Assembly (NCBI GenBank): GCA_016187365.1
Contig: JACPJX010000024.1
Location: 1 to 36,490 of the forward strand
Reading direction: 5' to 3'
Source: Candidatus Aenigmatarchaeota archaeon
GTDB lineage: Archaea > Aenigmatarchaeota > Aenigmatarchaeia > GW2011-AR5
Length of the DNA: 36,490 bases
The notes below the pieces were generated by a model, which saw only the letters and a program-made list of their open reading frames with translations, was not told the DNA's origin and made no database searches. Numbering within the stretch: position 1 is the stretch's first letter; the number at the start of each line of letters is the position of its first letter. The position numbers and the translations under genes were made by a program. Positions 1 through 36,490 of the stretch are shown here, one piece after another.

Positions 1-606
1 TTTCTTATCCTGTGCGGCGAAGAACTCGTGCCGCGCTACGCTGGGTATGCGATAAAATGCCTGTGGGAGAACGGCGCGGAAGACAACGGGAGAATTTCTG
101 GGGCCAAGGGCCTCATGCCATTCATAAAAAACCTGAGCCCGGAAGAGGTTGAATACTTCAGAAAACAGGTGGAGATAATAGACGCCATAGGTGAAAGGGA
201 TGAGAAGAAAATAGAATCCATTATAGACTCATGCAATGCGAAAAATCCGGGCGCGTACAAGTCGCCCCGGCCGAGTGGCGTTGAAGTGAAAATAATCGAG
301 GCTGACTACAACCCCGACAGCGGATGGACCGCGGACGAAAAGAACGACGAAAACTGGTTCATAATAGGGATAGACAGGGATAAACACACGATTTTCGCCG
401 AACATTATATGGGATACGGCGAAGGTATGAGAAAATGCTGCAAAATAGTCGGCAAAACCACGGAATCCATTCTTGGAACAATAGTAAGGCTGGGGAAAGT
501 CACCAAGCTCTATCATGCCGGGTATCTCGGAAAGGAACTCCAGAAGGCCGAGATTGCCATGAAAAAGGAAATAAAATACAGCCAGGAGCTTGAATTTGAA
601 ATATAA
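1..606 (+). CDS. MtrA-like domain protein with DUF4346-like C-terminal domain (5' end runs off the window)
   Basis: The frame is open from nt 1 (FLILCGEEL...), so the track start at 28 is probably internal. The N-part (LILCGEE...ENG...GRISGAKGLMPFIKNL..EEVEYFRKQVEIIDAIG...KNPGAY) matches by eye the conserved core of methyltransferase subunit MtrA. The C-part (WFIIGIDR..HY...HAGYLGKELQKAEIA) resembles DUF4346. Confidence 0.55.
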   Translation, partial: FLILCGEELVPRYAGYAIKCLWENGAEDNGRISGAKGLMPFIKNLSPEEVEYFRKQVEIIDAIGERDEKKIESIIDSCNAKNPGAYKSPRPSGVEVKIIEADYNPDSGWTADEKNDENWFIIGIDRDKHTIFAEHYMGYGEGMRKCCKIVGKTTESILGTIVRLGKVTKLYHAGYLGKELQKAEIAMKKEIKYSQELEFEI

Positions 607-629
607 GAGTTGTTCCTTATAATCTTCAC

Positions 630-1328
630 TTGCGTGATAGTGTGATAACTGTTATACTTCCGACTTATAACGAGGCAGAAAACATAGAAAATGTCGTAAA
701 GAACATCAGAAAAACCGGCGCCGAAGTCAACATACTCATAATAGATGACAACTCCCCGGACGGGACGGGGAAACTGGCTGATATCATATCAAAAAAATAC
801 AAGTCTGTTTCTGTTGTCCACAGGAAAAACAAGGCGGGCCTCGGCTCTGCCATAAAAAACGGCTTCGAAGCGTGCAGCGGGATAGTAGGCGTGATGGACG
901 CCGACATGAGCCATGACCCTTCCATAATCCCCGATATCATAAAGGAGTTCGGCGGCGGGGCCGATTTCGTCATAGGCTCAAGATACGCGAAGACCGGCGG
1001 CATTGAAAGATGGCCGTTTTACAGGAAACTTGCATCAAGGGTGGCTACGGCAATTGCAAAGCCGCTTACGCCTGTAAAAGACCCGGTATCCGGTTATTTC
1101 TTCATCAAAAAAAGCGTGATAAATGGCATGAAAATAAACCCCGAAAGCTGCAAGATATGCCTCGATATCCTCGTGAGAGGGGGCTACAAGAATGTCGTGG
1201 AGGTTCCATACACCTTCAGGAACAGGCCTGCCGGTAAGACGAAGATCTTGAACGTTAAAGAGGTACTCAAATATATAAAATACGTTTCTTATCTGTATAA
1301 ATACAGGATAGCAAGGTGTTTCCGCTGA
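630..1328 (+). CDS. GT2 glycosyltransferase, dolichol/polyprenol-phosphate mannosyltransferase (Dpm1)-like
   Basis: VILPTYNEAENI, IDDNSPDGTG, RKNKAGLGSAIKNGF and MDADMSHDP are canonical GT-A/GT2 motifs including DxD. Non-ATG start (TTG 630 or GTG 642). Confidence 0.85.
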   Translation: MRDSVITVILPTYNEAENIENVVKNIRKTGAEVNILIIDDNSPDGTGKLADIISKKYKSVSVVHRKNKAGLGSAIKNGFEACSGIVGVMDADMSHDPSIIPDIIKEFGGGADFVIGSRYAKTGGIERWPFYRKLASRVATAIAKPLTPVKDPVSGYFFIKKSVINGMKINPESCKICLDILVRGGYKNVVEVPYTFRNRPAGKTKILNVKEVLKYIKYVSYLYKYRIARCFR

Positions 1329-2272
1329 CAAAACTCAAGGCAATCCCGTTCGCAGTAAGCATACTGCTGATAATCGTGATAATCTATTTTTCAAATCCCT
1401 ACCAGATATACGACGCCGTAATAAAAATCAACAAGTTGTACATAGCCGCCGCTCTCGGCATTGCTGTTCTGAACATATCGCTGAGAGTCCTCAAGTGGAA
1501 GGTTATTCTGGATGGTGTGGGTTACTTTGAGCTTTTTCCTATCCAGACATTCGGTATGACGCTAAGCAGTCTCACACCTGGAAAAATAGCCGAGCCTGTA
1601 AAAAGTGTCATTCTCCGGATAAAAAAAGGCATACCCGTGTCCGTGTCGCTTCCGACTGTCATATGGGAAAGAATAAATGACATAGTATCAACAATCATCC
1701 TGGCCTTCGTGGCGATGCAGGCCATAAGCATAAAATCAGACCTGCTTTTTCTGAGCATTTTCAGCATGTCGGCATTTTCAGTTCTCATAATTCTGCTTGT
1801 TTTTGCCATGCATAGCATGAGTTTCGGGAAGAGGGTTTTTTCCGTCATAAAAAAACTCCCGGGGACCGGCGGGATTTCAGAAAGCTTCATAGAAAACTTC
1901 TATTCAATAAAAACAAAAAAGAGGAAAGTGCTGAAAAGCTTTCTCGTGACGTTTCTGGCGTGGGTTCTGGAAGGTCTTATATTCCACATAGTTCTGCTTT
2001 CCATGGGAATAGAAATAAATTTCATTCTCCTTGCAGGCATAGTTTCCCTGGCAGTGATTATAGGAATAGTTTCCTCCCTTCCTGGAGGCATAGGCTCATC
2101 AGAGTTCGTGATGATATTCCTTCTGGGACTGAACGGAGTTGGGGGTGCGGCGGCAGTGACATCTGTTTTCATATACAGGATAATCGCATTCTGGTTTGCG
2201 GCCCTGGTTGGCGGCCTGTCGTTCGTCTACCTCAGCAGAAAGATAGACATGAAGGAATTCAAGTTATTTTGA
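1316..2272 (+). CDS. polytopic membrane protein, flippase-like (UPF0104 / lysyl-PG synthase TM-region family)
   Basis: Multiple hydrophobic segments along the whole length. GTG start overlaps the GT2 stop by 13 nt. A GT2 paired with a UPF0104-type membrane protein is a common arrangement. Confidence 0.55.
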   Translation: MFPLTKLKAIPFAVSILLIIVIIYFSNPYQIYDAVIKINKLYIAAALGIAVLNISLRVLKWKVILDGVGYFELFPIQTFGMTLSSLTPGKIAEPVKSVILRIKKGIPVSVSLPTVIWERINDIVSTIILAFVAMQAISIKSDLLFLSIFSMSAFSVLIILLVFAMHSMSFGKRVFSVIKKLPGTGGISESFIENFYSIKTKKRKVLKSFLVTFLAWVLEGLIFHIVLLSMGIEINFILLAGIVSLAVIIGIVSSLPGGIGSSEFVMIFLLGLNGVGGAAAVTSVFIYRIIAFWFAALVGGLSFVYLSRKIDMKEFKLF

Positions 2273-2278
2273 AGGAAT

Positions 2279-3358
2279 TCAGAATAAAAGATGCATGTTT
2301 GACAGAGCAAACTTCGCCAGCTTTGCCTTCGGGAGATGCGTCCATGCCCTGCTGAATTTGTCGTAATCAAAATTCCTGAGCTTCTCCATGTGAGAGCCGA
2401 AATCAGAAAATATCCTGTCAATACCGTCGTTGTCCATTCTAGAATAGGCGCGCCTCACAAAAAGCTGCTTCCTTATTTCCCATGAAATCTCCGCCTTCCA
2501 CGATTTCTCGTACGAAGAAAGCATCTTCATGCCAAACCTGTTTTTTCCCAGGCATGCCCTTATCGCTGCTGTTGCGTGCTTCGCGCCTATGAGGGAAAAT
2601 ATAATGCCTCCGCCTGTCAAAGGCTTGTTCTGGCCGCATGCGTCCCCTACCAGCAGGCATCGTTCAGAATAGCTTCTTGTCATGCCGGTCGGTACCATGT
2701 AGGCGTATGTTTTCCCGTTTCCAAGGCCCTGCTCAGAGCTGAACCTCGTGAGACATTCGCCGCTTCCGGCACCCGCCATGAGGCCGTATTCATCGCTTTG
2801 GGGAATTATCCACGAGAAGAAATCCGGCGAATAGTCCTTGTTGAAAAACGTCCTTATATGGCCTTCTTTCACGCCGCTCCCCCTGACCATGACGCCGACG
2901 GACAGTTTCGGGGGCGCGATGCCTGCGCACTTCCTCACCACCGATGAGGCGCCGTCGCATCCTATGACAATCTTTCCTTCGTAAGAGCTGTTGCCTGTGA
3001 CGGCGGTCACTTTCTCACTGTCAACTCTCACGGAAACAAGGGTCTCATTCCTCAATTCGGCAGTTTTTTTTGATTCCCCGAGAAGGTATTCCGCGAATTT
3101 TTCCCTGTGAAGTATGTGGGCGAACGGCTTTTCGCCGCGAAGAAAAAAATTCCTGCTCCTGGATATGAGCTCCATTTCCGCTATGTCATGCTTCACGAAC
3201 CGCCTGCCGTAGTATTCCATGAACCTTGAAGACACGATGCCTGAGTCTTTCGGGACGGCCTTTTTATTCTTTTCCAAAATCAATACGTTAAAGCCTTCAA
3301 GGCTGCGGGCGATGGCGCTTCCCGCGACGCCGGCGCCGACAATTATAGCATCGTACAT
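2279..3358 (-). CDS. geranylgeranyl reductase family FAD-dependent oxidoreductase
   Basis: N-terminal MYDAIIVGAGVAGSA dinucleotide-binding motif, and the late LLVGDACGQNKPLTGGGI motif typical of the archaeal GGR family. Confidence 0.8.
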   Translation of the reverse strand: MYDAIIVGAGVAGSAIARSLEGFNVLILEKNKKAVPKDSGIVSSRFMEYYGRRFVKHDIAEMELISRSRNFFLRGEKPFAHILHREKFAEYLLGESKKTAELRNETLVSVRVDSEKVTAVTGNSSYEGKIVIGCDGASSVVRKCAGIAPPKLSVGVMVRGSGVKEGHIRTFFNKDYSPDFFSWIIPQSDEYGLMAGAGSGECLTRFSSEQGLGNGKTYAYMVPTGMTRSYSERCLLVGDACGQNKPLTGGGIIFSLIGAKHATAAIRACLGKNRFGMKMLSSYEKSWKAEISWEIRKQLFVRRAYSRMDNDGIDRIFSDFGSHMEKLRNFDYDKFSRAWTHLPKAKLAKFALSNMHLLF

Positions 3359-3411
3359 GAGAAGGATAAGGACGGAAAAATTAAAAAATCCACTGGAATG
3401 GTAGCGATTTT

Positions 3412-4257
3412 ATGGCTGTGCTTGATATTTTTGACCGGCATTACAAGAAACTTGTTTTCCTGCCTTTGGCGCTGCTGGTAATTTCCGCCGCAATTCTCGC
3501 ATCAAACATGTCAAAATACGGCTCGGTTCTGGAAAGGGATGTGGAGCTTGTCGGCGGGAAGACCATAAATGTCGAGGTTGTAAATGCCGACATAGAGGGG
3601 ATAAAGAATTCGGTGCCCAATTCGGTTGTTAGGATGACGAGAGGCGTCGCGAATGTCGTGATTGTCGAGATTCCGGTCGATGCGGATGAAAAGGCGGCGT
3701 TCGAGTCGATAAAGGCGGAGGCGGACGTCGTGGGGGAACCCACGTACAGGACTGTGGGCCCTGCGATAGGCGACCTGTTCTTCCAGCAGGCGCAGATTGC
3801 GCTCGTTGCGGCGTTCGTCCTGATGTCCATAGCGGTTTTTATCATATTCAGGTCGCCTGTGCCGTCGTCCATAGTCGTCCTGGCCGCGGCCACCGATATA
3901 ATAGCAACCATGGCTGTCATGAGCGCCATAGGCATGAAGCTTTCGCTTCCGGTCCTGGCCGCGCTCCTGACGCTCATAGGGTATTCTGTGGACACCGACA
4001 TCCTCCTGACTGCCAACATGCTGCGCGGGAAGGGCGAGATCAAGCACAGGATAAGGAACGCGATGAAGACTGGCCTTACGCTGACAGCGACTATGCTTGT
4101 CGCGTTCATCGCCCTCTACTTCGTGACAGGCTCCTTCGTTATAGAGCAGATATCTGCCGTGATCATAATAGGGCTTGTAATAGACGTGTTTGCCACGTGG
4201 CTCACGAACGCCGGGATATTAAGGTACTGGATGGAGAAGAAACATGCGCATGCCTAA
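3412..4257 (+). CDS. secF: protein-export membrane protein SecF
   Basis: 281 aa with an N-terminal TM segment, a periplasmic-type loop, then the SecDF 6-TM core (GPAIGDLFFQQAQIALV..., IGYSVDTDILL). Overlaps the downstream secD by 14 nt. Confidence 0.85.
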   Translation: MAVLDIFDRHYKKLVFLPLALLVISAAILASNMSKYGSVLERDVELVGGKTINVEVVNADIEGIKNSVPNSVVRMTRGVANVVIVEIPVDADEKAAFESIKAEADVVGEPTYRTVGPAIGDLFFQQAQIALVAAFVLMSIAVFIIFRSPVPSSIVVLAAATDIIATMAVMSAIGMKLSLPVLAALLTLIGYSVDTDILLTANMLRGKGEIKHRIRNAMKTGLTLTATMLVAFIALYFVTGSFVIEQISAVIIIGLVIDVFATWLTNAGILRYWMEKKHAHA

Positions 4258-5845
4258 CTTCAGGATATTAGTACTCATAGTTGCCATCGCGATATCAATA
4301 GTTGCGATATCCCCGAACCCGTTTCCTTCCGGAATGAAGATAAGTTATGTCGGCGAGAACCTTTCATCGAAACTCCAGGCCGGCGAGATTTTATACAAAA
4401 TAAACGACGCAAAGGCAGAAGACAGAATCAATGGTGTGTATTCAGGCATCGTGAAATTCGAGACGAACAAAGGCGTGAAGTTCGCCTCGGTAGAGGGCCG
4501 CCTTCCTGTAGAGGCCGAGAATGCCGGCCAGACAAACATAAAATTCGGCCTTGACATAAAAGGCGGGACGCGCGCCTTTGTCAGTGTCAACTCGACCGAG
4601 CCGGAAACGGTGAAGCACGTTCTCGAGACACTGGGCAACCGCATAAACTTCTTCGGCCTGAAGGAAGCGTCATTCAGGCAGGTCGACAAAAGTTACATAG
4701 AAATAAGCATGGCCGGAGGGAACCCGCAGGAACTCGGGTCCCTGCTGGAGCAGCAGGGCAGGTTCGAGGCCAAGATACCGGTACTGCTTCAGGTAAAGAA
4801 CAACGCATCCACGCTAAAGCTCGGGAAGGCGTACAACATATCGGTTCTGCCTGACTCGGCTGCAATTGACGGCAAAACGTATGCGAAGGGCGATTCATTC
4901 GCCATCGAAGGCGTAAATTTCAGTTTTTCCGGCATATCGCAGAAATCCATCAACCTCACGTCGACGGTGTTCACCGGCGACGACATAAAAGCCGTCTTCT
5001 ACGACCCGCAGCGCTCGAGGGTCCAGCCTGTCCAGGGAGGCTACGTATGGTCGTTCGCGGTCCAGCTGAGCCCGGAAGGCGCGGGGAGGTTCGCAAAGGT
5101 GACGAAGAACCTTGACGTGGTGCCCGGGCCGCAGGAATCCTACCTCAGCTCGCAGATATATTTTTACCTTGATGATGAAGTCCTGGACTCGCTGAACATC
5201 GTCTCAACGCTCAAAGGCAGGGAAGAGACTGAAATATCGATAACAGGCTCCGCCGCATCCATTGACGAATCCGCAAAGGAGCGCTCCCGGCTGCAGTCCA
5301 TACTGAGATCCGGGGCGCTTCCGGTGAGCATTGAAATAGTCCAGATGGATTCCATATCCCCGACGCTCGGCGAAGGCTTCCTGAGAAGCGCCATGCTCGC
5401 GGCGGCCGCGGCCATGCTCGGCATACTGGCTGTCGTTGTGGTGCGCTACAGGAAGTTCAAGATAGTGCTCCCGATGATCGTCACCGCGATATCCGAGGTG
5501 CTCATAATACTCGGCGTTTCGGTGGCGATAGGCTGGACAATTGACGTCGCGGCGGTCGCCGGAATCATAGCCGCTGTCGGCACCGGAATCGACTCGCAAA
5601 TTATTATTATAGACCAGACTCTGCGCAAAGAGAAGATAGAGACGCTCCGGGAGAAACTACGCGATGCGTTCTTCATAATCTTCGGCGCCGCAGGCACGGT
5701 GATAGCCGCAATGCTTCCGCTGATGATAATAGGGTTCGGCGCGCTCCGCGGCTTCGCCATCACCACAATGATAGGCGTCTTCGTCGGCATCCTCATCACG
5801 AGGCCGGCGTTCGGCGCCATAGTGGAAAGGATTGTGAAGGATTGA
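4244..5845 (+). CDS. secD: protein-export membrane protein SecD
   Basis: 533 aa with an N-terminal TM segment and a large extracytoplasmic domain (GLDIKGGTR...). C-terminal TM core with ISPTLGEGF and GTGIDSQIII motifs typical of SecD. Confidence 0.85.
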   Translation: MRMPNFRILVLIVAIAISIVAISPNPFPSGMKISYVGENLSSKLQAGEILYKINDAKAEDRINGVYSGIVKFETNKGVKFASVEGRLPVEAENAGQTNIKFGLDIKGGTRAFVSVNSTEPETVKHVLETLGNRINFFGLKEASFRQVDKSYIEISMAGGNPQELGSLLEQQGRFEAKIPVLLQVKNNASTLKLGKAYNISVLPDSAAIDGKTYAKGDSFAIEGVNFSFSGISQKSINLTSTVFTGDDIKAVFYDPQRSRVQPVQGGYVWSFAVQLSPEGAGRFAKVTKNLDVVPGPQESYLSSQIYFYLDDEVLDSLNIVSTLKGREETEISITGSAASIDESAKERSRLQSILRSGALPVSIEIVQMDSISPTLGEGFLRSAMLAAAAAMLGILAVVVVRYRKFKIVLPMIVTAISEVLIILGVSVAIGWTIDVAAVAGIIAAVGTGIDSQIIIIDQTLRKEKIETLREKLRDAFFIIFGAAGTVIAAMLPLMIIGFGALRGFAITTMIGVFVGILITRPAFGAIVERIVKD

Positions 5846-5861
5846 TTATAGTAGAATGCGC

Positions 5862-6182
5862 TTACTTCCCCTTCAGCTCCATTATCGCGCGGGCGAGGTC
5901 ATTGTCCAGCTCCTCCAGTTTGTCGACGACGGTCTTCCTGTCCTTTCCTGTCTTCTCCATGACCATCTGGATGTCCTCCTCGTTCATGGCGACGCTTTCC
6001 TCGACCTCGCCTGTTATCTGGTAGACCTCGCGCCCCATCATGTCGGCAATCATTATCTCGGGCTTCCTTATCAGTATTTTTTTGTTCTTTCCTTTTATCA
6101 CGACCTCGTCGGCGTCGACCTGCCTGACGTTGAGGTTGAGTTTCTTCATCATTTTCTCTATGTTTTTCTGGTTCCCGAACAT
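5862..6182 (-). CDS. nac: nascent polypeptide-associated complex protein (archaeal NAC)
   Basis: 106-aa product from the internal ATG at 6180-6182. MFGNQKNIEKMMKKLNLNVRQVDADEVVIKGKNKKILI is a NAC domain and the C-terminus is UBA-like (EEDIQMVMEKTGKDRKTVVDKLEELDNDLARAIMELK). The upstream 144 codons of the track ORF are Arg/His-rich junk antisense to the next gene. Confidence 0.85.
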   Translation of the reverse strand: MFGNQKNIEKMMKKLNLNVRQVDADEVVIKGKNKKILIRKPEIMIADMMGREVYQITGEVEESVAMNEEDIQMVMEKTGKDRKTVVDKLEELDNDLARAIMELKGK

Positions 6183-6233
6183 AGGATTAAATTGTATTGG
6201 CGTGATTTTAAAGCATAGCAGCCATGATATTTC

Positions 6234-7409
6234 ATGCTGGAGCTTCTTCTTTTCGCTCTCGCCGGAATCCTCGCCGGGGTTGTGTTTGGGCTCGTGCCCG
6301 GTCTTCACCCGAATACCATGGTCGCCTTCACGCCGCTGCTCGCCCCGCTGGAGCCGGCGGGGGCGGCGGTTTTTCTGATAAGCATGGGCGCCTCGAACAT
6401 AATGGCTGATTTCATCCCGTCGGTAATGCTCAGCGCCCCGGACGCCGGGAACGAACTGTCGGTCCTGCCTGCGCAGCGCCTCATGTCGCAGGGACACGGC
6501 TACAGCGCCATAAGGTTCATGGTGATAGGCTTCGTATCGTCGTTCCTGCTTTTCATTTCTTTTGCGCCGCTGCTTCACTTCATTGTGCCGGCGGCATTCG
6601 AGATGTCGAGGCATTTCATATTCGCCGTTCTCATATTCATCTCGTGCCTGATGGTGCTTTCAGAGAGGCGCATCGCGCCGGCGCTTGTCGTGTTTTCCGT
6701 AGCCGGCGCAATCGGCCTGGTGTCGGGTGGCATGCCTGTCAATCCTGCGTTCGTCCTGTTCCCGGTGCTTGCCGGATTCTTCGGCGTCTCATCCATGATC
6801 CTGCAGATAAGGAGCCGCTCCTCCGTCGTTCTGCAGTCTGGCGGGCATCTGGGCATGGACAGAAAATCCTATGCAAAATCATCCTTCGCCGGATGTCTTG
6901 GCGGCATCTTCTCCGGCTTCCTCCCCGGAGTCGGCTCGAGCGAAATCGCGGCGATATTCTCGATGAAGAAAGACGAGAAGTCATTCCTTGTAACTATAGG
7001 CGCCATAGGTGCGTCGAACTTCGTTATGTCCCTCTTCGCTGTGTGGCTCATAGGGAAGACGAGGAGCGGCATCGCGGTCGCTGTTGACAACGTGTACCGG
7101 CTTTCTTCAGGCGACGTCCTCATGGTGGTTTTTGCGTCCATGCTTTCGCTCGGCGTGTCGGCGCTTTTCGTGCTCAAGGCATCAAAATCCTTCGCCACCA
7201 GGATGCAGAAAATGAACTATTCCAGGATAAGCTGCGCCGTCATCGCCCTTATCGCATCCATGACATTCGTGTTCTCCGGGCTCTACGGACTTGTCGTACT
7301 GGTTTCGTGCGCCGCGCTCGGCATCTACGCGATACTCTCGGGCGTGAAGCGCGGCCTCATGATGGCCGCCCTTATAGTCCCGACGGTGGTGTTCTTCGCG
7401 GGATTTTAG
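6234..7409 (+). CDS. TctA-family (DUF112) transporter permease
   Basis: Polytopic protein. The N-terminal AGILAGVVFGLVPGLHPNT and the later GFLPGVGSSE are repeated signature loops of the TctA/DUF112 family. Confidence 0.65.
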   Translation: MLELLLFALAGILAGVVFGLVPGLHPNTMVAFTPLLAPLEPAGAAVFLISMGASNIMADFIPSVMLSAPDAGNELSVLPAQRLMSQGHGYSAIRFMVIGFVSSFLLFISFAPLLHFIVPAAFEMSRHFIFAVLIFISCLMVLSERRIAPALVVFSVAGAIGLVSGGMPVNPAFVLFPVLAGFFGVSSMILQIRSRSSVVLQSGGHLGMDRKSYAKSSFAGCLGGIFSGFLPGVGSSEIAAIFSMKKDEKSFLVTIGAIGASNFVMSLFAVWLIGKTRSGIAVAVDNVYRLSSGDVLMVVFASMLSLGVSALFVLKASKSFATRMQKMNYSRISCAVIALIASMTFVFSGLYGLVVLVSCAALGIYAILSGVKRGLMMAALIVPTVVFFAGF

Positions 7410-8077
7410 AGGAGCGGGAATTCGCACCTTAAACTTTCCAGCCTTCCGTATTTGCCGACATCGAATACAACAAATCTGTCAAAAACAATTTCTTCCGGCG
7501 GCGGCATCTCCTTTTCAATCTGCTTTGCGAATTCGTATTCGCCGCCGTCAAGACTTTCGGACCTGCCTATGGTGAAATGCGGCCTGAAAGACTTGAGCAC
7601 GAGCGGCGTTTTATACAATCTTAGCGATTCTTCTTCGTCTTTTGACAGGCCGGCAAACGCCTGCGGGTCTGTGGAGCCTGCACTCATGTCCCTCAATGGA
7701 TAAAGTGCGTGGAACATTTCTTCATGGAGTTCTCTAAGGCTTTCCTTTTCAACATCAAGGAAAAATATCCTGGTTGCCCATACGTTAATCCCTTTTGAAG
7801 CCATGGTTGTTCTGCCCCGCTGTTTTTCACATATCCTTTCGAATGTTTCTACGGCGTTTTCCATGGAGTCCTGTGCGTATACGCCATGAAACAGGGACAC
7901 ATGAGGAAGCAGATTGCCGTTTTCCTTTAGGACGAATTCAGAGGGATATGCTTCATTGATCCTCCTGTTCAGTCCGCAGATGTACTTCAATGCTCTTTTT
8001 TCCGGTATGAGCGCAAAGCCAAGCGGGTACGGCGGCATTTTGTACTCTATGCCTGTCATCTTTATAATCTTTTTCAC
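7406..8077 (-). CDS. 2H phosphoesterase superfamily protein (LigT / cyclic phosphodiesterase-like)
   Basis: Two HxS/T motifs at the right spacing: LPHVSLFHG and RPHFTIGRS. The track start is GTG at 8077. An ATG at 8057-8059 (MTGIEYK...) is the more likely start. Confidence 0.6.
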   Translation of the reverse strand: MKKIIKMTGIEYKMPPYPLGFALIPEKRALKYICGLNRRINEAYPSEFVLKENGNLLPHVSLFHGVYAQDSMENAVETFERICEKQRGRTTMASKGINVWATRIFFLDVEKESLRELHEEMFHALYPLRDMSAGSTDPQAFAGLSKDEEESLRLYKTPLVLKSFRPHFTIGRSESLDGGEYEFAKQIEKEMPPPEEIVFDRFVVFDVGKYGRLESLRCEFPLL

Positions 8078-8080
8078 TTT

Positions 8081-8944
8081 ATGCTAATCATGGATTATCT
8101 CAATGAAGTCGAGCATCTCAAACCGGCTGTGGTAGAGGCCGCAGACAGGTTCATCCTGCCAAGGTTCAGGAACCTGGAAGACGGGGATGTCCTGAACAAA
8201 GGCGATTTCGACAAAACCGTGACCGCGGCAGACATGGAAACCAGCTCCTTCCTTCTGGACTCTTGCAGGGAGCGCTTTCCGGGCTCCTTCACTGAAGAAG
8301 ACATGGACGACAGAAGGTTTGAACATGATACCTTGTGGTCTATAGACCCGCTTGACGGCACAGACGAGTTCAGGCGCGGTAGGGAAGGTTTTGGCATACA
8401 GGCGGCGCTTCTTGAAAGAAAAAACGGGGGTTATTTCCCTGCGGCGGGGTTTCTTTACCTGCCTGTCCGAAAAACGTTTGTTTACGCAACGCAATCAGAA
8501 GGCCCTTTTGTTGATGATGGGCATGTCATCAGGGAAATAAAAGTTCCCATAAGCCGTAATATCACAGGTTTCCAGCGCGAAATTGACATAAGCAAGGAGC
8601 TTGACGAATTCTATAAGTTCATGAGAAAGAAAGGGTACGAAGTAAATTCTATGAATATAGGTGGCGCGTGCGCCAGTGTTGCACAAATGCTTCTGGGGAG
8701 TCCTTATCCAAATCTCTACATATGCCCGCGCCCTTACACGAAAGAATGGGACACATCGCCTTTCGAGAACATGATAGCACGGGCAGGCGGCTTCATATCG
8801 GACCTTTACGGCAATCAATTCACTTATAACAGGCATGATGTCAGAAACCTGAACGGCTTCGTCATTTGCATCGGATACGAAAAGGGGCGCGTAATGTCGT
8901 GGATAGACGAGTTTGGCGCTGAAAATCTCCTGAAGGCTGTATAA
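8081..8944 (+). CDS. inositol monophosphatase / CysQ (3'-phosphoadenosine-5'-phosphatase) family protein
   Basis: Signature WSIDPLDGTDEF plus an upstream acidic FTEED metal-binding motif. Alternative ATG at 8090. Confidence 0.8.
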   Translation: MLIMDYLNEVEHLKPAVVEAADRFILPRFRNLEDGDVLNKGDFDKTVTAADMETSSFLLDSCRERFPGSFTEEDMDDRRFEHDTLWSIDPLDGTDEFRRGREGFGIQAALLERKNGGYFPAAGFLYLPVRKTFVYATQSEGPFVDDGHVIREIKVPISRNITGFQREIDISKELDEFYKFMRKKGYEVNSMNIGGACASVAQMLLGSPYPNLYICPRPYTKEWDTSPFENMIARAGGFISDLYGNQFTYNRHDVRNLNGFVICIGYEKGRVMSWIDEFGAENLLKAV

Positions 8945-8988
8945 AAGCTATTTATAACCTCAAAATCATTTATTTTTCAGGTGATTGA

Positions 8989-9165
8989 ATGGCGGAGATT
9001 CTCGTCGTGAGGAGCAAGGTGAAGGGCCTTGTGAAAAAGAAGAAGATGAACATGGGCGCTGACGCTGCGGAGGCGCTGAGCAGGGAAGTCGCAAAGCTCG
9101 TTGACAAGGCTGCCGAGCGCGCGAAAGCGAACAGAAGGAGCACGATAAAGGCCAGGGACATCTGA
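8989..9165 (+). CDS. small histone-fold-like protein (DUF1931 / Aq_328-type), 58 aa; not in the ORF track
   Basis: My translation: MAEILVVRSKVKGLVKKKKMNMGADAAEALSREVAKLVDKAAERAKANRRSTIKARDI*. AGGTGA sits 5-10 nt upstream of the ATG, a TTTATAA box lies near 8951, and a T-rich tract follows the stop. The pattern V.SKVK....K....M..DA.EAL...V..L...A..RAKAN.R.T.KARD fits the short archaeal histone-fold-like family. The track only lists the antisense 71-aa shadow ORF (8970-9185). Confidence 0.6.
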   Translation: MAEILVVRSKVKGLVKKKKMNMGADAAEALSREVAKLVDKAAERAKANRRSTIKARDI

Positions 9166-9167
9166 AA

Positions 9168-9180
9168 TTTGTTTTTGTTT
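9168..9180 (+). terminator. oligo-T tract downstream of the small histone-fold-like gene
   Basis: TTTGTTTTTGTTT lies 3 nt after the stop codon. Archaeal intrinsic termination uses T-runs. Confidence 0.4.
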
Positions 9181-9182
9181 AT

Positions 9183-9242
9183 CACAGGAATTCAGTTTAA
9201 TACTAGACCTTCAGGTCGTTCATGCTATACCGAATTCCTGTG
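9183..9242. repeat. perfect 11-bp inverted repeat (CACAGGAATTC ... GAATTCCTGTG) with a 38-nt loop containing a nested GACC-TTCA-GGTC hairpin
   Basis: Read directly: arms at 9183-9193 and 9232-9242. It lies between two convergent genes. Confidence 0.6.
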
Positions 9243-9272
9243 GAAATGCCTCTGGTTTTAGCCAGAAGATGT

Positions 9273-9479
9273 TCACCCTATGTAATCCTCTTCTTTGCCG
9301 TCATCTTTTTCGTTTTCTTCCGTTGTTTCTTCTTCAACTACTTCATCTTTGACTGCCTTTGCCTTTTTCCGCCTTATCCTTTCAACGGGGCCTAAGTATT
9401 CCGATGTGACCTTTCCGCCTCTCCTTATCGACTTATAGTAGTATTTCCTTCCGTTTATAGTCTTGACGTGCCTGTTCAT
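9273..9479 (-). CDS. hypothetical small protein, basic N-terminal half and acidic C-terminal tail
   Basis: 68 aa: MNRHVKTINGRKYYYKSIRRGGKVTSEYLGP... followed by VVEEETTEENEKDDGKEEDYIG. Starts 27 nt downstream of the polB stop on the same strand, with a TTTATA-like box in the gap. Confidence 0.5.
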   Translation of the reverse strand: MNRHVKTINGRKYYYKSIRRGGKVTSEYLGPVERIRRKKAKAVKDEVVEEETTEENEKDDGKEEDYIG

Positions 9480-9506
9480 AGAATTATTCTGGCACGGCAG
9501 TATAAA

Positions 9507-12500
9507 TTACTTAATTATGAGCTTTTTTCCGGTGCTGCCATGATATCCGAACAGGAGTTCGCCGCCGCACTCGCATAAGCCGCGCAACGGCATCCTCTGG
9601 TATGACTTGCTGCATTTCGAGCACAAGATTTCCTCCCAGTTGCTCAGCGGCTGCTCTTTTTTGTAGTCGACGGTTATCTCGTGCTTCATTTTGCGCTTTG
9701 CCCCTGTGAGTATGTCGCTGATGCTTGACTGCCTGCCCCCGCCAAGAAGTTCGCTCCTCTCGACGCCGACGGCGTTCAGTATCCTTTCCACCGGCGGGAG
9801 GAGCTGGCTGGATATGTAATAATCCGAGTCGATCTGCATCCCTTTCTCCCTCGCATATTTCGGGTCCTCCGCGCGCTTGGAAAGCAGGTGGTTGTTGCCC
9901 TTTATTATGACGAATCCTATCCTGTCGCCTATCTTCGGCGCGTCGTACGGGTTCCTCATTGCGAGCTTCTTCGCGACTTCTATGTGCGGCAGGATGCCGC
10001 CGTAGCTTTCCGGGCTCTTCGTGAGCCCCTTAATCACTGTCAGCTTCTCCAGCGGCATGTCGCCGCGCCTGAGATGCTCCAGCGTATTCTTGACCTCATT
10101 CATGGCCATCTGGATGTCACCCTCCTTGAGCATTATGTTTATGACCTTCATCATTACCTCGCTTACGAGGGGGCACCAGTCGCGGCGGACTGTTTCTATG
10201 CCCTTCATTTCTATGCTGTCCTTCCATGCCTCCCCGGTGTGCTCAAACTTCCATCCGGCGTACCTTTTCTTCGTGAGTATGAGGAACGTCTTGTATATCT
10301 TCTCGAACTGGAGTTCCAGATGCCCTTCTAGTTTTGAGGTGACGAATGCCGCTATCTCCTCGCCGAGCTTCCTGGCGTCGTCAAGGTTGTTCGTGTCCGT
10401 CTTCACGAATATCGAATCGGTGTCGCCGTAGACGGTCTTCGCCTGGAAGTTCTGCTCCACAAGGTCCCTTGTTTTTATTATATTCTCCCTGCCGTATGCG
10501 GTTATGCTTCCTGCGACGTCGACCATGTAAAGCCTCGCGCGTATATAGCCTGTGTATCCGTAGAACGAATTATGCAAAACCATGCCCTGTGCTGTTACGA
10601 ACATCTCGGTGTCCCTTACAGACAAATCATAGACATATTCAGAAGGCTTGGCCTTGGATATGCTGGGCTGCTGACCAAATAAGTCTCCTGATGCTATTTT
10701 CTTGCCATGGGAAGTTTTTCTTTTTGATATGCGGTACAGGCCGTCAAAGGAATTGTTCTGGACTCCTCCAAAGTCTTTTATCATTACATTTAACTGGGCT
10801 GCGAGTCTTTTGCTTGTGGTGTTCATACGGTGCACATTCTTATTGCCGTCGCCTCTGTAATATCCTTCAAGAAAGGCTTTGCGCACCGAGCTGTTTGAAT
10901 TCAAAATAAAATCAGGCACTTTCTTGGCATAGGAAGACTCGCCGCAGTTATACCTGAAAAACAGGTACAGCAATTTCATGCCCATTGTTATATCCTTATT
11001 GAATACACTGGCGTCATAGCCAAAGCATTTTTTAATCAGATGCTTTATTCGCTGCACATTTTCCTTGTCCTTGTTTGCTATTGCTGCTTTGAATGAGCCT
11101 TTTCTTTTGTGGGTGCTGCCTTCGGCCACGAACCATCCCAACAATTCTGCAAGCTCCTCATCAACGGGCTTTGCGGCCGCAGGTATTTTTCTGCGACCCT
11201 GATGCGCTCCCCCGACTGCAATAAAGGCGCGTTTCCTGATAAATTCAGGTATTCTTCCGACTTCTGTTATGGGGAGTGTGTAATAATCAGGCTCTTCGCC
11301 GGCAGCTGAAAATCTTTCGTAAAATTGAGGCAAGTCCTCGCCATCCTCTGTTATATCATATACCGGAACCATGCCACAGTTCCCGACGGTTGTTAAGCCG
11401 CTCCTGTTTATCAGATGTCCTTCCGAGCTTCTTATGATGCGCCTCTCGACATATTTCTGGAGGCTGGCAGAATCGGCGGGCCATTTTACGGAAGAAATCA
11501 TTTTTGCCCTGTTTTTTAGCCAGTTTTTCTTGTTGAGATTCAGGCTCTTTGGAACGTATAAACGAACATCCGATGTCTCCTCTTCTGGAAGCGACTTCAA
11601 AAATTCTATCCAGTCAAATTCTATTTTCTGTTCAGGCAGCGAAACCCTGCTTACCTGCGCAATAATATCATTTTCAGAAATATCTCTGCCACCCCTTTCG
11701 GCCAGTTTGTGAAACGTGCTTTTTTGCTTCCGGTTTGAAGATATGCCTTTCATCACCATAACGCTATGGTCGTCCGTTATCATCGCCTCAGCCATCGGGG
11801 TTTTTATTCTGGTCAAATCACCCTTGCTTTTATGGCGTGATATCGCGTACATCGGCTTAAAACACGATTTGTTGTGTTTCACTGAGAGTGTTTCCCATCC
11901 GGAAAGCTCTATCACCTCTGTATCGCCTAAATCTATAATCTCGTGTTTTTTTGACATATCTTCAAAAAGTTCCTCTATCTCATAAATCTGCAATTTGCCG
12001 TCGGGTCTTTTGACAACAATATCCGTATCTGCGTGCACACTGTTCGACATGTCCTTTATTGCAAGCTGCTTGGCATTCAGTATCCTTTTCATGTCCCCTG
12101 CCGCGCCTTTCATCTGCTTTCTGACAGCGGATCTGGCGTCCATGAGCGTTGACAGTATGTCTGAAAGAATTCCTGACCTGACAGAGGGCTTCACGAAGTG
12201 CGCACCACTAGGCGACGAATAACATTCCATGAGCGGCTCCCTGAGGACGGTTTCCGGCGATATGTTGAAAGTCCTCATTATGCTAGGGTACAAACTCTTG
12301 AAATCGAGGACAAGGATGCAGCCGTCGGCATGCAACCCTTTCTCCGGCTCCATGACGGTGGCGCCCTTGAGGCCGTGCTCCTCCCTTTCCCTCGCCCTCC
12401 TTGCGATCTCGCCTTTTGACGGGGCGGGCGGCATCACGTATCCCCTTTTCCTGAATTCATGAAGGACCATCGTCTCCACGCGCTTCGACTGGCCGCCGAA

Positions 12501-13655
12501 AAGGTCCTGCAGGAGAAGGCCTGAAATCTTCGCGAGCTCCATGAATTTGTCCAGCATGCCTTTCTCAACGACGAGCCTGAGCGACAGGTCGGCGTCTTTC
12601 CTTGCGTATTCAAGGAATTCCATAATCTGTTCTTTGCTCCCGTTCCACATCCCCGCCATCTGGCCATACTCGACATCACGCTTTTCGTCGCCAAGCAAAG
12701 CCTTTGCAACTGTATTCAGGTCGTATCTGGGAAACTTGAGCCATGGGTCCCTCTTCAATATCTGGTACGGATCGACAACAACCCTTCCGGGCACTATAAA
12801 TTCCTGCATCGTGCCAAACGTTTTCCCGAACGACTGTTTGTCGGACCTGCCGAAATTCGCCGGTATCTTGTTGGCCCTGAACCTTTCGAGGAGATACGGA
12901 AAATCGAAGGCGTTTATATTGTACCCCGTCATCACATCGGGATCGTATTCTTCTATCGTCCTTGCGAACTCTTCAAGCATCTCCTTTTCCGAGGAAAATC
13001 CCCTGGCGTCCTGGTGATGAAAGTTCTTGGCCAGAAACACCATAGTCTTTTTCCCCCTGAATTCCGGCCTGAAAGACATTGATATTATTATCACCGGGTC
13101 GTTCTTTGAGTCAAGCGATTTTGTCGGGTCAGACGGCAGGCATTCGATGTCTATCGACATGTATCTCAGCGGGGCATTGTCCTGCCTTTCCACCGCCTTT
13201 ATGTCGTCTGCGCTGAAAGACTGGACTTTCACGGTACTGGTCCTGACTTTCTCGCCGCTGAATTCCACCCACCTCATTCCGTACAGCCCCCTGTCCACCA
13301 TGAACCTGTACTTGAACAGTATGTCAGCCTCGTATACGCCTTTTGAATGCTGCAACAGGGACTCTCTCACAGCCGGGACGTCCTGTGGGTTGCTGAGCGT
13401 CACTTTCAGCATTTTTGTCTTGCTATCCCTGTACCCCAGAGGCTCGAATTTCTCGTCTTCCTCTATCCGCCTTATTTCCTTCATGCCCTTCACCCTGCTT
13501 TCAGTGCCTTCACTGGGCACTATGTAAAAATACGGCATGAATTTGTCATGAAAAATGCACACGGTGCCGCCGCTCTCTGTTTTTGCAAATATCCTTATGA
13601 CCGGCTTGCCGCTGTTCATGAAGTAATCAACGTCAAGTATCTGGGCCTGCATCAT
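9507..13655 (-). CDS. polB: family-B DNA polymerase (PolB) precursor with one intein and a C-terminal 4-Cys extension
   Basis: Exo I SIDIECLP, Exo II GYNINAFDFPYL, Exo III EYARKDADLSL. Motif A LDFKSLYPSI. Motif B is split as KQLAIKDMSN / SFYGYTGY. Motif C VYGDTDSIFV. 1382 aa. Confidence 0.95.
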   Translation of the reverse strand: MMQAQILDVDYFMNSGKPVIRIFAKTESGGTVCIFHDKFMPYFYIVPSEGTESRVKGMKEIRRIEEDEKFEPLGYRDSKTKMLKVTLSNPQDVPAVRESLLQHSKGVYEADILFKYRFMVDRGLYGMRWVEFSGEKVRTSTVKVQSFSADDIKAVERQDNAPLRYMSIDIECLPSDPTKSLDSKNDPVIIISMSFRPEFRGKKTMVFLAKNFHHQDARGFSSEKEMLEEFARTIEEYDPDVMTGYNINAFDFPYLLERFRANKIPANFGRSDKQSFGKTFGTMQEFIVPGRVVVDPYQILKRDPWLKFPRYDLNTVAKALLGDEKRDVEYGQMAGMWNGSKEQIMEFLEYARKDADLSLRLVVEKGMLDKFMELAKISGLLLQDLFGGQSKRVETMVLHEFRKRGYVMPPAPSKGEIARRAREREEHGLKGATVMEPEKGLHADGCILVLDFKSLYPSIMRTFNISPETVLREPLMECYSSPSGAHFVKPSVRSGILSDILSTLMDARSAVRKQMKGAAGDMKRILNAKQLAIKDMSNSVHADTDIVVKRPDGKLQIYEIEELFEDMSKKHEIIDLGDTEVIELSGWETLSVKHNKSCFKPMYAISRHKSKGDLTRIKTPMAEAMITDDHSVMVMKGISSNRKQKSTFHKLAERGGRDISENDIIAQVSRVSLPEQKIEFDWIEFLKSLPEEETSDVRLYVPKSLNLNKKNWLKNRAKMISSVKWPADSASLQKYVERRIIRSSEGHLINRSGLTTVGNCGMVPVYDITEDGEDLPQFYERFSAAGEEPDYYTLPITEVGRIPEFIRKRAFIAVGGAHQGRRKIPAAAKPVDEELAELLGWFVAEGSTHKRKGSFKAAIANKDKENVQRIKHLIKKCFGYDASVFNKDITMGMKLLYLFFRYNCGESSYAKKVPDFILNSNSSVRKAFLEGYYRGDGNKNVHRMNTTSKRLAAQLNVMIKDFGGVQNNSFDGLYRISKRKTSHGKKIASGDLFGQQPSISKAKPSEYVYDLSVRDTEMFVTAQGMVLHNSFYGYTGYIRARLYMVDVAGSITAYGRENIIKTRDLVEQNFQAKTVYGDTDSIFVKTDTNNLDDARKLGEEIAAFVTSKLEGHLELQFEKIYKTFLILTKKRYAGWKFEHTGEAWKDSIEMKGIETVRRDWCPLVSEVMMKVINIMLKEGDIQMAMNEVKNTLEHLRRGDMPLEKLTVIKGLTKSPESYGGILPHIEVAKKLAMRNPYDAPKIGDRIGFVIIKGNNHLLSKRAEDPKYAREKGMQIDSDYYISSQLLPPVERILNAVGVERSELLGGGRQSSISDILTGAKRKMKHEITVDYKKEQPLSNWEEILCSKCSKSYQRMPLRGLCECGGELLFGYHGSTGKKLIIK
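10569..12041 (-). mobile_element. intein (491 aa) with LAGLIDADG homing-endonuclease domain, inserted in PolB motif B (pol-b site)
   Basis: Begins SVHADTD (Ser1), has block-B-like ITDDH, and ends MVLHN followed by the +1 Ser of SFYGY. Removing it restores K...NSFYGY. Two LAGLIDADG motifs: LAELLGWFVAEGS and AFLEGYYRGDGNK. The stretch is visibly more AT-rich than the flanking extein DNA. Confidence 0.85.
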
Positions 13656-14743
13656 TCCACCTTCGCAAATTCAGCAACCCGGCTTGAGAAATCCACTACG
13701 ACGGGCCTGAAATCCGACATAATAGAGCCGGAGTTGACGATTGTCACGGACTTGTAATTCGTTATGCCGGGCACGTGGCTGTGGCCTATATGGACGATGT
13801 CCGGGACCTCTTCGATGACCATGAAATCTTCCGGTATTATTGCGGAGGGCCTTCCCATATGCCTTTTTTTCAGCATATCGTGCGGCGCCTTGTGCATCAT
13901 CAGCACCTTTATCCCGTTTATTTCTATCATGGCCGGATTGCTCACTGAAACTATGTTTTTTTCCCTGAAATCCAGGGGCATCTGGGGGCATCCTTCCGAG
14001 TCCCTTTCCCCGGGACACGCGTAAAAATTCTTCGATGGCATCCTTTTTGCGAATTTCTCCAGTTCCGCTGGGGCCCCTATGTCGCCGGCGACAAAAAGAT
14101 TTTTTATGTCGCTTCTTTCAAACCATGAGAAGAACCTGTCGGCATCGCTTTCGGGCGCCTCGTCTAGATGCAGGTCAGAGACGAAGCATGCTTTTCCGCG
14201 GCCTTTGGCCGGCGTTCTTATCGGTATGTCCGGAAACAGGACTTCCTTGCCGAAAAGAACCTTCCCTCCTGTTACCACGCGCATTGCGACCACGTCATCT
14301 ATTTCTACTCCTTCGGCATCCTTTGGCTCGAATATCACGGGGACATTTGTCGTCATGTCCTCGACATCGAGTATTTTCCTCCCTTCGTCTTCCTTTATTT
14401 CGCGCACTATTCCTATGATGCACGCGTCATTGCGCATCGAATCAATCTTGTTCAGGGATATGAAATCCTTCTGGATCCTTGCAAGTATTACACCCTTCAT
14501 TTTCTCGTACTTCGACGTGTAAAATTTCACGAAATCCTCCGTCGTGATTTCGCTTTTTCTGGACTGAAAATTTTTTATCACCTTTATCCTGTCCTTCAGC
14601 ACAAAATTGCGGGCGTCGATGACAAAATCCCCCGAAACCACGTCAAAATCGTCGCTTGTTTTTGAAAGAAATTCCAGAGCATCTGGCGTGAGGAGAAATC
14701 CCCTGCGAAAATAGTCGTTCACGGTTTCCTGCATTTGCCACAC
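13652..14743 (-). CDS. dp1: DP1-like protein (DNA polymerase II/PolD small-subunit family: OB fold + calcineurin-like phosphoesterase)
   Basis: N-terminal FLLTPDALEFL helix region. OB-like ACIIGIVREI...ILDVEDMTTNVPVIF. PDE motifs FVSDLHLD, AGDIG, PGERD (in place of GNHD), MMHKA, IGHSHVP. GTG start at 14743 or ATG at 14734. The stop overlaps the polB ATG (ATGA at 13652-13655). Confidence 0.8.
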   Translation of the reverse strand: MWQMQETVNDYFRRGFLLTPDALEFLSKTSDDFDVVSGDFVIDARNFVLKDRIKVIKNFQSRKSEITTEDFVKFYTSKYEKMKGVILARIQKDFISLNKIDSMRNDACIIGIVREIKEDEGRKILDVEDMTTNVPVIFEPKDAEGVEIDDVVAMRVVTGGKVLFGKEVLFPDIPIRTPAKGRGKACFVSDLHLDEAPESDADRFFSWFERSDIKNLFVAGDIGAPAELEKFAKRMPSKNFYACPGERDSEGCPQMPLDFREKNIVSVSNPAMIEINGIKVLMMHKAPHDMLKKRHMGRPSAIIPEDFMVIEEVPDIVHIGHSHVPGITNYKSVTIVNSGSIMSDFRPVVVDFSSRVAEFAKVE

Positions 14744-14802
14744 CCGGTGTATCTATAGTTCCGCAAGGAAATAAAAGGGTATTATACCTTGCGAACTATC
14801 TG

Positions 14803-14970
14803 CAAAAGACAAAGTCTTTTGAGATGTCAAAGAGTAAACTCTTTGCACATATGTGAAACAAGTCATAATATGATGAATTATTTACTTGTTTCACTATAGT
14901 GTTACCGAAAGAATTTATAATGAAATCTCAAAAGAGCATCGCTCTTTTGCAGAAAGCCTCCGGCTTTTGC
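14803..14970. repeat. cluster of related short palindromes/hairpins in the cdc6-dp1 intergenic region
   Basis: CAAAAGAC-aaa-GTCTTTTG (14803-14821). CAAAGAG-taaa-CTCTTTG (14828-14845). GTGAAACAAGT-20 nt-ACTTGTTTCAC (14853-14894). CAAAAGAGC-atc-GCTCTTTTG (14929-14949). GCAGAAAGCC-tcc-GGCTTTTGC (14949-14970, one bulge). Confidence 0.7.
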
Positions 14971-14974
14971 AAAC

Positions 14975-16195
14975 TCAGGCGGAGAACCTTTCCGCAAGTA
15001 TTGCGTCAACCTTCTGGGCTGCGTTGTCGTTTATCGCGAGGCGTATCTCCCTCGTCCTTCCGTACCGCCCGTTGGATACCACCTTTGCGGTTATTATCCC
15101 CAGCATGTCGAGCTCTGCTATGAGATCACTTATCCTCCTCTGGGTCAGCGGCTTCATCCCGACAGAGGCGCATATGCCGGCATAGGCGTCGAACACGTCG
15201 CCGGTCAGCATCCTCCTGTCGGACCACTGCTTCTGCAGGGCCGTTTTCTGGCTGATCTTTATTATGGAATGGAGGACCGCCTGCGACTGCCTTGGCTGCG
15301 ACTTCACGGTCTCCACTATCCTGTCCATGTCTATCTTGTATTCCGCCATGTCGACATGCCTCTCTTCCACAATGCCGTCACCGAGCCTGTCTGCCATCTC
15401 GCCGGCAACCCTCAGAAGGTCGAGCGCCCTCCTCGCGTCACCGTGCTCCTGCGCGGCGAGCGCAGCGCACTTTCCAAGTACGGAGTCGCCGACGCTGCCG
15501 GTGGCAAACCCTGCAGATGCGCGCTCCTCCAGTATGTCCTTCAGCTGCGCGGCATTGTAAGGCTTGAATATTATCTCTTCTTCGGACAGCGATGATTTGA
15601 CCCTGAGGTCGAGGGCTTCCCTGAACGAGAGGTCGTTGGTTATGCCTATTATCATAATATGCGACTGCTTCAGTTCGGAATTTATCCTCGTGAGGTTGTA
15701 AAGGAAGTCGTCGCCTATTTTCCTGAACAGGGCGTCGATTTCATCAAGAACTATAATGACCTCGTTCTTTCCCGAGTCTATTTTCTCGAAGAATTTCCTG
15801 TAAAGGACGTCCGTCGGCAGGCCGGTGTCTGGGACAGTCTCGCCAAACTCCCTGAGCAACTGGGCAAAAAGCCTGTATTCGGTGTCGGCAATCTTTTTCA
15901 TCTTGCAGTTGATGTAGATCGGCTTTATGTCCCTTCCGTGGGTTCCCAGTATTTCCACAAGCTGGCCCAGGACGTATTTTGTGCATATCGTCTTGCCTGT
16001 TCCGCATGTCCCGTAGACGAAGATGTTGTTTGAATGGAACCCCTTGAGGACAGGTGCTATTATAGAACCCAGGATCTGTATTTCCTCGCCGCGGTGCTGT
16101 ATCCTTTCCGGCACAAAGTTTGAAGAAAGCGTTCTTTTATCGCGAAACACGCTGTGTTTTTGGATGTATTGTGAAAATATGTTCTGCTCATTCAT
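14975..16195 (-). CDS. cdc6: Orc1/Cdc6 replication initiator
   Basis: Walker A VYGTCGTGKT, Walker B IIVLDEID, an arginine-finger region, and a C-terminal winged helix (ISDLIAELDMLGIITAKV...GRYGRTREI). Confidence 0.95.
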   Translation of the reverse strand: MNEQNIFSQYIQKHSVFRDKRTLSSNFVPERIQHRGEEIQILGSIIAPVLKGFHSNNIFVYGTCGTGKTICTKYVLGQLVEILGTHGRDIKPIYINCKMKKIADTEYRLFAQLLREFGETVPDTGLPTDVLYRKFFEKIDSGKNEVIIVLDEIDALFRKIGDDFLYNLTRINSELKQSHIMIIGITNDLSFREALDLRVKSSLSEEEIIFKPYNAAQLKDILEERASAGFATGSVGDSVLGKCAALAAQEHGDARRALDLLRVAGEMADRLGDGIVEERHVDMAEYKIDMDRIVETVKSQPRQSQAVLHSIIKISQKTALQKQWSDRRMLTGDVFDAYAGICASVGMKPLTQRRISDLIAELDMLGIITAKVVSNGRYGRTREIRLAINDNAAQKVDAILAERFSA

Positions 16196-16232
16196 ACCAA
16201 CACCCCACCTACCGGCCAGACGTTACCCGGCA

Positions 16233-16240
16233 TTTTATAA
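16233..16240 (-). promoter_or_regulatory. TATA-box candidate for orc1/cdc6
   Basis: Minus-strand TTATAAAA lies about 38 nt upstream of the ATG at 16195, with a GGTGG-rich SD-like tract between them. Confidence 0.4.
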
Positions 16241-16306
16241 CCTTCAAAATCTGCAGAGGAACTGGTTCCTTTGTATAAAGCGCATCTTTTTGCAGATTTA
16301 CCCCGA

Positions 16307-16507
16307 TTTCAAATGGAACTTACCCATCTTTCCTGTGGAAATATCCTCCGTTTCTTCTGGAATAATTTTCAGGGTAGCACTATTTCTTCCGGCCGGTATT
16401 TAAACATTCTTTGTCTTGAAGAACTTCTTTTCAAAATATAGCATTGGGTGGTGGAAAGACCCCATTGTTTCATGTGGAACTGTAACCGATTGAAAGTTCT
16501 ATGGAAT
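16307..16507 (+). repeat. ORB/mini-ORB-like repeats
   Basis: TTTCAAATGGAAC (16307-16319). TTTCCTGTGGAAA (16329-16341, a perfect TTTCC-TGT-GGAAA dyad). GTGGTGGAAAG (16448-16458). TTTCATGTGGAAC (16468-16480). GTTCTATGGAAT (16496-16507). A related CTCCATGGGAAA lies at 16789-16800, beyond the AT-rich block. Confidence 0.5.
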
Positions 16508-16846
16508 ATGTAAAATAATTCCTCCCAAAACCAGAAAATTGTTCCGGGAAGGTCATGAAATACCCAATAAATGTTTTTAACCTACAAAAATTTTCAGTTT
16601 GCCATAACAACCACCCTAAAAATATTTTATGAAATATAAATGAAATAATATATTATAAAATTTCTATTATAATTATCATGAAAGTTTATATATCAGGCAT
16701 GTCAATAGAAGAAAAGAGAATATTTATTCTATTTATGGGAACGGAAAAAATTATCTATACAAAATCTCCCAGCCACAATCTACACGGCCTCCATGGGAAA
16801 TTATAGGGTGTCTGTGTTGCAATAAATTCGTTGTCGGTCGGATTGA

Positions 16847-16854
16847 TTTAAATA
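16847..16854 (+). promoter_or_regulatory. TATA-box candidate giving a leaderless transcript for the 262-aa orphan gene
   Basis: TTTAAATA is centred about 28 nt upstream of the ATG at 16878. No SD-like sequence lies between them. Confidence 0.4.
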
Positions 16855-16877
16855 CGCTTTCATCATATCGGGCAAAT

Positions 16878-17666
16878 ATGCCATATTCTGAAAGATACCT
16901 AAGGCCTACTGCAAAGCGAGTAAGGAATTATTTAGCTGATGAATTGTTCGGTATAGAAGGGCAAAGCAGATGGCGTATTCTCGATTTAAGATGGAAAGAC
17001 AGCCAAAGACTGTACAGAAGAATCGGGCGCCACCGCGGAGACACGGCCCGGGCAAGAAGAGATATAGCAAGAATGGACGCAGATTCTATGTATTGTTCTT
17101 ATACTGGAGATATGGATCTGGATACAGATTATATCGTATTCGTGAATGACGCTACAGAAGCCACCGCTGTGCGTTTGGGTGAAGAAATGACTCATGGAGA
17201 ACATATGACAACACACATCAGAAATCTCGGCGCCGTCAGCCGCTATACGGAAAGGTTTTCTGGTACAACAACGGAATTCATGGGGTTTCTCGGATTAAGA
17301 AGTGTAGAAAGAGAAAATAACGGTATAACCTTTGATTACTTTGATTATACCGGCCCCGACGTTTTAAATCCTATACTCGATTTAACCCGGGATGCAGAGC
17401 ATTACGTAGGATATTCGGTTTCAGACCAGTTAATAAATTCTAGAAGACGTATAAATTATAGGGATTTGTTCCATGCTGACAGCCAGGCTGTTGTATGGGA
17501 TATTGTAAAAAGTCTGATACGGCCTAGGATAAGAGTTTTTATAGAACCGGAAAAATATTGCCAGCTCGTGGTGGACGCCTATAACTCGTTGTACGAAGGT
17601 GTTTTGGAAAGAGCGGAATTAGACGCCGGTATCGAAATATCGAAGAAAAAAAGGAAGAAACAATAA
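16878..17666 (+). CDS. hypothetical protein (no family recognised), origin-adjacent
   Basis: 262-aa uninterrupted ORF with a Lys-rich C-terminus (ISKKKRKKQ) and an Arg-rich N-terminal third. Composition is AT-richer than the neighbouring core genes (23 G+C in its first 60 nt). Confidence 0.55.
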   Translation: MPYSERYLRPTAKRVRNYLADELFGIEGQSRWRILDLRWKDSQRLYRRIGRHRGDTARARRDIARMDADSMYCSYTGDMDLDTDYIVFVNDATEATAVRLGEEMTHGEHMTTHIRNLGAVSRYTERFSGTTTEFMGFLGLRSVERENNGITFDYFDYTGPDVLNPILDLTRDAEHYVGYSVSDQLINSRRRINYRDLFHADSQAVVWDIVKSLIRPRIRVFIEPEKYCQLVVDAYNSLYEGVLERAELDAGIEISKKKRKKQ

Positions 17667-17675
17667 ACCGCTCGG

Positions 17676-18086
17676 CTATTCATCCAACTCGAACTTCATC
17701 CCGTAGTGTATAAGACCGGAATCGCCGTCTTCAAAGAGCTTCCTGAAGACCGTATGGACCTTTTTTCCTATACTGATTTTTGAAGTGTCGCCTACAACCT
17801 GTCCTGCCACCATCGGCCCCTCCTCAAGTTCGACTATAGCAATCATATAAGGGACGTACTTCTCGAACCCCACAGGCGCCGTATGGTTTTCCGTGTAGGT
17901 TAAGATGACCCCCCTGCCGGAAAGCTTTTTGTCGGCGGTTTTTTTGTGGCAATCCTGGCAGTACGGCCTGCCCGGGTAGAATATCTTCCTGCATTCAGCG
18001 CACTCGGTGCCCATGAAGTTGTACCTGCCTTTCTTCGCCCTCCACGGCATCGAGACCGAAGTGTTATGCGGCATGATAACCACCAT
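17676..18086 (-). CDS. DUF35 OB-fold / zinc-ribbon protein (scaffold of the archaeal thiolase-HMG-CoA synthase complex)
   Basis: CAEC...x...CQDCH rubredoxin-like ribbon followed by an OB-fold segment (IVELEEGPMVAGQVV). Last gene of the HMGCS-thiolase-DUF35 operon. Confidence 0.85.
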   Translation of the reverse strand: MVVIMPHNTSVSMPWRAKKGRYNFMGTECAECRKIFYPGRPYCQDCHKKTADKKLSGRGVILTYTENHTAPVGFEKYVPYMIAIVELEEGPMVAGQVVGDTSKISIGKKVHTVFRKLFEDGDSGLIHYGMKFELDE

Positions 18087-18107
18087 TTTTGATACAGTAT
18101 TTGTTGT

Positions 18108-19262
18108 TCATTCATCAACACCAAGTATGTTCACGACTGCCGTGGCCCCGGAGCCGCCTATGTTAAGGTTCATGCCGTATTTCACACCTTTCAACTGGTT
18201 GTGCGAATCGCCGCGCAGCTGCCTCGTTATGTCGGCAATCTGGCGCACGCCAGTGGCGCCTACAGGGTGCCCTATTGCTTTCAGGCCTCCTGTAGTGTTT
18301 ACCGGAACGGAACCGTTGAGTGAAACCCCCCCGCGCTCCACGAATTTTCCGCCCTCACCCTTCCTGCAGAAGTTGAGATCTTCTATCGCTATTATCTCGT
18401 TTATCGAGAAGCAGTCATGGACCTCGGCAAAATTTATGTCCGTTATCTTCAGGCCTGCCTGGTCCAGGGCCTTCCTTGCGGCGAGTTTTGTCGCCTGTAT
18501 CTCAGTCAGGGACTGCCTGTCGTGCAAAGCCAGCGTATCCGACGCCTGGCCGCTGCCAAGCACCTTTACAGGCCTTTCAATCTTATTTTTCATTTTTTCC
18601 GAAACCACTACGAGAGCAGCGGCGCCGTCAGTTATAGGCGAGCAGTCGAGAACATTAAGAGGCGAAGAAATCACAGAGGAATTCATGACATCGCCCACCG
18701 TTATGGGGTTCTGGAACTGCGCATACTTGTTGCCAACCGCATTCCCATGATTGATGACGCTTACCATGGCCATCTGCTCGCGCGTCGTCCCGTATTCGTG
18801 CATGTGGCGCCTGGCGATGAGGGCGTAAAGGCTTGCAAAAGTCAGGCCGATTGAAGATTCCCATTCCTGGTCGCCTGCAGCGGCCAAGGTCATGACAGCT
18901 TCCGGGGTCCTGACGTCTGTCATCTTCTCCACCCCTATCACGAGCGCCGCATCCATATGGCCGGATTTTATGGCGTGAATGGCGTTCCTGAATGCTATGC
19001 TGCCGGAAGCGCACGCACCCTCATATCGGCTCGCTTCGGCATGTATGCCGAGGCTGTCTGCCGCCAGGGCGCCCAAGTGCTCCTGGCCCACATATCTTCC
19101 TGCCGACATGTTGCCTACAAAAATGCCGCCTATGGAATCTTTTTCCATGCCGGCGTCACCGAGCGCGGATATTCCGGATTCAGCCATCAGGTCGCGGAGC
19201 GATCTGTCCCAGAGTTCCCCGAATTTTGTCTGGCCGACACCGGCGATGTAAACTTCTGTCAT
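18108..19262 (-). CDS. acetyl-CoA C-acetyltransferase (archaeal thiolase)
   Basis: Active-site YEGACASGS, C-terminal GHPVGATG and NIGGSG motifs. The start overlaps the HMGCS stop by 4 nt. Confidence 0.9.
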   Translation of the reverse strand: MTEVYIAGVGQTKFGELWDRSLRDLMAESGISALGDAGMEKDSIGGIFVGNMSAGRYVGQEHLGALAADSLGIHAEASRYEGACASGSIAFRNAIHAIKSGHMDAALVIGVEKMTDVRTPEAVMTLAAAGDQEWESSIGLTFASLYALIARRHMHEYGTTREQMAMVSVINHGNAVGNKYAQFQNPITVGDVMNSSVISSPLNVLDCSPITDGAAALVVVSEKMKNKIERPVKVLGSGQASDTLALHDRQSLTEIQATKLAARKALDQAGLKITDINFAEVHDCFSINEIIAIEDLNFCRKGEGGKFVERGGVSLNGSVPVNTTGGLKAIGHPVGATGVRQIADITRQLRGDSHNQLKGVKYGMNLNIGGSGATAVVNILGVDE

Positions 19263-20296
19263 AATTTTATCTTGCCCCTCAGTTTTGCATAATTCCCGTA
19301 ACTGACATAAGACTTCCTGCCGACGTAGAATTCAGTCCTCGGCGCCCTGTCCCTGACTTCTTCTATCCTGTCCGTGACGCGCACCGAAAATGAATCGGCG
19401 CCGGCGCCGGAACCGTAAGACGTCATGAGTATTCTGTCGCCAGGACCCGCGTTGTCGAGAATGTCTGCAAGAACAAGCATCGAAGCGCCGGAATACGTGT
19501 TTCCGATTTTCTGCACGAGAAGGTTGAATTTCAACTGTTCATGGGAGAATCCAAGGATCTTGCCGGCCCTCATGGGGAACTTTCCGTTTGGCGTATGAAA
19601 TGCCACATAAGAATAGTCGGAGGGCTTCGCCCCTATTTTTTCCATCATGCCTTTGGTGCATGAGACAAGATGATGAAAATATGCCGGCTCCCCCGTAAAT
19701 CTGCCCCCATGCTTCGGATAGTGCTGGCCCTCGCGCCTCCAGAAATCCGGCGTGTCCGTGGTGTAAGAGAACATCCCTTCAATCACTGCAACAGGTTTCC
19801 TGCCTATGACAAACGCCGCCCCGCCTGCTGCGGCCGTATATTCAAGCGCGTCCCCCGGCCGCCCCTGCGCGGTGTCGGCCCCTATTGCCATGCCGTATTC
19901 AATCTCGCCGGCCTTTGCCAGGCCGTAGCACGTCTGCATGCCGGCAGTTCCGGCCTTGCAGGCAAATTCGTAGTCAGCGACAAGAACATTCGGGGTCATC
20001 CCGAGCGCATCAGCCACCACGGTGCCCGACGGCTTCACGGCATACGGATGGCTCTCGCTCCCGATGAAAAGCGCGCCTACCGCCTCCCCATCTATTCCGG
20101 CGCGCAGAAGCGCGTTTCTTCCGGCCTCGGCGCTTATCGTTATCGTGTCCTCGTCCATTTCAGGCACGCTTTTTTCCTCTATGAGAAGCCCTTTTTTGAT
20201 TGCGCCGGCATCCTGTCCCCACACACCGGCGATGTCCTCAACCCTTATCCGTAGCCTGGGTATGTATGCGCCATACCCGGAAATGCCTATCTCCAT
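19259..20296 (-). CDS. hydroxymethylglutaryl-CoA synthase (archaeal type)
   Basis: GISGYGAYIPRLRI N-terminus, catalytic-Cys context YEFACKAGTAG, and SYGSGAG near the C-terminus. Confidence 0.9.
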   Translation of the reverse strand: MEIGISGYGAYIPRLRIRVEDIAGVWGQDAGAIKKGLLIEEKSVPEMDEDTITISAEAGRNALLRAGIDGEAVGALFIGSESHPYAVKPSGTVVADALGMTPNVLVADYEFACKAGTAGMQTCYGLAKAGEIEYGMAIGADTAQGRPGDALEYTAAAGGAAFVIGRKPVAVIEGMFSYTTDTPDFWRREGQHYPKHGGRFTGEPAYFHHLVSCTKGMMEKIGAKPSDYSYVAFHTPNGKFPMRAGKILGFSHEQLKFNLLVQKIGNTYSGASMLVLADILDNAGPGDRILMTSYGSGAGADSFSVRVTDRIEEVRDRAPRTEFYVGRKSYVSYGNYAKLRGKIKL

Positions 20297-20333
20297 GATG
20301 AAATGATTGAGGAAAAGTTTATATGTGAAATAC

Positions 20334-20969
20334 TTATGATAACTTTTTCAACCCGCGCCACCAGTCTGTTGATTTGGAGTTCTCCAGGACGGCAAGGAGG
20401 GTTTTTGCGGATTTCGTCTGAAGGGCCTTTGAGACGTTGTTTATCCAGTCCTGTGCAGATGCATGGCCATTTTCCATATATTCCCTTGCCGTGAATGCCT
20501 GCTCGAGGAGGTCGGCGTCCTTTGCGATGATGCCGGCTCTCGTATTCCTCATCTCCGCGGCTTCCCACATCCCGAATATGCCGCTTCCGATGTCGCCGAG
20601 TTTTTCGGTCTGGTCTTTGACGGCCTTCTCACCTTCTTTTGAAACATATCTTCTGGCCACCTTGTGGATATCGCCCGTCCTGCACTCCTCGATGTCGTGA
20701 AAAAGAACGATGACGCACACTTCCTCCGGCTTGCCATATTTTTCGAGGCGCGCCAGTATGTAGCCTATCTGCGCAGCGCGCAGGCAATGGTCTGCAACGC
20801 TGTCCGGGAATTCCACGCCGGCGAGCCTCCAGCCCTCATGCTTCACCCTCTTAAGCATGCCGAGTTCGTGGATGAAATCTGCAAAGAACTGAAAGTTCTT
20901 TGAGATGTCAGAAGCCTCCGGCTTTTGCACATTTACGAGTTCTTTCATGCATACTTTTATGGACTTCAT
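20334..20969 (-). CDS. HD-domain phosphohydrolase (YfbR-like 5'-deoxynucleotidase family)
   Basis: VADHCLRAAQIGY ... LFHDIEECRTGDI HD motifs. I trimmed the start to the ATG at 20967-20969 (MKSIKV...). The track's longer N-terminus (to 21104) would overlap the divergent gene that starts at 21000. Confidence 0.7.
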   Translation of the reverse strand: MKSIKVCMKELVNVQKPEASDISKNFQFFADFIHELGMLKRVKHEGWRLAGVEFPDSVADHCLRAAQIGYILARLEKYGKPEEVCVIVLFHDIEECRTGDIHKVARRYVSKEGEKAVKDQTEKLGDIGSGIFGMWEAAEMRNTRAGIIAKDADLLEQAFTAREYMENGHASAQDWINNVSKALQTKSAKTLLAVLENSKSTDWWRGLKKLS

Positions 20970-20999
20970 GCTTATATCCGGAAAAAGGCAGAATAGATT

Positions 21000-21827
21000 A
21001 TGGTCCTGGAATCGATTCTCAACCCCAAGAACGCTGAGGACAAGCCGTGGCACGTCTTCATCATAGCGTTCTTCTACACGCTTGTTGCCGTGTTCTTCGC
21101 GCACAAGATGTTCCCCGCCCAGGCGTCAATACTTTCAGTAGCGCTTATAACAATACTTTTCGTCCCGTTCTTCCAGAAACTGTTCGAACTGGAGGAAGAG
21201 AAGGATGAGGATGCGGCGCGCAGGCGCACCAGGGGCAACATGTTCAGCAGGCACAGGCAGACCATATCGGTGTTCTCGGCGTTCTTTCTGGGGACGGCAA
21301 TATCAATGACGTTCATATACGTCTTTTTCCCGGAATTCGGCAGCGTCTTCTCGCTCCAGGCGGATGTCGTCAGGCAACTCAATCCCGGCGCGGCGGCCGG
21401 GGCGGCATACAATACGGAGGCGAGCTTCTGGAACTTCTTTTTCAACAACACGCAGGTTATGCTTCTGGTCTTCATCATGTCGGCGATGTTCGGCGCCGGC
21501 GCGATATTTGTGCTCGCGTGGAACGCGTCGATAATTTCAGTGTTCTCCGGATTTGCCGTGCAGAAACTTGCCGGGGCAGGGATTCCGGCCCACTACGCCT
21601 TTGCCTACGGCGTGCCGGCGAGCCTCGGCTCCATCGCTTTGCACGGCATCCCTGAGATACTTGCATATTTCATCGCGGGGATTGCAGGCGGCATACTTTC
21701 AGTCGGCATCATACGCGAGAACTTCGGCAGCAGGGAGTTCAAGATAGTCTTCAAGGACGCCGTGGTATTCCTCGCCATAGCAGAGATAATGATACTCGGC
21801 GCCGCCTACGTAGAAGCGGTATTCTAA
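21000..21827 (+). CDS. SpoIIM/DUF95-like integral membrane protein
   Basis: FFNNTQVMLLVF...FGAGAIFVLAWNAS and ALHGIPEILAYFIAGIAGGIL match the characteristic SpoIIM-family segments. About 6 TM segments. Confidence 0.55.
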   Translation: MVLESILNPKNAEDKPWHVFIIAFFYTLVAVFFAHKMFPAQASILSVALITILFVPFFQKLFELEEEKDEDAARRRTRGNMFSRHRQTISVFSAFFLGTAISMTFIYVFFPEFGSVFSLQADVVRQLNPGAAAGAAYNTEASFWNFFFNNTQVMLLVFIMSAMFGAGAIFVLAWNASIISVFSGFAVQKLAGAGIPAHYAFAYGVPASLGSIALHGIPEILAYFIAGIAGGILSVGIIRENFGSREFKIVFKDAVVFLAIAEIMILGAAYVEAVF

Positions 21828-21842
21828 CACAATGAGAATGAA

Positions 21843-23087
21843 TCACTTCCGCATTTCTTCCAGTATTTTCTTCGCGTGAGACACGGATATCTTCTTGTCT
21901 TCAATCATCTTAGTTGAGACAGAGACGGCCTCCTCATGAGACGCCCCGGCCGACATGGCAATGTTTTTTGCGTGGAGTTTCATGTGGCCGCGCTGGATGC
22001 CTTCCGAGACTATGGCACGCAGGGCGGCAAAGTTGTTCGCGAGCCCGACGCACGCCATGACGCACGCCAGCTCGGAGGCGCTTTTCACGCCCAGAATTTT
22101 CAGCGAAGTTCTTGCGACAGGATTCGTCTTTGTCGCGCCGCCGACGATCCCGACCGCCAGAGGCATTTTCAGTCTGCCTACAAGGTCGCCTTCCGAGTTT
22201 TTTTCGTATTCTGCAAGAGGCCTGTAGCGGCCAATTGCCGCGTAGGCATGAGCCCCCGCTTCAAGCGCGCGGAAGTCGTTTCCGGTCGCTATTGCAACTG
22301 CATCCACGCCGTTCATTATACCCTTGTTGTTCGTGGCACACCTGTAAGCGTCAACCCTGGCAAGTTCATACGCATCGAGGATTCCCTCGATAACGTCTTC
22401 GCCTATCACGTCTTTTTTCCATACGGCGGCCGCGGCGGCGAGCCTCCTGTCGGCAAGATTCGAAATTATCTTCAGCACAGCCCTTCCTCCTGTAACTTCT
22501 TCAAGATACGGCGCCACGGCCTCGCACATGCTGTTCACGCAGTTGGCGCCCATGGCGTCCACGACATTGACTATGAGGTGCACGACGACCATGGGGCCGC
22601 GGGAAGAACCGATGAGTCTTACTTCAACATCCTCGAGGCCGCCGCCAAGTTTTACCATGACGGAATCCCTGCCGTTCGCAAGTTTTTTTATGGTGCTGAT
22701 ACCGGACAATATGGACTCCCTTGCCTTGTTTGTGTCGCTTATGCCGACGAGCTGCACCTGCCCTATCATCACAGGCTGGCTGCATTCTGCACGGAAACCA
22801 CAGGGGAGCGCGAGTTTTGCCGCGTTCGAGGCCGCCGCCACAACAGACGGCTCCTCAATGCACATCGGGATGAGATATTTCCTGCCGTTAATCACGAAAT
22901 TCACGGCTATACCGAAAGGCAGTTTCACCGTCCCTATGACGTTCTCCGACATCATTTCAGCAACGGACGCATCCAGAGGGCCTTCCAGGGATTTCATGTC
23001 GCTTTCATCGAGACCAGAAAGGGCTTTTATCTTCTTGATCTTCTCATCCCGGCTGAGCTTGTGGAATCCAGTCATGTCGTTTTTCAA
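21843..23087 (-). CDS. hmgA: HMG-CoA reductase, class II
   Basis: LPFGIAVNF.INGR.YLIPMCIEEPSVVAAASNAAK is the class II (Pseudomonas mevalonii / Archaeoglobus / Thermoplasma type) signature. GATKTNP is present near the C-terminus. The track start is TTG at 23087, with an alternative ATG at 23073-23075. Confidence 0.9.
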   Translation of the reverse strand: MKNDMTGFHKLSRDEKIKKIKALSGLDESDMKSLEGPLDASVAEMMSENVIGTVKLPFGIAVNFVINGRKYLIPMCIEEPSVVAAASNAAKLALPCGFRAECSQPVMIGQVQLVGISDTNKARESILSGISTIKKLANGRDSVMVKLGGGLEDVEVRLIGSSRGPMVVVHLIVNVVDAMGANCVNSMCEAVAPYLEEVTGGRAVLKIISNLADRRLAAAAAVWKKDVIGEDVIEGILDAYELARVDAYRCATNNKGIMNGVDAVAIATGNDFRALEAGAHAYAAIGRYRPLAEYEKNSEGDLVGRLKMPLAVGIVGGATKTNPVARTSLKILGVKSASELACVMACVGLANNFAALRAIVSEGIQRGHMKLHAKNIAMSAGASHEEAVSVSTKMIEDKKISVSHAKKILEEMRK

Positions 23088-23150
23088 TCAAATCACGTAT
23101 GATTTAATCATCTATAGAGGATTTTTAAGTTTAATTCCCAATCCAACTTA

Positions 23151-24311
23151 ATGCTAGATATGTTTAAAGACGAGAACCTGAAAAATCTGCTGATAATACT
23201 CCTCGTATACAAAATATTCATACTATCGCTCGGCACGATAACGTATTACACGGTTCCGGAGGAATTTTCGCATAAAAACACCGAGCTTGAAAATCCCCTC
23301 ACAAGGCCATGGCACCAGTTCGACACGATAGCCTACCTTAACATAGCATCAAAAGGCTATAATTATGAATATGGAGTGACCACGACGAATTTCGGATGGT
23401 ATCCTCTCTACCCCCTTCTTATCAGAATGTTCGGGGCTATAGGATACGATATCGCAGCGTACCTGATACCTCAGATATTTTCATTTCTGGCGGTGATATC
23501 GCTTTACATACTTCTGAAGAACCAGATAGGCACCAGCCTGACGAAAAAGACAGTATTCTATACAATGCTTTTTCCGACTGCATATTTTCTCTCGGCAATG
23601 TATACAGAATCCATATTTCTTTTCTTTTCGTGCATGACATTTTATTTTGCATCCAAGGAAAAATGGGCATATGCAGGCATAGTTGGATATTTTGCAGTAT
23701 TAACAAGGTTTATAGGTCTTGCCATGTTTATACCGGTTCTTTACATGTATCTCCGCTCGAAAAAATTCAGGTTGACGTCTCTGGACAGAAACATATTTTT
23801 CGTTTTTCTGCTGCCCATGGCTTTCATCACGTTTATGCTGTATCATTATGCAGCGCTGGGAAACCCATTCCTGCAATTTTACACCCAAGGCAATTTCAGC
23901 AGGACGATAGGTCTGCCGCATATGTCTTTTGTTAACACATTCAGCGAGATATTCACGACAGGCAGCGTCTTTGTAGTTTTTTATAACTATTTCAACGTAA
24001 TAATGACACTGGCATTTCTCTCAATCATGGTTTTATACTGGAAAAAGACGCCGCTGGAATATAATTTATATGTGTTATTCAGCTTCATTATGATACTTTC
24101 TTCAGGCATACTGGCTTCTGTCGTCAGGTTTGAGCTTGTCATGTTCCCCATTTTCATGTCAATTGCAAAGATTTCCGAAATCTCCAGAAAAAGCAGATTT
24201 ATAGTATCATTTATATTTGTCATGCTCTTTGCAATCCAAATTATAGCACTCATAAATCATGTCAACGGGGAAATAGATTTCAAAAGCTTTATAAAAACCC
24301 TGATGCCCTGA
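23151..24311 (+). CDS. GT-C type membrane glycosyltransferase, PIG-V-like mannosyltransferase family
   Basis: PWHQFDTIAYLNIASKGY...FGWYPLYPLLIRMF resembles the PIG-V / GPI-mannosyltransferase-2-like N-terminal signature. Polytopic. Confidence 0.55.
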   Translation: MLDMFKDENLKNLLIILLVYKIFILSLGTITYYTVPEEFSHKNTELENPLTRPWHQFDTIAYLNIASKGYNYEYGVTTTNFGWYPLYPLLIRMFGAIGYDIAAYLIPQIFSFLAVISLYILLKNQIGTSLTKKTVFYTMLFPTAYFLSAMYTESIFLFFSCMTFYFASKEKWAYAGIVGYFAVLTRFIGLAMFIPVLYMYLRSKKFRLTSLDRNIFFVFLLPMAFITFMLYHYAALGNPFLQFYTQGNFSRTIGLPHMSFVNTFSEIFTTGSVFVVFYNYFNVIMTLAFLSIMVLYWKKTPLEYNLYVLFSFIMILSSGILASVVRFELVMFPIFMSIAKISEISRKSRFIVSFIFVMLFAIQIIALINHVNGEIDFKSFIKTLMP

Positions 24312-24354
24312 AATTTTCATGCATTTATAAAATATAGGTTCATGTTCTTTAGAT

Positions 24355-25059
24355 ATGAGAGAAGAACTTTCCGTTATACTTCCCTGCTATAACGAAGCAA
24401 AAAATATATCTCTTCTTCTGGAAAGATACAGAGATGTGGCGAAAAGGATTCCTATAGAACTTGTACTGGTTAACAATGGCTCTCTGGATGATACTGAAAG
24501 CGTTCTAAAAAATATACTGCCCAAGTACAAGTTCGCCCGGAGCGTAAAGGTGAAAAAAAATATCGGATACGGATTTGGCGTTCTGGCGGGCCTGAAGGCG
24601 GCCAAATGCGAATTTCTTTCATATTCGCATGCAGACATGCAGTGCGACCCTGAGGATATATTAAGGGGATGGAAAATGCTTTCCGGAAGAAGGGATGTCA
24701 TGGTCAAGGGAAACAGGAAGGGCAGGAAGGTTTTCCTCACATCATGCTTCCATTTTCTCTCTTTTATGTTGTTTTTCAGGAGATTCAGCGACATAAACGG
24801 CCAGCCGAAGATTTTTCACAGAAGCTTTCTGAAGAAATTCCATAACCCACCATACGATGCTTCACTGGATTTCTATGTCCAGTACGCGGCGCTCAGGAGC
24901 GGCATGCAAGTAGTCGATTTCCCCGTGAAATTCAGGAAAAGGCTTCATGGGAAGTCATGGTGGAACAAGGGGATTCTCCCAAGGCTGAAATTTATGGTGT
25001 CTGCGACATCATACCTTCTGCGCCTCAGGTTTTCAAAAAGTAAGATTTCTACGGATTAA
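24355..25059 (+). CDS. GT2 glycosyltransferase
   Basis: LSVILPCYNEAKNI, VNNGSLDDT, NIGYGFGVLAGL, SHADMQCDPED. Confidence 0.8.
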   Translation: MREELSVILPCYNEAKNISLLLERYRDVAKRIPIELVLVNNGSLDDTESVLKNILPKYKFARSVKVKKNIGYGFGVLAGLKAAKCEFLSYSHADMQCDPEDILRGWKMLSGRRDVMVKGNRKGRKVFLTSCFHFLSFMLFFRRFSDINGQPKIFHRSFLKKFHNPPYDASLDFYVQYAALRSGMQVVDFPVKFRKRLHGKSWWNKGILPRLKFMVSATSYLLRLRFSKSKISTD

Positions 25060-25084
25060 AAAGATTTGCAAAAGAGTATTTGAA

Positions 25085-25744
25085 ATGATAAAGATAACGT
25101 CATCGCTTATGTGCGCAGATCAGCTCGAGCTTGGAAAGGAAATAAAGATGCTTGAGGAAGCCGGGACCGACTGGTTTCATATAGATCTGATGGACGGTTC
25201 TTTCGTCCCGAACTTTGCCATGGGAATATGGCAGATAAGCGCCATAAGAAAGGCCACGAGCCTTCCCATAGATATACACCTCATGTCCGTGAGCCCCGAA
25301 AGGCATATAAAAAAGATTTCATATCTCGGGGCCGACATAATAATTTTTCATATAGAAGCGGCAAAAAACGTCCAGGGAGTCATAAACGAAATAAAAAGCT
25401 ACGGAAAGTCTGTCGGCATAGCGATAAACCCGGAAACTTCGGTCGATTCTGTAAAGCCTTATCTGGAGGACTGCGACATCGTGATGTTTATGATGAATAG
25501 CCCCGGGTTTCCAGGCCAGAAATTTAATCAGATAATAATGAAAAAGATTTCAAACTTATATTCGTTCATAAAGGAAAACAGCTATAGGGCTGAAATTATG
25601 GTTGACGGCGCAGCGTCCGCAGAAACAATCCCCCTGCTCTCGAAAGCCGGGGCGACAATATTTGTAGGCGGGACATCAGGTCTTTTCGGAAAGAACAAGA
25701 CTTATCGTCAATGTATTGAGGAAATGAAAAAAGCTGGTAAATGA
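25085..25744 (+). CDS. rpe: ribulose-phosphate 3-epimerase family protein
   Basis: SLMCADQLELGKEI..LEEAGTDWFHIDLMDGSFVPNFAMG, IDIHLM and MVDGA motifs of the RPE/AlsE family. The stop overlaps the next ATG (ATGA at 25741-25744). Confidence 0.8.
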   Translation: MIKITSSLMCADQLELGKEIKMLEEAGTDWFHIDLMDGSFVPNFAMGIWQISAIRKATSLPIDIHLMSVSPERHIKKISYLGADIIIFHIEAAKNVQGVINEIKSYGKSVGIAINPETSVDSVKPYLEDCDIVMFMMNSPGFPGQKFNQIIMKKISNLYSFIKENSYRAEIMVDGAASAETIPLLSKAGATIFVGGTSGLFGKNKTYRQCIEEMKKAGK

Positions 25745-26763
25745 TGTATGCAGGAGTTTTGCACGGCCCGGGAAAAATAGAATACCAAGAGGTCGATTAC
25801 CCCGAGATATCTGGAAATGAAGTTATTGTGGGGGTGAAGTATGCAGGAATATGCGGCTCCGACATACAGCGCGTGATGGTAAAAGGCGCCTATCATCATC
25901 CGCTAGTTCCAGGCCATGAATTTTCCGGCGTCATAGAAGATGCAGGAGACAGCAAATTCCATACAGGACAGAAAGTGACAGTCTATCCGCTGATACCGTG
26001 CAAGAAATGCCACTCATGCGACAGCGGATCTTATCATTTGTGTGACAATTACAATTATCTCGGATCAAGATGCGACGGGGGGTTTGCGGAATTTGTAAAA
26101 TGCCCGTCTGAAAATATCATTCCACTTCCTGAAAACATCTCTCTTGAGAATGCGGCATTCACAGAACCCGCTTCTGTCAGCTTTCATGGCGTGTCAAAAG
26201 CCGGAATAAAGGAAGGCGATACCGTGGTTGTATACGGCCTTGGAACCATAGGAATGCTGGTTGCTCAGTGGGCCAGACTGATGGGTGCAGGGCTTATAAT
26301 CGGAGTAGACAGGAATTCGTATAAGCATCTTACAGCAAAAAGCCTAGGCGTAGATTATTGCATCAGCTCAGACGAGAATTCAGCGGAAATAATAAAGGAT
26401 TTGACAGGAAACAGAGGAGCAGACTGTGCTTTCGAGTGCGCCGGCTCGGCCTCCACACAGGAAAAATGCGTCATAGTATCGAAAAAAGGCGGCAGGATTG
26501 TCATGCTTGGGAATTCAGAAAGCGACTTCAGGGTAAGGAAAGAAAACGTCCCGCAGATACTGAGAAAGGAACTTTCCATATACGGGAGCTGGAACTCGAC
26601 AATAAAAGATGACTGGACAAAATCCATAGATGCGATGAAAAACGGGAAGATAAGGTGCGCTGACATCATTACACACCGCAAAAATCTCTCTGAAATAAAG
26701 CAGGTTTTTGAGGACCTGCACCAGAAATCTTATCCATATATAAAAGTTATTTTTGTTATATAA
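25741..26763 (+). CDS. zinc-dependent MDR dehydrogenase, GatD/TarJ-like sugar-(phosphate) alcohol dehydrogenase
   Basis: GICGSD...KGAYHHPLVPGHEFSG (compare the GatD GAHYYP..LGHEFSG), a structural-Zn Cys cluster CKKCHSCDSGSYHLC, and the Rossmann motif VYGLGTIG. Confidence 0.8.
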   Translation: MMYAGVLHGPGKIEYQEVDYPEISGNEVIVGVKYAGICGSDIQRVMVKGAYHHPLVPGHEFSGVIEDAGDSKFHTGQKVTVYPLIPCKKCHSCDSGSYHLCDNYNYLGSRCDGGFAEFVKCPSENIIPLPENISLENAAFTEPASVSFHGVSKAGIKEGDTVVVYGLGTIGMLVAQWARLMGAGLIIGVDRNSYKHLTAKSLGVDYCISSDENSAEIIKDLTGNRGADCAFECAGSASTQEKCVIVSKKGGRIVMLGNSESDFRVRKENVPQILRKELSIYGSWNSTIKDDWTKSIDAMKNGKIRCADIITHRKNLSEIKQVFEDLHQKSYPYIKVIFVI

Positions 26764-26766
26764 GCG

Positions 26767-27807
26767 ATGAAAGCGGCCGTCCTTGATGCACCGAAAAAAA
26801 TCAGCGCCAAAGAAGTGCCTATGCCGACGGTAACGGATAATACAGTTCTCCTGAGGGTGAAGGCCTGCGGCATCTGCGGTTCTGACATGAAGTTTTACAA
26901 TTATGGAGACCGCGTAAAAAAGTTTCCACACATACTCGGCCATGAAGTCGCCGGAGAGGTTGTGGAAGTCGGAAAAGGCGCCGGAAAATTCAGTGTCGGA
27001 GACAGGCTTGCCGTCGCGAATGAGATACCATGCAAATCATGCCCTTCCTGCAGGCGGGGATTCGAGAGCGTATGCGACAATATATTGGGGGTCGTTGGCG
27101 TTTCTGTAAATGGCGGCTTTGCAGAATATATGCTCATGAATGAGGACCTTGTAAGACAGGGACCTGTCAACAGGATGCCAGACAATATCTCGTTCGAGGA
27201 AGGGGCACTGGCGGAGCCTCTTGGCTGCGTCGTCAACGGGCTTGAATTTGCAAATATGGAAGAAGGCAAGGACGTTCTTGTCATAGGCACCGGACCCATA
27301 GGATGCATGGCAATAAGCCTTGCAAGAATTCTCGGCGCGTCGAAGATAACGGCAGCGGACAAAAACCCTATGCGGCTGGACATGGCACGCGCATTCGGCG
27401 CAGACCATTATATTTATGCGGAAAATGAGTACATTAGCGAAGCCATAGGCGTCACGAACGGAAAGGGATATGACGTCGTGATGTCGGCATGCAGCGACAT
27501 TTCAGCGCACCAAAACGCCATAATGGCGTCTGCAAAAGGCGGGTTTGTAAACCTGTTCGGGGGCGTCGCGAAAGGGCTTCCTGACACAGTCTCTTTTCCG
27601 AGCAACTTCATCCATTACAGGCAGTCGGCGATAGGCGGCTCGTTTTCCCAGACGAAAGATCACCACGGAAAAGCCCTTAAATATCTTGCAAGCGGTATGA
27701 TAAAAACGAAAAAAATAATCACCCACAGGTTTGCCTTGGATGAAATAGAAATGGCAATGGAAGCCGTGCAGAACGCCAAAGGCCTGAAAGTTATGCTAAT
27801 TCCATGA
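26767..27807 (+). CDS. zinc-dependent MDR dehydrogenase (sorbitol/threonine dehydrogenase-like)
   Basis: CGICGSDMKFY, LGHEVAGEVVEVG, CKSCPSCRRGFESVC, VIGTGPIG. Confidence 0.8.
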   Translation: MKAAVLDAPKKISAKEVPMPTVTDNTVLLRVKACGICGSDMKFYNYGDRVKKFPHILGHEVAGEVVEVGKGAGKFSVGDRLAVANEIPCKSCPSCRRGFESVCDNILGVVGVSVNGGFAEYMLMNEDLVRQGPVNRMPDNISFEEGALAEPLGCVVNGLEFANMEEGKDVLVIGTGPIGCMAISLARILGASKITAADKNPMRLDMARAFGADHYIYAENEYISEAIGVTNGKGYDVVMSACSDISAHQNAIMASAKGGFVNLFGGVAKGLPDTVSFPSNFIHYRQSAIGGSFSQTKDHHGKALKYLASGMIKTKKIITHRFALDEIEMAMEAVQNAKGLKVMLIP

Positions 27808-27817
27808 GAAGATATGT

Positions 27818-28717
27818 ATGAAACTGAAGCTAGGGATAAACACAGGATTCGCAGTCAACAGATTCCCGGAACCGGAAGAATGGTCAAGGATCGTAGGCGA
27901 TCTGGGTCTCAGGCACGTGCAGTTCACCGCCGATATGCTGAATGCCGCCCTCCCTGATGAAATAGTAAACGACCACATATCAAGAATAAACGAATGTTCA
28001 AGGGCAAACGGCTTCGCAATAGAAACAACATTCACCGGAGCTTTCACACGGGTCAACCATCTCTCCCATCCCGATGAATCCCTACGCAAATACTGGATAT
28101 CGTGGTTTAAGAGGTATGCAGAAATTTCAAGACGCCTCGGGGCGGAAAGCATGGGAAGTCATTTCGGTATCATGAGCGTTCGCGACCTGAAGGAAAGGAA
28201 AGATGAGATGCTGCAGAGGAATATTGACGGCTGGAAGGAGATATCAGTACATGCAAAAGCCACAGGGCTCAAGTATCTCACATGGGAACCCATGTCCATA
28301 CCGCGCGAATATGGCGAGAGCATAGAGGAAACAAGGAAGATACATTCCATTGTAAACAGACATACCGCCATCCCGATGAAACTATGCCTCGATGTCGATC
28401 ACGGCGACGTATCATCAAAGAACCCCAGAGACACGGACCCCTATGAATGGTTAATGGAATTTGCGAAAGAAGCCCCTATCATTCATATAAAACAAAGCCT
28501 GAAAGACAAGGGCGGCCACTGGCCTTTCATACATGAGAAGAACAAGGACGGAAAAATCATACCGGAAAAAATTTTACAGGCCCTTGAGGATGCCGGAGTG
28601 AAGGAGACAACCCTCCTCCTCGAGCTCTCATTCAGGGAAAGGGAGCCGTTTGAAAGCACAATATTGAACGATTTAAAGGCTTCTGTGGATTTCTGGAGGC
28701 CGTATGTGCCAGATTAA
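27818..28717 (+). CDS. sugar phosphate isomerase/epimerase (xylose-isomerase-like TIM barrel)
   Basis: Size and pattern of the AP-endonuclease-2/TIM family: an early GLRHVQF, a mid LGAESMGSHFG, then LTWEP and LCLDVDHGD. Confidence 0.6.
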   Translation: MKLKLGINTGFAVNRFPEPEEWSRIVGDLGLRHVQFTADMLNAALPDEIVNDHISRINECSRANGFAIETTFTGAFTRVNHLSHPDESLRKYWISWFKRYAEISRRLGAESMGSHFGIMSVRDLKERKDEMLQRNIDGWKEISVHAKATGLKYLTWEPMSIPREYGESIEETRKIHSIVNRHTAIPMKLCLDVDHGDVSSKNPRDTDPYEWLMEFAKEAPIIHIKQSLKDKGGHWPFIHEKNKDGKIIPEKILQALEDAGVKETTLLLELSFREREPFESTILNDLKASVDFWRPYVPD

Positions 28718-28749
28718 GGTTTAAATGCATAAAATCCACTCTTTTTTGA

Positions 28750-29640
28750 ATGAAGATTGTCATTCCTATGGCTGGCATTGGTAACCGCTTCCTTCAGCAG
28801 GGTTATCAAATACCAAAACCCCTCATAAAGATAGACGGCAGGCCGATGATAGAGCATGTATGTGATGCCTTCTCCCATGATGACGAGTTCCTTTTCATAT
28901 GCAACAAAGAACACGTTGAAAACACCGAGATGAAAAGCGTCCTTTCGGGCATAGCAAAAAACGCCTCCATAGTGGCCATAGAGCAGCATAAACTCGGTCC
29001 CGTGCATTCAGTACTGCTTGCAAAGGACGCCGTTGATGACGGCGAGGAGGTCATAGTCAATTACTGCGATTTCACGATTGAATGGGATTACAAAAAATTC
29101 ATGGAATTCATGCGTTCCAACAATGCCGACGGCGGCATCCCGTCGTTCCGGGGGTTTCATCCGGCCTCTCTCGGAAACACAAAATATGCGTACCTGAAGA
29201 CAGACGTCTCACTTCACGTTTCTGAAATAATGGAAAAGGAGTGTTTCTCCGATGACAAGATGCAGGATTTTGCTGCCACAGGTACCCATTACTTCCGTAC
29301 GGGGGCATTAATGAAGAAATACTTTTCACGTGCCGTTGCCGAAGGCCTCTCGATAAATGGCGAGTTTTATGCCAGCCTGCCTTTCAACCTCATGATAAGA
29401 GACGGGCTCAGGGTTCTTGCATTTGAGGTGAAAAAATTCATATGCTTCGGGACTCCTTACGACCTCAACCAGTATGATGCATGGTCGTATCATTTCTCTC
29501 ACCTGTCAAACGGCGGCTTCACAAGCAATGCCGACCTTTCAGGCGTGCCCATGAAGGAGAGCATAAACAACCTTCTGGGCCAGAACGAGTACTGGCGTGA
29601 CTACTTCAGGAAAAAACCATATCATCCCTACGGGAAGTAA
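28750..29640 (+). CDS. sugar-phosphate nucleotidyltransferase (NTP-transferase fold)
   Basis: N-terminal MKIVIPMAGIGNRF....IPKPLIKIDGRPMIEHV is the G-x-G-x-R...PK(P) nucleotide-binding signature. About 60 aa of C-terminal extension. Confidence 0.7.
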   Translation: MKIVIPMAGIGNRFLQQGYQIPKPLIKIDGRPMIEHVCDAFSHDDEFLFICNKEHVENTEMKSVLSGIAKNASIVAIEQHKLGPVHSVLLAKDAVDDGEEVIVNYCDFTIEWDYKKFMEFMRSNNADGGIPSFRGFHPASLGNTKYAYLKTDVSLHVSEIMEKECFSDDKMQDFAATGTHYFRTGALMKKYFSRAVAEGLSINGEFYASLPFNLMIRDGLRVLAFEVKKFICFGTPYDLNQYDAWSYHFSHLSNGGFTSNADLSGVPMKESINNLLGQNEYWRDYFRKKPYHPYGK

Positions 29641-29649
29641 CGATATCAA

Positions 29650-30666
29650 TCATACAGCCACTTCCTCATAAACTTTCTTCGTCTTTTTCGAGGTTTTTTT
29701 CCATGTAAATTTTTTTGCATGTTTTACGGATTTCGCTGACATCTTTCTGGAAAGTTTCCTGCTTTCCAGTATCATCGACACCTTATTGCATATCTCGGAC
29801 GCGTCAAGGGGGTTGAAATACAGTGGCGCATCCCCCAGTATCTCAGGCACAGCGGCGGCATCGCTTGCCGCCACAGGACAGCCGCATGCCATCGCTTCGA
29901 GAGGTGCGAACCCGAACCCTTCAAAAAGAGACGGGTATACGAATGCCTTTGCACTGGAATAATATTCTGCCATCTGTTTCTGCGTAAGGTTTCCAGTGAC
30001 TATCACATCTCTTTCAAGCCCCATTGAAAGTATCTTTTTCCAAATGAAAGGATTATTGTAGTTCTTCACAAGTTTGATTTCAGGGTATTCCTTCTTTAGC
30101 ATGCAAAATGCCTCTATAAACGCCGCGACATTTTTCCTCTTCTCCTCCGAGCCAAAATATACTATGTAGTCAGTGTCATTCTTTTTCTTTCTCGGCCAGA
30201 AATCCTCCGATATTCCGGAATGAATCACGTATATTTTCCCACCGTCAACACCAAGATATTTTACCAGTTGATGCTTGGTGAATTCTGAAACAGCTATAAT
30301 TTTTTCACACTTCTCCACACCCCTTATCATGAGCCTTGAGAATGCAGCATACTTTCTGTTTTCAAAGAATTCAGGGTTGGAAAATGCCATAAGGTCGTGG
30401 CATGTTGCAATGGTGCGATTTTTCATCCCGAATCTGCTGAAATACCCGAAAGTCTGGGAAGCGAGATGGAGTATCCCGCCAGGCGGCAGGCTTTTCTTTA
30501 CAAACTTCGGATATCGTATATAATCCATAATACCTGACATTTTTTTTTCCACGATGACAATTTTCACGTCCTTGTCCATGTTTTTTACCAGATTTAACGC
30601 ATAGTTTTTTATCCCCCAGTTATATTTGCCGCTCATGTCATTTGCCGCGATTGTGACGTTCATCAT
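29650..30666 (-). CDS. GT4 (group 1) glycosyltransferase
   Basis: FVYPSLFEGFGFAPLEAMACGCPVAASD is the E-x7-E retaining GT-B signature. Confidence 0.85.
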   Translation of the reverse strand: MMNVTIAANDMSGKYNWGIKNYALNLVKNMDKDVKIVIVEKKMSGIMDYIRYPKFVKKSLPPGGILHLASQTFGYFSRFGMKNRTIATCHDLMAFSNPEFFENRKYAAFSRLMIRGVEKCEKIIAVSEFTKHQLVKYLGVDGGKIYVIHSGISEDFWPRKKKNDTDYIVYFGSEEKRKNVAAFIEAFCMLKKEYPEIKLVKNYNNPFIWKKILSMGLERDVIVTGNLTQKQMAEYYSSAKAFVYPSLFEGFGFAPLEAMACGCPVAASDAAAVPEILGDAPLYFNPLDASEICNKVSMILESRKLSRKMSAKSVKHAKKFTWKKTSKKTKKVYEEVAV

Positions 30667-32171
30667 CTGGAATACCTCTCCAATAATCTTAAGATTCTTT
30701 CAGGCATAATGCCGGAGCTCTTTACTATACGCATATCAGAGCTGTTGAAGAGCCTGACTTTAAGAAAGAAGGAAAGGTAGAAAGCTGCTGCAAAAGTTAC
30801 GGATATCACGGCTTCTGTGAATATATTCATGTTAAGGACATTCTTTGTCATATAAATTATGAGCATAGAAAGCAGAGAAGCCGCGAATATGGCAGATATT
30901 TCCTTTAATGGAATGGTTATTCTGAAATGCCCCCCAAGATACCTGTATAATATCACGAACCCTACTATGTAGGATGAGGCCGTAGAAACAGCGGCCCCTT
31001 CAATCCCGAAAACCGGTATTATCATGATGTTTGCCGCAAGATTGTACAGGGAAATAATAATTATGGCTGTGGTGTTTTTTCTGGGCTGGCCTATAGCATT
31101 CAGAATTACGGAGAACACCATATTCATGCTGAAAAATATCATCCCAAAACTCAGTATCTGGAGGGAAAGGCTTGAACTGAGATAATTGCCGCCAAAGAAT
31201 ATGTTGATTATTATCTCAGGGAACGCCATGAACAGGAGGCTTATGAACGCCATGAACAGGAATATCGATTTTATCATGAACCCCATGTATCCGGATATAT
31301 CGCTCTTTCTGCCTTTTGACCAGACCTCAGATATGACGGGAAAAAGTATGGCTGTGAATGATGATGAAAATATAAGAAGCATCTGGGATGTTGAGACTGA
31401 TACTTGGTAAAGCCCCACCTCATAAAGCGACCTGAAATACGTTAATACCATAGTGTCTGCGTACCCTATGACAAAGGTTGCGACGTTTCCCATGAAAATG
31501 AAAGAGCCAAAGACTGCAAGCGGCTTTAAAATATTCCCGGAAGATGGATCAGAATTTCTAAAACCTCCAACCACCCTCGCTACATAGATTACCATAAAGG
31601 CTTGTATTGCCAACGAAGCCAAAAAATAACTAATCGCTATGTTTTCTATATTCGCGCCGCCGAACAGGAAAATAAATATAAATATCGTTATTATTCTGAC
31701 AGTCTCGACAAGCGAAAAGACCACCATTTTTTGCAGCCCCTGCAGCAGCATCTTGAGAAATATCACACCCAGAACTATCTCAATAGAAAACAATTTTATG
31801 AGGAACGACGCCTTTTCATTGTGAAAAAATCCGATAGAAATATAATCAGACAGAAGAAAGAGCGCAAGACCTATAAACGCGCCTATGGCAAATTGCACGA
31901 GAAACGACGCCTTTATTACCCGCTTTATGTCGTTGTATCTGCCATTCACTTCAAATTCAGGCACATATTTTACAAGAGCCGTGCCTATCCCGAAATCCTT
32001 CATCACCCAGAAAAAAGAGAAAAAAGCCAGAACCGAATAGAAAAGGCCGAAGTCCTCCACCGCCGTGTTCCTTGCTATAAAAAGCCGCAGCATATAGCCA
32101 AGGACAGCCCCCATAAGAGAAAATACAAAGACTATTATTGTGGCCCTGGCTATCCTGCATGTATAGTTCAT
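30663..32171 (-). CDS. Wzx-like oligosaccharide flippase (MOP superfamily polysaccharide biosynthesis protein)
   Basis: 502 aa with about 12-14 TM segments. The N-terminus is typical of PF01943-type flippases. The stop overlaps the GT4 start by 4 nt. Confidence 0.75.
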   Translation of the reverse strand: MNYTCRIARATIIVFVFSLMGAVLGYMLRLFIARNTAVEDFGLFYSVLAFFSFFWVMKDFGIGTALVKYVPEFEVNGRYNDIKRVIKASFLVQFAIGAFIGLALFLLSDYISIGFFHNEKASFLIKLFSIEIVLGVIFLKMLLQGLQKMVVFSLVETVRIITIFIFIFLFGGANIENIAISYFLASLAIQAFMVIYVARVVGGFRNSDPSSGNILKPLAVFGSFIFMGNVATFVIGYADTMVLTYFRSLYEVGLYQVSVSTSQMLLIFSSSFTAILFPVISEVWSKGRKSDISGYMGFMIKSIFLFMAFISLLFMAFPEIIINIFFGGNYLSSSLSLQILSFGMIFFSMNMVFSVILNAIGQPRKNTTAIIIISLYNLAANIMIIPVFGIEGAAVSTASSYIVGFVILYRYLGGHFRITIPLKEISAIFAASLLSMLIIYMTKNVLNMNIFTEAVISVTFAAAFYLSFFLKVRLFNSSDMRIVKSSGIMPERILRLLERYSR

Positions 32172-32265
32172 GCCTGATATTTCAGGGAAACATCTTTTAA
32201 ATGCATCATAGAACGATTATCTAATCGTCTCAACAATTTAAGACATTTGGCTCATATTCACCATC

Positions 32266-32802
32266 ATGATGAAGAGGCTGAACATCGGCTGCGGCACTGA
32301 TATAAAGGAAGGCTGGATAAACCTCGATTCCGCCGCCATTAAAGGCGTCGATGTAGTACATGACATAGAAAAACTCCCCCTTCCATTCAAGAGAGGGGAG
32401 TTTGACGAGGTGCTTTGCCGGAATATACTGGAGCATGTTGATTACATCCCGGTCCTGAAAGATATCCACAGGATAATGAAAAATGGGGGGAGGCTGATCA
32501 TAACGGCCCCTCATTTCACCTCAAAGCACAATTTCATCGACCCTACGCACAAAAAGATGTTTTCGATCAGCACGTTCGATTTTTTTGTCGAGGGCTCAAA
32601 AATACGCAGGGATTACTATTTCGGCTTCTCTTTTGGCGCGATAGAATATTCCAAAATCACATTCCAGAAAGGGATGTTTTTATACAATCATGTTGTAGAG
32701 AAGATTGTAAATTCCAGCCGCGGGATGATGCAATTTTATGAATCCACGCTGCTTTCCAGGCTGTTCCCAGCCCAGGATATTGAGGCATGCCTCGTTAAAT
32801 GA
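32266..32802 (+). CDS. class I SAM-dependent methyltransferase
   Basis: LNIGCGTDIKEGWINLD (motif I) ... FDEVLCRNILEHV ... MKNGGRLIITAP. Confidence 0.8.
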   Translation: MMKRLNIGCGTDIKEGWINLDSAAIKGVDVVHDIEKLPLPFKRGEFDEVLCRNILEHVDYIPVLKDIHRIMKNGGRLIITAPHFTSKHNFIDPTHKKMFSISTFDFFVEGSKIRRDYYFGFSFGAIEYSKITFQKGMFLYNHVVEKIVNSSRGMMQFYESTLLSRLFPAQDIEACLVK

Positions 32803-34449
32803 TCACCATACAACTTCTACTCCATTCCCGATGACAAGGTATCTGACGTTATATTTCCTTAGCACACCAAGCCTGTCGTTTTCACCCATTTCCGGCAGTT
32901 TTTTGTAGTTTTCCACCTTTTCCCAGTAATCCCTTATGACGTAACCGTTCCCGGAAAGAACAGATTTTTTACCGATATAATATGGAACGAGATCCGACCG
33001 CCCAACGTCAATAAATACAACTCCGTCTTCCATATCCCTGAGCGGCATTATGGAATCAAATTTTTCTTTCTCTATGTAAAGATCATGATTAATTTCGGGG
33101 CTTACCATATAATAATTGTAGACCAGTATTGTCGGCATCGACAGCAAAATTACGGCAAACACTGTACAGGCAGATTTTATGTTATGGCTACGGGAAAATC
33201 TTATCACACCCTTTGCCGCCAGGATTGACAATGGTATCGTAGAAACCCCTATCGTCCTGCCGGCAATCCAGACAGCAAGATCCTGCGGAAACATCGAAAT
33301 AAAAACCACCGCGTATGCCCACAAGAACAGAAACCCGTCAATGTTACCCGCAAAAAAATTCCTGTTTTTCCTGAAAATGGCGTAAATAAATGCCGCCATA
33401 TATACGATAAAAAATGATTGCATCACCAAAGACAGGTGCCTTTCGATTTTAATGTCCAAATTCAGCGATTTCTTTATGCCGGCAAGTTCTGCGTCCCCAT
33501 GAATGCCCGCCTGGCCTATTGTGGAAACAACGAAAGCAGCCAGAAAGGCCACTGCAAATATTTTCCACCCCGGAAGCGACAGCTTTCCCCTGAGGTAATA
33601 AAACGAAAAGAAGAACAGAAAGGCCATGGATATGACCAGGGTAGGCAGAAATTCGCCTATGCCTGTGCTGATACTTGCCCTATAAACTCTTATATATTCG
33701 CCGCCGCTCAGGAAAGTAAAAACCCATGGCGATGCAAAAGCCGCAACCACCGGAAGAAATTTTATGGCGGTTCTCTTCCTGATACCAAAGGACAAAACAT
33801 AAATTATATGCGCAAGGAAAAACATGAAGCCGTAGTTAGGATAGACAAATATACAGAGGCCAAGAAAAATACTTGATGCCAGAAGCCTCTTCTTTGAGAG
33901 AAAATAAAGCGAGACTACTCCTAGAAAAGGCGAGAGGGAATAGTATATGGCTTCGTCATTCTTGAAGCCGCCGTACCCAAATCCTGCCTGTATCCCCTTT
34001 CCAAGAATGTCAGGATAAAATATCCCGAGAGCGGCAAGAATTGCTCCGCCAAGACCGGCGGAAATCATGTAAATAAGCGTTGAGTAAATGCCGGTTTCGT
34101 TTCTGCCGGAAAATATATATATCGAGATGCCGGCAGCGAAAAGAAACACGCTTATCGCCAGGAAAAACCCAATCCAGTCGGATATGAAAACCCCGAGCAA
34201 AACAAGGATCCATGTGCTTCCGACACCGGAGGTGGAAAAAACGCTCTCCGTTTCTTCGGCATTCCACGGATTCTGATAGCCTATTTTGCCAGATGTTATA
34301 ATGTCCATGTTAAGCATGTAGGCCCTTCCGGAAGAAACAAAGTAAGACCCCTCGGGAGTGTTTATGTAAGAATAAACATACCTCATTAAAGGGATGGAAG
34401 AGATGATTATCAAAATAACAAGGAAAACCGCCGTTTTTCTTTCCATCAA
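32803..34449 (-). CDS. large polytopic membrane protein with a C-terminal soluble domain (GT-C-like / glycan polymerase candidate)
   Basis: 548 aa with more than 10 hydrophobic segments, then a soluble tail of about 90 aa ending ...LRKYNVRYLVIGNG. I saw no AglB WWDYG motif. The family was not recognised precisely. Confidence 0.55.
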   Translation of the reverse strand: MMERKTAVFLVILIIISSIPLMRYVYSYINTPEGSYFVSSGRAYMLNMDIITSGKIGYQNPWNAEETESVFSTSGVGSTWILVLLGVFISDWIGFFLAISVFLFAAGISIYIFSGRNETGIYSTLIYMISAGLGGAILAALGIFYPDILGKGIQAGFGYGGFKNDEAIYYSLSPFLGVVSLYFLSKKRLLASSIFLGLCIFVYPNYGFMFFLAHIIYVLSFGIRKRTAIKFLPVVAAFASPWVFTFLSGGEYIRVYRASISTGIGEFLPTLVISMAFLFFFSFYYLRGKLSLPGWKIFAVAFLAAFVVSTIGQAGIHGDAELAGIKKSLNLDIKIERHLSLVMQSFFIVYMAAFIYAIFRKNRNFFAGNIDGFLFLWAYAVVFISMFPQDLAVWIAGRTIGVSTIPLSILAAKGVIRFSRSHNIKSACTVFAVILLSMPTILVYNYYMVSPEINHDLYIEKEKFDSIMPLRDMEDGVVFIDVGRSDLVPYYIGKKSVLSGNGYVIRDYWEKVENYKKLPEMGENDRLGVLRKYNVRYLVIGNGVEVVW

Positions 34450-34532
34450 AATCCCGCCATGAATGATGAATATGGTAGAATTTCAGGCATTTATAACTAT
34501 CCAAAGAAGCAGTCATATCAGGGACGTTCACG

Positions 34533-35161
34533 ATGAAACATGAAATTTCCGATATTTCCGTGGTAGTCCCCACAAAAAACGAGGAAAAAATAATCGAAAA
34601 AAATCTCAGGAAAATACACAATTACCTGAAAAAATGCAATTCTGTGAGGAAATTTGAGATTCTCGTGTGCGATTTTAGCACGGATTCAACGCCGGCAAAG
34701 GCGCAAAACATCTCAAAAGAACTCCGTGAAGTGAGATATACATGTCATGGAACACCCGCGTCATAGAAAATTCCATAAAGGCGATAAATCACGGGCATGA
34801 CGTTGCGCTTGGATCAAGGGCTGCTGCCGGATCTTCCGTCAAAAGGGCTCTCAACAGGAGGATATTCTCTTTTACCTATAACATCATGCTAAGAATATTA
34901 TTCGGGCTGGACATCGGGGACACCCAGGGAACTGTCGCAATAAAAAAATCCGATTTAGGGAAGTACGAAGACAACCTATTATTCGATGATCCATTTCTCC
35001 AGACGGAAATTCTGATACACTCCAGAAAGCTCGGACTAAACATAGTTGAAATACCGGTAAATGTGACTGACACAAGGAAAGAATCCAAAATACGGCCTGT
35101 GAGAACAGGCCTCAAGATGTCCTCAAGCATGCTGAAAAAATTCATGTCCCTGTATTTTTAG
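34533..35161 (+). pseudogene. GT2 glycosyltransferase remnant (frameshift plus apparent internal deletion of the DxD region)
   Basis: ORF A (34533-34766) carries ISVVVPTKNEE ... ILVCDFSTDST ... VRY, then stops. ORF B (34742-35161, different frame) resumes at ...IKAINHGHDVALGSR and continues through the GT2 C-terminal half. The roughly 35-45 residues that normally hold GKG...DAD between these points are absent. Confidence 0.65.
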
Positions 35162-36102
35162 CCCGCAGATGAATTGATTGATATTTCCCTATTATCCTCA
35201 AGGGATTTATTTGAAAGCTCAATTATTCTCACTATCTCTCTTCCGACCCTGCCATCCATATCCGGATGCACCCCTTTCCTCACGCATTCGAGAAAATACA
35301 GGAGTTCATCCTTCAGTGTATTGTTAGGCACAACAGACATGTCTGTAGAAAGCCTGCTCGAGTTGTCCATTACCTTTATTGTCTGGCTGAGGCAGTCCAC
35401 AAATGCCGTTTTCTCCGAGCCCACGACCGTCATTTTCCTCTCTTTGAGGGGGGTTATCCAACTGAGTTCTATGTTTACAAAAACCCCACCAAGCCTGTAG
35501 TTTATAAAGGCTATTTCATTGTTTTTCTGCCTGAATCCGCCCCCATGGCAGGAAACTTTGCCCGGCGTTTTATTGAATAAATAAAGAATTATATCAAGCG
35601 GATGAGGAGCAAGATCAAAAACTATATCCCTGTCCTCCCATATATTCTCCAAGTTGTTCCATTTTATGTTTACGTTATATATATTTCCAAGATCTTTTTT
35701 ATCCACCATATTCTTCAGGAATTTTACGGCATTATTGTGTCGATATATATGGCCCACGCAAAGTATCTTGCCCATTTTCTCAGAGATGTCGATCAGCTCG
35801 CTGGCATCGCCGGATGACAGCGTCATTGGCTTCTCCAACAGGACGTTTTTTCCCGAAAGCAGAATCTTTTTACAAACGCTGTGGTGGGTATCGTTTGGCG
35901 TGCATATGCTCACAGCTTCTATACCCGTGTTTTCGGCAATAAAATTAATGTCATTGGAGGTCGCGGCCCCGAAGTTCCTCCTGCAGAATTCAAGATTATA
36001 ATGCGAGAGGTCAACGGCTGTTATGTCGTTTATTCCGAGGTTTCTGTATTCGGCGACATGTTTCTTGCCCCAATAACCAACTCCTATGACGCCAACTTTC
36101 AT
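35158..36102 (-). CDS. Gfo/Idh/MocA family NAD(P)-dependent sugar oxidoreductase (WbpB-like)
   Basis: MKVGVIGVGYWGKKHV Rossmann N-terminus and the LLEKPMT signature. Confidence 0.85.
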   Translation of the reverse strand: MKVGVIGVGYWGKKHVAEYRNLGINDITAVDLSHYNLEFCRRNFGAATSNDINFIAENTGIEAVSICTPNDTHHSVCKKILLSGKNVLLEKPMTLSSGDASELIDISEKMGKILCVGHIYRHNNAVKFLKNMVDKKDLGNIYNVNIKWNNLENIWEDRDIVFDLAPHPLDIILYLFNKTPGKVSCHGGGFRQKNNEIAFINYRLGGVFVNIELSWITPLKERKMTVVGSEKTAFVDCLSQTIKVMDNSSRLSTDMSVVPNNTLKDELLYFLECVRKGVHPDMDGRVGREIVRIIELSNKSLEDNREISINSSAG

Positions 36103-36490
36103 GATACCACTTCATTTACGGATTCAGCGACATATCTGGCCTCATCGTTTGTCATAGATGGAAAAATGGGTATTGAAATTATTTTCCGGGCGAATAGTTC
36201 TGCCACCGGAAAGCTGCCGCCAAACCCAAGCCTCATGTAGGCATCCTGCTTATGTATCGGCGTCGGGTAGTGGATTCCGGTGGATATCCCTCCTTCATCG
36301 AGATGCTTTGCCAGAAGATCCCTTTTCTCCGTCTTTATAACAAAAAGATGGTTTGCCGGCCTGCTGCCATCCTGCTCTTTCATGAGGCAGTGCGCCGGGA
36401 GAATATTCCTGTAGATTCTGGCTATGGCCGCCCTTCTGGAATTCCATGCGTCAAGCATCTTAAGCTGCACCCTCCCTATTGCTGCATTGA
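36099..36490 (-). CDS. DegT/DnrJ/EryC1/StrS family aminotransferase, C-terminal part (gene continues beyond the window)
   Basis: The frame is open to nt 36490 (AAIGRVQLKMLD...). GIHYPTPIHKQDAY and ISIPIFPSMT are typical of the family. The stop overlaps the start of the oxidoreductase gene by 4 nt. Confidence 0.85.
   Translation of the reverse strand, partial: NAAIGRVQLKMLDAWNSRRAAIARIYRNILPAHCLMKEQDGSRPANHLFVIKTEKRDLLAKHLDEGGISTGIHYPTPIHKQDAYMRLGFGGSFPVAELFARKIISIPIFPSMTNDEARYVAESVNEVVS

What the first reader, a model, noticed from the sequence alone, without database searches (positions are those of the whole stretch)
9507..14743. A family-B polymerase sits in the DP2 slot of the origin-proximal cdc6-dp1 operon and is translationally coupled to the DP1-like gene
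Seen: the minus-strand order is ORB/DUE region, orc1/cdc6 (16195-14975), DP1-like gene (14743-13652), PolB (13655-9507). The DP1 stop TGA (13652-13654) overlaps the PolB ATG (13653-13655). Established: in Thermococcales the origin-adjacent operon is cdc6-DP1-DP2. In archaea DP1 is known as the partner of the DP2 catalytic subunit. In eukaryotes the DP1 homologues (B-subunits) partner family-B catalytic subunits. Inference: this lineage may build a two-subunit PolB plus DP1-like replicase, an arrangement like the eukaryotic one. No DP2 gene lies in this window. I cannot verify novelty without a literature or database search.
Basis: partly seen in the sequence, partly recalled or inferred. Interest (0 to 1): 0.8.

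Follow-up and report, generated by a model that had tools for sequence, protein, structure and literature searches.

The report
Aenigmarchaeal PolB–DP1 replicase gene cluster
Next to the replication origin of an Aenigmarchaeota genome, a family-B DNA polymerase ending in a zinc finger borrowed from the PolD large subunit sits beside a catalytically dead PolD small subunit; this eukaryote-like two-subunit replicase is real, but it was described in 2020 and its subunit contact was shown experimentally in 2025.

Summary
On the minus strand lie an ORB/AT-rich origin region, orc1/cdc6, a DP1-like gene and a 1382-aa PolB whose start overlaps the DP1 stop. No DP2 lies in the window.

The window is a complete contig of a Candidatus Aenigmarchaeota MAG.

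- **PolB:** it carries a 491-aa intein in motif B, intact exonuclease and polymerase motifs, and a C-terminal Cys4 finger. The best matches of that finger are the DP1-docking Zn-III finger of DP2.
- **DP1-like protein:** it folds like DP1 (TM 0.74) but lacks the motif III histidine (H451 in P. abyssi). That histidine survives in only 1 of 36 relatives.
- **Gene order:** cdc6-DP1 adjacency holds in 36 of 36 related species loci. PolB follows DP1 on the same strand in 29 of 33 informative loci.
- **Stop/start overlap:** this is not conserved. The median gap is about 100 nt.

Kazlauskas et al. 2020 described the B6-aenigma1 PolB, inactive DP1 and missing DP2. A 2025 Nat Ecol Evol paper showed the DP1–PolB-CTD interaction by AlphaFold3 and yeast two-hybrid.

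I did not find two things in those texts: the phylum-wide conserved cluster, and a conserved 60–70-aa gene directly after PolB.

The parts
16196..16877 (.). Putative replication origin. It contains ORB-like repeats at 16306-16318, 16328-16340, 16350-16362 and 16467-16479 (minus strand) and 16789-16801 (plus strand). These flank an AT-rich, DUE-like stretch at about 16620-16730.
   Evidence: Pattern search gave 15 hits in the window against 4.4 expected, with 5 of them here. Direct repeats were found. The 16001-17000 kilobase is 37.5% GC. The sequence was read. Origin activity itself is inferred.
14975..16195 (-). orc1/cdc6 initiator gene (406 aa; MBI2579574.1)
   Evidence: Pfam Cdc6_C, Cdc6_lid and AAA; NCBIfam ORC1-type at E 4e-141. 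It lies directly upstream of DP1 in 36 of 36 related loci.
14744..14974 (-). cdc6-DP1 spacer. It holds a terminator-like hairpin (14929-14949), a perfect 11-bp inverted repeat (14852-14892) and TATA-like AT-rich boxes. This is a possible separate promoter for dp1-polB.
   Evidence: The function is inferred only.
13652..14734 (-). DP1-like subunit, resembling a eukaryotic B-subunit (360 aa from the ATG at 14734; MBI2579573.1). It has a small N-terminal domain, an OB fold and a PDE domain. Motif III reads GERD instead of GNHD.
   Evidence: NCBIfam PolD small-subunit models reach E 1.6e-41 but score below their cut-offs. PDB DP1 matches at E 1.8e-18 for the sequence and 4.7e-27 for the profile. 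The AlphaFold model has pLDDT 91. Foldseek top hits are P. abyssi DP1 (TM 0.74), followed by the Pol epsilon, delta and alpha B-subunits. Motif table.
13650..13662 (-). Gene junction: an AGGTGGA Shine-Dalgarno-like motif, the DP1 stop TGA (13654-13652), and PolB ATG codons at 13655-13653 and 13652-13650.
   Evidence: annotated start; L001 junction.
12042..13655 (-). PolB N-extein (residues 1-538): N-terminal domain, 3'-5' exonuclease domain (DIE, NINAFD, YARKD) and palm motif A (DFKSLYPS), up to KDMSN of motif B.
10569..12041 (-). Intein of 491 aa (residues 539-1029) with a LAGLIDADG homing endonuclease, inserted in polymerase motif B (KDMSN|S...HN|SFYG).
   Evidence: Pfam Intein_splicing and LAGLIDADG_3, and TIGR01443 intein C-terminus. 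Ser1, TDDH, HN and Ser+1 are present. A same-site intein occurs in L004, L009, L010 and L020.
9642..10568 (-). PolB C-extein: rest of motif B, motif C (YGDTDS), the thumb, and the linker to the C-terminal finger.
9510..9641 (-). PolB C-terminal Zn-finger module (residues 1339-1382; Cys1345, Cys1348, Cys1361, Cys1363; loop YQRMPL). It is homologous to the DP1-docking Zn-III finger of the PolD large subunit.
   Evidence: NCBIfam DP2 models NF011302, NF003103 and TIGR00354 match residues 1342-1378. The family profile hits DP2 chains 6knb_B (1127-1158), 6hms_B and 6t8h_B as the top PDB matches. All four Cys are invariant in 20 relatives.
9273..9479 (-). Conserved 68-aa gene 27 nt after the PolB stop (MBI2579571.1, hypothetical). 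It has a three-stranded beta N-domain, a basic then acidic tail, and an invariant C-terminal YIG. It may be an accessory factor.
   Evidence: Present next to PolB in 21 related loci. Alignment; model; no Pfam family.

Best explanation
The region is the origin-proximal replication gene cluster of an Aenigmarchaeota genome. It encodes a heterodimeric, eukaryote-like replicase.

**Shown by the sequence analysis**
- After its intein splices out, the 891-aa PolB is a complete proofreading family-B polymerase.
- Its last roughly 45 residues form a Cys4 zinc finger descended from the Zn-III finger of the PolD large subunit (DP2).
- The neighbouring DP1-like protein keeps the OB-PDE fold of DP1 but has lost the catalytic histidine of the nuclease site.

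**Inferred**
- In PolD, the Zn-III finger inserts a basic RRxP loop into an acidic groove between the OB and PDE domains of DP1. The PolB finger is inferred to dock in the same way.
- The DP1-like protein therefore acts as a non-catalytic B-subunit bound to the PolB finger, while proofreading is done by PolB's own exonuclease.
- The subunit probably also links the polymerase to other replisome parts.
- The two genes are co-transcribed, and in this genome the stop/start overlap favours equimolar synthesis.
For: **Source.** The window is a contig of a Candidatus Aenigmarchaeota MAG.

**PolB.** All exonuclease and polymerase motifs are present in the spliced sequence, and all intein splicing residues are present.

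**C-terminal finger.**
- Three DP2 models match residues 1342-1378.
- The profile of 20 relatives has DP2 Zn-III as its top PDB hits. The alignment is EEFvCkkCkksYRRlPLsGvCeCGGe against QEFRCVKCNTKYRRPPLTGKCpKCGGK.
- The four Cys, the second Arg and the Pro are invariant or nearly so.
- In P. abyssi PolD this loop (KxRRxP; R1131 and R1132) docks into the DP1 OB/PDE groove. A 20-aa Zn-III peptide binds DP1 with nanomolar affinity (PMC6355029).

**DP1-like protein.**
- The model has pLDDT 91 and matches P. abyssi DP1 best (TM 0.74, E 2e-26), then the eukaryotic B-subunits.
- The motif III His equals P. abyssi H451. The PDB entry 6hmf for the H451 variant is titled 'proof-reading deficient'.
- That position is Arg here, and His survives in only 1 of 36 relatives. 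The other metal-ligand positions are eroded in 25-35% of relatives.

**Synteny.** cdc6-DP1 adjacency holds in 36 of 36 loci. PolB follows on the same strand in 29 of 33 informative species-level loci, and the finger is present in all 27 that reach the PolB C-terminus.

**No DP2 nearby.** There is no DP2-sized ORF in 554 kb around DP1 across the 36 loci.

**Literature.** PMC7544198 reports DP2 absent and DP1 inactive in Aenigmarchaeota, with a B6-aenigma1 finger derived from DP2 zfIII. PMC12680538 reports that Aenigmatarchaeota lack DP2 but keep DP1, and that DP1 binds PolB-DP2CTD in AlphaFold3 and yeast two-hybrid tests.
Against: - The complete MAG could not be searched, so absence of DP2 in this particular genome rests on the literature for the phylum.
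- The finger module is short. PolB ends 17 residues after the CGG that follows the last cysteine, so the helical bundle that also contacts DP1 in PolD is missing. The 2025 paper calls this CTD 'degenerate'.
- A single-sequence search of 1.8 billion proteins with the last 83 residues found only PolB C-termini and short fragments at E<=1e-3, and no full-length DP2. The DP2 link is therefore at profile level.
- In the window the first Arg of the RRxP loop is Gln.
- No complex prediction could be run here.
- The tight overlap is not conserved.
- In two loci PolB is inverted, and in two (L029, L035) it is not next to DP1.
Confidence: 0.85

Rival explanations
1. The adjacency has no bearing on assembly. 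The DP1-like protein still partners a canonical DP2 encoded elsewhere in the genome. PolB is an independent monomeric polymerase whose C-terminal finger serves some other contact, such as DNA, PCNA or primase.
For: The rest of the MAG was not searchable. cdc6-DP1 linkage is ancient and exists in archaea that use PolD (PMC2643942). The DP2 Zn-III region also lies near DNA in PolD (PMC6355029).
Against: The nuclease histidine essential for PolD proofreading is lost in 35 of 36 relatives, and other ligand positions are decaying. That is not expected for a working PolD. Two papers report DP2 missing from the phylum, and one reports a yeast two-hybrid interaction of DP1 with the finger-bearing PolB. 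No DP2-sized ORF lies within 10 kb of DP1 in any of 36 loci.
Confidence: 0.05
2. The PolB gene is a recent insertion from a virus or other mobile element that happened to land beside DP1 in this genome.
For: PMC7544198 suggests a viral provenance for the B6 group. The gene carries a mobile intein.
Against: The same gene order occurs in 29 species-level representatives, including the flanking thiolase/HMG-CoA synthase genes on one side and the TctA and NAC genes on the other, with protein identities of only 44-73%. The arrangement therefore dates to early in the phylum. No integrase, repeats or composition break flank the gene. Any mobile origin would be ancient, not local.
Confidence: 0.04
3. 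The DP1-like protein keeps an enzymatic role as a metal-dependent phosphoesterase or nuclease, using the retained motif I, II, IV and V ligands. It would then not be a purely structural B-subunit.
For: In the window protein, D187, H189, D218, H281, H318 and H320 are all present. Pfam scores it as Metallophos_2.
Against: The motif III Asn-His pair is Glu-Arg here. In about a third of relatives the whole motif is deleted. Every other ligand position is substituted in 1 to 12 of 36 relatives. This pattern indicates relaxed selection on catalysis.
Confidence: 0.1

Closest known systems
B6-aenigma1 PolB with Aenigma-type inactive DP1 (Kazlauskas et al. 2020, NAR, PMC7544198)
   Same: It shares the phylum, a family-B polymerase with one C-terminal Cys4 motif most similar to DP2 Zn-III, a DP1 homologue with an inactivated nuclease site, and DP2 reported missing. 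The window is another genome of this described case.
   Different: None in kind. The text and held supplements of that paper contain no mention of gene adjacency, operon or cdc6 linkage. The window's MAG accessions were not found there, but the stored supplement table is truncated, so its absence from their data set could not be confirmed.
Aenigmatarchaeota and Baldrarchaeia PolB-DP2CTD plus DP1 complex (Nat Ecol Evol 2025, PMC12680538)
   Same: The proposed complex is the same. Interaction of DP1 with the CTD-bearing PolB was shown by AlphaFold3 and yeast two-hybrid for Aenigmatarchaeota.
   Different: The Baldrarchaeial PolB3 carries a full DP2 CTD. The Aenigmatarchaeota version, including this one, is only the finger and is called 'degenerate' there. 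I found no discussion there of the origin-proximal cluster for this phylum.
Archaeal PolD (DP1-DP2), e.g. P. abyssi 6T8H and 6HMS
   Same: The small subunit has the same fold (TM 0.74). The Zn-III finger with the RRxP loop is the docking element. cdc6-DP1 linkage next to oriC is shared.
   Different: The catalytic subunit here is a family-B polymerase, not the double-psi beta-barrel DP2. The DP1 nuclease site is dead. The helical bundle of the DP2 CTD is absent.
Eukaryotic Pol delta, alpha and epsilon catalytic-subunit CTD with B-subunit
   Same: A family-B catalytic subunit is tethered through a C-terminal metal-binding module to an inactivated OB-PDE B-subunit. The extein scores almost as high against human Pol delta (353 bits) as against Thermococcales PolB (360 bits).
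   Different: The eukaryotic CTDs have two metal sites (CysA and CysB) and a helical bundle, whereas this one has a single finger. There are no further subunits of the p66/p12 type, and the genes are linked in one cluster.
Thermococcales oriC-cdc6-DP1-DP2 replication island
   Same: It has the same order of origin, initiator and small subunit, followed by the catalytic subunit.
   Different: The catalytic gene is PolB. Outside Thermococcales, DP1 and DP2 are usually not adjacent (PMC2643942), so whether the ancestor of this phylum had DP2 at this position is unknown.

Membership tests
B6-aenigma1 PolB (Kazlauskas 2020) | Family-B polymerase with exonuclease and polymerase domains | tested here: met
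   Pfam DNA_pol_B at E 8e-112 and DNA_pol_B_exo1 at E 6e-37. Exo I-III and Pol A-C motifs are present in the spliced sequence.
B6-aenigma1 PolB (Kazlauskas 2020) | [quoted passage not shown] | tested here: met
   There is a single CxxC-x12-CxC. DP2 models match residues 1342-1378. The profile's top PDB hits are DP2 Zn-III at E 1.5e-6.
B6-aenigma1 PolB (Kazlauskas 2020) | Encoded by Aenigmarchaeota | tested here: met
   Exact matches to MBI2579572-4 of a Candidatus Aenigmarchaeota MAG. All 36 related loci that carry a taxon name are Aenigmatarchaeota.
B6-aenigma1 PolB (Kazlauskas 2020) | Phylogenetic placement in group B6 of the Delta-like clade | tested here: inconclusive
   No reference set of PolB groups was available, so no tree was built. 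PDB scores put human Pol delta (353 bits) level with Thermococcales PolB (360 bits). That is compatible but not decisive.
DP1 / eukaryotic B-subunit family, inactive Aenigma-type | OB fold followed by a calcineurin-like PDE domain, homologous to DP1 | tested here: met
   Sequence match at E 1.8e-18 and profile match at E 4.7e-27 to PDB DP1. The model has pLDDT 91. Foldseek gives DP1 at TM 0.74, then B-subunits at TM about 0.6.
DP1 / eukaryotic B-subunit family, inactive Aenigma-type | Nuclease active site inactivated | tested here: met
   Motif III GNHD reads GERD. The equivalent of P. abyssi H451 is Arg, and His is kept in only 1 of 36 relatives. Activity itself was not measured.
DP1 / eukaryotic B-subunit family, inactive Aenigma-type | Physical binding to the C-terminal module of the catalytic subunit | not testable with these tools
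Yeast two-hybrid and AlphaFold3 results for the lineage are published in PMC12680538.
Canonical PolD holoenzyme | DP2 large subunit present | tested here: not met
   No DP2 in the window. None within 10 kb of DP1 in 36 loci. The whole genome was not searchable; absence across the phylum comes from PMC7544198 and PMC12680538.
Canonical PolD holoenzyme | DP1 with a complete Mre11-like active site | tested here: not met
   All NCBIfam DP1 equivalog scores are far below their cut-offs (142.8 bits against a cut-off of 445, for example).
Archaeal oriC next to cdc6 | Clustered ORB repeats in both orientations around an AT-rich unwinding element, adjacent to orc1/cdc6 | tested here: met
   Origin firing is not testable here.
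Intein at the pol-b site of archaeal PolB | Splicing blocks (Ser/Cys1, TxxH, HN, Ser/Cys/Thr+1) and insertion in motif B | tested here: met
   The sequence shows SVHADTD..., TDDH...VLHN|S, and an insertion in KDMSN|SFYG. Pfam and TIGR intein models match.

The most novel reading that the evidence does not exclude
The cluster may be a fossil of an in-place domain swap. In this reading, a PolB gene recombined into an ancestral oriC-cdc6-dp1-dp2 island and replaced everything of dp2 except the 3' segment encoding the Zn-III finger. That would explain why PolB sits exactly after dp1 across the phylum. In addition, the conserved 60-70-aa gene directly after PolB may be a previously unrecognised third component of this replicase. 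It has a beta-sheet N-domain, an acidic tail and an invariant C-terminal YIG.
Probability: 0.2. Interest if true: 0.55.

Novelty: already known. Interest (0 to 1): 0.3.

Why it matters
A family-B polymerase tethered by a DP2-derived zinc finger to an inactivated DP1 is the arrangement that all eukaryotic replicative polymerases share. Aenigmatarchaeota show that this chimera can arise and work in an archaeon. That point has already been made in the literature and tested by yeast two-hybrid.

This analysis adds context only:
- the module is fixed in a phylum-wide origin-cdc6-dp1-polB cluster;
- the nuclease site of the small subunit is visibly decaying across species;
- a small conserved gene travels with PolB;
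- public annotation hides the module, naming PolB 'ribonuclease H-like domain-containing protein' and the DP1-like protein 'metallophosphoesterase family protein'.

Tried and rejected
- **Complex prediction.** A DP1-linker-PolB-CTD fusion was submitted for structure prediction to test the contact.
- **Supplements of PMC7544198.** I searched for AR5, OIN85950, JWKQ and Aenigmarchaeota to tie the window to their B6 list. No hits were returned; the table is stored truncated.
- **Database-scale link to DP2.** A single-sequence search of 1.8 billion representatives with the last 83 residues found 23 hits at E<=1e-3. All were C-terminal ends of PolB-length proteins or short fragments, and none was a full-length DP2. 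The DP2 homology therefore rests on profile and HMM evidence.
- **RNA genes.** Rfam and tRNA scans of the window found nothing.
- **ORF 8970-9185 (minus strand).** I rejected it as a gene. It is the shadow of a plus-strand 58-aa DUF1931-like gene.
- **The 68-aa gene.** Pfam found no family even at E<=1. The large homologue search returned only 10 close relatives.
- **Translational coupling as a family trait.** Rejected after measuring the junctions in 29 loci.
- **DP2 in L029 and L035.** I checked whether these loci, which lack PolB after DP1, carry DP2 there instead. They carry an FAD-dependent reductase gene (both loci), followed in L035 by SecF and SecD genes.
- **Recent mobile-element insertion of PolB.** Rejected on conserved flanking synteny.


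Full report
**Observation**

- cdc6 (14975-16195) matches Cdc6_C, Cdc6_lid and the ORC1-type NCBIfam model at E 4e-141.
- The next ORF (13652-14743 from a GTG; 13652-14734 from the annotated ATG) matches five NCBIfam models of the PolD small subunit. The best reaches E 1.6e-41, but all score far below the curated cut-offs. It also matches Pfam Metallophos_2.
- The 1382-aa ORF (9507-13655) is a family-B polymerase (DNA_pol_B at E 8e-112; exonuclease domain at E 6e-37).

The junction reads GGTGGAATGATGCAG. The DP1 stop TGA overlaps the first ATG by four bases, or the second ATG by one. The public protein (1381 aa) and the closest relative (TAAATGCAG) favour the second ATG.

Apart from PolB, no ORF exceeds 548 aa. 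The window genes scanned against Pfam gave no PolD large-subunit match.

The cdc6-upstream spacer falls in the window's lowest-GC kilobase, 37.5%. It holds five ORB-core matches in both orientations around an AT-rich stretch. The whole window has 15 matches against 4.4 expected.

**Source**

The DP1-like protein, cdc6, PolB and three neighbours are exact matches to MBI2579570-MBI2579575 of a Candidatus Aenigmarchaeota MAG. The longest contig on record is 36490 nt, so the window is that whole contig. NCBI names the polymerase 'ribonuclease H-like domain-containing protein' and the small subunit 'metallophosphoesterase family protein'.

**PolB anatomy**

Residues 539-1029 are an intein with a LAGLIDADG endonuclease, inserted in motif B (KDMSN|S...VLHN|SFYG). 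Ser1, TDDH, HN and Ser+1 are all present.

The spliced 891-aa protein has:
- Exo I (DIE), Exo II (NINAFD) and Exo III (YARKD);
- motif A (DFKSLYPS), motif B (KDMSNSFYG) and motif C (YGDTDS).

It scores 360 bits against Thermococcales PolB and 353 bits against human Pol delta.

Beyond the thumb lies an extension that ends in CSKCSKSYQRMPLRGLCECGG plus 17 residues.
- Three NCBIfam PolD large-subunit models match residues 1342-1378, each near the model's C-terminal end (E 2.6e-5, 2.7e-4, 4.3e-3).
- A profile of this tail from 20 relatives has DP2 chains as its three best PDB hits, aligned on the Zn-III finger (6knb_B 1127-1158 at E 1.5e-6; 6hms_B and 6t8h_B at E 3e-5).
- The four Cys are invariant. 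The second Arg, the Pro and the Leu of the YRRMPL loop are nearly invariant.

In the PolD structure this loop (KxRRxP; R1131 and R1132) sits in an acidic groove between the OB and PDE domains of DP1. A 20-residue Zn-III peptide binds DP1 with nanomolar affinity (PMC6355029).

Two limits apply. The helical bundle of the DP2 CTD is absent here. A single-sequence search of 1.8 billion proteins reached only other PolB C-termini and short fragments, so the DP2 link is at profile level.

**DP1-like protein**

It matches PDB DP1 chains at E 1.8e-18 (sequence) and E 4.7e-27 (family profile). The AlphaFold model has pLDDT 91 and shows a small N-terminal domain, a long helix, an OB fold and a PDE domain. 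Foldseek ranks P. abyssi DP1 first (TM 0.74, E 2e-26), followed by the human Pol epsilon, delta and alpha B-subunits at TM about 0.6.

Aligned to DP1, motif III GNHD reads GERD. The His corresponds to P. abyssi H451 by counting. PDB entry 6hmf for the H451 variant is titled 'proof-reading deficient'.

Across 36 related loci:
- this His survives once (L029);
- the motif is deleted in about a third of loci;
- every other ligand position is substituted in 1 to 12 loci.

This is the pattern of a fold kept for structure after catalysis was lost.

**Relatives**

A scan of one genome per GTDB species returned 36 loci. Every locus that carries a taxon name is Aenigmatarchaeota.
- cdc6 lies directly upstream of DP1 in all 36.
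- PolB follows DP1 on the same strand in 29.
- PolB is inverted in 2 (L014, L024).
- PolB is absent from the available downstream DNA in 2 (L029, L035). An FAD-dependent reductase gene lies there in both, followed in L035 by SecF and SecD genes.
- 3 contigs end too early to tell.
- The finger is present in all 27 PolB genes that reach their C-terminus.

The flanks are also conserved. HMG-CoA synthase, thiolase and a DUF35-type gene lie beyond the origin. A 60-70-aa gene, TctA and NAC lie beyond PolB. This argues against a recent insertion.

The DP1-PolB gap ranges from -32 to 850 nt, with a median of about 100 nt. Only 4 of 29 loci have a gap of 2 nt or less. The overlap seen in the window is therefore local, not a family trait.

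No DP2-sized ORF occurs in the 554 kb of these loci.

**Literature**

Kazlauskas et al. 2020 (PMC7544198) report the following:
- they noted that DP2 is absent from most Aenigmarchaeota;
- they found the accompanying DP1 inactive;
- they proposed that PolB replaced DP2.

A 2025 Nat Ecol Evol paper (PMC12680538) reports the following:
- the Aenigmatarchaeota CTD is 'degenerate';
- the two-finger 'B6-aenigma2' sequences are reassigned to Baldrarchaeia;
- DP1 interacts with the CTD-bearing PolB in both clades, by AlphaFold3 and yeast two-hybrid.

Text searches of both papers, and of the held supplements of the first, gave no mention of adjacency, operon or cdc6 linkage for this phylum. The second paper does refer to an external file of gene neighbourhoods.

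Berthon et al. 2008 (PMC2643942) show that oriC-cdc6-DP1 linkage is widespread in Euryarchaeota, whereas DP1 and DP2 are not generally adjacent. 'DP2 slot' is therefore exact only against Thermococcales.

**Mechanism and verdict**

- Shown: the gene order, the overlap, the intact PolB catalytic motifs, the DP2-type finger, the DP1 fold, the dead nuclease site, and conservation across the phylum.
- Inferred: the finger docks in the OB/PDE groove of the DP1-like subunit, which acts as a structural B-subunit. This is backed by published yeast two-hybrid data for the lineage.
- Inferred: dp1 and polB are co-transcribed. A hairpin and a 240-nt AT-rich spacer after cdc6 suggest that cdc6 is a separate transcription unit here.

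The finding is real and biologically important, but it is already known. The residual novelty is contextual.

Noticed in passing
window 9273-9479 (minus strand); also e.g. L001 13808-14008 and L010 7141-7347: A 54-71-aa gene lies right after PolB in the window and 21 related loci. It has an invariant N-terminal H(I/V)KTINGRKYYY.S.R.G.KVTS.Y.GPV, predicted to form a three-stranded beta sheet (pLDDT about 90). A basic then acidic disordered tail follows, ending in an invariant YIG. It has no Pfam family. It might be an accessory factor of the replicase.
   Followed up: partly
window 8989-9165 (plus strand): This is a 58-aa DUF1931-like (histone-fold-like) gene, MBI2579570.1, with a weak Pfam hit at E 0.009. 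It is conserved near the PolB cluster in about 10 related loci. The minus-strand ORF 8970-9185 is only its shadow.
   Followed up: partly
window 10569-12041; L004, L009, L010, L020; L014, L024: The motif B intein is present in only 4 of the 29 related PolB genes, at 67-68% identity. That is as high as or higher than the flanking extein identity (55-66%). L014 and L024 instead carry a different intein in motif C. This is the patchy pattern expected of homing inteins.
   Followed up: partly
L029 and L035 (also L028): In a divergent sub-clade, PolB is not next to DP1. An FAD-dependent reductase gene follows DP1 in L029 and L035, with SecF and SecD after it in L035. The L029 DP1 is the only one of 36 that keeps the motif III histidine (GEHD). 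Whether these genomes keep a DP2 or place PolB elsewhere is unknown.
   Followed up: partly
L006 + L012; L014 + L036: Two MAGs (RIFCSPLOWO2_01_FULL_48_10 and SMAG_U8047) each contribute two clearly different cdc6-DP1-PolB loci. Either the bins mix two populations or these genomes have two such origin clusters.
   Followed up: no
window 14852-14892 and 14929-14949: A perfect 11-bp inverted repeat (GTGAAACAAGT, 19 nt, ACTTGTTTCAC) and a terminator-like hairpin lie in the unusually long (240 nt) cdc6-DP1 spacer. They may be a regulatory site or a transcript boundary.
   Followed up: no
window 9233-9245 (minus strand): An isolated ORB-like sequence, TTCCACAGGAATT (one mismatch), lies between the 68-aa gene and the DUF1931-like gene. 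It may be a chance match.
   Followed up: no
window 17676-20296 (minus strand), conserved in 24-25 loci: The DUF35-type OB protein, thiolase and HMG-CoA synthase trio, with HMG-CoA reductase at 21843-23087, sits on the other side of the origin. The trio keeps this position across the phylum.
   Followed up: no
window 9507-14734: Public annotation names PolB 'ribonuclease H-like domain-containing protein' and the DP1-like protein 'metallophosphoesterase family protein'. Keyword searches for this replicase in this MAG would therefore miss both.
   Followed up: yes

What the first reader, a model, noticed from the sequence alone, without database searches (positions are those of the whole stretch)
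9510..9731. PolB carries an extra ~66-residue tail with a CxxC-x12-CxC zinc-ribbon-like cluster after a PIP-like box
Seen: a PIP-like QSSISDIL (9708-9731) sits where euryarchaeal PolBs normally end. It is followed by TGAKRKMKHEITVDYKKEQPLSNWEEILCSKCSKSYQRMPLRGLCECGGELLFGYHGSTGKKLIIK, with the Cys cluster at 9567-9623. Established: eukaryotic Pol alpha/delta/epsilon/zeta catalytic subunits have Cys-rich C-terminal domains that dock the B-subunit. The C-terminal Zn module of archaeal DP2 docks DP1. Inference: this tail is a candidate DP1-docking module grafted onto an archaeal PolB.
Basis: partly seen in the sequence, partly recalled or inferred. Interest (0 to 1): 0.7.

Follow-up and report, generated by a model that had tools for sequence, protein, structure and literature searches.

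The report
Known DP1-docking zinc tail on PolB
The zinc-finger tail on this archaeal DNA polymerase is real and almost certainly docks the neighbouring DP1-like subunit, but this eukaryote-like arrangement in Aenigmatarchaeota was described in 2020 and backed by a binding assay in 2025.

Summary
PolB (9507-13655, minus strand, 1382 aa with a 491-aa intein) carries a PIP-like box at 9708-9731. A 66-residue tail follows, with CSKC-x12-CEC at 9567-9623. The four cysteines are present in 119-120 of 121 aligned relatives.

The tail's zinc module matches zinc module III of the DP2 C-terminal domain (profile E=2.3e-6). This includes the loop that docks DP2 onto DP1. The gene upstream, overlapping PolB by 4 nt, is a DP1/B-subunit homologue (Foldseek E=3e-26 to P. 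abyssi DP1) with a degraded nuclease site. The order Orc1/Cdc6, DP1-like, PolB recurs in 12 of 17 related genomes. PolB sits where DP2 sits in a Hadarchaeota operon.

None of this is new. The window is an Aenigmatarchaeota contig. Kazlauskas et al. 2020 named this class B6-aenigma1. A 2025 Nature Ecology & Evolution paper reported AlphaFold3 models and yeast two-hybrid binding between Aenigmatarchaeota DP1 and this PolB.

Two side observations may be new. A conserved 68-aa gene lies just downstream of PolB. Two virus-like contigs carry PolBs with the same tail.

The parts
9507..13655 (-). Family-B DNA polymerase gene (1382 aa precursor, 891 aa after splicing). Exonuclease motifs (DIE, NINAFD, YARKD) and polymerase motifs (DFKSLYPS, KDMSN|SFYG, YGDTDS) are intact.
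   Evidence: 120 listed homologues at 48-98% identity, the intein-free ones covering ~100% of the query, every named one Aenigm(at)archaeota or unclassified archaeon
10569..12041 (-). 491-aa intein with a LAGLIDADG homing endonuclease, inserted in polymerase motif B (KDMSN | S...VLHN | SFYGY)
   Evidence: Pfam Intein_splicing 1.8e-10 and LAGLIDADG_3 5.6e-9; boundaries; intein-free homologues such as P0002 align straight across the site
9708..9731 (-). PIP-like box QSSISDIL. Family consensus is G-x-G-R-Q-x-S-[LI]-x-D-[IVL]-[MVL].
   Evidence: Q present in 120/121, L/I at +3 in 109/121, D at +5 in 108/121. Positionally equivalent to the C-terminal end of Thermococcales PolB. PCNA binding was not tested.
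9639..9707 (-). Basic linker TGAKRKMKHEITVDYKKEQPLSN between the PIP-like box and the zinc ribbon
   Evidence: variable length among relatives; block-mean pLDDT 59-67 in the AF2 model
9534..9638 (-). Zinc ribbon WEEILCSKCSKSYQRMPLRGLCECGGELLFGYHGS, homologous to DP2 zinc module III; Cys ligands at 9621-9623, 9612-9614, 9573-9575 and 9567-9569
   Evidence: PDB profile hits to DP2 at E=2.3e-6 and 2.7e-5; NCBIfam DP2 5.5e-5; block-mean pLDDT 86-89; Foldseek top three are P. abyssi DP2
9585..9608 (-). Loop KSYQRMPL between the Cys pairs. It aligns with the DP2 KxRRxP loop that inserts into the OB/PDE groove of DP1.
   Evidence: Aligned to KFRRPPL / KYRRPPL of DP2. Family frequencies: R or K 102/121, R 104/121, P 115/121, L 113/121. 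The window has Q at the first Arg. The role of the loop in PolD comes from PMC6355029.
13652..14743 (-). DP1 / B-subunit homologue (OB plus phosphodiesterase domains). The ORF is 363 aa; the annotated protein is 360 aa starting at 14734. Its stop overlaps the PolB ATG by 4 nt. The nuclease site is degraded.
   Evidence: NCBIfam DP1 1.6e-41; PDB DP1 1.8e-18; AF2 pLDDT 94.5; Foldseek P. abyssi DP1 3.4e-26, then Pol epsilon, delta and alpha B-subunits. Motif III GNH is GER here, and His is never the common residue at that position in 116 homologues.
14975..16195 (-). Orc1/Cdc6 initiator, first gene of the conserved Orc1, DP1-like, PolB run
   Evidence: Pfam Cdc6_C 2.8e-24 and Cdc6_lid 2e-23; same order in 12 of 17 related loci
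9273..9479 (-). Conserved 68-aa ORF 27 nt downstream of PolB: basic N-terminus, acidic linker, invariant C-terminal YIG. Its relation to the polymerase is unknown.
   Evidence: found next to PolB in 13 of 17 related loci, directly downstream in 11 and upstream on the opposite strand in 2; no Pfam or PDB relative

Best explanation
This is the replicative polymerase of an Aenigmatarchaeota archaeon, organised like eukaryotic Pol delta. An active, proofreading PolB has kept a single piece of the PolD large subunit at its C-terminus. That piece is the zinc ribbon corresponding to zinc module III of DP2. The ribbon presents a basic loop between its two Cys pairs (family consensus K-S-Y-R-R-M-P-L). 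The loop plugs into the acidic groove between the OB and phosphodiesterase domains of the DP1-like protein encoded just upstream, which tethers a catalytically dead B-subunit to the polymerase. The PIP-like box just before the tail probably binds PCNA. The DP1-like subunit then acts as a scaffold to other replisome parts rather than as a proofreader. Shown here: homology of the tail to DP2 zinc module III, DP1 identity of the neighbour, loss of its nuclease motif III, and conserved gene linkage. Taken from the literature: physical DP1-PolB binding and absence of DP2 in the phylum. Inferred: the docking geometry, zinc binding, PCNA binding and the scaffold role.
For: Tail versus DP2 zinc module III: profile E=2.3e-6 and 2.7e-5, NCBIfam DP2 5.5e-5, best three Foldseek matches. 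A Hadarchaeota DP2 has the near-identical [23 protein letters not shown]. The Cys ligands and the R-R-x-P-L loop are conserved across 121 sequences. The neighbour is a DP1/B-subunit by sequence and by fold, with relaxed metal-ligand conservation of 65-78% and no motif III His. PolB keeps all exonuclease and polymerase motifs. The order Orc1, DP1-like, PolB is collinear in 12 loci, and DP1-like/Orc1 are adjacent but inverted in 2 more; the other 3 are too short to tell. The DP1-like stop overlaps the PolB start by 4 nt. In PolD, the zinc module III loop (R1131/R1132, KxRRxP) sits in the OB/PDE groove, and a 20-aa peptide covering that module binds DP1 with nanomolar affinity (PMC6355029). Yeast two-hybrid and AlphaFold3 showed that Aenigmatarchaeota DP1 binds this PolB but not PolBs lacking the DP2-derived tail (PMC12680538).
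Against: The helical bundle that also contacts DP1 in PolD and in eukaryotes is absent, since only 19 residues follow the last Cys. The 2025 paper calls the Aenigmatarchaeota tail degenerate, with a different predicted structure. The window has Q instead of the first Arg of the docking loop. The Foldseek E-values for the 31-column match are only about 0.06. Absence of DP2 cannot be checked on a 36-kb contig.
Confidence: 0.85

Rival explanations
1. The zinc ribbon is mainly a DNA- or PCNA-related element, analogous to eukaryotic CysA or to the DNA-contacting face of PolD clamp-1. It would help processivity next to the PIP-like box and would not be the DP1 dock.
For: It lies 28 residues after the PIP-like box. 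In PolD, zinc module III and nearby basic residues also line the nascent duplex (PMC6355029). phmmer aligns yeast Pol delta up to query residue 197 of the 230-aa C-terminal fragment, near the CysA region. Virus-like PolBs P0305 and P0322 have the same tail with no DP1 gene on their short contigs.
Against: The sequence match is to DP2 zinc module III, including its DP1-contacting loop, not to CysA. The tail co-occurs with a DP1-like gene in all 14 loci long enough to tell. Yeast two-hybrid binding depends on the presence of a DP2-derived tail. The two roles are not mutually exclusive.
Confidence: 0.08
2. The tail docks another partner such as the primase large subunit, and the DP1-like neighbour binds PolB elsewhere or not at all.
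For: The 2025 paper reports a yeast two-hybrid interaction between the Heimdallarchaeal primase (PriL) and the DP2 C-terminal domain, and cites a similar observation in T. kodakarensis.
Against: The same paper found no interaction between the canonical archaeal primase and the Baldrarchaeial PolB3 C-terminal domain. The helical part of the C-terminal domain is missing here.
Confidence: 0.04
3. The Cys cluster is a chance or decaying remnant with no function.
For: The published description is 'degenerate'. The tail is short and has a flexible linker.
Against: The four Cys are present in 119-120 of 121 sequences, the spacing is fixed at 12 in 113 of 117, and the loop P-L-x-G is over 93% conserved, in proteins only 48-78% identical overall.
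Confidence: 0.02

Closest known systems
PolB group B6-aenigma1 (Kazlauskas et al. 2020, PMC7544198), called Aenigmatarchaeota PolB with degenerate DP2 C-terminal domain in PMC12680538 (2025)
   Same: Aenigmatarchaeota origin; active PolB core; a single C-terminal C4 motif most similar to DP2 zinc module III; paired with an inactivated DP1; proposed and yeast-two-hybrid-supported DP1 docking.
   Different: Nothing in kind. This copy has a motif-B intein and a Q at the first Arg of the docking loop. The Orc1, DP1-like, PolB gene order and the downstream 68-aa gene are not mentioned in the main text of either paper.
C-terminal domain of DP2, the PolD large subunit (P. abyssi 6HMS/6T8H, T. kodakarensis 6KNB)
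   Same: Zinc ribbon with a basic loop followed by P-L-x-G-x-C and C-G-G; partner is DP1; the gene follows DP1 in an Orc1-linked operon.
   Different: The catalytic body is a PolB, not a double-psi beta-barrel polymerase. The alpha-helical bundle and the terminal PIP of DP2 are absent. The second Cys pair is CxC, not the CxxC of Thermococcales DP2, although the Hadarchaeota DP2 also has CEC.
Eukaryotic Pol alpha, delta, epsilon and zeta catalytic-subunit C-terminal domains with their B-subunits
   Same: A PolB catalytic core is tethered through a C-terminal metal module to an OB-plus-PDE subunit whose nuclease is dead. Foldseek finds the B-subunits at E=1e-17 to 1e-15.
   Different: There is one metal motif rather than CysA plus CysB, no helical bundle and no Fe-S cluster motif. 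The sequence match to the Pol epsilon C-terminal domain is not significant (5vbn_B E=0.77).
Baldrarchaeia PolB3, formerly B6-aenigma2 (probable example here: P0302)
   Same: Related PolB core (37% identity), a PIP-like box at the same position, and a zinc module III-like motif FHCASCGRAFRRIPLTGICECSG.
   Different: P0302 keeps the full C-terminal domain: a first zinc motif, helices, the second zinc motif, more helices and a terminal PIP. It is 1014 aa. The window protein retains only the second zinc motif.

Membership tests
PolB group B6-aenigma1 (Aenigmatarchaeota PolB with DP2-derived tail) | Family-B polymerase core with intact exonuclease and polymerase motifs | tested here: met
   Pfam DNA_pol_B 7.8e-112 and exo1 5.6e-37; motifs read directly from the sequence
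PolB group B6-aenigma1 (Aenigmatarchaeota PolB with DP2-derived tail) | A single C-terminal C4 motif most similar to DP2 zinc module III | tested here: met
   One CxxC-x12-CxC motif; best PDB and NCBIfam matches are DP2; Foldseek top three are DP2
PolB group B6-aenigma1 (Aenigmatarchaeota PolB with DP2-derived tail) | Encoded by Aenigmatarchaeota | tested here: met
   The DP1-like protein is 100% identical to an NCBI Aenigmarchaeota MAG protein on a 36,490-bp contig. PolB homologues and loci that carry a lineage name are Aenigm(at)archaeota; the rest are unclassified archaeon MAGs.
PolB group B6-aenigma1 (Aenigmatarchaeota PolB with DP2-derived tail) | Co-occurs with an inactivated DP1 | tested here: met
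   Adjacent gene with a 4-nt overlap; DP1 by sequence and fold; motif III lost; linkage in all 14 informative loci
PolB group B6-aenigma1 (Aenigmatarchaeota PolB with DP2-derived tail) | Genome lacks DP2 | not testable with these tools
   No DP2 in the 36-kb window, but the rest of the genome is not available. Absence in the phylum is stated in PMC7544198 and PMC12680538.
PolB group B6-aenigma1 (Aenigmatarchaeota PolB with DP2-derived tail) | Branches within clade B6 in a PolB phylogeny | not tested
   No tree was built. The published example OIN85950 was not among the ten clusters looked up and was not found in the supplement text held.
DP2 C-terminal domain | Zinc module III ribbon with the KxRRxP docking loop | tested here: met
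   Aligned. The loop is conserved in the family. The window itself has K-S-Y-Q-R-M-P, with one Arg replaced.
DP2 C-terminal domain | Alpha-helical bundle flanking the zinc module and contacting the DP1 phosphodiesterase domain | tested here: not met
   Only 19 residues follow the last Cys. The AF2 model shows beta strands and no bundle. Compare DP2 and P0302.
Eukaryotic PolB C-terminal domain (CysA plus CysB) | Two Cys4 metal motifs separated by helices | tested here: not met
   A single motif. The Pol epsilon C-terminal domain hit is not significant (E=0.77).
DP1 / eukaryotic B-subunit family (the neighbouring gene) | OB fold followed by a calcineurin-like phosphodiesterase fold | tested here: met
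   AF2 pLDDT 94.5; Foldseek P. abyssi DP1 at 3.4e-26 with query TM-score 0.75, and B-subunits at 1e-17 to 1e-15
DP1 / eukaryotic B-subunit family (the neighbouring gene) | Active Mre11-like nuclease site, which defines a true proofreading DP1 | tested here: not met
   Motif III GNH is GER in the window. His is never the common residue at that position in 116 homologues, and the other ligands are only 65-78% conserved. In this respect it resembles a eukaryotic B-subunit.
Canonical PIP box | Q-x-x-[LIM]-x-x-[FY]-[FY] | tested here: inconclusive
   Q and I fit, but the aromatic pair is I-L here. A few relatives have QTGLVSWY or QSTFDDIF. The position matches the Thermococcales PolB C-terminus. 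Binding was not tested.

The most novel reading that the evidence does not exclude
The polymerase module may hold more than the published PolB-DP1 pair. The invariantly placed 68-aa protein (basic N-terminus, acidic linker, C-terminal YIG) could be an undescribed third subunit or regulator. In addition, the same zinc tail on virus-like PolBs (P0305, P0322) could let archaeal viruses recruit a host DP1-type subunit.
Probability: 0.15. Interest if true: 0.55.

Novelty: already known. Interest (0 to 1): 0.2.

Why it matters
The arrangement is a living example of the step thought to have produced eukaryotic replicative polymerases. In that step, a PolB takes over from the DP2 catalytic core, keeps DP2's docking module, and retains a DP1 subunit whose nuclease has died. 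That significance has already been recognised in print, so this window adds only another member. It also adds supporting detail: PolB sits in the DP2 position of the Orc1/Cdc6, DP1, DP2 operon, which fits replacement in place.

Tried and rejected
No complex model of this window's own pair exists.

Pfam found nothing in the isolated tail, even at E<=10.

The first genome scan, using the 51-sequence tail alignment, had no stretch conserved enough to search with. A 10-sequence alignment worked.

A scan of viral contigs with the tail alignment found no relative.

The published B6-aenigma1 accession OIN85950 could not be linked to any of ten homologue clusters or found in the supplement text held.

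A search for origin-type repeats around Orc1/Cdc6 gave only short, unconvincing repeats.

There are no tRNA genes or Rfam families in the window.

Chance origin of the Cys cluster was rejected on conservation. A mobile-element origin of the window was also rejected: the flanking genes are housekeeping ones such as SecD/F, thiolase, an HMG-CoA synthase-like protein and sugar metabolism genes.

Full report
**What is there.** The minus-strand ORF 9507..13655 encodes a 1382-aa family-B DNA polymerase (Pfam DNA_pol_B 7.8e-112, exonuclease domain 5.6e-37). A 491-aa LAGLIDADG intein interrupts polymerase motif B (KDMSN | S...VLHN | SFYGY; residues 539-1029, 10569-12041). The spliced protein is 891 aa. 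It keeps all three exonuclease motifs and all three polymerase motifs, so it should polymerise and proofread.

QSSISDIL is at 9708-9731, CSKC at 9612-9623 and CEC at 9567-9575. The tail after the PIP-like box is 66 residues.

Alignment to Thermococcales PolB structures ends at their residue 755 of 774, opposite window GVERSEL. The PIP-like box therefore falls where those enzymes end, and the tail is additional. That their last residues carry the PIP box is my own knowledge.

**Is it more than chance?** Yes. The protein search listed 120 homologues at 48-98% identity, and the intein-free ones cover the full query, tail included. CxxC-x12-CxC is found in 113 of 117 distinct tails. Each Cys is present in 119-120 of 121 aligned sequences, and so is the Q of the PIP-like box. 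A profile of the tail finds only 89 proteins at E<=1e-3 among 1.84 billion representatives. These are PolBs of this type matched along the whole tail at their C-terminus, and DP2 proteins matched over the zinc part only. The tail is therefore not a common feature of ordinary archaeal PolBs.

**Where the window comes from.** The neighbouring protein is 100% identical to an NCBI protein from a Candidatus Aenigmarchaeota MAG whose longest contig is 36,490 bp, the length of the window. The flanking genes are housekeeping ones: SecD/F, thiolase, an HMG-CoA synthase-like protein, sugar metabolism and glycosyltransferases. This is chromosomal DNA of an Aenigmatarchaeota archaeon.

**What the tail is.**
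- The tail profile's best PDB matches are the DP2 large subunits of PolD: T. kodakarensis 6knb_B at E=2.3e-6 and P. abyssi 6hms_B at 2.7e-5. The match covers DP2 residues ~1119-1158, which is zinc module III.
- NCBIfam DP2 models hit the same residues at 5.5e-5.
- A Hadarchaeota DP2 fetched in the genome scan reads [23 protein letters not shown]. The window reads ILCSKCSKSYQRMPLRGLCECGG.
- An AF2 model of the tail is confident over the zinc part (block-mean pLDDT 86-89). It is a small beta ribbon with no helical bundle.
- Its three best Foldseek matches among 350,542 PDB chains are P. abyssi DP2: rmsd 0.7-0.8 Å over 31 columns for the first two and 2.2 Å over 35 for the third, at 37-39% identity. 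The E-value of about 0.06 is weak because the match is short.
- The match to the human Pol epsilon C-terminal domain is not significant (E=0.77).

**What the neighbour is.** ORF 13652..14743 ends 4 nt inside the PolB start codon region.
- It matches NCBIfam DP1 models (1.6e-41, below their full-length cut-offs) and PDB DP1 chains (1.8e-18).
- Its AF2 model (pLDDT 94.5) has P. abyssi DP1 as best Foldseek match (3.4e-26, query TM-score 0.75). The B-subunits of Pol epsilon, delta, zeta and alpha follow at 1e-17 to 1e-15.
- Its nuclease site is degraded. Motif III GNH reads GER, and His is never the common residue there in 116 homologues. The other metal ligands are only 65-78% conserved.
- It is therefore a DP1 by descent and a eukaryote-style inert B-subunit by function.

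**Gene linkage.** Of 17 Aenigmatarchaeota-type loci from species-representative genomes, 12 show Orc1/Cdc6, DP1-like, PolB with tail in that order on one strand. Two more have DP1-like and Orc1 adjacent but inverted. The other three contigs are too short to tell. In the Hadarchaeota locus the order is Orc1, DP1, a small HAD-family gene, then DP2. PolB thus occupies the DP2 slot of the ancestral operon.

**How it most likely works.** In PolD, the loop between the Cys pairs of zinc module III (KxRRxP, R1131/R1132) fits the acidic groove between the OB and phosphodiesterase domains of DP1. A 20-residue peptide covering that module binds DP1 with nanomolar affinity (PMC6355029). The equivalent loop here is conserved across the family: R or K 102/121, R 104/121, P 115/121, L 113/121. 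The window has Q at the first position. I conclude that the tail docks the DP1-like subunit. The PIP-like box probably binds PCNA, and the dead DP1 serves as a scaffold. The docking geometry, zinc binding and PCNA binding are inferences.

**Comparison with what is known.** This is published.
- Kazlauskas et al. 2020 (PMC7544198) described PolB group B6-aenigma1. It has one C-terminal zinc motif most similar to that of DP2, an inactive DP1 and no DP2. They proposed that PolB replaced DP2.
[quoted passage not shown] It calls the Aenigmatarchaeota tail a degenerate DP2 C-terminal domain. It reports AlphaFold3 models and yeast two-hybrid binding of DP1 to this PolB, but not to PolBs without the tail.
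- The full two-zinc version is Baldrarchaeial. P0302 in my search appears to be of that type.
- The window protein fails the tests for a full DP2 C-terminal domain and for a eukaryotic one, because it has no helical bundle and only one metal motif. It meets every feature of B6-aenigma1 that I could test.

**Verdict.** Neither paper's main text mentions the operon position. The same holds for the conserved 68-aa downstream gene and for the virus-like PolBs with the same appended tail. These are minor additions and were only partly followed up.

Noticed in passing
window 9273-9479 (-): A 68-aa ORF lies 27 nt downstream of PolB. It is found next to PolB in 13 of 17 related loci, directly downstream in 11 and upstream on the opposite strand in 2. 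It has an invariant N-terminal H-x-K-x-INGR-x-YYY-x-SIR...GPV, a basic stretch, a variable acidic linker and an invariant C-terminal YIG. There is no Pfam or PDB relative. It could be an accessory factor of the polymerase.
   Followed up: partly
L020 2317-4707 (P0305) and L021 807-3158 (P0322): Two PolBs of ~790 aa sit on short virus-like contigs among thymidylate synthase, UDG, a Cas4-like nuclease and runs of small same-strand ORFs. They carry the same zinc tail (FICVNCKKTYRRPPLLGQCDCGG) appended after a VQQTL motif. Several of their closest relatives end with a Q-x-x-L-F-type motif there, and none of them has the tail. No DP1 gene is on these contigs.
   Followed up: partly
window 10569-12041 (-); L004, L005, L007: The window PolB has a LAGLIDADG intein in motif B. 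Relatives L011 and L012 have an insertion at the same site, while L004, L005 and L007 have one in motif C (YGD|TDS). These appear to be the two PolB intein insertion sites I recall from Thermococcales.
   Followed up: partly
L019 1603-8583: A Hadarchaeota contig has Orc1/Cdc6, DP1, a HAD-family gene and DP2 in a row. Its DP2 zinc module III uses CxC (CECGG) like the Aenigmatarchaeota tail, rather than the CxxC of Thermococcales DP2.
   Followed up: partly
P0302 (not in window): A 1014-aa PolB, 37% identical to the Aenigmatarchaeota type, has two zinc motifs, helices and a terminal PIP. It fits the B6-aenigma2 / Baldrarchaeia PolB3 class that the 2025 paper reassigns from Aenigmatarchaeota to Asgard archaea.
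   Followed up: partly
window 8989-9165 (+): A 58-aa lysine-rich ORF has a weak match to the histone-fold-like DUF1931 (E=0.009, below the Pfam threshold).
   Followed up: no
window 16196-16877: The intergenic region upstream of Orc1/Cdc6 has AT-rich palindromes at 16633-16687 but no clear origin-recognition-box repeats. An origin here is plausible but was not shown.
   Followed up: partly

What the first reader, a model, noticed from the sequence alone, without database searches (positions are those of the whole stretch)
13709..14191. The phosphoesterase domain of the DP1-like protein appears to lack key catalytic residues
Seen by eye: motif I FVSDLHLD and motif V IGHSHVP are present. The motif II region reads AGDIGAP where canonical DP1 has GDxVDG. 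Motif III reads PGERDSEGCPQMP where canonical DP1 has PGNHD....PQ.P, so the metal-binding Asn and the catalytic His become Glu and Arg. The protein is also short, at 363 aa. Established: archaeal DP1 is an active Mre11-like 3'-5' exonuclease, whereas eukaryotic B-subunits have inactivated PDE domains. Inference: this DP1-like protein may be a non-catalytic, B-subunit-like accessory factor. That would be consistent with pairing to a PolB that keeps intact Exo I-III proofreading motifs.
Basis: partly seen in the sequence, partly recalled or inferred. Interest (0 to 1): 0.65.

Follow-up and report, generated by a model that had tools for sequence, protein, structure and literature searches.

The report
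Inactivated DP1-like polymerase subunit (Aenigmarchaeota)
This gene encodes a shortened relative of the archaeal DNA polymerase D proofreading subunit that has lost its catalytic histidine and most likely serves as a non-catalytic partner of the B-family polymerase encoded next to it; this arrangement is eukaryote-like and was already described for Aenigmarchaeota in 2020 and 2025.

Summary
ORF 13652..14743 (-) is a DP1 homologue by sequence and by predicted fold. Three independent alignments place its PGERD on the canonical PGNHD motif. The metal-binding Asn (P. abyssi N450) is therefore Glu, and the catalytically essential His (H451) is Arg. The other six metal ligands are present, including the Asp of motif II.

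The His is missing in 118 of 120 relatives, which are nearly all from Aenigmarchaeota. Metal ligands are all kept in about half of the family and heavily lost in about a third. The rest of the protein is equally conserved in both groups.

The gene overlaps by 4 bp the start of a PolB that has intact Exo I-III motifs. That PolB also has a C-terminal CxxC...CxC zinc finger resembling the DP2 finger that binds DP1. The order Orc1/Cdc6, DP1-like, PolB recurs in relatives.

Kazlauskas et al. 2020 (NAR) described this inactive Aenigmarchaeota DP1 group paired with CTD-bearing group B6 PolB. A 2025 Nat Ecol Evol paper showed the DP1-PolB interaction by yeast two-hybrid. The only open nuance is whether the retained di-metal site still does something.

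The parts
13652..14743 (-). DP1-like gene (363 aa from GTG; more likely 360 aa from the ATG at 14734). It has a short N-terminal helical region, an OB fold and a calcineurin-like phosphoesterase (PDE) domain.
   Evidence: ORF list. Pfam Metallophos_2 4e-15 and weak DNA_pol_E_B. NCBIfam PolII small subunit 1.6e-41, below cut-off. PDB DP1 hits. AF2 pLDDT 94.2. Foldseek to DP1 TM 0.76.
13709..14191 (-).
   Evidence: Coordinates converted; Pfam Metallophos_2 covers aa 186-343.
14162..14185 (-). Motif I, FVSDLHLD. The Asp and His ligands (P. abyssi D360/H362 equivalents) are retained.
   Evidence: P. abyssi residues from PMC10721889.
14069..14089 (-). Motif II, AGDIGAP. The bridging Asp (D404 equivalent) is retained; the second acidic residue is Ala.
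   Evidence: Profile alignment 'fvaGDigd' to 'IIAGDVVD'; column counts G 120/120, D 90/120.
13976..14014 (-). Motif III, PGERDSEGCPQMP. Glu (nt 14006-14008) replaces the metal-binding Asn N450. Arg (nt 14003-14005) replaces the catalytic His H451.
   Evidence: In the family, the N position is N39/E37/gap34 and the His position is not His in 118/120.
13889..13903 (-). Motif IV, LMMHK. The His (H497 equivalent) is retained.
   Evidence: H 95/120 in the family.
13769..13789 (-). Motif V, IGHSHVP. Both His residues (H560/H562 equivalents) are retained.
9507..13655 (-). Family B DNA polymerase (1382 aa; the extein is 891 aa). Its ATG overlaps the DP1-like stop (ATGA). Exo I-III and polymerase motifs A-C are intact.
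   Evidence: Pfam DNA_pol_B 8e-112 and DNA_pol_B_exo1 6e-37. Motifs and junction. PDB hits to archaeal PolB and Pol delta at about 1e-104.
10569..12041 (-). 491-aa LAGLIDADG intein inserted in PolB motif B (…KDMSN|S…HN|SFYG…).
   Evidence: Pfam Intein_splicing and LAGLIDADG_3; boundaries.
9567..9623 (-). PolB C-terminal zinc finger, CSKCSKSYQRMPLRGLCEC. It is the presumed docking module for the DP1-like subunit.
   Evidence: It aligns to the DP2 finger '[22 protein letters not shown]' (E 0.055 for the single sequence, 8.5e-4 with a 4-sequence profile). It is conserved in all six PolBs adjacent to DP1-like genes. It matches the B6-aenigma1 description (PMC7544198).
14975..16195 (-). Orc1/Cdc6 initiator gene immediately upstream on the same strand.
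   Evidence: Pfam Cdc6_C, Cdc6_lid and AAA. The order Orc1, DP1-like, PolB is conserved in L001, L004, L005, L006 and L007.

Best explanation
The gene encodes a minimal DP1-type 'second subunit' (short N-terminal helices, OB fold, PDE fold) whose Mre11-like exonuclease site has been disabled. It works as the non-catalytic B-subunit of the PolB encoded immediately downstream.

Shown here:
- Homology and fold.
- Replacement of the catalytic His by Arg and of the metal-binding Asn by Glu.
- Loss of that His across the whole family.
- Translational coupling to a PolB that keeps its own DnaQ-type Exo I-III proofreading motifs and ends in a DP2-like Cys4 zinc finger.
- Conserved Orc1/Cdc6, DP1-like, PolB gene order in a core chromosomal neighbourhood.

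Inferred, with support from published yeast two-hybrid and AlphaFold3 work on an Aenigmatarchaeota pair:
- The PDE/OB body of the DP1-like protein docks on the PolB C-terminal zinc finger, as DP1 docks on the DP2 CTD and as eukaryotic B-subunits dock on CysB-containing CTDs.
- Proofreading is done by PolB.
- The small subunit tethers the polymerase to other replisome parts, for example GINS through its N-terminal helices.
- In this lineage the PolB-CTD has replaced DP2 as the replicative catalytic subunit.
For: Homology and fold:
- DP1 homology.
- AF2 model with pLDDT 94.2 and pTM 0.88.
- Foldseek hits to P. abyssi DP1 at E 1e-26 and TM 0.76, then Pol epsilon p59, Pol delta p50 and the Pol alpha B-subunit at E 1e-18 to 1e-14.

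Active site:
- Mapping gives D-H-D-E-R-D-H-H-H against the canonical D-H-D-N-H-D-H-H-H.
- H451A is the exonuclease-dead mutant of P. abyssi PolD (PMC10721889).
- The catalytic His is absent in 118/120 members, and that position is hypervariable (A, V, K, I, M, R, S, T).
- 36/115 members have lost at least 3 of the 7 metal ligands, in about 8 independent events. They are as similar to the query elsewhere (49%) as members with an intact site (48%), so the conserved function does not need the site.

PolB partner:
- The PolB exo and pol motifs are intact and the start/stop codons overlap as ATGA.
- The CTD finger resembles the DP2 finger and is conserved next to every DP1-like gene examined.
- Gene order is conserved.

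Literature:
- Inactive Aenigma DP1 group, B6 PolB with CTD, and DP2 absent in most Aenigmarchaeota (PMC7544198).
- Aenigmatarchaeota lack DP2 but keep DP1, and DP1 binds PolB-DP2CTD in yeast two-hybrid (PMC12680538).
Against: - No biochemical test exists for this protein.
- Six of seven metal ligands are retained, and Glu could substitute for Asn as a ligand.
- About half the family keeps the whole ligand set (N or E at motif III). This bimodal pattern suggests the metal site is still selected in some lineages.
- Some metallophosphoesterases of the Metallophos_2 type (E. coli YfcE, with GNCD) are active without the motif III His. This point rests on my own knowledge and was not checked here.
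- Absence of DP2 cannot be verified for this genome from a 36-kb window.
- One relative (L003) has no PolB next to the DP1-like gene.
- The similarity between the CTD finger and the DP2 finger is statistically modest (E about 1e-3).
Confidence: 0.8

Rival explanations
1. The di-metal centre is still assembled, with Glu replacing Asn as a ligand. The protein then keeps some phosphoesterase or nuclease activity, or a metal-dependent structural role, in addition to being a PolB partner. Under this reading it is a weakened or re-purposed enzyme, not a dead one.
For: - Six canonical ligands plus Glu are present in the window protein.
- 53/115 members keep all seven ligand positions (N or E at motif III), and the distribution is bimodal (7: 53; 1 or fewer: 20), as expected if the ligands are selected as a unit.
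- N and E interchange among the closest relatives, P0001-P0006.
- The best Pfam model is Metallophos_2, a family that contains active enzymes lacking the motif III His (the family property is from my own knowledge).
Against: - In DP1 itself, loss of the His (H451A) abolishes exonuclease activity.
- The position is hypervariable in the family, so no conserved substitute exists.
- A third of the family has lost the site with no loss of overall conservation or of PolB linkage.
- PolB already supplies proofreading.
Confidence: 0.15
2. It is the small subunit of a conventional PolD whose DP2 gene lies elsewhere in the genome, and its adjacency to PolB is incidental.
For: DP1 and DP2 are not always adjacent in archaea (my own knowledge). 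The window covers only 36 kb, and no DP2 can be excluded outside it.
Against: - The stop/start overlap with PolB, and the DP1-like-PolB adjacency recurring in six of seven related loci across identities down to the second clade.
- PolB carries the DP2-type docking finger.
- Published surveys find DP2 absent from Aenigmarchaeota/Aenigmatarchaeota.
- An exonuclease-dead DP1 would leave PolD without proofreading.
Confidence: 0.04
3. It is a decaying gene remnant (pseudogene in progress) with no function.
For: Erosion of catalytic residues and a shortened length (363 aa against about 450-640 aa for canonical DP1).
Against: - The reading frame is intact.
- More than 120 full-length homologues of 350-375 aa show 22 invariant and about 50 nearly invariant columns.
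- The AF2 model is very confident.
- The operon position is conserved.
Confidence: 0.01

Closest known systems
Aenigmarchaeota inactive DP1 group ('Aenigma_GB_GCA_002789635-like', Kazlauskas et al. 2020, NAR 48:10142), paired with PolB group B6-aenigma1
   Same: - The closest homologues are annotated as Aenigmarchaeota.
- Short DP1 with an inactivated PDE motif.
- The adjacent PolB has a single C-terminal Cys4 motif most similar to the DP2 zinc finger.
- The published interpretation, that DP2 was replaced by a CTD-bearing PolB, is identical.
   Different: Nothing substantive differs. This PolB additionally carries a LAGLIDADG intein, and this member keeps 6 of 7 metal ligands plus Glu. Placement in one tree with the reference sequence was not done here.
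Canonical archaeal DP1 (P. abyssi and T. kodakarensis PolD small subunit; PDB 5ihe, 6knb, 8ppt)
   Same: OB plus PDE two-domain fold (TM 0.76). Motifs I, II, IV and V are present, as is the PG..D....PQ.P signature. Weak similarity in the N-terminal helices.
   Different: - About 120-280 aa shorter, through loss of the long N-terminal linker and of PDE insertions between motifs I-III and IV-V.
- N450->E and H451->R.
- The partner is a PolB, not DP2.
Eukaryotic B-subunits (Pol epsilon p59, Pol delta p50, Pol alpha p70; PDB 5vbn, 6tny, 4y97)
   Same: Same fold (Foldseek E 1e-18 to 1e-14, TM 0.58-0.63). The PDE is not used for catalysis. The partner is a family B polymerase with a Cys-rich C-terminal domain.
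   Different: - Eukaryotic subunits have lost essentially the whole metal site, whereas this protein keeps most of it.
- The PolB here has one finger, not CysA plus CysB.
- By sequence it is closer to DP1 (22% identity) than to B-subunits (12-16%).
Baldrarchaeia PolB3-DP2CTD plus DP1 (Nat Ecol Evol 2025, PMC12680538)
   Same: A lineage without DP2 that keeps DP1, with PolB fused to a DP2-derived CTD. DP1-PolB binding was shown by yeast two-hybrid.
   Different: According to that paper, the Baldrarchaeia CTD is full-length and eukaryote-like, while the Aenigmatarchaeota CTD is shorter and 'degenerate'. This matches the single finger seen here.

Membership tests
DP1 / B-subunit superfamily (second subunits of PolD and of eukaryotic Pol alpha, delta and epsilon) | Two-domain OB fold plus calcineurin-like PDE fold | tested here: met
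   AF2 model with pLDDT 94.2. Foldseek top 39 hits are all DP1 or B-subunits, with the best at TM 0.76.
DP1 / B-subunit superfamily (second subunits of PolD and of eukaryotic Pol alpha, delta and epsilon) | Significant sequence similarity to DP1 | tested here: met
   NCBIfam PRK04036 models at 1.6e-41, below the equivalog cut-offs. phmmer against the PDB at 1.8e-18. Family profile at 1.6e-27.
DP1 / B-subunit superfamily (second subunits of PolD and of eukaryotic Pol alpha, delta and epsilon) | N-terminal helical domain homologous to DP1N / B-subunit NTD | tested here: inconclusive
   Two short helices are predicted at aa 2-25. The profile alignment to the T. kodakarensis DP1 N-terminus scores only -2.6 bits.
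Catalytically active DP1 (PolD proofreading exonuclease) | Complete active site D360, H362, D404, N450, H451, H497, H560, H562 (P. abyssi numbering) | tested here: not met
   N450->Glu and H451->Arg; the other six residues are present (residue list from PMC10721889).
Catalytically active DP1 (PolD proofreading exonuclease) | Partner DP2 encoded in the genome | not testable with these tools
   There is no DP2 in the 36-kb window. The rest of the genome is unavailable. Literature reports DP2 absent in this phylum.
Catalytically active DP1 (PolD proofreading exonuclease) | 3'-5' exonuclease activity | not testable with these tools
   This requires a biochemical assay.
Aenigmarchaeota inactive DP1 group (Kazlauskas 2020) | Aenigmarchaeota origin | tested here: met
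   Named homologues at 40-64% identity are all 'Candidatus Aenigmarchaeota/Aenigmatarchaeota archaeon'. The window is syntenic with those MAG contigs.
Aenigmarchaeota inactive DP1 group (Kazlauskas 2020) | Inactivated PDE motifs | tested here: met
   The motif III His is absent in 118/120 members, including this one.
Aenigmarchaeota inactive DP1 group (Kazlauskas 2020) | Co-occurrence with a group B6 PolB bearing a C-terminal Zn-binding motif | tested here: met
   The adjacent PolB ends in CxxC-x13-CxC, which aligns to the DP2 finger. Formal phylogenetic assignment of this PolB to B6 was not done.
Aenigmarchaeota inactive DP1 group (Kazlauskas 2020) | Clusters in a tree with the reference sequence (GCA_002789635) | not tested
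   The reference sequence was not retrieved.
Eukaryotic B-subunit (functional analogue, not membership) | Binds the Cys-rich CTD of a family B catalytic subunit | not testable with these tools
   Inferred from the operon and the finger. Published yeast two-hybrid data exist for an Aenigmatarchaeota pair, but not for this protein.

The most novel reading that the evidence does not exclude
The family may capture intermediate stages of the DP1-to-B-subunit transition. The catalytic His was lost once, early. The di-metal centre is still under selection in about half of the lineages, including this one, where Glu substitutes for Asn. It has decayed independently about eight times in the others. If the retained centre has a function, such as a structural metal, a non-proofreading phosphoesterase activity, or substrate or primer-end binding without cleavage, that would be a role not described for any polymerase second subunit.
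Probability: 0.15. Interest if true: 0.5.

Novelty: already known. Interest (0 to 1): 0.25.

Why it matters
The PolB-CTD plus inactive-DP1 pair of Aenigmarchaeota is one of two known archaeal arrangements that mirror the eukaryotic replicative polymerase architecture: a family B catalytic subunit, a Cys-rich C-terminal domain and an inactivated PDE B-subunit. It is used in published models for the origin of Pol alpha, delta and epsilon. This window adds one more well-preserved example, with an intein-bearing PolB next to orc1 and a probable origin. It does not change that picture. The residue-level survey made here could guide the choice of proteins for a biochemical test of when exonuclease and metal binding were lost. 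That survey shows universal loss of the catalytic His, and bimodal, clade-structured retention of the metal ligands.

Tried and rejected
I rejected it because it stays conserved in members that have lost all metal ligands.\n- Small ORF in the spacer: I looked for a small ORF between orc1 and the DP1-like gene, as in L001 (59 aa). None is present here. The spacer is a long palindrome.\n- Rfam: a scan of the whole window found nothing.\n- Taxonomy of the second clade: cluster look-up returned no organism names for the second short-DP1 clade.\n- Supplement: the Kazlauskas supplement holds the DP1 alignment only as an image, so their residue-level call for the Aenigma group could not be read.\n- DP2 absence: I ran no further search on this.

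Full report
**What is there.** The finding's coordinates (13709-14191) fall inside ORF 13652..14743 on the minus strand. The ORF is 363 aa from a GTG start. The ATG at 14734, preceded by GGTG, gives the 360-aa product that gene callers report as P0001. The region corresponds to ORF residues 185-345.

The gene sits in a same-strand cluster:
- Orc1/Cdc6 at 14975..16195.
- The DP1-like gene.
- A family B DNA polymerase at 9507..13655, whose ATG overlaps the DP1-like stop codon (GAATGATG).

**Is it a DP1 homologue?** Yes.
- Pfam gives Metallophos_2 (4e-15) and a weak DNA_pol_E_B hit.
- NCBIfam PolD small-subunit models score up to 1.6e-41 but far below their equivalog cut-offs.
- phmmer against PDB sequences finds only DP1 of T. 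kodakarensis and P. abyssi (1.8e-18). A 60-sequence family profile raises this to 1.6e-27.
- An AlphaFold2 model built on that alignment is very confident (pLDDT 94.2, pTM 0.88).
- Foldseek against the PDB returns P. abyssi DP1 first (E 1e-26, TM 0.76). Human Pol epsilon p59, Pol delta p50, the Pol zeta accessory subunit and Pol alpha B-subunits follow (E 1e-18 to 1e-10). Generic metallophosphoesterases (Vps29, Mre11, LpxH) appear only far below.

**Are the catalytic residues really missing?** According to PMC10721889, the P. abyssi DP1 site consists of D360 and H362 (motif I), D404 (II), N450 and the catalytically essential H451 (III), H497 (IV), and H560 and H562 (V). H451A is the standard exonuclease-dead variant.
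- The family profile aligns 'fvipgekd..eeeypqlp' to 'FIGPGNHDaaR.ALPQP' of both solved DP1s, colinear with the strongly aligned flanks.
- A separate MAFFT alignment used 113 proteins from an exhaustive HMM search. About 55 canonical DP1s of 440-640 aa read D-H-D-N-H-D-H-H-H almost without exception. The window protein reads D-H-D-E-R-D-H-H-H.
- The motif II remark needs tempering. The bridging Asp of 'GD' is present, and only the second acidic residue (GDVVD in DP1, GDIGD in the family) is Ala here.

**The family.**
- A database search returned at least 120 proteins of about 350-375 aa at 40-78% identity. Every one that carries an organism name is from Candidatus Aenigmarchaeota/Aenigmatarchaeota.
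- The motif III His is absent in 118/120 members, and that position is hypervariable (A, V, K, I, M, R, S, T, or deleted). The Asn position is N in 39, E in 37 and deleted in 34.
- Counting N or E as a ligand, 53 of 115 full-length members keep all seven ligand positions and 36 keep four or fewer. The distribution is bimodal.
- On a neighbour-joining tree built without the site columns, heavy degeneration needs about 8 changes, against about 30 for shuffled labels.
- Degenerate members are as similar to the window protein outside the site (49%) as intact ones (48%).
- This means the conserved function of the family does not require the metal site, although the site seems to be retained as a unit in some lineages, including this one.
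- Strictly conserved residues lie elsewhere: W204, N266-P267, R291, P311-D312, N326, K328.

**The partner.**
- After removing a 491-aa LAGLIDADG intein inserted in motif B (aa 539-1029), the PolB is 891 aa. It has Exo I (DIE), Exo II (NINAFD), Exo III (YARKD), motif A (DFKSLYPS), motif B (KDMSNSFYG) and motif C (YGDTDS).
- Its PDB neighbours are archaeal PolBs and Pol delta at about 1e-104 to 1e-106.
- It ends in CSKCSKSYQRMPLRGLCECGG. This aligns to the DP2 zinc finger '[22 protein letters not shown]' (E 0.055 for the single sequence, 8.5e-4 with a four-sequence profile).
- The same finger closes every PolB found next to a DP1-like gene in six related loci.
- The order Orc1/Cdc6, DP1-like, PolB recurs in L001, L004, L005, L006 and L007. 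L008 has DP1-like then PolB. L003 has Orc1 then DP1-like, without an adjacent PolB.
- The surrounding genes are the same as in those Aenigmarchaeota contigs: HMG-CoA reductase, SpoIIM, HMG-CoA synthase/thiolase, NAC, TctA and SecDF. This is core chromosome, not a mobile element.

**Mechanism.** The best-supported reading is that the protein is a non-catalytic second subunit. It docks on the PolB C-terminal finger, as DP1 docks on the DP2 CTD and as eukaryotic B-subunits dock on CysB-containing CTDs. Proofreading is supplied by the PolB DnaQ-type exonuclease domain. Homology, residue losses, operon structure and the finger are shown here. Binding, lack of activity and absence of DP2 from this genome are inferred.

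**Comparison with the literature.** This is already published.
- Kazlauskas et al. [quoted passage not shown] They noted that most Aenigmarchaeota lack DP2.
- They described PolB group B6 with C-terminal Zn-binding motifs; B6-aenigma1 has one motif, most similar to the DP2 finger.
- They proposed that DP2 was replaced by this PolB, and that DP1 inactivation was afforded by PolB's own exonuclease.
- The same paper reports yeast two-hybrid and AlphaFold3 evidence that DP1 binds PolB-DP2CTD in both lineages. It describes the Aenigmatarchaeota CTD as short and degenerate, and reassigns 'B6-aenigma2' to Baldrarchaeia contamination.
- The window protein meets every feature of the published group that could be tested here.

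**Rivals.**
- *Residual metal binding or activity* cannot be excluded. Six ligands plus Glu are present, the ligand retention is bimodal, and Metallophos_2-type enzymes such as YfcE work without the motif III His (the YfcE point is from my own knowledge). I give this about 0.15.
- *A conventional PolD with DP2 elsewhere* is unlikely (0.04), given the stop/start overlap, the conserved adjacency, the finger on PolB and the published surveys.
- *Gene decay* is contradicted by the conservation and the model quality.

**Verdict.** The feature is real, but it is a further member of a described system. Interest is low to moderate. The only unexplored angle is what the retained di-metal ligands are for.

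Noticed in passing
window 10569-12041 (-): A 491-aa LAGLIDADG intein interrupts PolB motif B (…KDMSN|SVHADTD…MVLHN|SFYGYTGY…). The PolBs of the related loci examined are 884-899 aa and lack it.
   Followed up: partly
window 14796-14956 (the spacer between orc1 and the DP1-like gene, 14744-14974): A nested imperfect palindrome of about 160 nt. As RNA it folds into one long hairpin (-66 kcal/mol, z = -8.2 against shuffles). Relatives L004, L005 and L006 have only 1-49 bp between the two genes, so this looks like an insertion or a lineage-specific regulatory or terminator element. It has no Rfam match. Its 3' end (14954-14971) recurs exactly at 20912-20929.
   Followed up: partly
window 16196-16877 (upstream of orc1): Three ORB-like boxes matching TTTCNNNTGGAAM lie at 16307, 16329 and 16468. 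The window holds 4 matches against 0.43 expected by chance. They sit beside a very AT-rich stretch at about 16610-16700. This is a candidate replication origin next to the orc1, DP1-like, PolB cluster.
   Followed up: partly
L007 6001-9852; L008 6001-9837 (proteins P0156-P0250): A second, more divergent clade of short DP1-like proteins (375-400 aa; motif III G-E-x-D, no PQxP, catalytic His mostly absent). It also lies directly upstream of PolBs of about 885 aa that end in the same CxxC…CxC finger. Its taxonomy could not be determined.
   Followed up: partly
window 13790-13792 (-), His315 in ATG-start numbering (PDIVHIGHSH): A family-specific, nearly invariant His (114/120) three residues before motif V, where canonical DP1 has Gln. 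It stays conserved in members that lost all metal ligands, so it is probably structural or an interface residue and not catalytic.
   Followed up: no
window 28-606 (+): An ORF combining an MtrA-like segment (PF04208) with a pterin-binding DUF4346 domain, in a genome of a presumed non-methanogenic DPANN archaeon.
   Followed up: no
L003 6001-7065: One family member (P0115, 42% identity) keeps the Orc1/DP1-like adjacency but has an FAD oxidoreductase on the opposite strand in place of PolB downstream. Its PolB must be encoded elsewhere.
   Followed up: no

What the first reader, a model, noticed from the sequence alone, without database searches (positions are those of the whole stretch)
25085..29640. 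Tightly packed epimerase, two Zn-ADHs, isomerase and nucleotidyltransferase: a possible nucleotide-activated alditol (teichoic-acid-type precursor) pathway in an archaeon
Seen: five co-directional genes have gaps of 32 nt or less, and one pair overlaps as ATGA. They encode a ribulose-phosphate 3-epimerase-family enzyme, a GatD/TarJ-like MDR dehydrogenase, a second MDR dehydrogenase, a TIM-barrel sugar-phosphate isomerase/epimerase, and an NTP-transferase. Established: CDP-ribitol for Gram-positive teichoic acids is made by an MDR-type ribulose-5-P reductase (TarJ) plus a cytidylyltransferase (TarI), and analogous routes give CDP-arabinitol and other activated alditols in bacterial capsules. 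Inference: this cassette converts a pentose/ketose phosphate to an NDP-alditol (or an unusual NDP-ketose/rare sugar). The product would then be incorporated by the neighbouring GTs into a cell-surface glycan. Alditol-phosphate glycopolymers are not a standard feature of archaeal envelopes.
Basis: partly seen in the sequence, partly recalled or inferred. Interest (0 to 1): 0.65.

Follow-up and report, generated by a model that had tools for sequence, protein, structure and literature searches.

The report
Conserved rare-sugar activation operon in archaeon
Five tightly packed genes, plus the glycosyltransferase gene just upstream, form an uncharacterised but widespread module that most likely turns a pentulose phosphate into a nucleotide-activated rare sugar for lipid-linked cell-surface glycosylation, with the sugar alcohol phosphate only as a passing intermediate, not a teichoic-acid building block.

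Summary
Five intact + strand ORFs (25085-29640), with gaps of -4, 3, 10 and 32 nt, encode an Rpe-family epimerase, two Zn-MDR dehydrogenases, a TIM-barrel enzyme and a nucleotidyltransferase (NT1).

- **TIM-barrel enzyme.** It is a full-length homologue of Brucella EryC (PDB 4k3z, E 8e-75), a ketose-1-phosphate 3-epimerase.
- **NT1.** It belongs to a distinct BcbE/4EVW-like family. All its structural neighbours are anomeric sugar-1-P nucleotidyltransferases, none TarI/IspD.
- **Conservation.** The same four supply genes plus NT1 plus a small DPM1/GtrB-like GT2 recur in 13 loci from DPANN archaea and three bacterial phyla, in shuffled orders.
- **Alternative supply set.** In about 65 further loci, nearly all bacterial, the NT1+GT2 core sits with phosphoribulokinase-like, RuBP-5-phosphatase-like HAD and class II aldolase-like genes. 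That set has no reductase.
- **Window context.** No alditol-phosphate transferase is present. A GT-C glycosyltransferase and the GT2 lie directly upstream.

Best reading: pentulose-5-P is converted through a pentitol-P intermediate to a ketopentose-1-P, then to an NDP-sugar, a dolichyl-P-sugar and finally the surface glycan. The exact sugar is unknown. The NDP-alditol/teichoic reading is not supported. I found no paper on the module.

The parts
23151..24311 (+). GT-C superfamily membrane glycosyltransferase (386 aa). Candidate final transferase that uses a dolichyl-phosphate-linked sugar. It is a lineage backbone gene at the edge of the variable glycan island.
   Evidence: No Pfam hit itself. 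Homologues at E 1e-33 to 1e-15 carry PF04188 (PIG-V), PF13231 (PMT_2) and PF09594 (GT87). The AF2 model has pLDDT 95, and its PDB neighbours are almost all GT-C or GT-C-like membrane proteins: STT3, ArnT, ALG, Pmt, Emb, Aft, PimE. In relatives L098 and L100 the orthologue is followed by STT3-like and other glycan genes instead of the module.
24324..24336 (+). TATA-box-like element TTTATAAAATATA, 19-31 nt before the GT2 start codon. Possible archaeal promoter of a leaderless six-gene transcript.
   Evidence: Read directly. Promoter function is inferred, not tested.
24355..25059 (+). Small soluble GT2 (234 aa) of the polyprenyl-phosphate glycosyltransferase type (DPM1/GtrB/ArnC/PpgS-like). Proposed to load the NT1 product on dolichyl phosphate.
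   Evidence: PF00535, E 5e-18. Best PDB sequence hits are GtrB sll0501, P. furiosus DPMS and ArnC. An orthologue accompanies NT1 in 72 of 94 loci. It is fused to a GtrA_DPMS_TM domain in L095.
25085..25744 (+). Ribulose-phosphate 3-epimerase family enzyme (219 aa). Proposed reaction: Ru5P <-> Xu5P.
   Evidence: PF00834, E 6e-58. TIGR01163 scores 214.4 against a cut-off of 212.6; the AlsE model scores 193 against 271. PDB Rpe and AlsE hits at about 1e-41. Present in most of the 13 A-type loci, and in all that are long enough to show it.
25741..26763 (+). Zn-MDR dehydrogenase MDR1 (340 aa), GatD-like. Proposed to reduce pentulose-5-P to a pentitol phosphate.
   Evidence: ADH_N + ADH_zinc_N. GatD model scores 218.6 bits against 550. 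PDB 4a2c GatD, E 1e-53. It forms a separate orthogroup with one copy per locus, and keeps an acidic residue at the end of beta2 (NAD-type).
26767..27807 (+). Zn-MDR dehydrogenase MDR2 (346 aa), Tdh/sorbitol-DH/IolM-like. Proposed to re-oxidise the pentitol phosphate at the carbon next to the phosphate, giving a ketopentose-1-P.
   Evidence: It is a second orthogroup with one copy per A-type locus, 31% identical to MDR1, and also has the NAD-type acidic residue.
27818..28717 (+). EryC-type xylose-isomerase-like TIM-barrel enzyme (299 aa). Proposed ketose-1-phosphate 3-epimerase.
   Evidence: PDB 4k3z (Brucella EryC), E 8e-75 over residues 1-297. The WEPMS and DHGDV motifs are identical and LELSF is also shared. 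About 2000 homologues; JGI names some of them 'D-erythrulose 1-phosphate 3-epimerase'. EryC is the tetrulose-4-P racemase (PMC11508834).
28750..29640 (+). NT1: BcbE/4EVW-type sugar-phosphate nucleotidyltransferase (296 aa) with a roughly 50-aa C-terminal helical extension. Proposed to activate the pathway product as an NDP-sugar.
   Evidence: PF00483, 41 bits. No NCBIfam equivalog is approached: the best scores 44 bits against 292. PDB 4evw, E 1e-7. The AF2 model has pLDDT 89, and its fold neighbours are all sugar-1-P nucleotidyltransferases. 430 relatives in species-level genomes.
29650..32171 (-). Convergent GT4 glycosyltransferase (29650-30666) and Wzx/MurJ-type polysaccharide flippase (30663-32171). 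Glycan-island context.
32803..34449 (-). 548-aa polytopic membrane protein of a small unannotated family, also found twice in the Aenigmarchaeota module locus L007. Possible glycan-related transferase or polymerase.
   Evidence: phmmer hits to the L007 607-aa and 583-aa proteins at 9e-23 and 1.5e-13. Only 57 representatives among 1.8 billion proteins; one is fused to a GT2 domain.

Best explanation
The five genes and the GT2 gene just upstream (24355-29640) form one biosynthetic module that supplies a rare sugar for lipid-linked surface glycosylation.

**Proposed chemistry, in gene order**
1. The Rpe-family enzyme interconverts ribulose-5-P and xylulose-5-P.
2. MDR1 (GatD-like) reduces the keto group to give a pentitol phosphate, for example D-arabinitol-1-P.
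3. MDR2 re-oxidises that pentitol phosphate at the carbon next to the phosphate, giving a ketopentose-1-phosphate such as D-ribulose-1-P.
4. The EryC-type enzyme epimerises C3, for example to D-xylulose-1-P.

The two NAD-type dehydrogenases would thus act as a redox-neutral pair that moves the phosphate from the far end to the keto end of the pentulose. NT1 then nucleotidylates the product. The DPM1/GtrB-like GT2 passes it to dolichyl phosphate, and a GT-C enzyme adds it to a surface glycan. The candidate GT-C is 23151-24311.

**Shown:** gene structure, family assignments, conserved co-occurrence and the alternative supply set.

**Inferred:** substrates, order of steps, stereochemistry, the nucleotide used, and how a 1-phosphate ketose becomes a glycosyl donor. 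Most relatives carry three extra genes that the window lacks and that may serve that last step: a second nucleotidyltransferase (NT2), a PI-PLC/GDPD-like protein and sometimes a cyclic phosphodiesterase.
For: **Anatomy and families.**

**EryC-like enzyme.** Full-length match to PDB 4k3z at E 8e-75. EryC racemises 3-tetrulose-4-P, which is erythrulose-1-P (PMC11508834). JGI uses the name 'D-erythrulose 1-phosphate 3-epimerase' for homologues.

**Conserved module.** Rpe + MDR1 + MDR2 + EryC-like + NT1 + GT2 occur together in 13 loci:
- Archaea: Aenigm-, Micr-, Nano-, Woese- and Altiarchaeota, and a Methanosarcinales MAG.
- Bacteria: Omnitrophica, Anaerohalosphaeraceae and Dependentiae.
- Gene orders differ between loci. 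The Micrarchaeota loci share the window's order.

**Dehydrogenases.** Each locus has exactly one MDR1-type and one MDR2-type enzyme. Both keep the acidic NAD-type residue.

**Alternative supply set.** About 65 loci have a different set beside the NT1/GT2 core, and the two sets never occur together:
- A phosphoribulokinase-like domain (NF005655, 202 bits).
- A HAD whose best model is RuBP 5-phosphatase (167 bits).
- A class II aldolase-like protein.

RuBP phosphatase yields ribulose-1-P, the substrate of a class II aldolase (PMC9700705). Both supply sets therefore point to a ketopentose-1-P.

**Exit steps.**
- GT2: best solved relatives are GtrB, DPMS and ArnC. It is fused to GtrA_DPMS_TM in L095. 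GtrA is present in 34 loci.
- The upstream 386-aa protein has a GT-C fold.
- NT1 structural neighbours are all sugar-1-P nucleotidyltransferases.
Against: - No enzyme in this module has been assayed, and I found no paper on it.
- A ketose-1-phosphate carries its phosphate on a primary carbon. NDP-1-ketose is therefore not an obvious glycosyl donor for a DPM1-like GT2.
- The window lacks NT2, the PLC-like protein, the cyclic phosphodiesterase and GtrA. It is the only one of 13 A-type loci without NT2.
- NT1 proteins of the two module types form separate clades, so the two types may make different products.
- The HAD, PRK and GatD matches are all below their equivalog cut-offs.
- An 85%-identical NT1 lies in another context, after RmlC/RmlD/SDR-like genes. 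Its contig is only 4.8 kb, so supply genes further upstream cannot be excluded.
- The GT-C gene is a backbone gene, not module-specific.
- Hexulose substrates are not excluded: the AlsE model scores 193 bits against 214 for Rpe.
Confidence: 0.5

Rival explanations
1. First reader's reading. The cassette makes an NDP-alditol (CDP-ribitol, CDP-arabinitol or similar). One MDR acts like TarJ and the nucleotidyltransferase like TarI. The alditol phosphate is built into a teichoic-acid-like surface polymer.
For: - The best models for MDR1 are alditol-phosphate dehydrogenases (GatD).
- An Rpe-family enzyme would supply Ru5P or Xu5P.
- A nucleotidyltransferase closes the operon, which lies in a glycan island.
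- A-type NT1 proteins form their own clade, so they could have a substrate different from the reductase-free B type.
Against: - The IspD/TarI model scores below threshold, and no IspD or TarI structure is among the top 50 fold neighbours.
- The window has no TagF/TarL, LicD or CDP-alcohol phosphotransferase.
- The conserved partner is a DPM1/GtrB-like GT2 with GtrA and GT-C, which are glycosyl-transfer components.
- Known NDP-alditol routes need only two enzymes (PMC10918830). This reading leaves MDR2 and the EryC-like epimerase unexplained, yet both are strictly conserved.
- Both MDRs look NAD-type. As I recall it (not checked here), TarJ uses NADPH.
Confidence: 0.17
2. The module is a nucleotide-sugar module, but with a different substrate or order of steps from the one proposed. 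Examples: hexulose-6-P chemistry (AlsE-like 3-epimerase, GatD-like hexitol-P dehydrogenase); NT1 acting early, with one MDR working on a nucleotide-linked ketose; or the EryC-like enzyme acting as an isomerase that gives an aldose-1-P.
For: - The AlsE model scores nearly as well as Rpe (193 against 214 bits).
- GatD acts on a hexitol phosphate.
- NT1 resembles enzymes that take anomeric sugar-1-phosphates.
- An 85%-identical NT1 lies beside SDR-type NDP-sugar-modifying enzymes.
- In C. jejuni, the nucleotidyltransferase acts before the reductase in CDP-glucitol synthesis (PMC10918830).
Against: - The alternative supply set (PRK-like, RuBP-5-phosphatase-like, class II aldolase-like) fits pentulose chemistry best. 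Fructose-1,6-bisphosphate would need no dedicated kinase.
- The EryC-like protein matches a proven ketose-1-P 3-epimerase over its full length (E 8e-75).
- The gene order in the window and in Micrarchaeota matches the proposed pentulose order.
Confidence: 0.25
3. A catabolic polyol or tetritol/pentitol utilisation operon, like gat or ery, that merely lies next to glycan genes. The nucleotidyltransferase would be unrelated.
For: GatD and EryC, the closest characterised relatives of two of the enzymes, are catabolic.
Against: - The unit has no kinase, PTS, transporter or regulator.
- No EryA, EryB, EryH or EryI is present.
- The four genes are tied to NT1 + GT2 in 13 loci of unrelated lineages.
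- NT1 scores far below every standard G1P, M1P or GlcNAc-1-P nucleotidyltransferase model.
Confidence: 0.03

Closest known systems
Brucella erythritol pathway enzyme EryC (tetrulose-4-phosphate racemase = D-erythrulose-1-phosphate 3-epimerase, EC 5.1.3.38; PDB 4k3z)
   Same: Full-length homology (E 8e-75), with the WEPMS, DHGDV and LELSF motifs shared. The probable chemistry is the same: epimerisation at C3 of a 2-ketose carrying a 1-phosphate.
   Different: The context is biosynthetic, not catabolic. There is no EryA, EryB, EryH or EryI. The substrate is probably a C5 ketose-1-P, not a C4 one. This member is untested.
CDP-ribitol (TarI/TarJ, Bcs1), CDP-arabinitol (AbpA/AbpB) and CDP-6-D-glucitol (C. 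jejuni HS5.17/HS5.18) pathways
   Same: Each starts from a ketose phosphate, uses a dehydrogenase and a nucleotidyltransferase, and makes a product for a surface polymer.
   Different: - Those routes need two enzymes (PMC10918830). This one has four enzymes before the transferase.
- Their transferase is IspD-type, and NT1 is not.
- They are paired with alditol-phosphate transferases, which are absent here.
- The partner here is a DPM1/GtrB-like GT2.
Three-component extracytoplasmic glycosylation systems (GtrA/GtrB/GtrC; ArnC/ArnEF/ArnT; mycobacterial PpgS/Rv3632/Rv3630; PRPP-based pentofuranose systems, PMC11127046)
   Same: A small GT2 of the polyprenyl-phosphate glycosyltransferase type, a GT-C enzyme, and in relatives a GtrA or ArnE/F-like flippase.
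   Different: - The sugar and its dedicated supply pathway are new.
- The published pentofuranose systems use PRPP and a UbiA-type synthase, not a nucleotidyltransferase + GT2.
- The window itself has no GtrA.
Non-carboxylating pentose bisphosphate pathway of haloarchaea (RuBP phosphatase + ribulose-1-P aldolase; PMC9700705)
   Same: The bacterial version of the module pairs a RuBP-5-phosphatase-like HAD with a class II aldolase-fold protein. This implies ribulose-1-P as an intermediate.
   Different: That pathway is catabolic, ending in DHAP + glycolaldehyde. Here the set is joined to a kinase and feeds a nucleotidyltransferase. The window uses the dehydrogenase/epimerase route instead.
BcbE-like nucleotidyltransferases (Pasteurella multocida capsule locus; V. 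cholerae 4EVW structural-genomics protein)
   Same: 4EVW is the closest solved relative of NT1 by sequence and fold. Some homologues are annotated 'glycosyltransferase family 2'. I believe, from memory, that this annotation comes through the CDD BcbE-like model.
   Different: No substrate is known for any member, so the family gives no functional transfer.

Membership tests
TarI/IspD-type CDP-alditol cytidylyltransferase | Significant match to the IspD/TarI profile (PF01128 at or above its gathering score) | tested here: not met
   PF01128 scores 20.1 bits against a gathering score of 27. TIGR00453 scores 18.8 against 181.
TarI/IspD-type CDP-alditol cytidylyltransferase | Closest structural neighbours are IspD/TarI-type enzymes | tested here: not met
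   The AF2 model has pLDDT 89. The top 50 PDB neighbours are 4evw, GMPP, GalU, GlmU and ST0452, with no IspD or TarI.
TarJ-type ribulose-5-P reductase | Zn-dependent MDR fold with catalytic and structural zinc ligands | tested here: met
   ADH_N + ADH_zinc_N. The GICGSD, GHE and Cys-rich loop motifs are visible in both MDRs.
TarJ-type ribulose-5-P reductase | NADPH-dependent reduction of Ru5P to ribitol-5-P as the committed product | not testable with these tools
   The sequence shows only an acidic residue at the end of beta2 in both MDR groups, which suggests NAD rather than NADP. No TarJ-specific model is in the libraries.
Teichoic-acid-type alditol-phosphate polymer system | An alditol-phosphate transferase (TagF/TarL Glyphos_transf, LicD, or CDP-alcohol phosphotransferase) near the precursor genes | tested here: not met
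   None was found among 30 ORFs of the window, including all the large ones, scanned against Pfam, nor among the families conserved in 94 related loci.
Ribulose-phosphate 3-epimerase (TIGR01163) | Score at or above the equivalog cut-off | tested here: met
   214.4 against 212.6, which is marginal. The AlsE model scores 193 against 271.
Galactitol-1-phosphate 5-dehydrogenase GatD (NF007642) | Score at or above the equivalog cut-off | tested here: not met
   218.6 against 550. GatD is the best hit but this is not a member.
EryC, D-erythrulose-1-phosphate 3-epimerase | Full-length homology to the solved or characterised enzyme | tested here: met
   4k3z, E 8e-75, residues 1-297 of 299.
EryC, D-erythrulose-1-phosphate 3-epimerase | Erythritol operon context (EryA kinase, EryB dehydrogenase, EryH/EryI isomerases) | tested here: not met
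   None is in the window or in any of the 13 module loci.
Three-component polyprenyl-phosphate-sugar glycosylation system | GT2 polyprenyl-phosphate glycosyltransferase | tested here: met
   Best solved relatives are GtrB, DPMS and ArnC at E 4e-7 to 1e-4. NCBIfam gives ArnC and PpgS hits. The orthologue is fused to GtrA_DPMS_TM in L095. Activity is untested.
Three-component polyprenyl-phosphate-sugar glycosylation system | GT-C fold transferase | tested here: met
   The protein at 23151-24311: homologues carry PIG-V, PMT_2 and GT87 domains. The model has pLDDT 95 and its neighbours are almost all GT-C or GT-C-like. It is a backbone gene, so its link to this sugar is not shown.
Three-component polyprenyl-phosphate-sugar glycosylation system | Small GtrA or ArnE/F-type flippase | tested here: not met
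   No GtrA-like ORF is in the window. GtrA is present in 34 related loci and an EamA pair in L007.
Conserved 'A-type' module (Rpe, MDR1, MDR2, EryC-like, NT1, NT2, PLC-like, GT2) | All four supply genes plus NT1 and GT2 are adjacent | tested here: met
Conserved 'A-type' module (Rpe, MDR1, MDR2, EryC-like, NT1, NT2, PLC-like, GT2) | Second nucleotidyltransferase NT2 and the PI-PLC/GDPD-like protein | tested here: not met
   tblastn of the whole window finds neither. The window is the only one of 13 loci without NT2.

The most novel reading that the evidence does not exclude
The module is the missing biosynthetic route to glycosidically transferable pentulofuranose, such as the D-xylulofuranose found in some O antigens. 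The precursor genes for that sugar are unknown (PMC7685785).

The route would start from a ketopentose-1-P, made either by the redox 'phosphate-end swap' seen here or by PRK + RuBP 5-phosphatase. In the full versions it would then run as follows:
1. NT1 activates the ketopentose-1-P.
2. The PI-PLC/GDPD-like protein cyclises it to a 1,2-cyclic phosphate.
3. The cyclic phosphodiesterase opens the ring to the anomeric 2-phosphate.
4. NT2 re-activates the product.
5. The GT2 loads it on polyprenyl phosphate.
6. A GT-C enzyme transfers it to the glycan.

The window would carry a reduced version of this pathway.
Probability: 0.12. Interest if true: 0.85.

Novelty: new variant of a known kind. Interest (0 to 1): 0.6.

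Why it matters
- **Scale.** The core (NT1 + small GT2) occurs in about 430 species-level genomes, from DPANN archaea to Flavobacteria, Leptospira, Bacillota and an E. coli plasmid. The EryC-like protein has about 2000 homologues. Seven full-text searches found no paper describing the module.
- **New biochemistry, if the reading holds.** It would define a rare-sugar pathway with two non-homologous solutions for making a ketopentose-1-phosphate. It would also be an unusual case of paired dehydrogenases moving a phosphate from one end of a sugar to the other.
- **New surface chemistry.** It would add a previously unrecognised sugar to archaeal and bacterial envelope glycans.
- **An annotation correction.** EryC-like and GatD-like genes in such clusters are not polyol catabolism genes and not teichoic-acid genes.

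Tried and rejected
- **Literature.** Seven full-text searches covered EryC/tetrulose, ribulose-1-P + nucleotidyltransferase, xylulose + capsule, pentose bisphosphate, methylthioxylose, pentulofuranose names, and GtrA + PRK + aldolase. None describes this module. Angala 2017 on methylthioxylose is not held in the library.
- **PLC-like protein.** The ~195-aa conserved partner gave no Pfam or PDB sequence hit, even with a 29-sequence profile. Its PI-PLC/GDPD assignment rests on PGAP product names and an HRxN...ExDxR...H(D/E)P motif. It could not be folded because it is not a window protein.
- **Link to xylulofuranose-bearing E. coli O95/O97.** Only two E. coli genomes carry the module, both on plasmids of about 33 kb. 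Serotypes could not be tied to it, so I dropped this line.
- **386-aa GT-C protein against the membrane domain fused to PRK.** BLAST shows no similarity.
- **Source organism.** Names are masked for window proteins. The closest NT1 relatives are labelled Aenigmarchaeota. No genome in the species set is closer than 55%.
- **Are the two module types isofunctional?** The NT1 tree splits them into two clades. A common product therefore remains an assumption.
- **Sigma-70 promoter/terminator scan.** Not used, because the window is archaeal.

Full report
**1. The observation**

One search confirms five intact + strand ORFs at 25085-25744, 25741-26763, 26767-27807, 27818-28717 and 28750-29640. The first two overlap as ATGA. 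The other gaps are 3, 10 and 32 nt.

Pfam and NCBIfam give these assignments:
- ORF 1: an Rpe-family epimerase. TIGR01163 scores 214.4, just above its 212.6 cut-off. The allulose-6-P epimerase model scores 193, below 271.
- ORF 2 (MDR1): a Zn-MDR dehydrogenase. Its best model and best solved relative is GatD (218.6 bits against 550; PDB 4a2c, E 1e-53).
- ORF 3 (MDR2): a second Zn-MDR dehydrogenase, closest to threonine, sorbitol and inosose dehydrogenases.
- ORF 4: a xylose-isomerase-like TIM barrel.
- ORF 5 (NT1): a weakly scoring NTP_transferase.

Two things were missed:
- A 234-aa GT2 gene (24355-25059) lies 25 nt upstream on the same strand. It is preceded by a TATA-like TTTATAAAATATA at 24324-24336. 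The transcription unit is probably six genes.
- The TIM-barrel protein is a full-length homologue of PDB 4k3z, Brucella EryC (E 8e-75).

**2. Setting**

The window is archaeal. It encodes Orc1/Cdc6, an intein-bearing PolB, NAC, SecDF, the archaeal HMG-CoA synthase/thiolase pair and HMG-CoA reductase.

From about 23 kb onwards G+C drops from 0.50-0.57 to 0.40-0.50, and every gene is glycan-related:
- a 386-aa membrane protein and the GT2;
- the five genes;
- a convergent GT4 and a Wzx-type flippase;
- a methyltransferase;
- a 548-aa membrane protein;
- a second GT2;
- a GFO/IDH/MocA oxidoreductase and a DegT aminotransferase.

The 386-aa protein is a GT-C glycosyltransferase. Its homologues carry PIG-V, PMT_2 and GT87 domains. 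A pLDDT-95 model matches almost only GT-C or GT-C-like structures such as STT3, ArnT, ALG, Pmt, Emb, Aft and PimE.

In two related genomes with the same backbone genes, this GT-C gene is followed by an STT3-like gene and other glycan genes instead of the module. The GT-C gene therefore marks the edge of a variable glycan island, and GT2 + five genes are island cargo.

None of the 30 window ORFs scanned against Pfam, which include all the large ones, is a TagF/TarL, LicD or CDP-alcohol phosphotransferase.

**3. The module elsewhere**

NT1 belongs to a distinct family.
- Its best solved relative is the uncharacterised V. cholerae protein 4EVW.
- It reaches no NCBIfam equivalog; the best scores 44 bits against 292.
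- Its relatives include many ~515-aa tandem fusions with a second nucleotidyltransferase domain, NT2.

A scan of one genome per species found 430 relatives. I fetched 80 loci, plus others by exact look-up. I then tabulated gene content by tblastn and by all-against-all clustering.

*The constant core*

| Component | Loci (of 94, including duplicates) |
|---|---|
| NT1 | all |
| small GT2 | 72 |
| NT2 | nearly all |
| ~195-aa protein | 64 |
| GtrA | 34 |

PGAP names the ~195-aa protein 'phosphatidylinositol-specific phospholipase C/glycerophosphodiester phosphodiesterase family'.

*Two supply sets that never occur together*

- **Type A** is the window's set: Rpe + MDR1 + MDR2 + EryC-like. I found it in 13 loci:
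  - Archaea: the window, Aenigm-, Micr-, Nano-, Woese- and Altiarchaeota, and a Methanosarcinales MAG.
  - Bacteria: Omnitrophica, Anaerohalosphaeraceae and Dependentiae.
  - Gene order is shuffled between lineages, but in Micrarchaeota it is the same as in the window.
  - Each locus has exactly one MDR1-type and one MDR2-type enzyme.
- **Type B** occurs in about 65 loci. Nearly all are bacterial; a few are archaeal MAGs. They include Flavobacterium, Leptospira, Virgibacillus, Paenibacillus, an Azospirillum plasmid and an E. coli IncR plasmid. It has three components:
  - a ~700-aa protein with a polytopic N-terminal domain and a phosphoribulokinase-like C-terminal domain (NF005655, 202 bits);
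  - a HAD whose best model is ribulose-1,5-bisphosphate 5-phosphatase (167 bits, below cut-off);
  - a 364-aa class II aldolase-fold protein.

  Type B contains no conserved reductase.

**4. What this implies**

- EryC racemises L/D-3-tetrulose-4-P (PMC11508834). Numbered from the other end, that compound is erythrulose-1-P. JGI's name for homologues is 'D-erythrulose 1-phosphate 3-epimerase'.
- The haloarchaeal RuBP phosphatase removes the 5-phosphate to give ribulose-1-P, which a class II aldolase then handles (PMC9700705).

The last enzyme of both supply sets thus belongs to a family that works on 2-ketose 1-phosphates. Type B reads naturally as Ru5P -> RuBP -> ribulose-1-P -> (aldolase-fold enzyme).

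Type A can reach the same kind of compound without ATP:
1. Rpe gives Xu5P.
2. One MDR reduces C2 to a pentitol phosphate.
3. The other MDR oxidises the carbon next to the phosphate. Read from the phosphate end, the product is a ketopentose-1-P.
4. The EryC-like enzyme epimerises C3.

One consistent version is Ru5P -> Xu5P -> D-arabinitol-1-P -> D-ribulose-1-P -> D-xylulose-1-P. This follows the gene order. A second version is Ru5P -> ribitol-5-P -> L-ribulose-1-P -> L-xylulose-1-P.

Both MDR groups keep the acidic residue typical of NAD-dependent Rossmann folds, which fits a redox-neutral pair. All of this chemistry is inference. It explains why two dehydrogenases and two epimerases are conserved together, which the NDP-alditol reading does not.

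**5. The exit steps**

- **NT1.** Its model (pLDDT 89) has only anomeric sugar-1-P nucleotidyltransferases among its 50 best PDB neighbours. The IspD/TarI profile scores below threshold.
- **GT2.** Its best solved relatives are the polyprenyl-phosphate glycosyltransferases GtrB, DPMS and ArnC. In Omnitrophica it is fused to a GtrA_DPMS_TM domain.
- **Flippases.** GtrA, or an ArnE/F-like EamA pair, accompanies the GT2 in many loci.

Together with the GT-C protein this is the layout of a three-component extracytoplasmic glycosylation system. It resembles the systems described for pentofuranoses (PMC11127046), but uses a nucleotidyltransferase + GT2 where those use PRPP + a UbiA-type synthase.

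**6. The open problem**

An NDP attached to O-1 of a ketose is not a glycosyl donor. Most loci carry NT2, the PLC/GDPD-like protein and sometimes a 2H cyclic phosphodiesterase next to NT1. In the closest NT1 relative (85% identity) the PLC-like and cyclic phosphodiesterase genes directly follow NT1.

One speculative solution is a phosphate walk:
1. NT1 activates the 1-phosphate.
2. The PLC-like enzyme forms a 1,2-cyclic phosphate.
3. The phosphodiesterase opens the ring to the anomeric 2-phosphate.
4. NT2 re-activates the product.

The window lacks NT2, PLC-like, CPDase and GtrA genes. It is the only type A locus without NT2. It is therefore either a reduced version, or it depends on genes elsewhere in the genome, or the real chemistry differs from this proposal.

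**7. Caveats**

- NT1 proteins of types A and B form separate clades, so a common product is assumed, not shown.
- Several key matches (GatD, PRK, RuBP phosphatase) are best hits below their equivalog cut-offs.
- Hexulose substrates are not excluded.
- The 85%-identical NT1 lies on a 4.8-kb contig after RmlC/RmlD/SDR-like genes, with no supply genes in view.

**8. Comparison, novelty and verdict**

The cassette works like a nucleotide-sugar pathway coupled to a lipid-linked glycosylation system. It is not a member of the TarI/TarJ, GatD or ery systems (see the membership table). Known NDP-alditol routes use only a transferase and a reductase (PMC10918830).

Seven literature searches found no description of the module. 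I rate it a new variant of a known kind. It is real, conserved, widespread and biochemically unassigned.

- Observation: confirmed.
- Confidence in the general mechanism proposed here: about 0.5.
- Interest: 0.6.

Noticed in passing
window 34533-35252 (+): A second GT2 gene is broken in the window. Compared with the otherwise identical metagenome contig L002 (intact 238-aa GT2), the window lacks about 89 nt after codon 69 and runs into stop codons. This is either a population variant (pseudogene) or an assembly error.
   Followed up: partly
window 32803-34449 (-); L007 1104-2927 and 5499-7250: The 548-aa polytopic membrane protein belongs to a very small family with no annotation: 57 representatives among 1.8 billion proteins and no Pfam hit. 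Two paralogues sit in the Aenigmarchaeota module locus. One family member (P0334) is fused to a GT2 domain.
   Followed up: partly
L103 3685-4808; L104 636-2423: The closest relative of the window's nucleotidyltransferase (85% identity) is followed by convergent PI-PLC/GDPD-like and 2H cyclic phosphodiesterase genes. It is preceded by RmlC-like, RmlD-like and SDR genes and a 248-aa unknown, not by the Rpe/MDR/EryC set. The contig is only 4.8 kb.
   Followed up: partly
L101 (E. coli plasmid NZ_CP145712.1, 6022-14984); L102 (Azospirillum brasilense p5): The bacterial version of the module lies on a ~33-kb IncR E. coli plasmid, with an identical copy on a 32.6-kb plasmid record of a second strain, and on an Azospirillum plasmid. 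It comprises the tandem nucleotidyltransferase, GtrA, GT2, the PLC-like protein, the membrane-PRK fusion, the HAD and the class II aldolase-like protein. These are culturable, tractable hosts for testing it.
   Followed up: partly
L011 6142-8193 and 52 other loci: In the bacterial module the phosphoribulokinase-like domain is fused to a ~390-aa polytopic N-terminal domain with weak GT87/PMT_2 (GT-C-like) hits. That would fuse the first soluble step to a membrane component.
   Followed up: no
window 9507-13655 (-): The family B DNA polymerase gene (1382 aa) carries an intein with a LAGLIDADG homing-endonuclease domain.
   Followed up: no
window 16196-16877: An AT-rich (G+C about 0.37) non-coding stretch lies directly beside orc1/cdc6 (14975-16195, -). 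It is a likely replication origin. Only one short direct repeat pair and one AT-rich palindrome were detected.
   Followed up: partly
window 23000-36490: G+C falls from 0.50-0.57 to 0.40-0.50 exactly where the glycan genes begin. Related genomes hold different glycan genes at the same backbone position (after the GT-C gene). This is a variable, probably exchanged, glycosylation island.
   Followed up: partly
window 28-606 (+): An MtrA-like protein fused to a pterin-binding DUF4346 domain lies next to GT2 and LPG_synthase_TM genes. This arrangement is conserved in relatives L098 and L100. Its function here is unclear.
   Followed up: no
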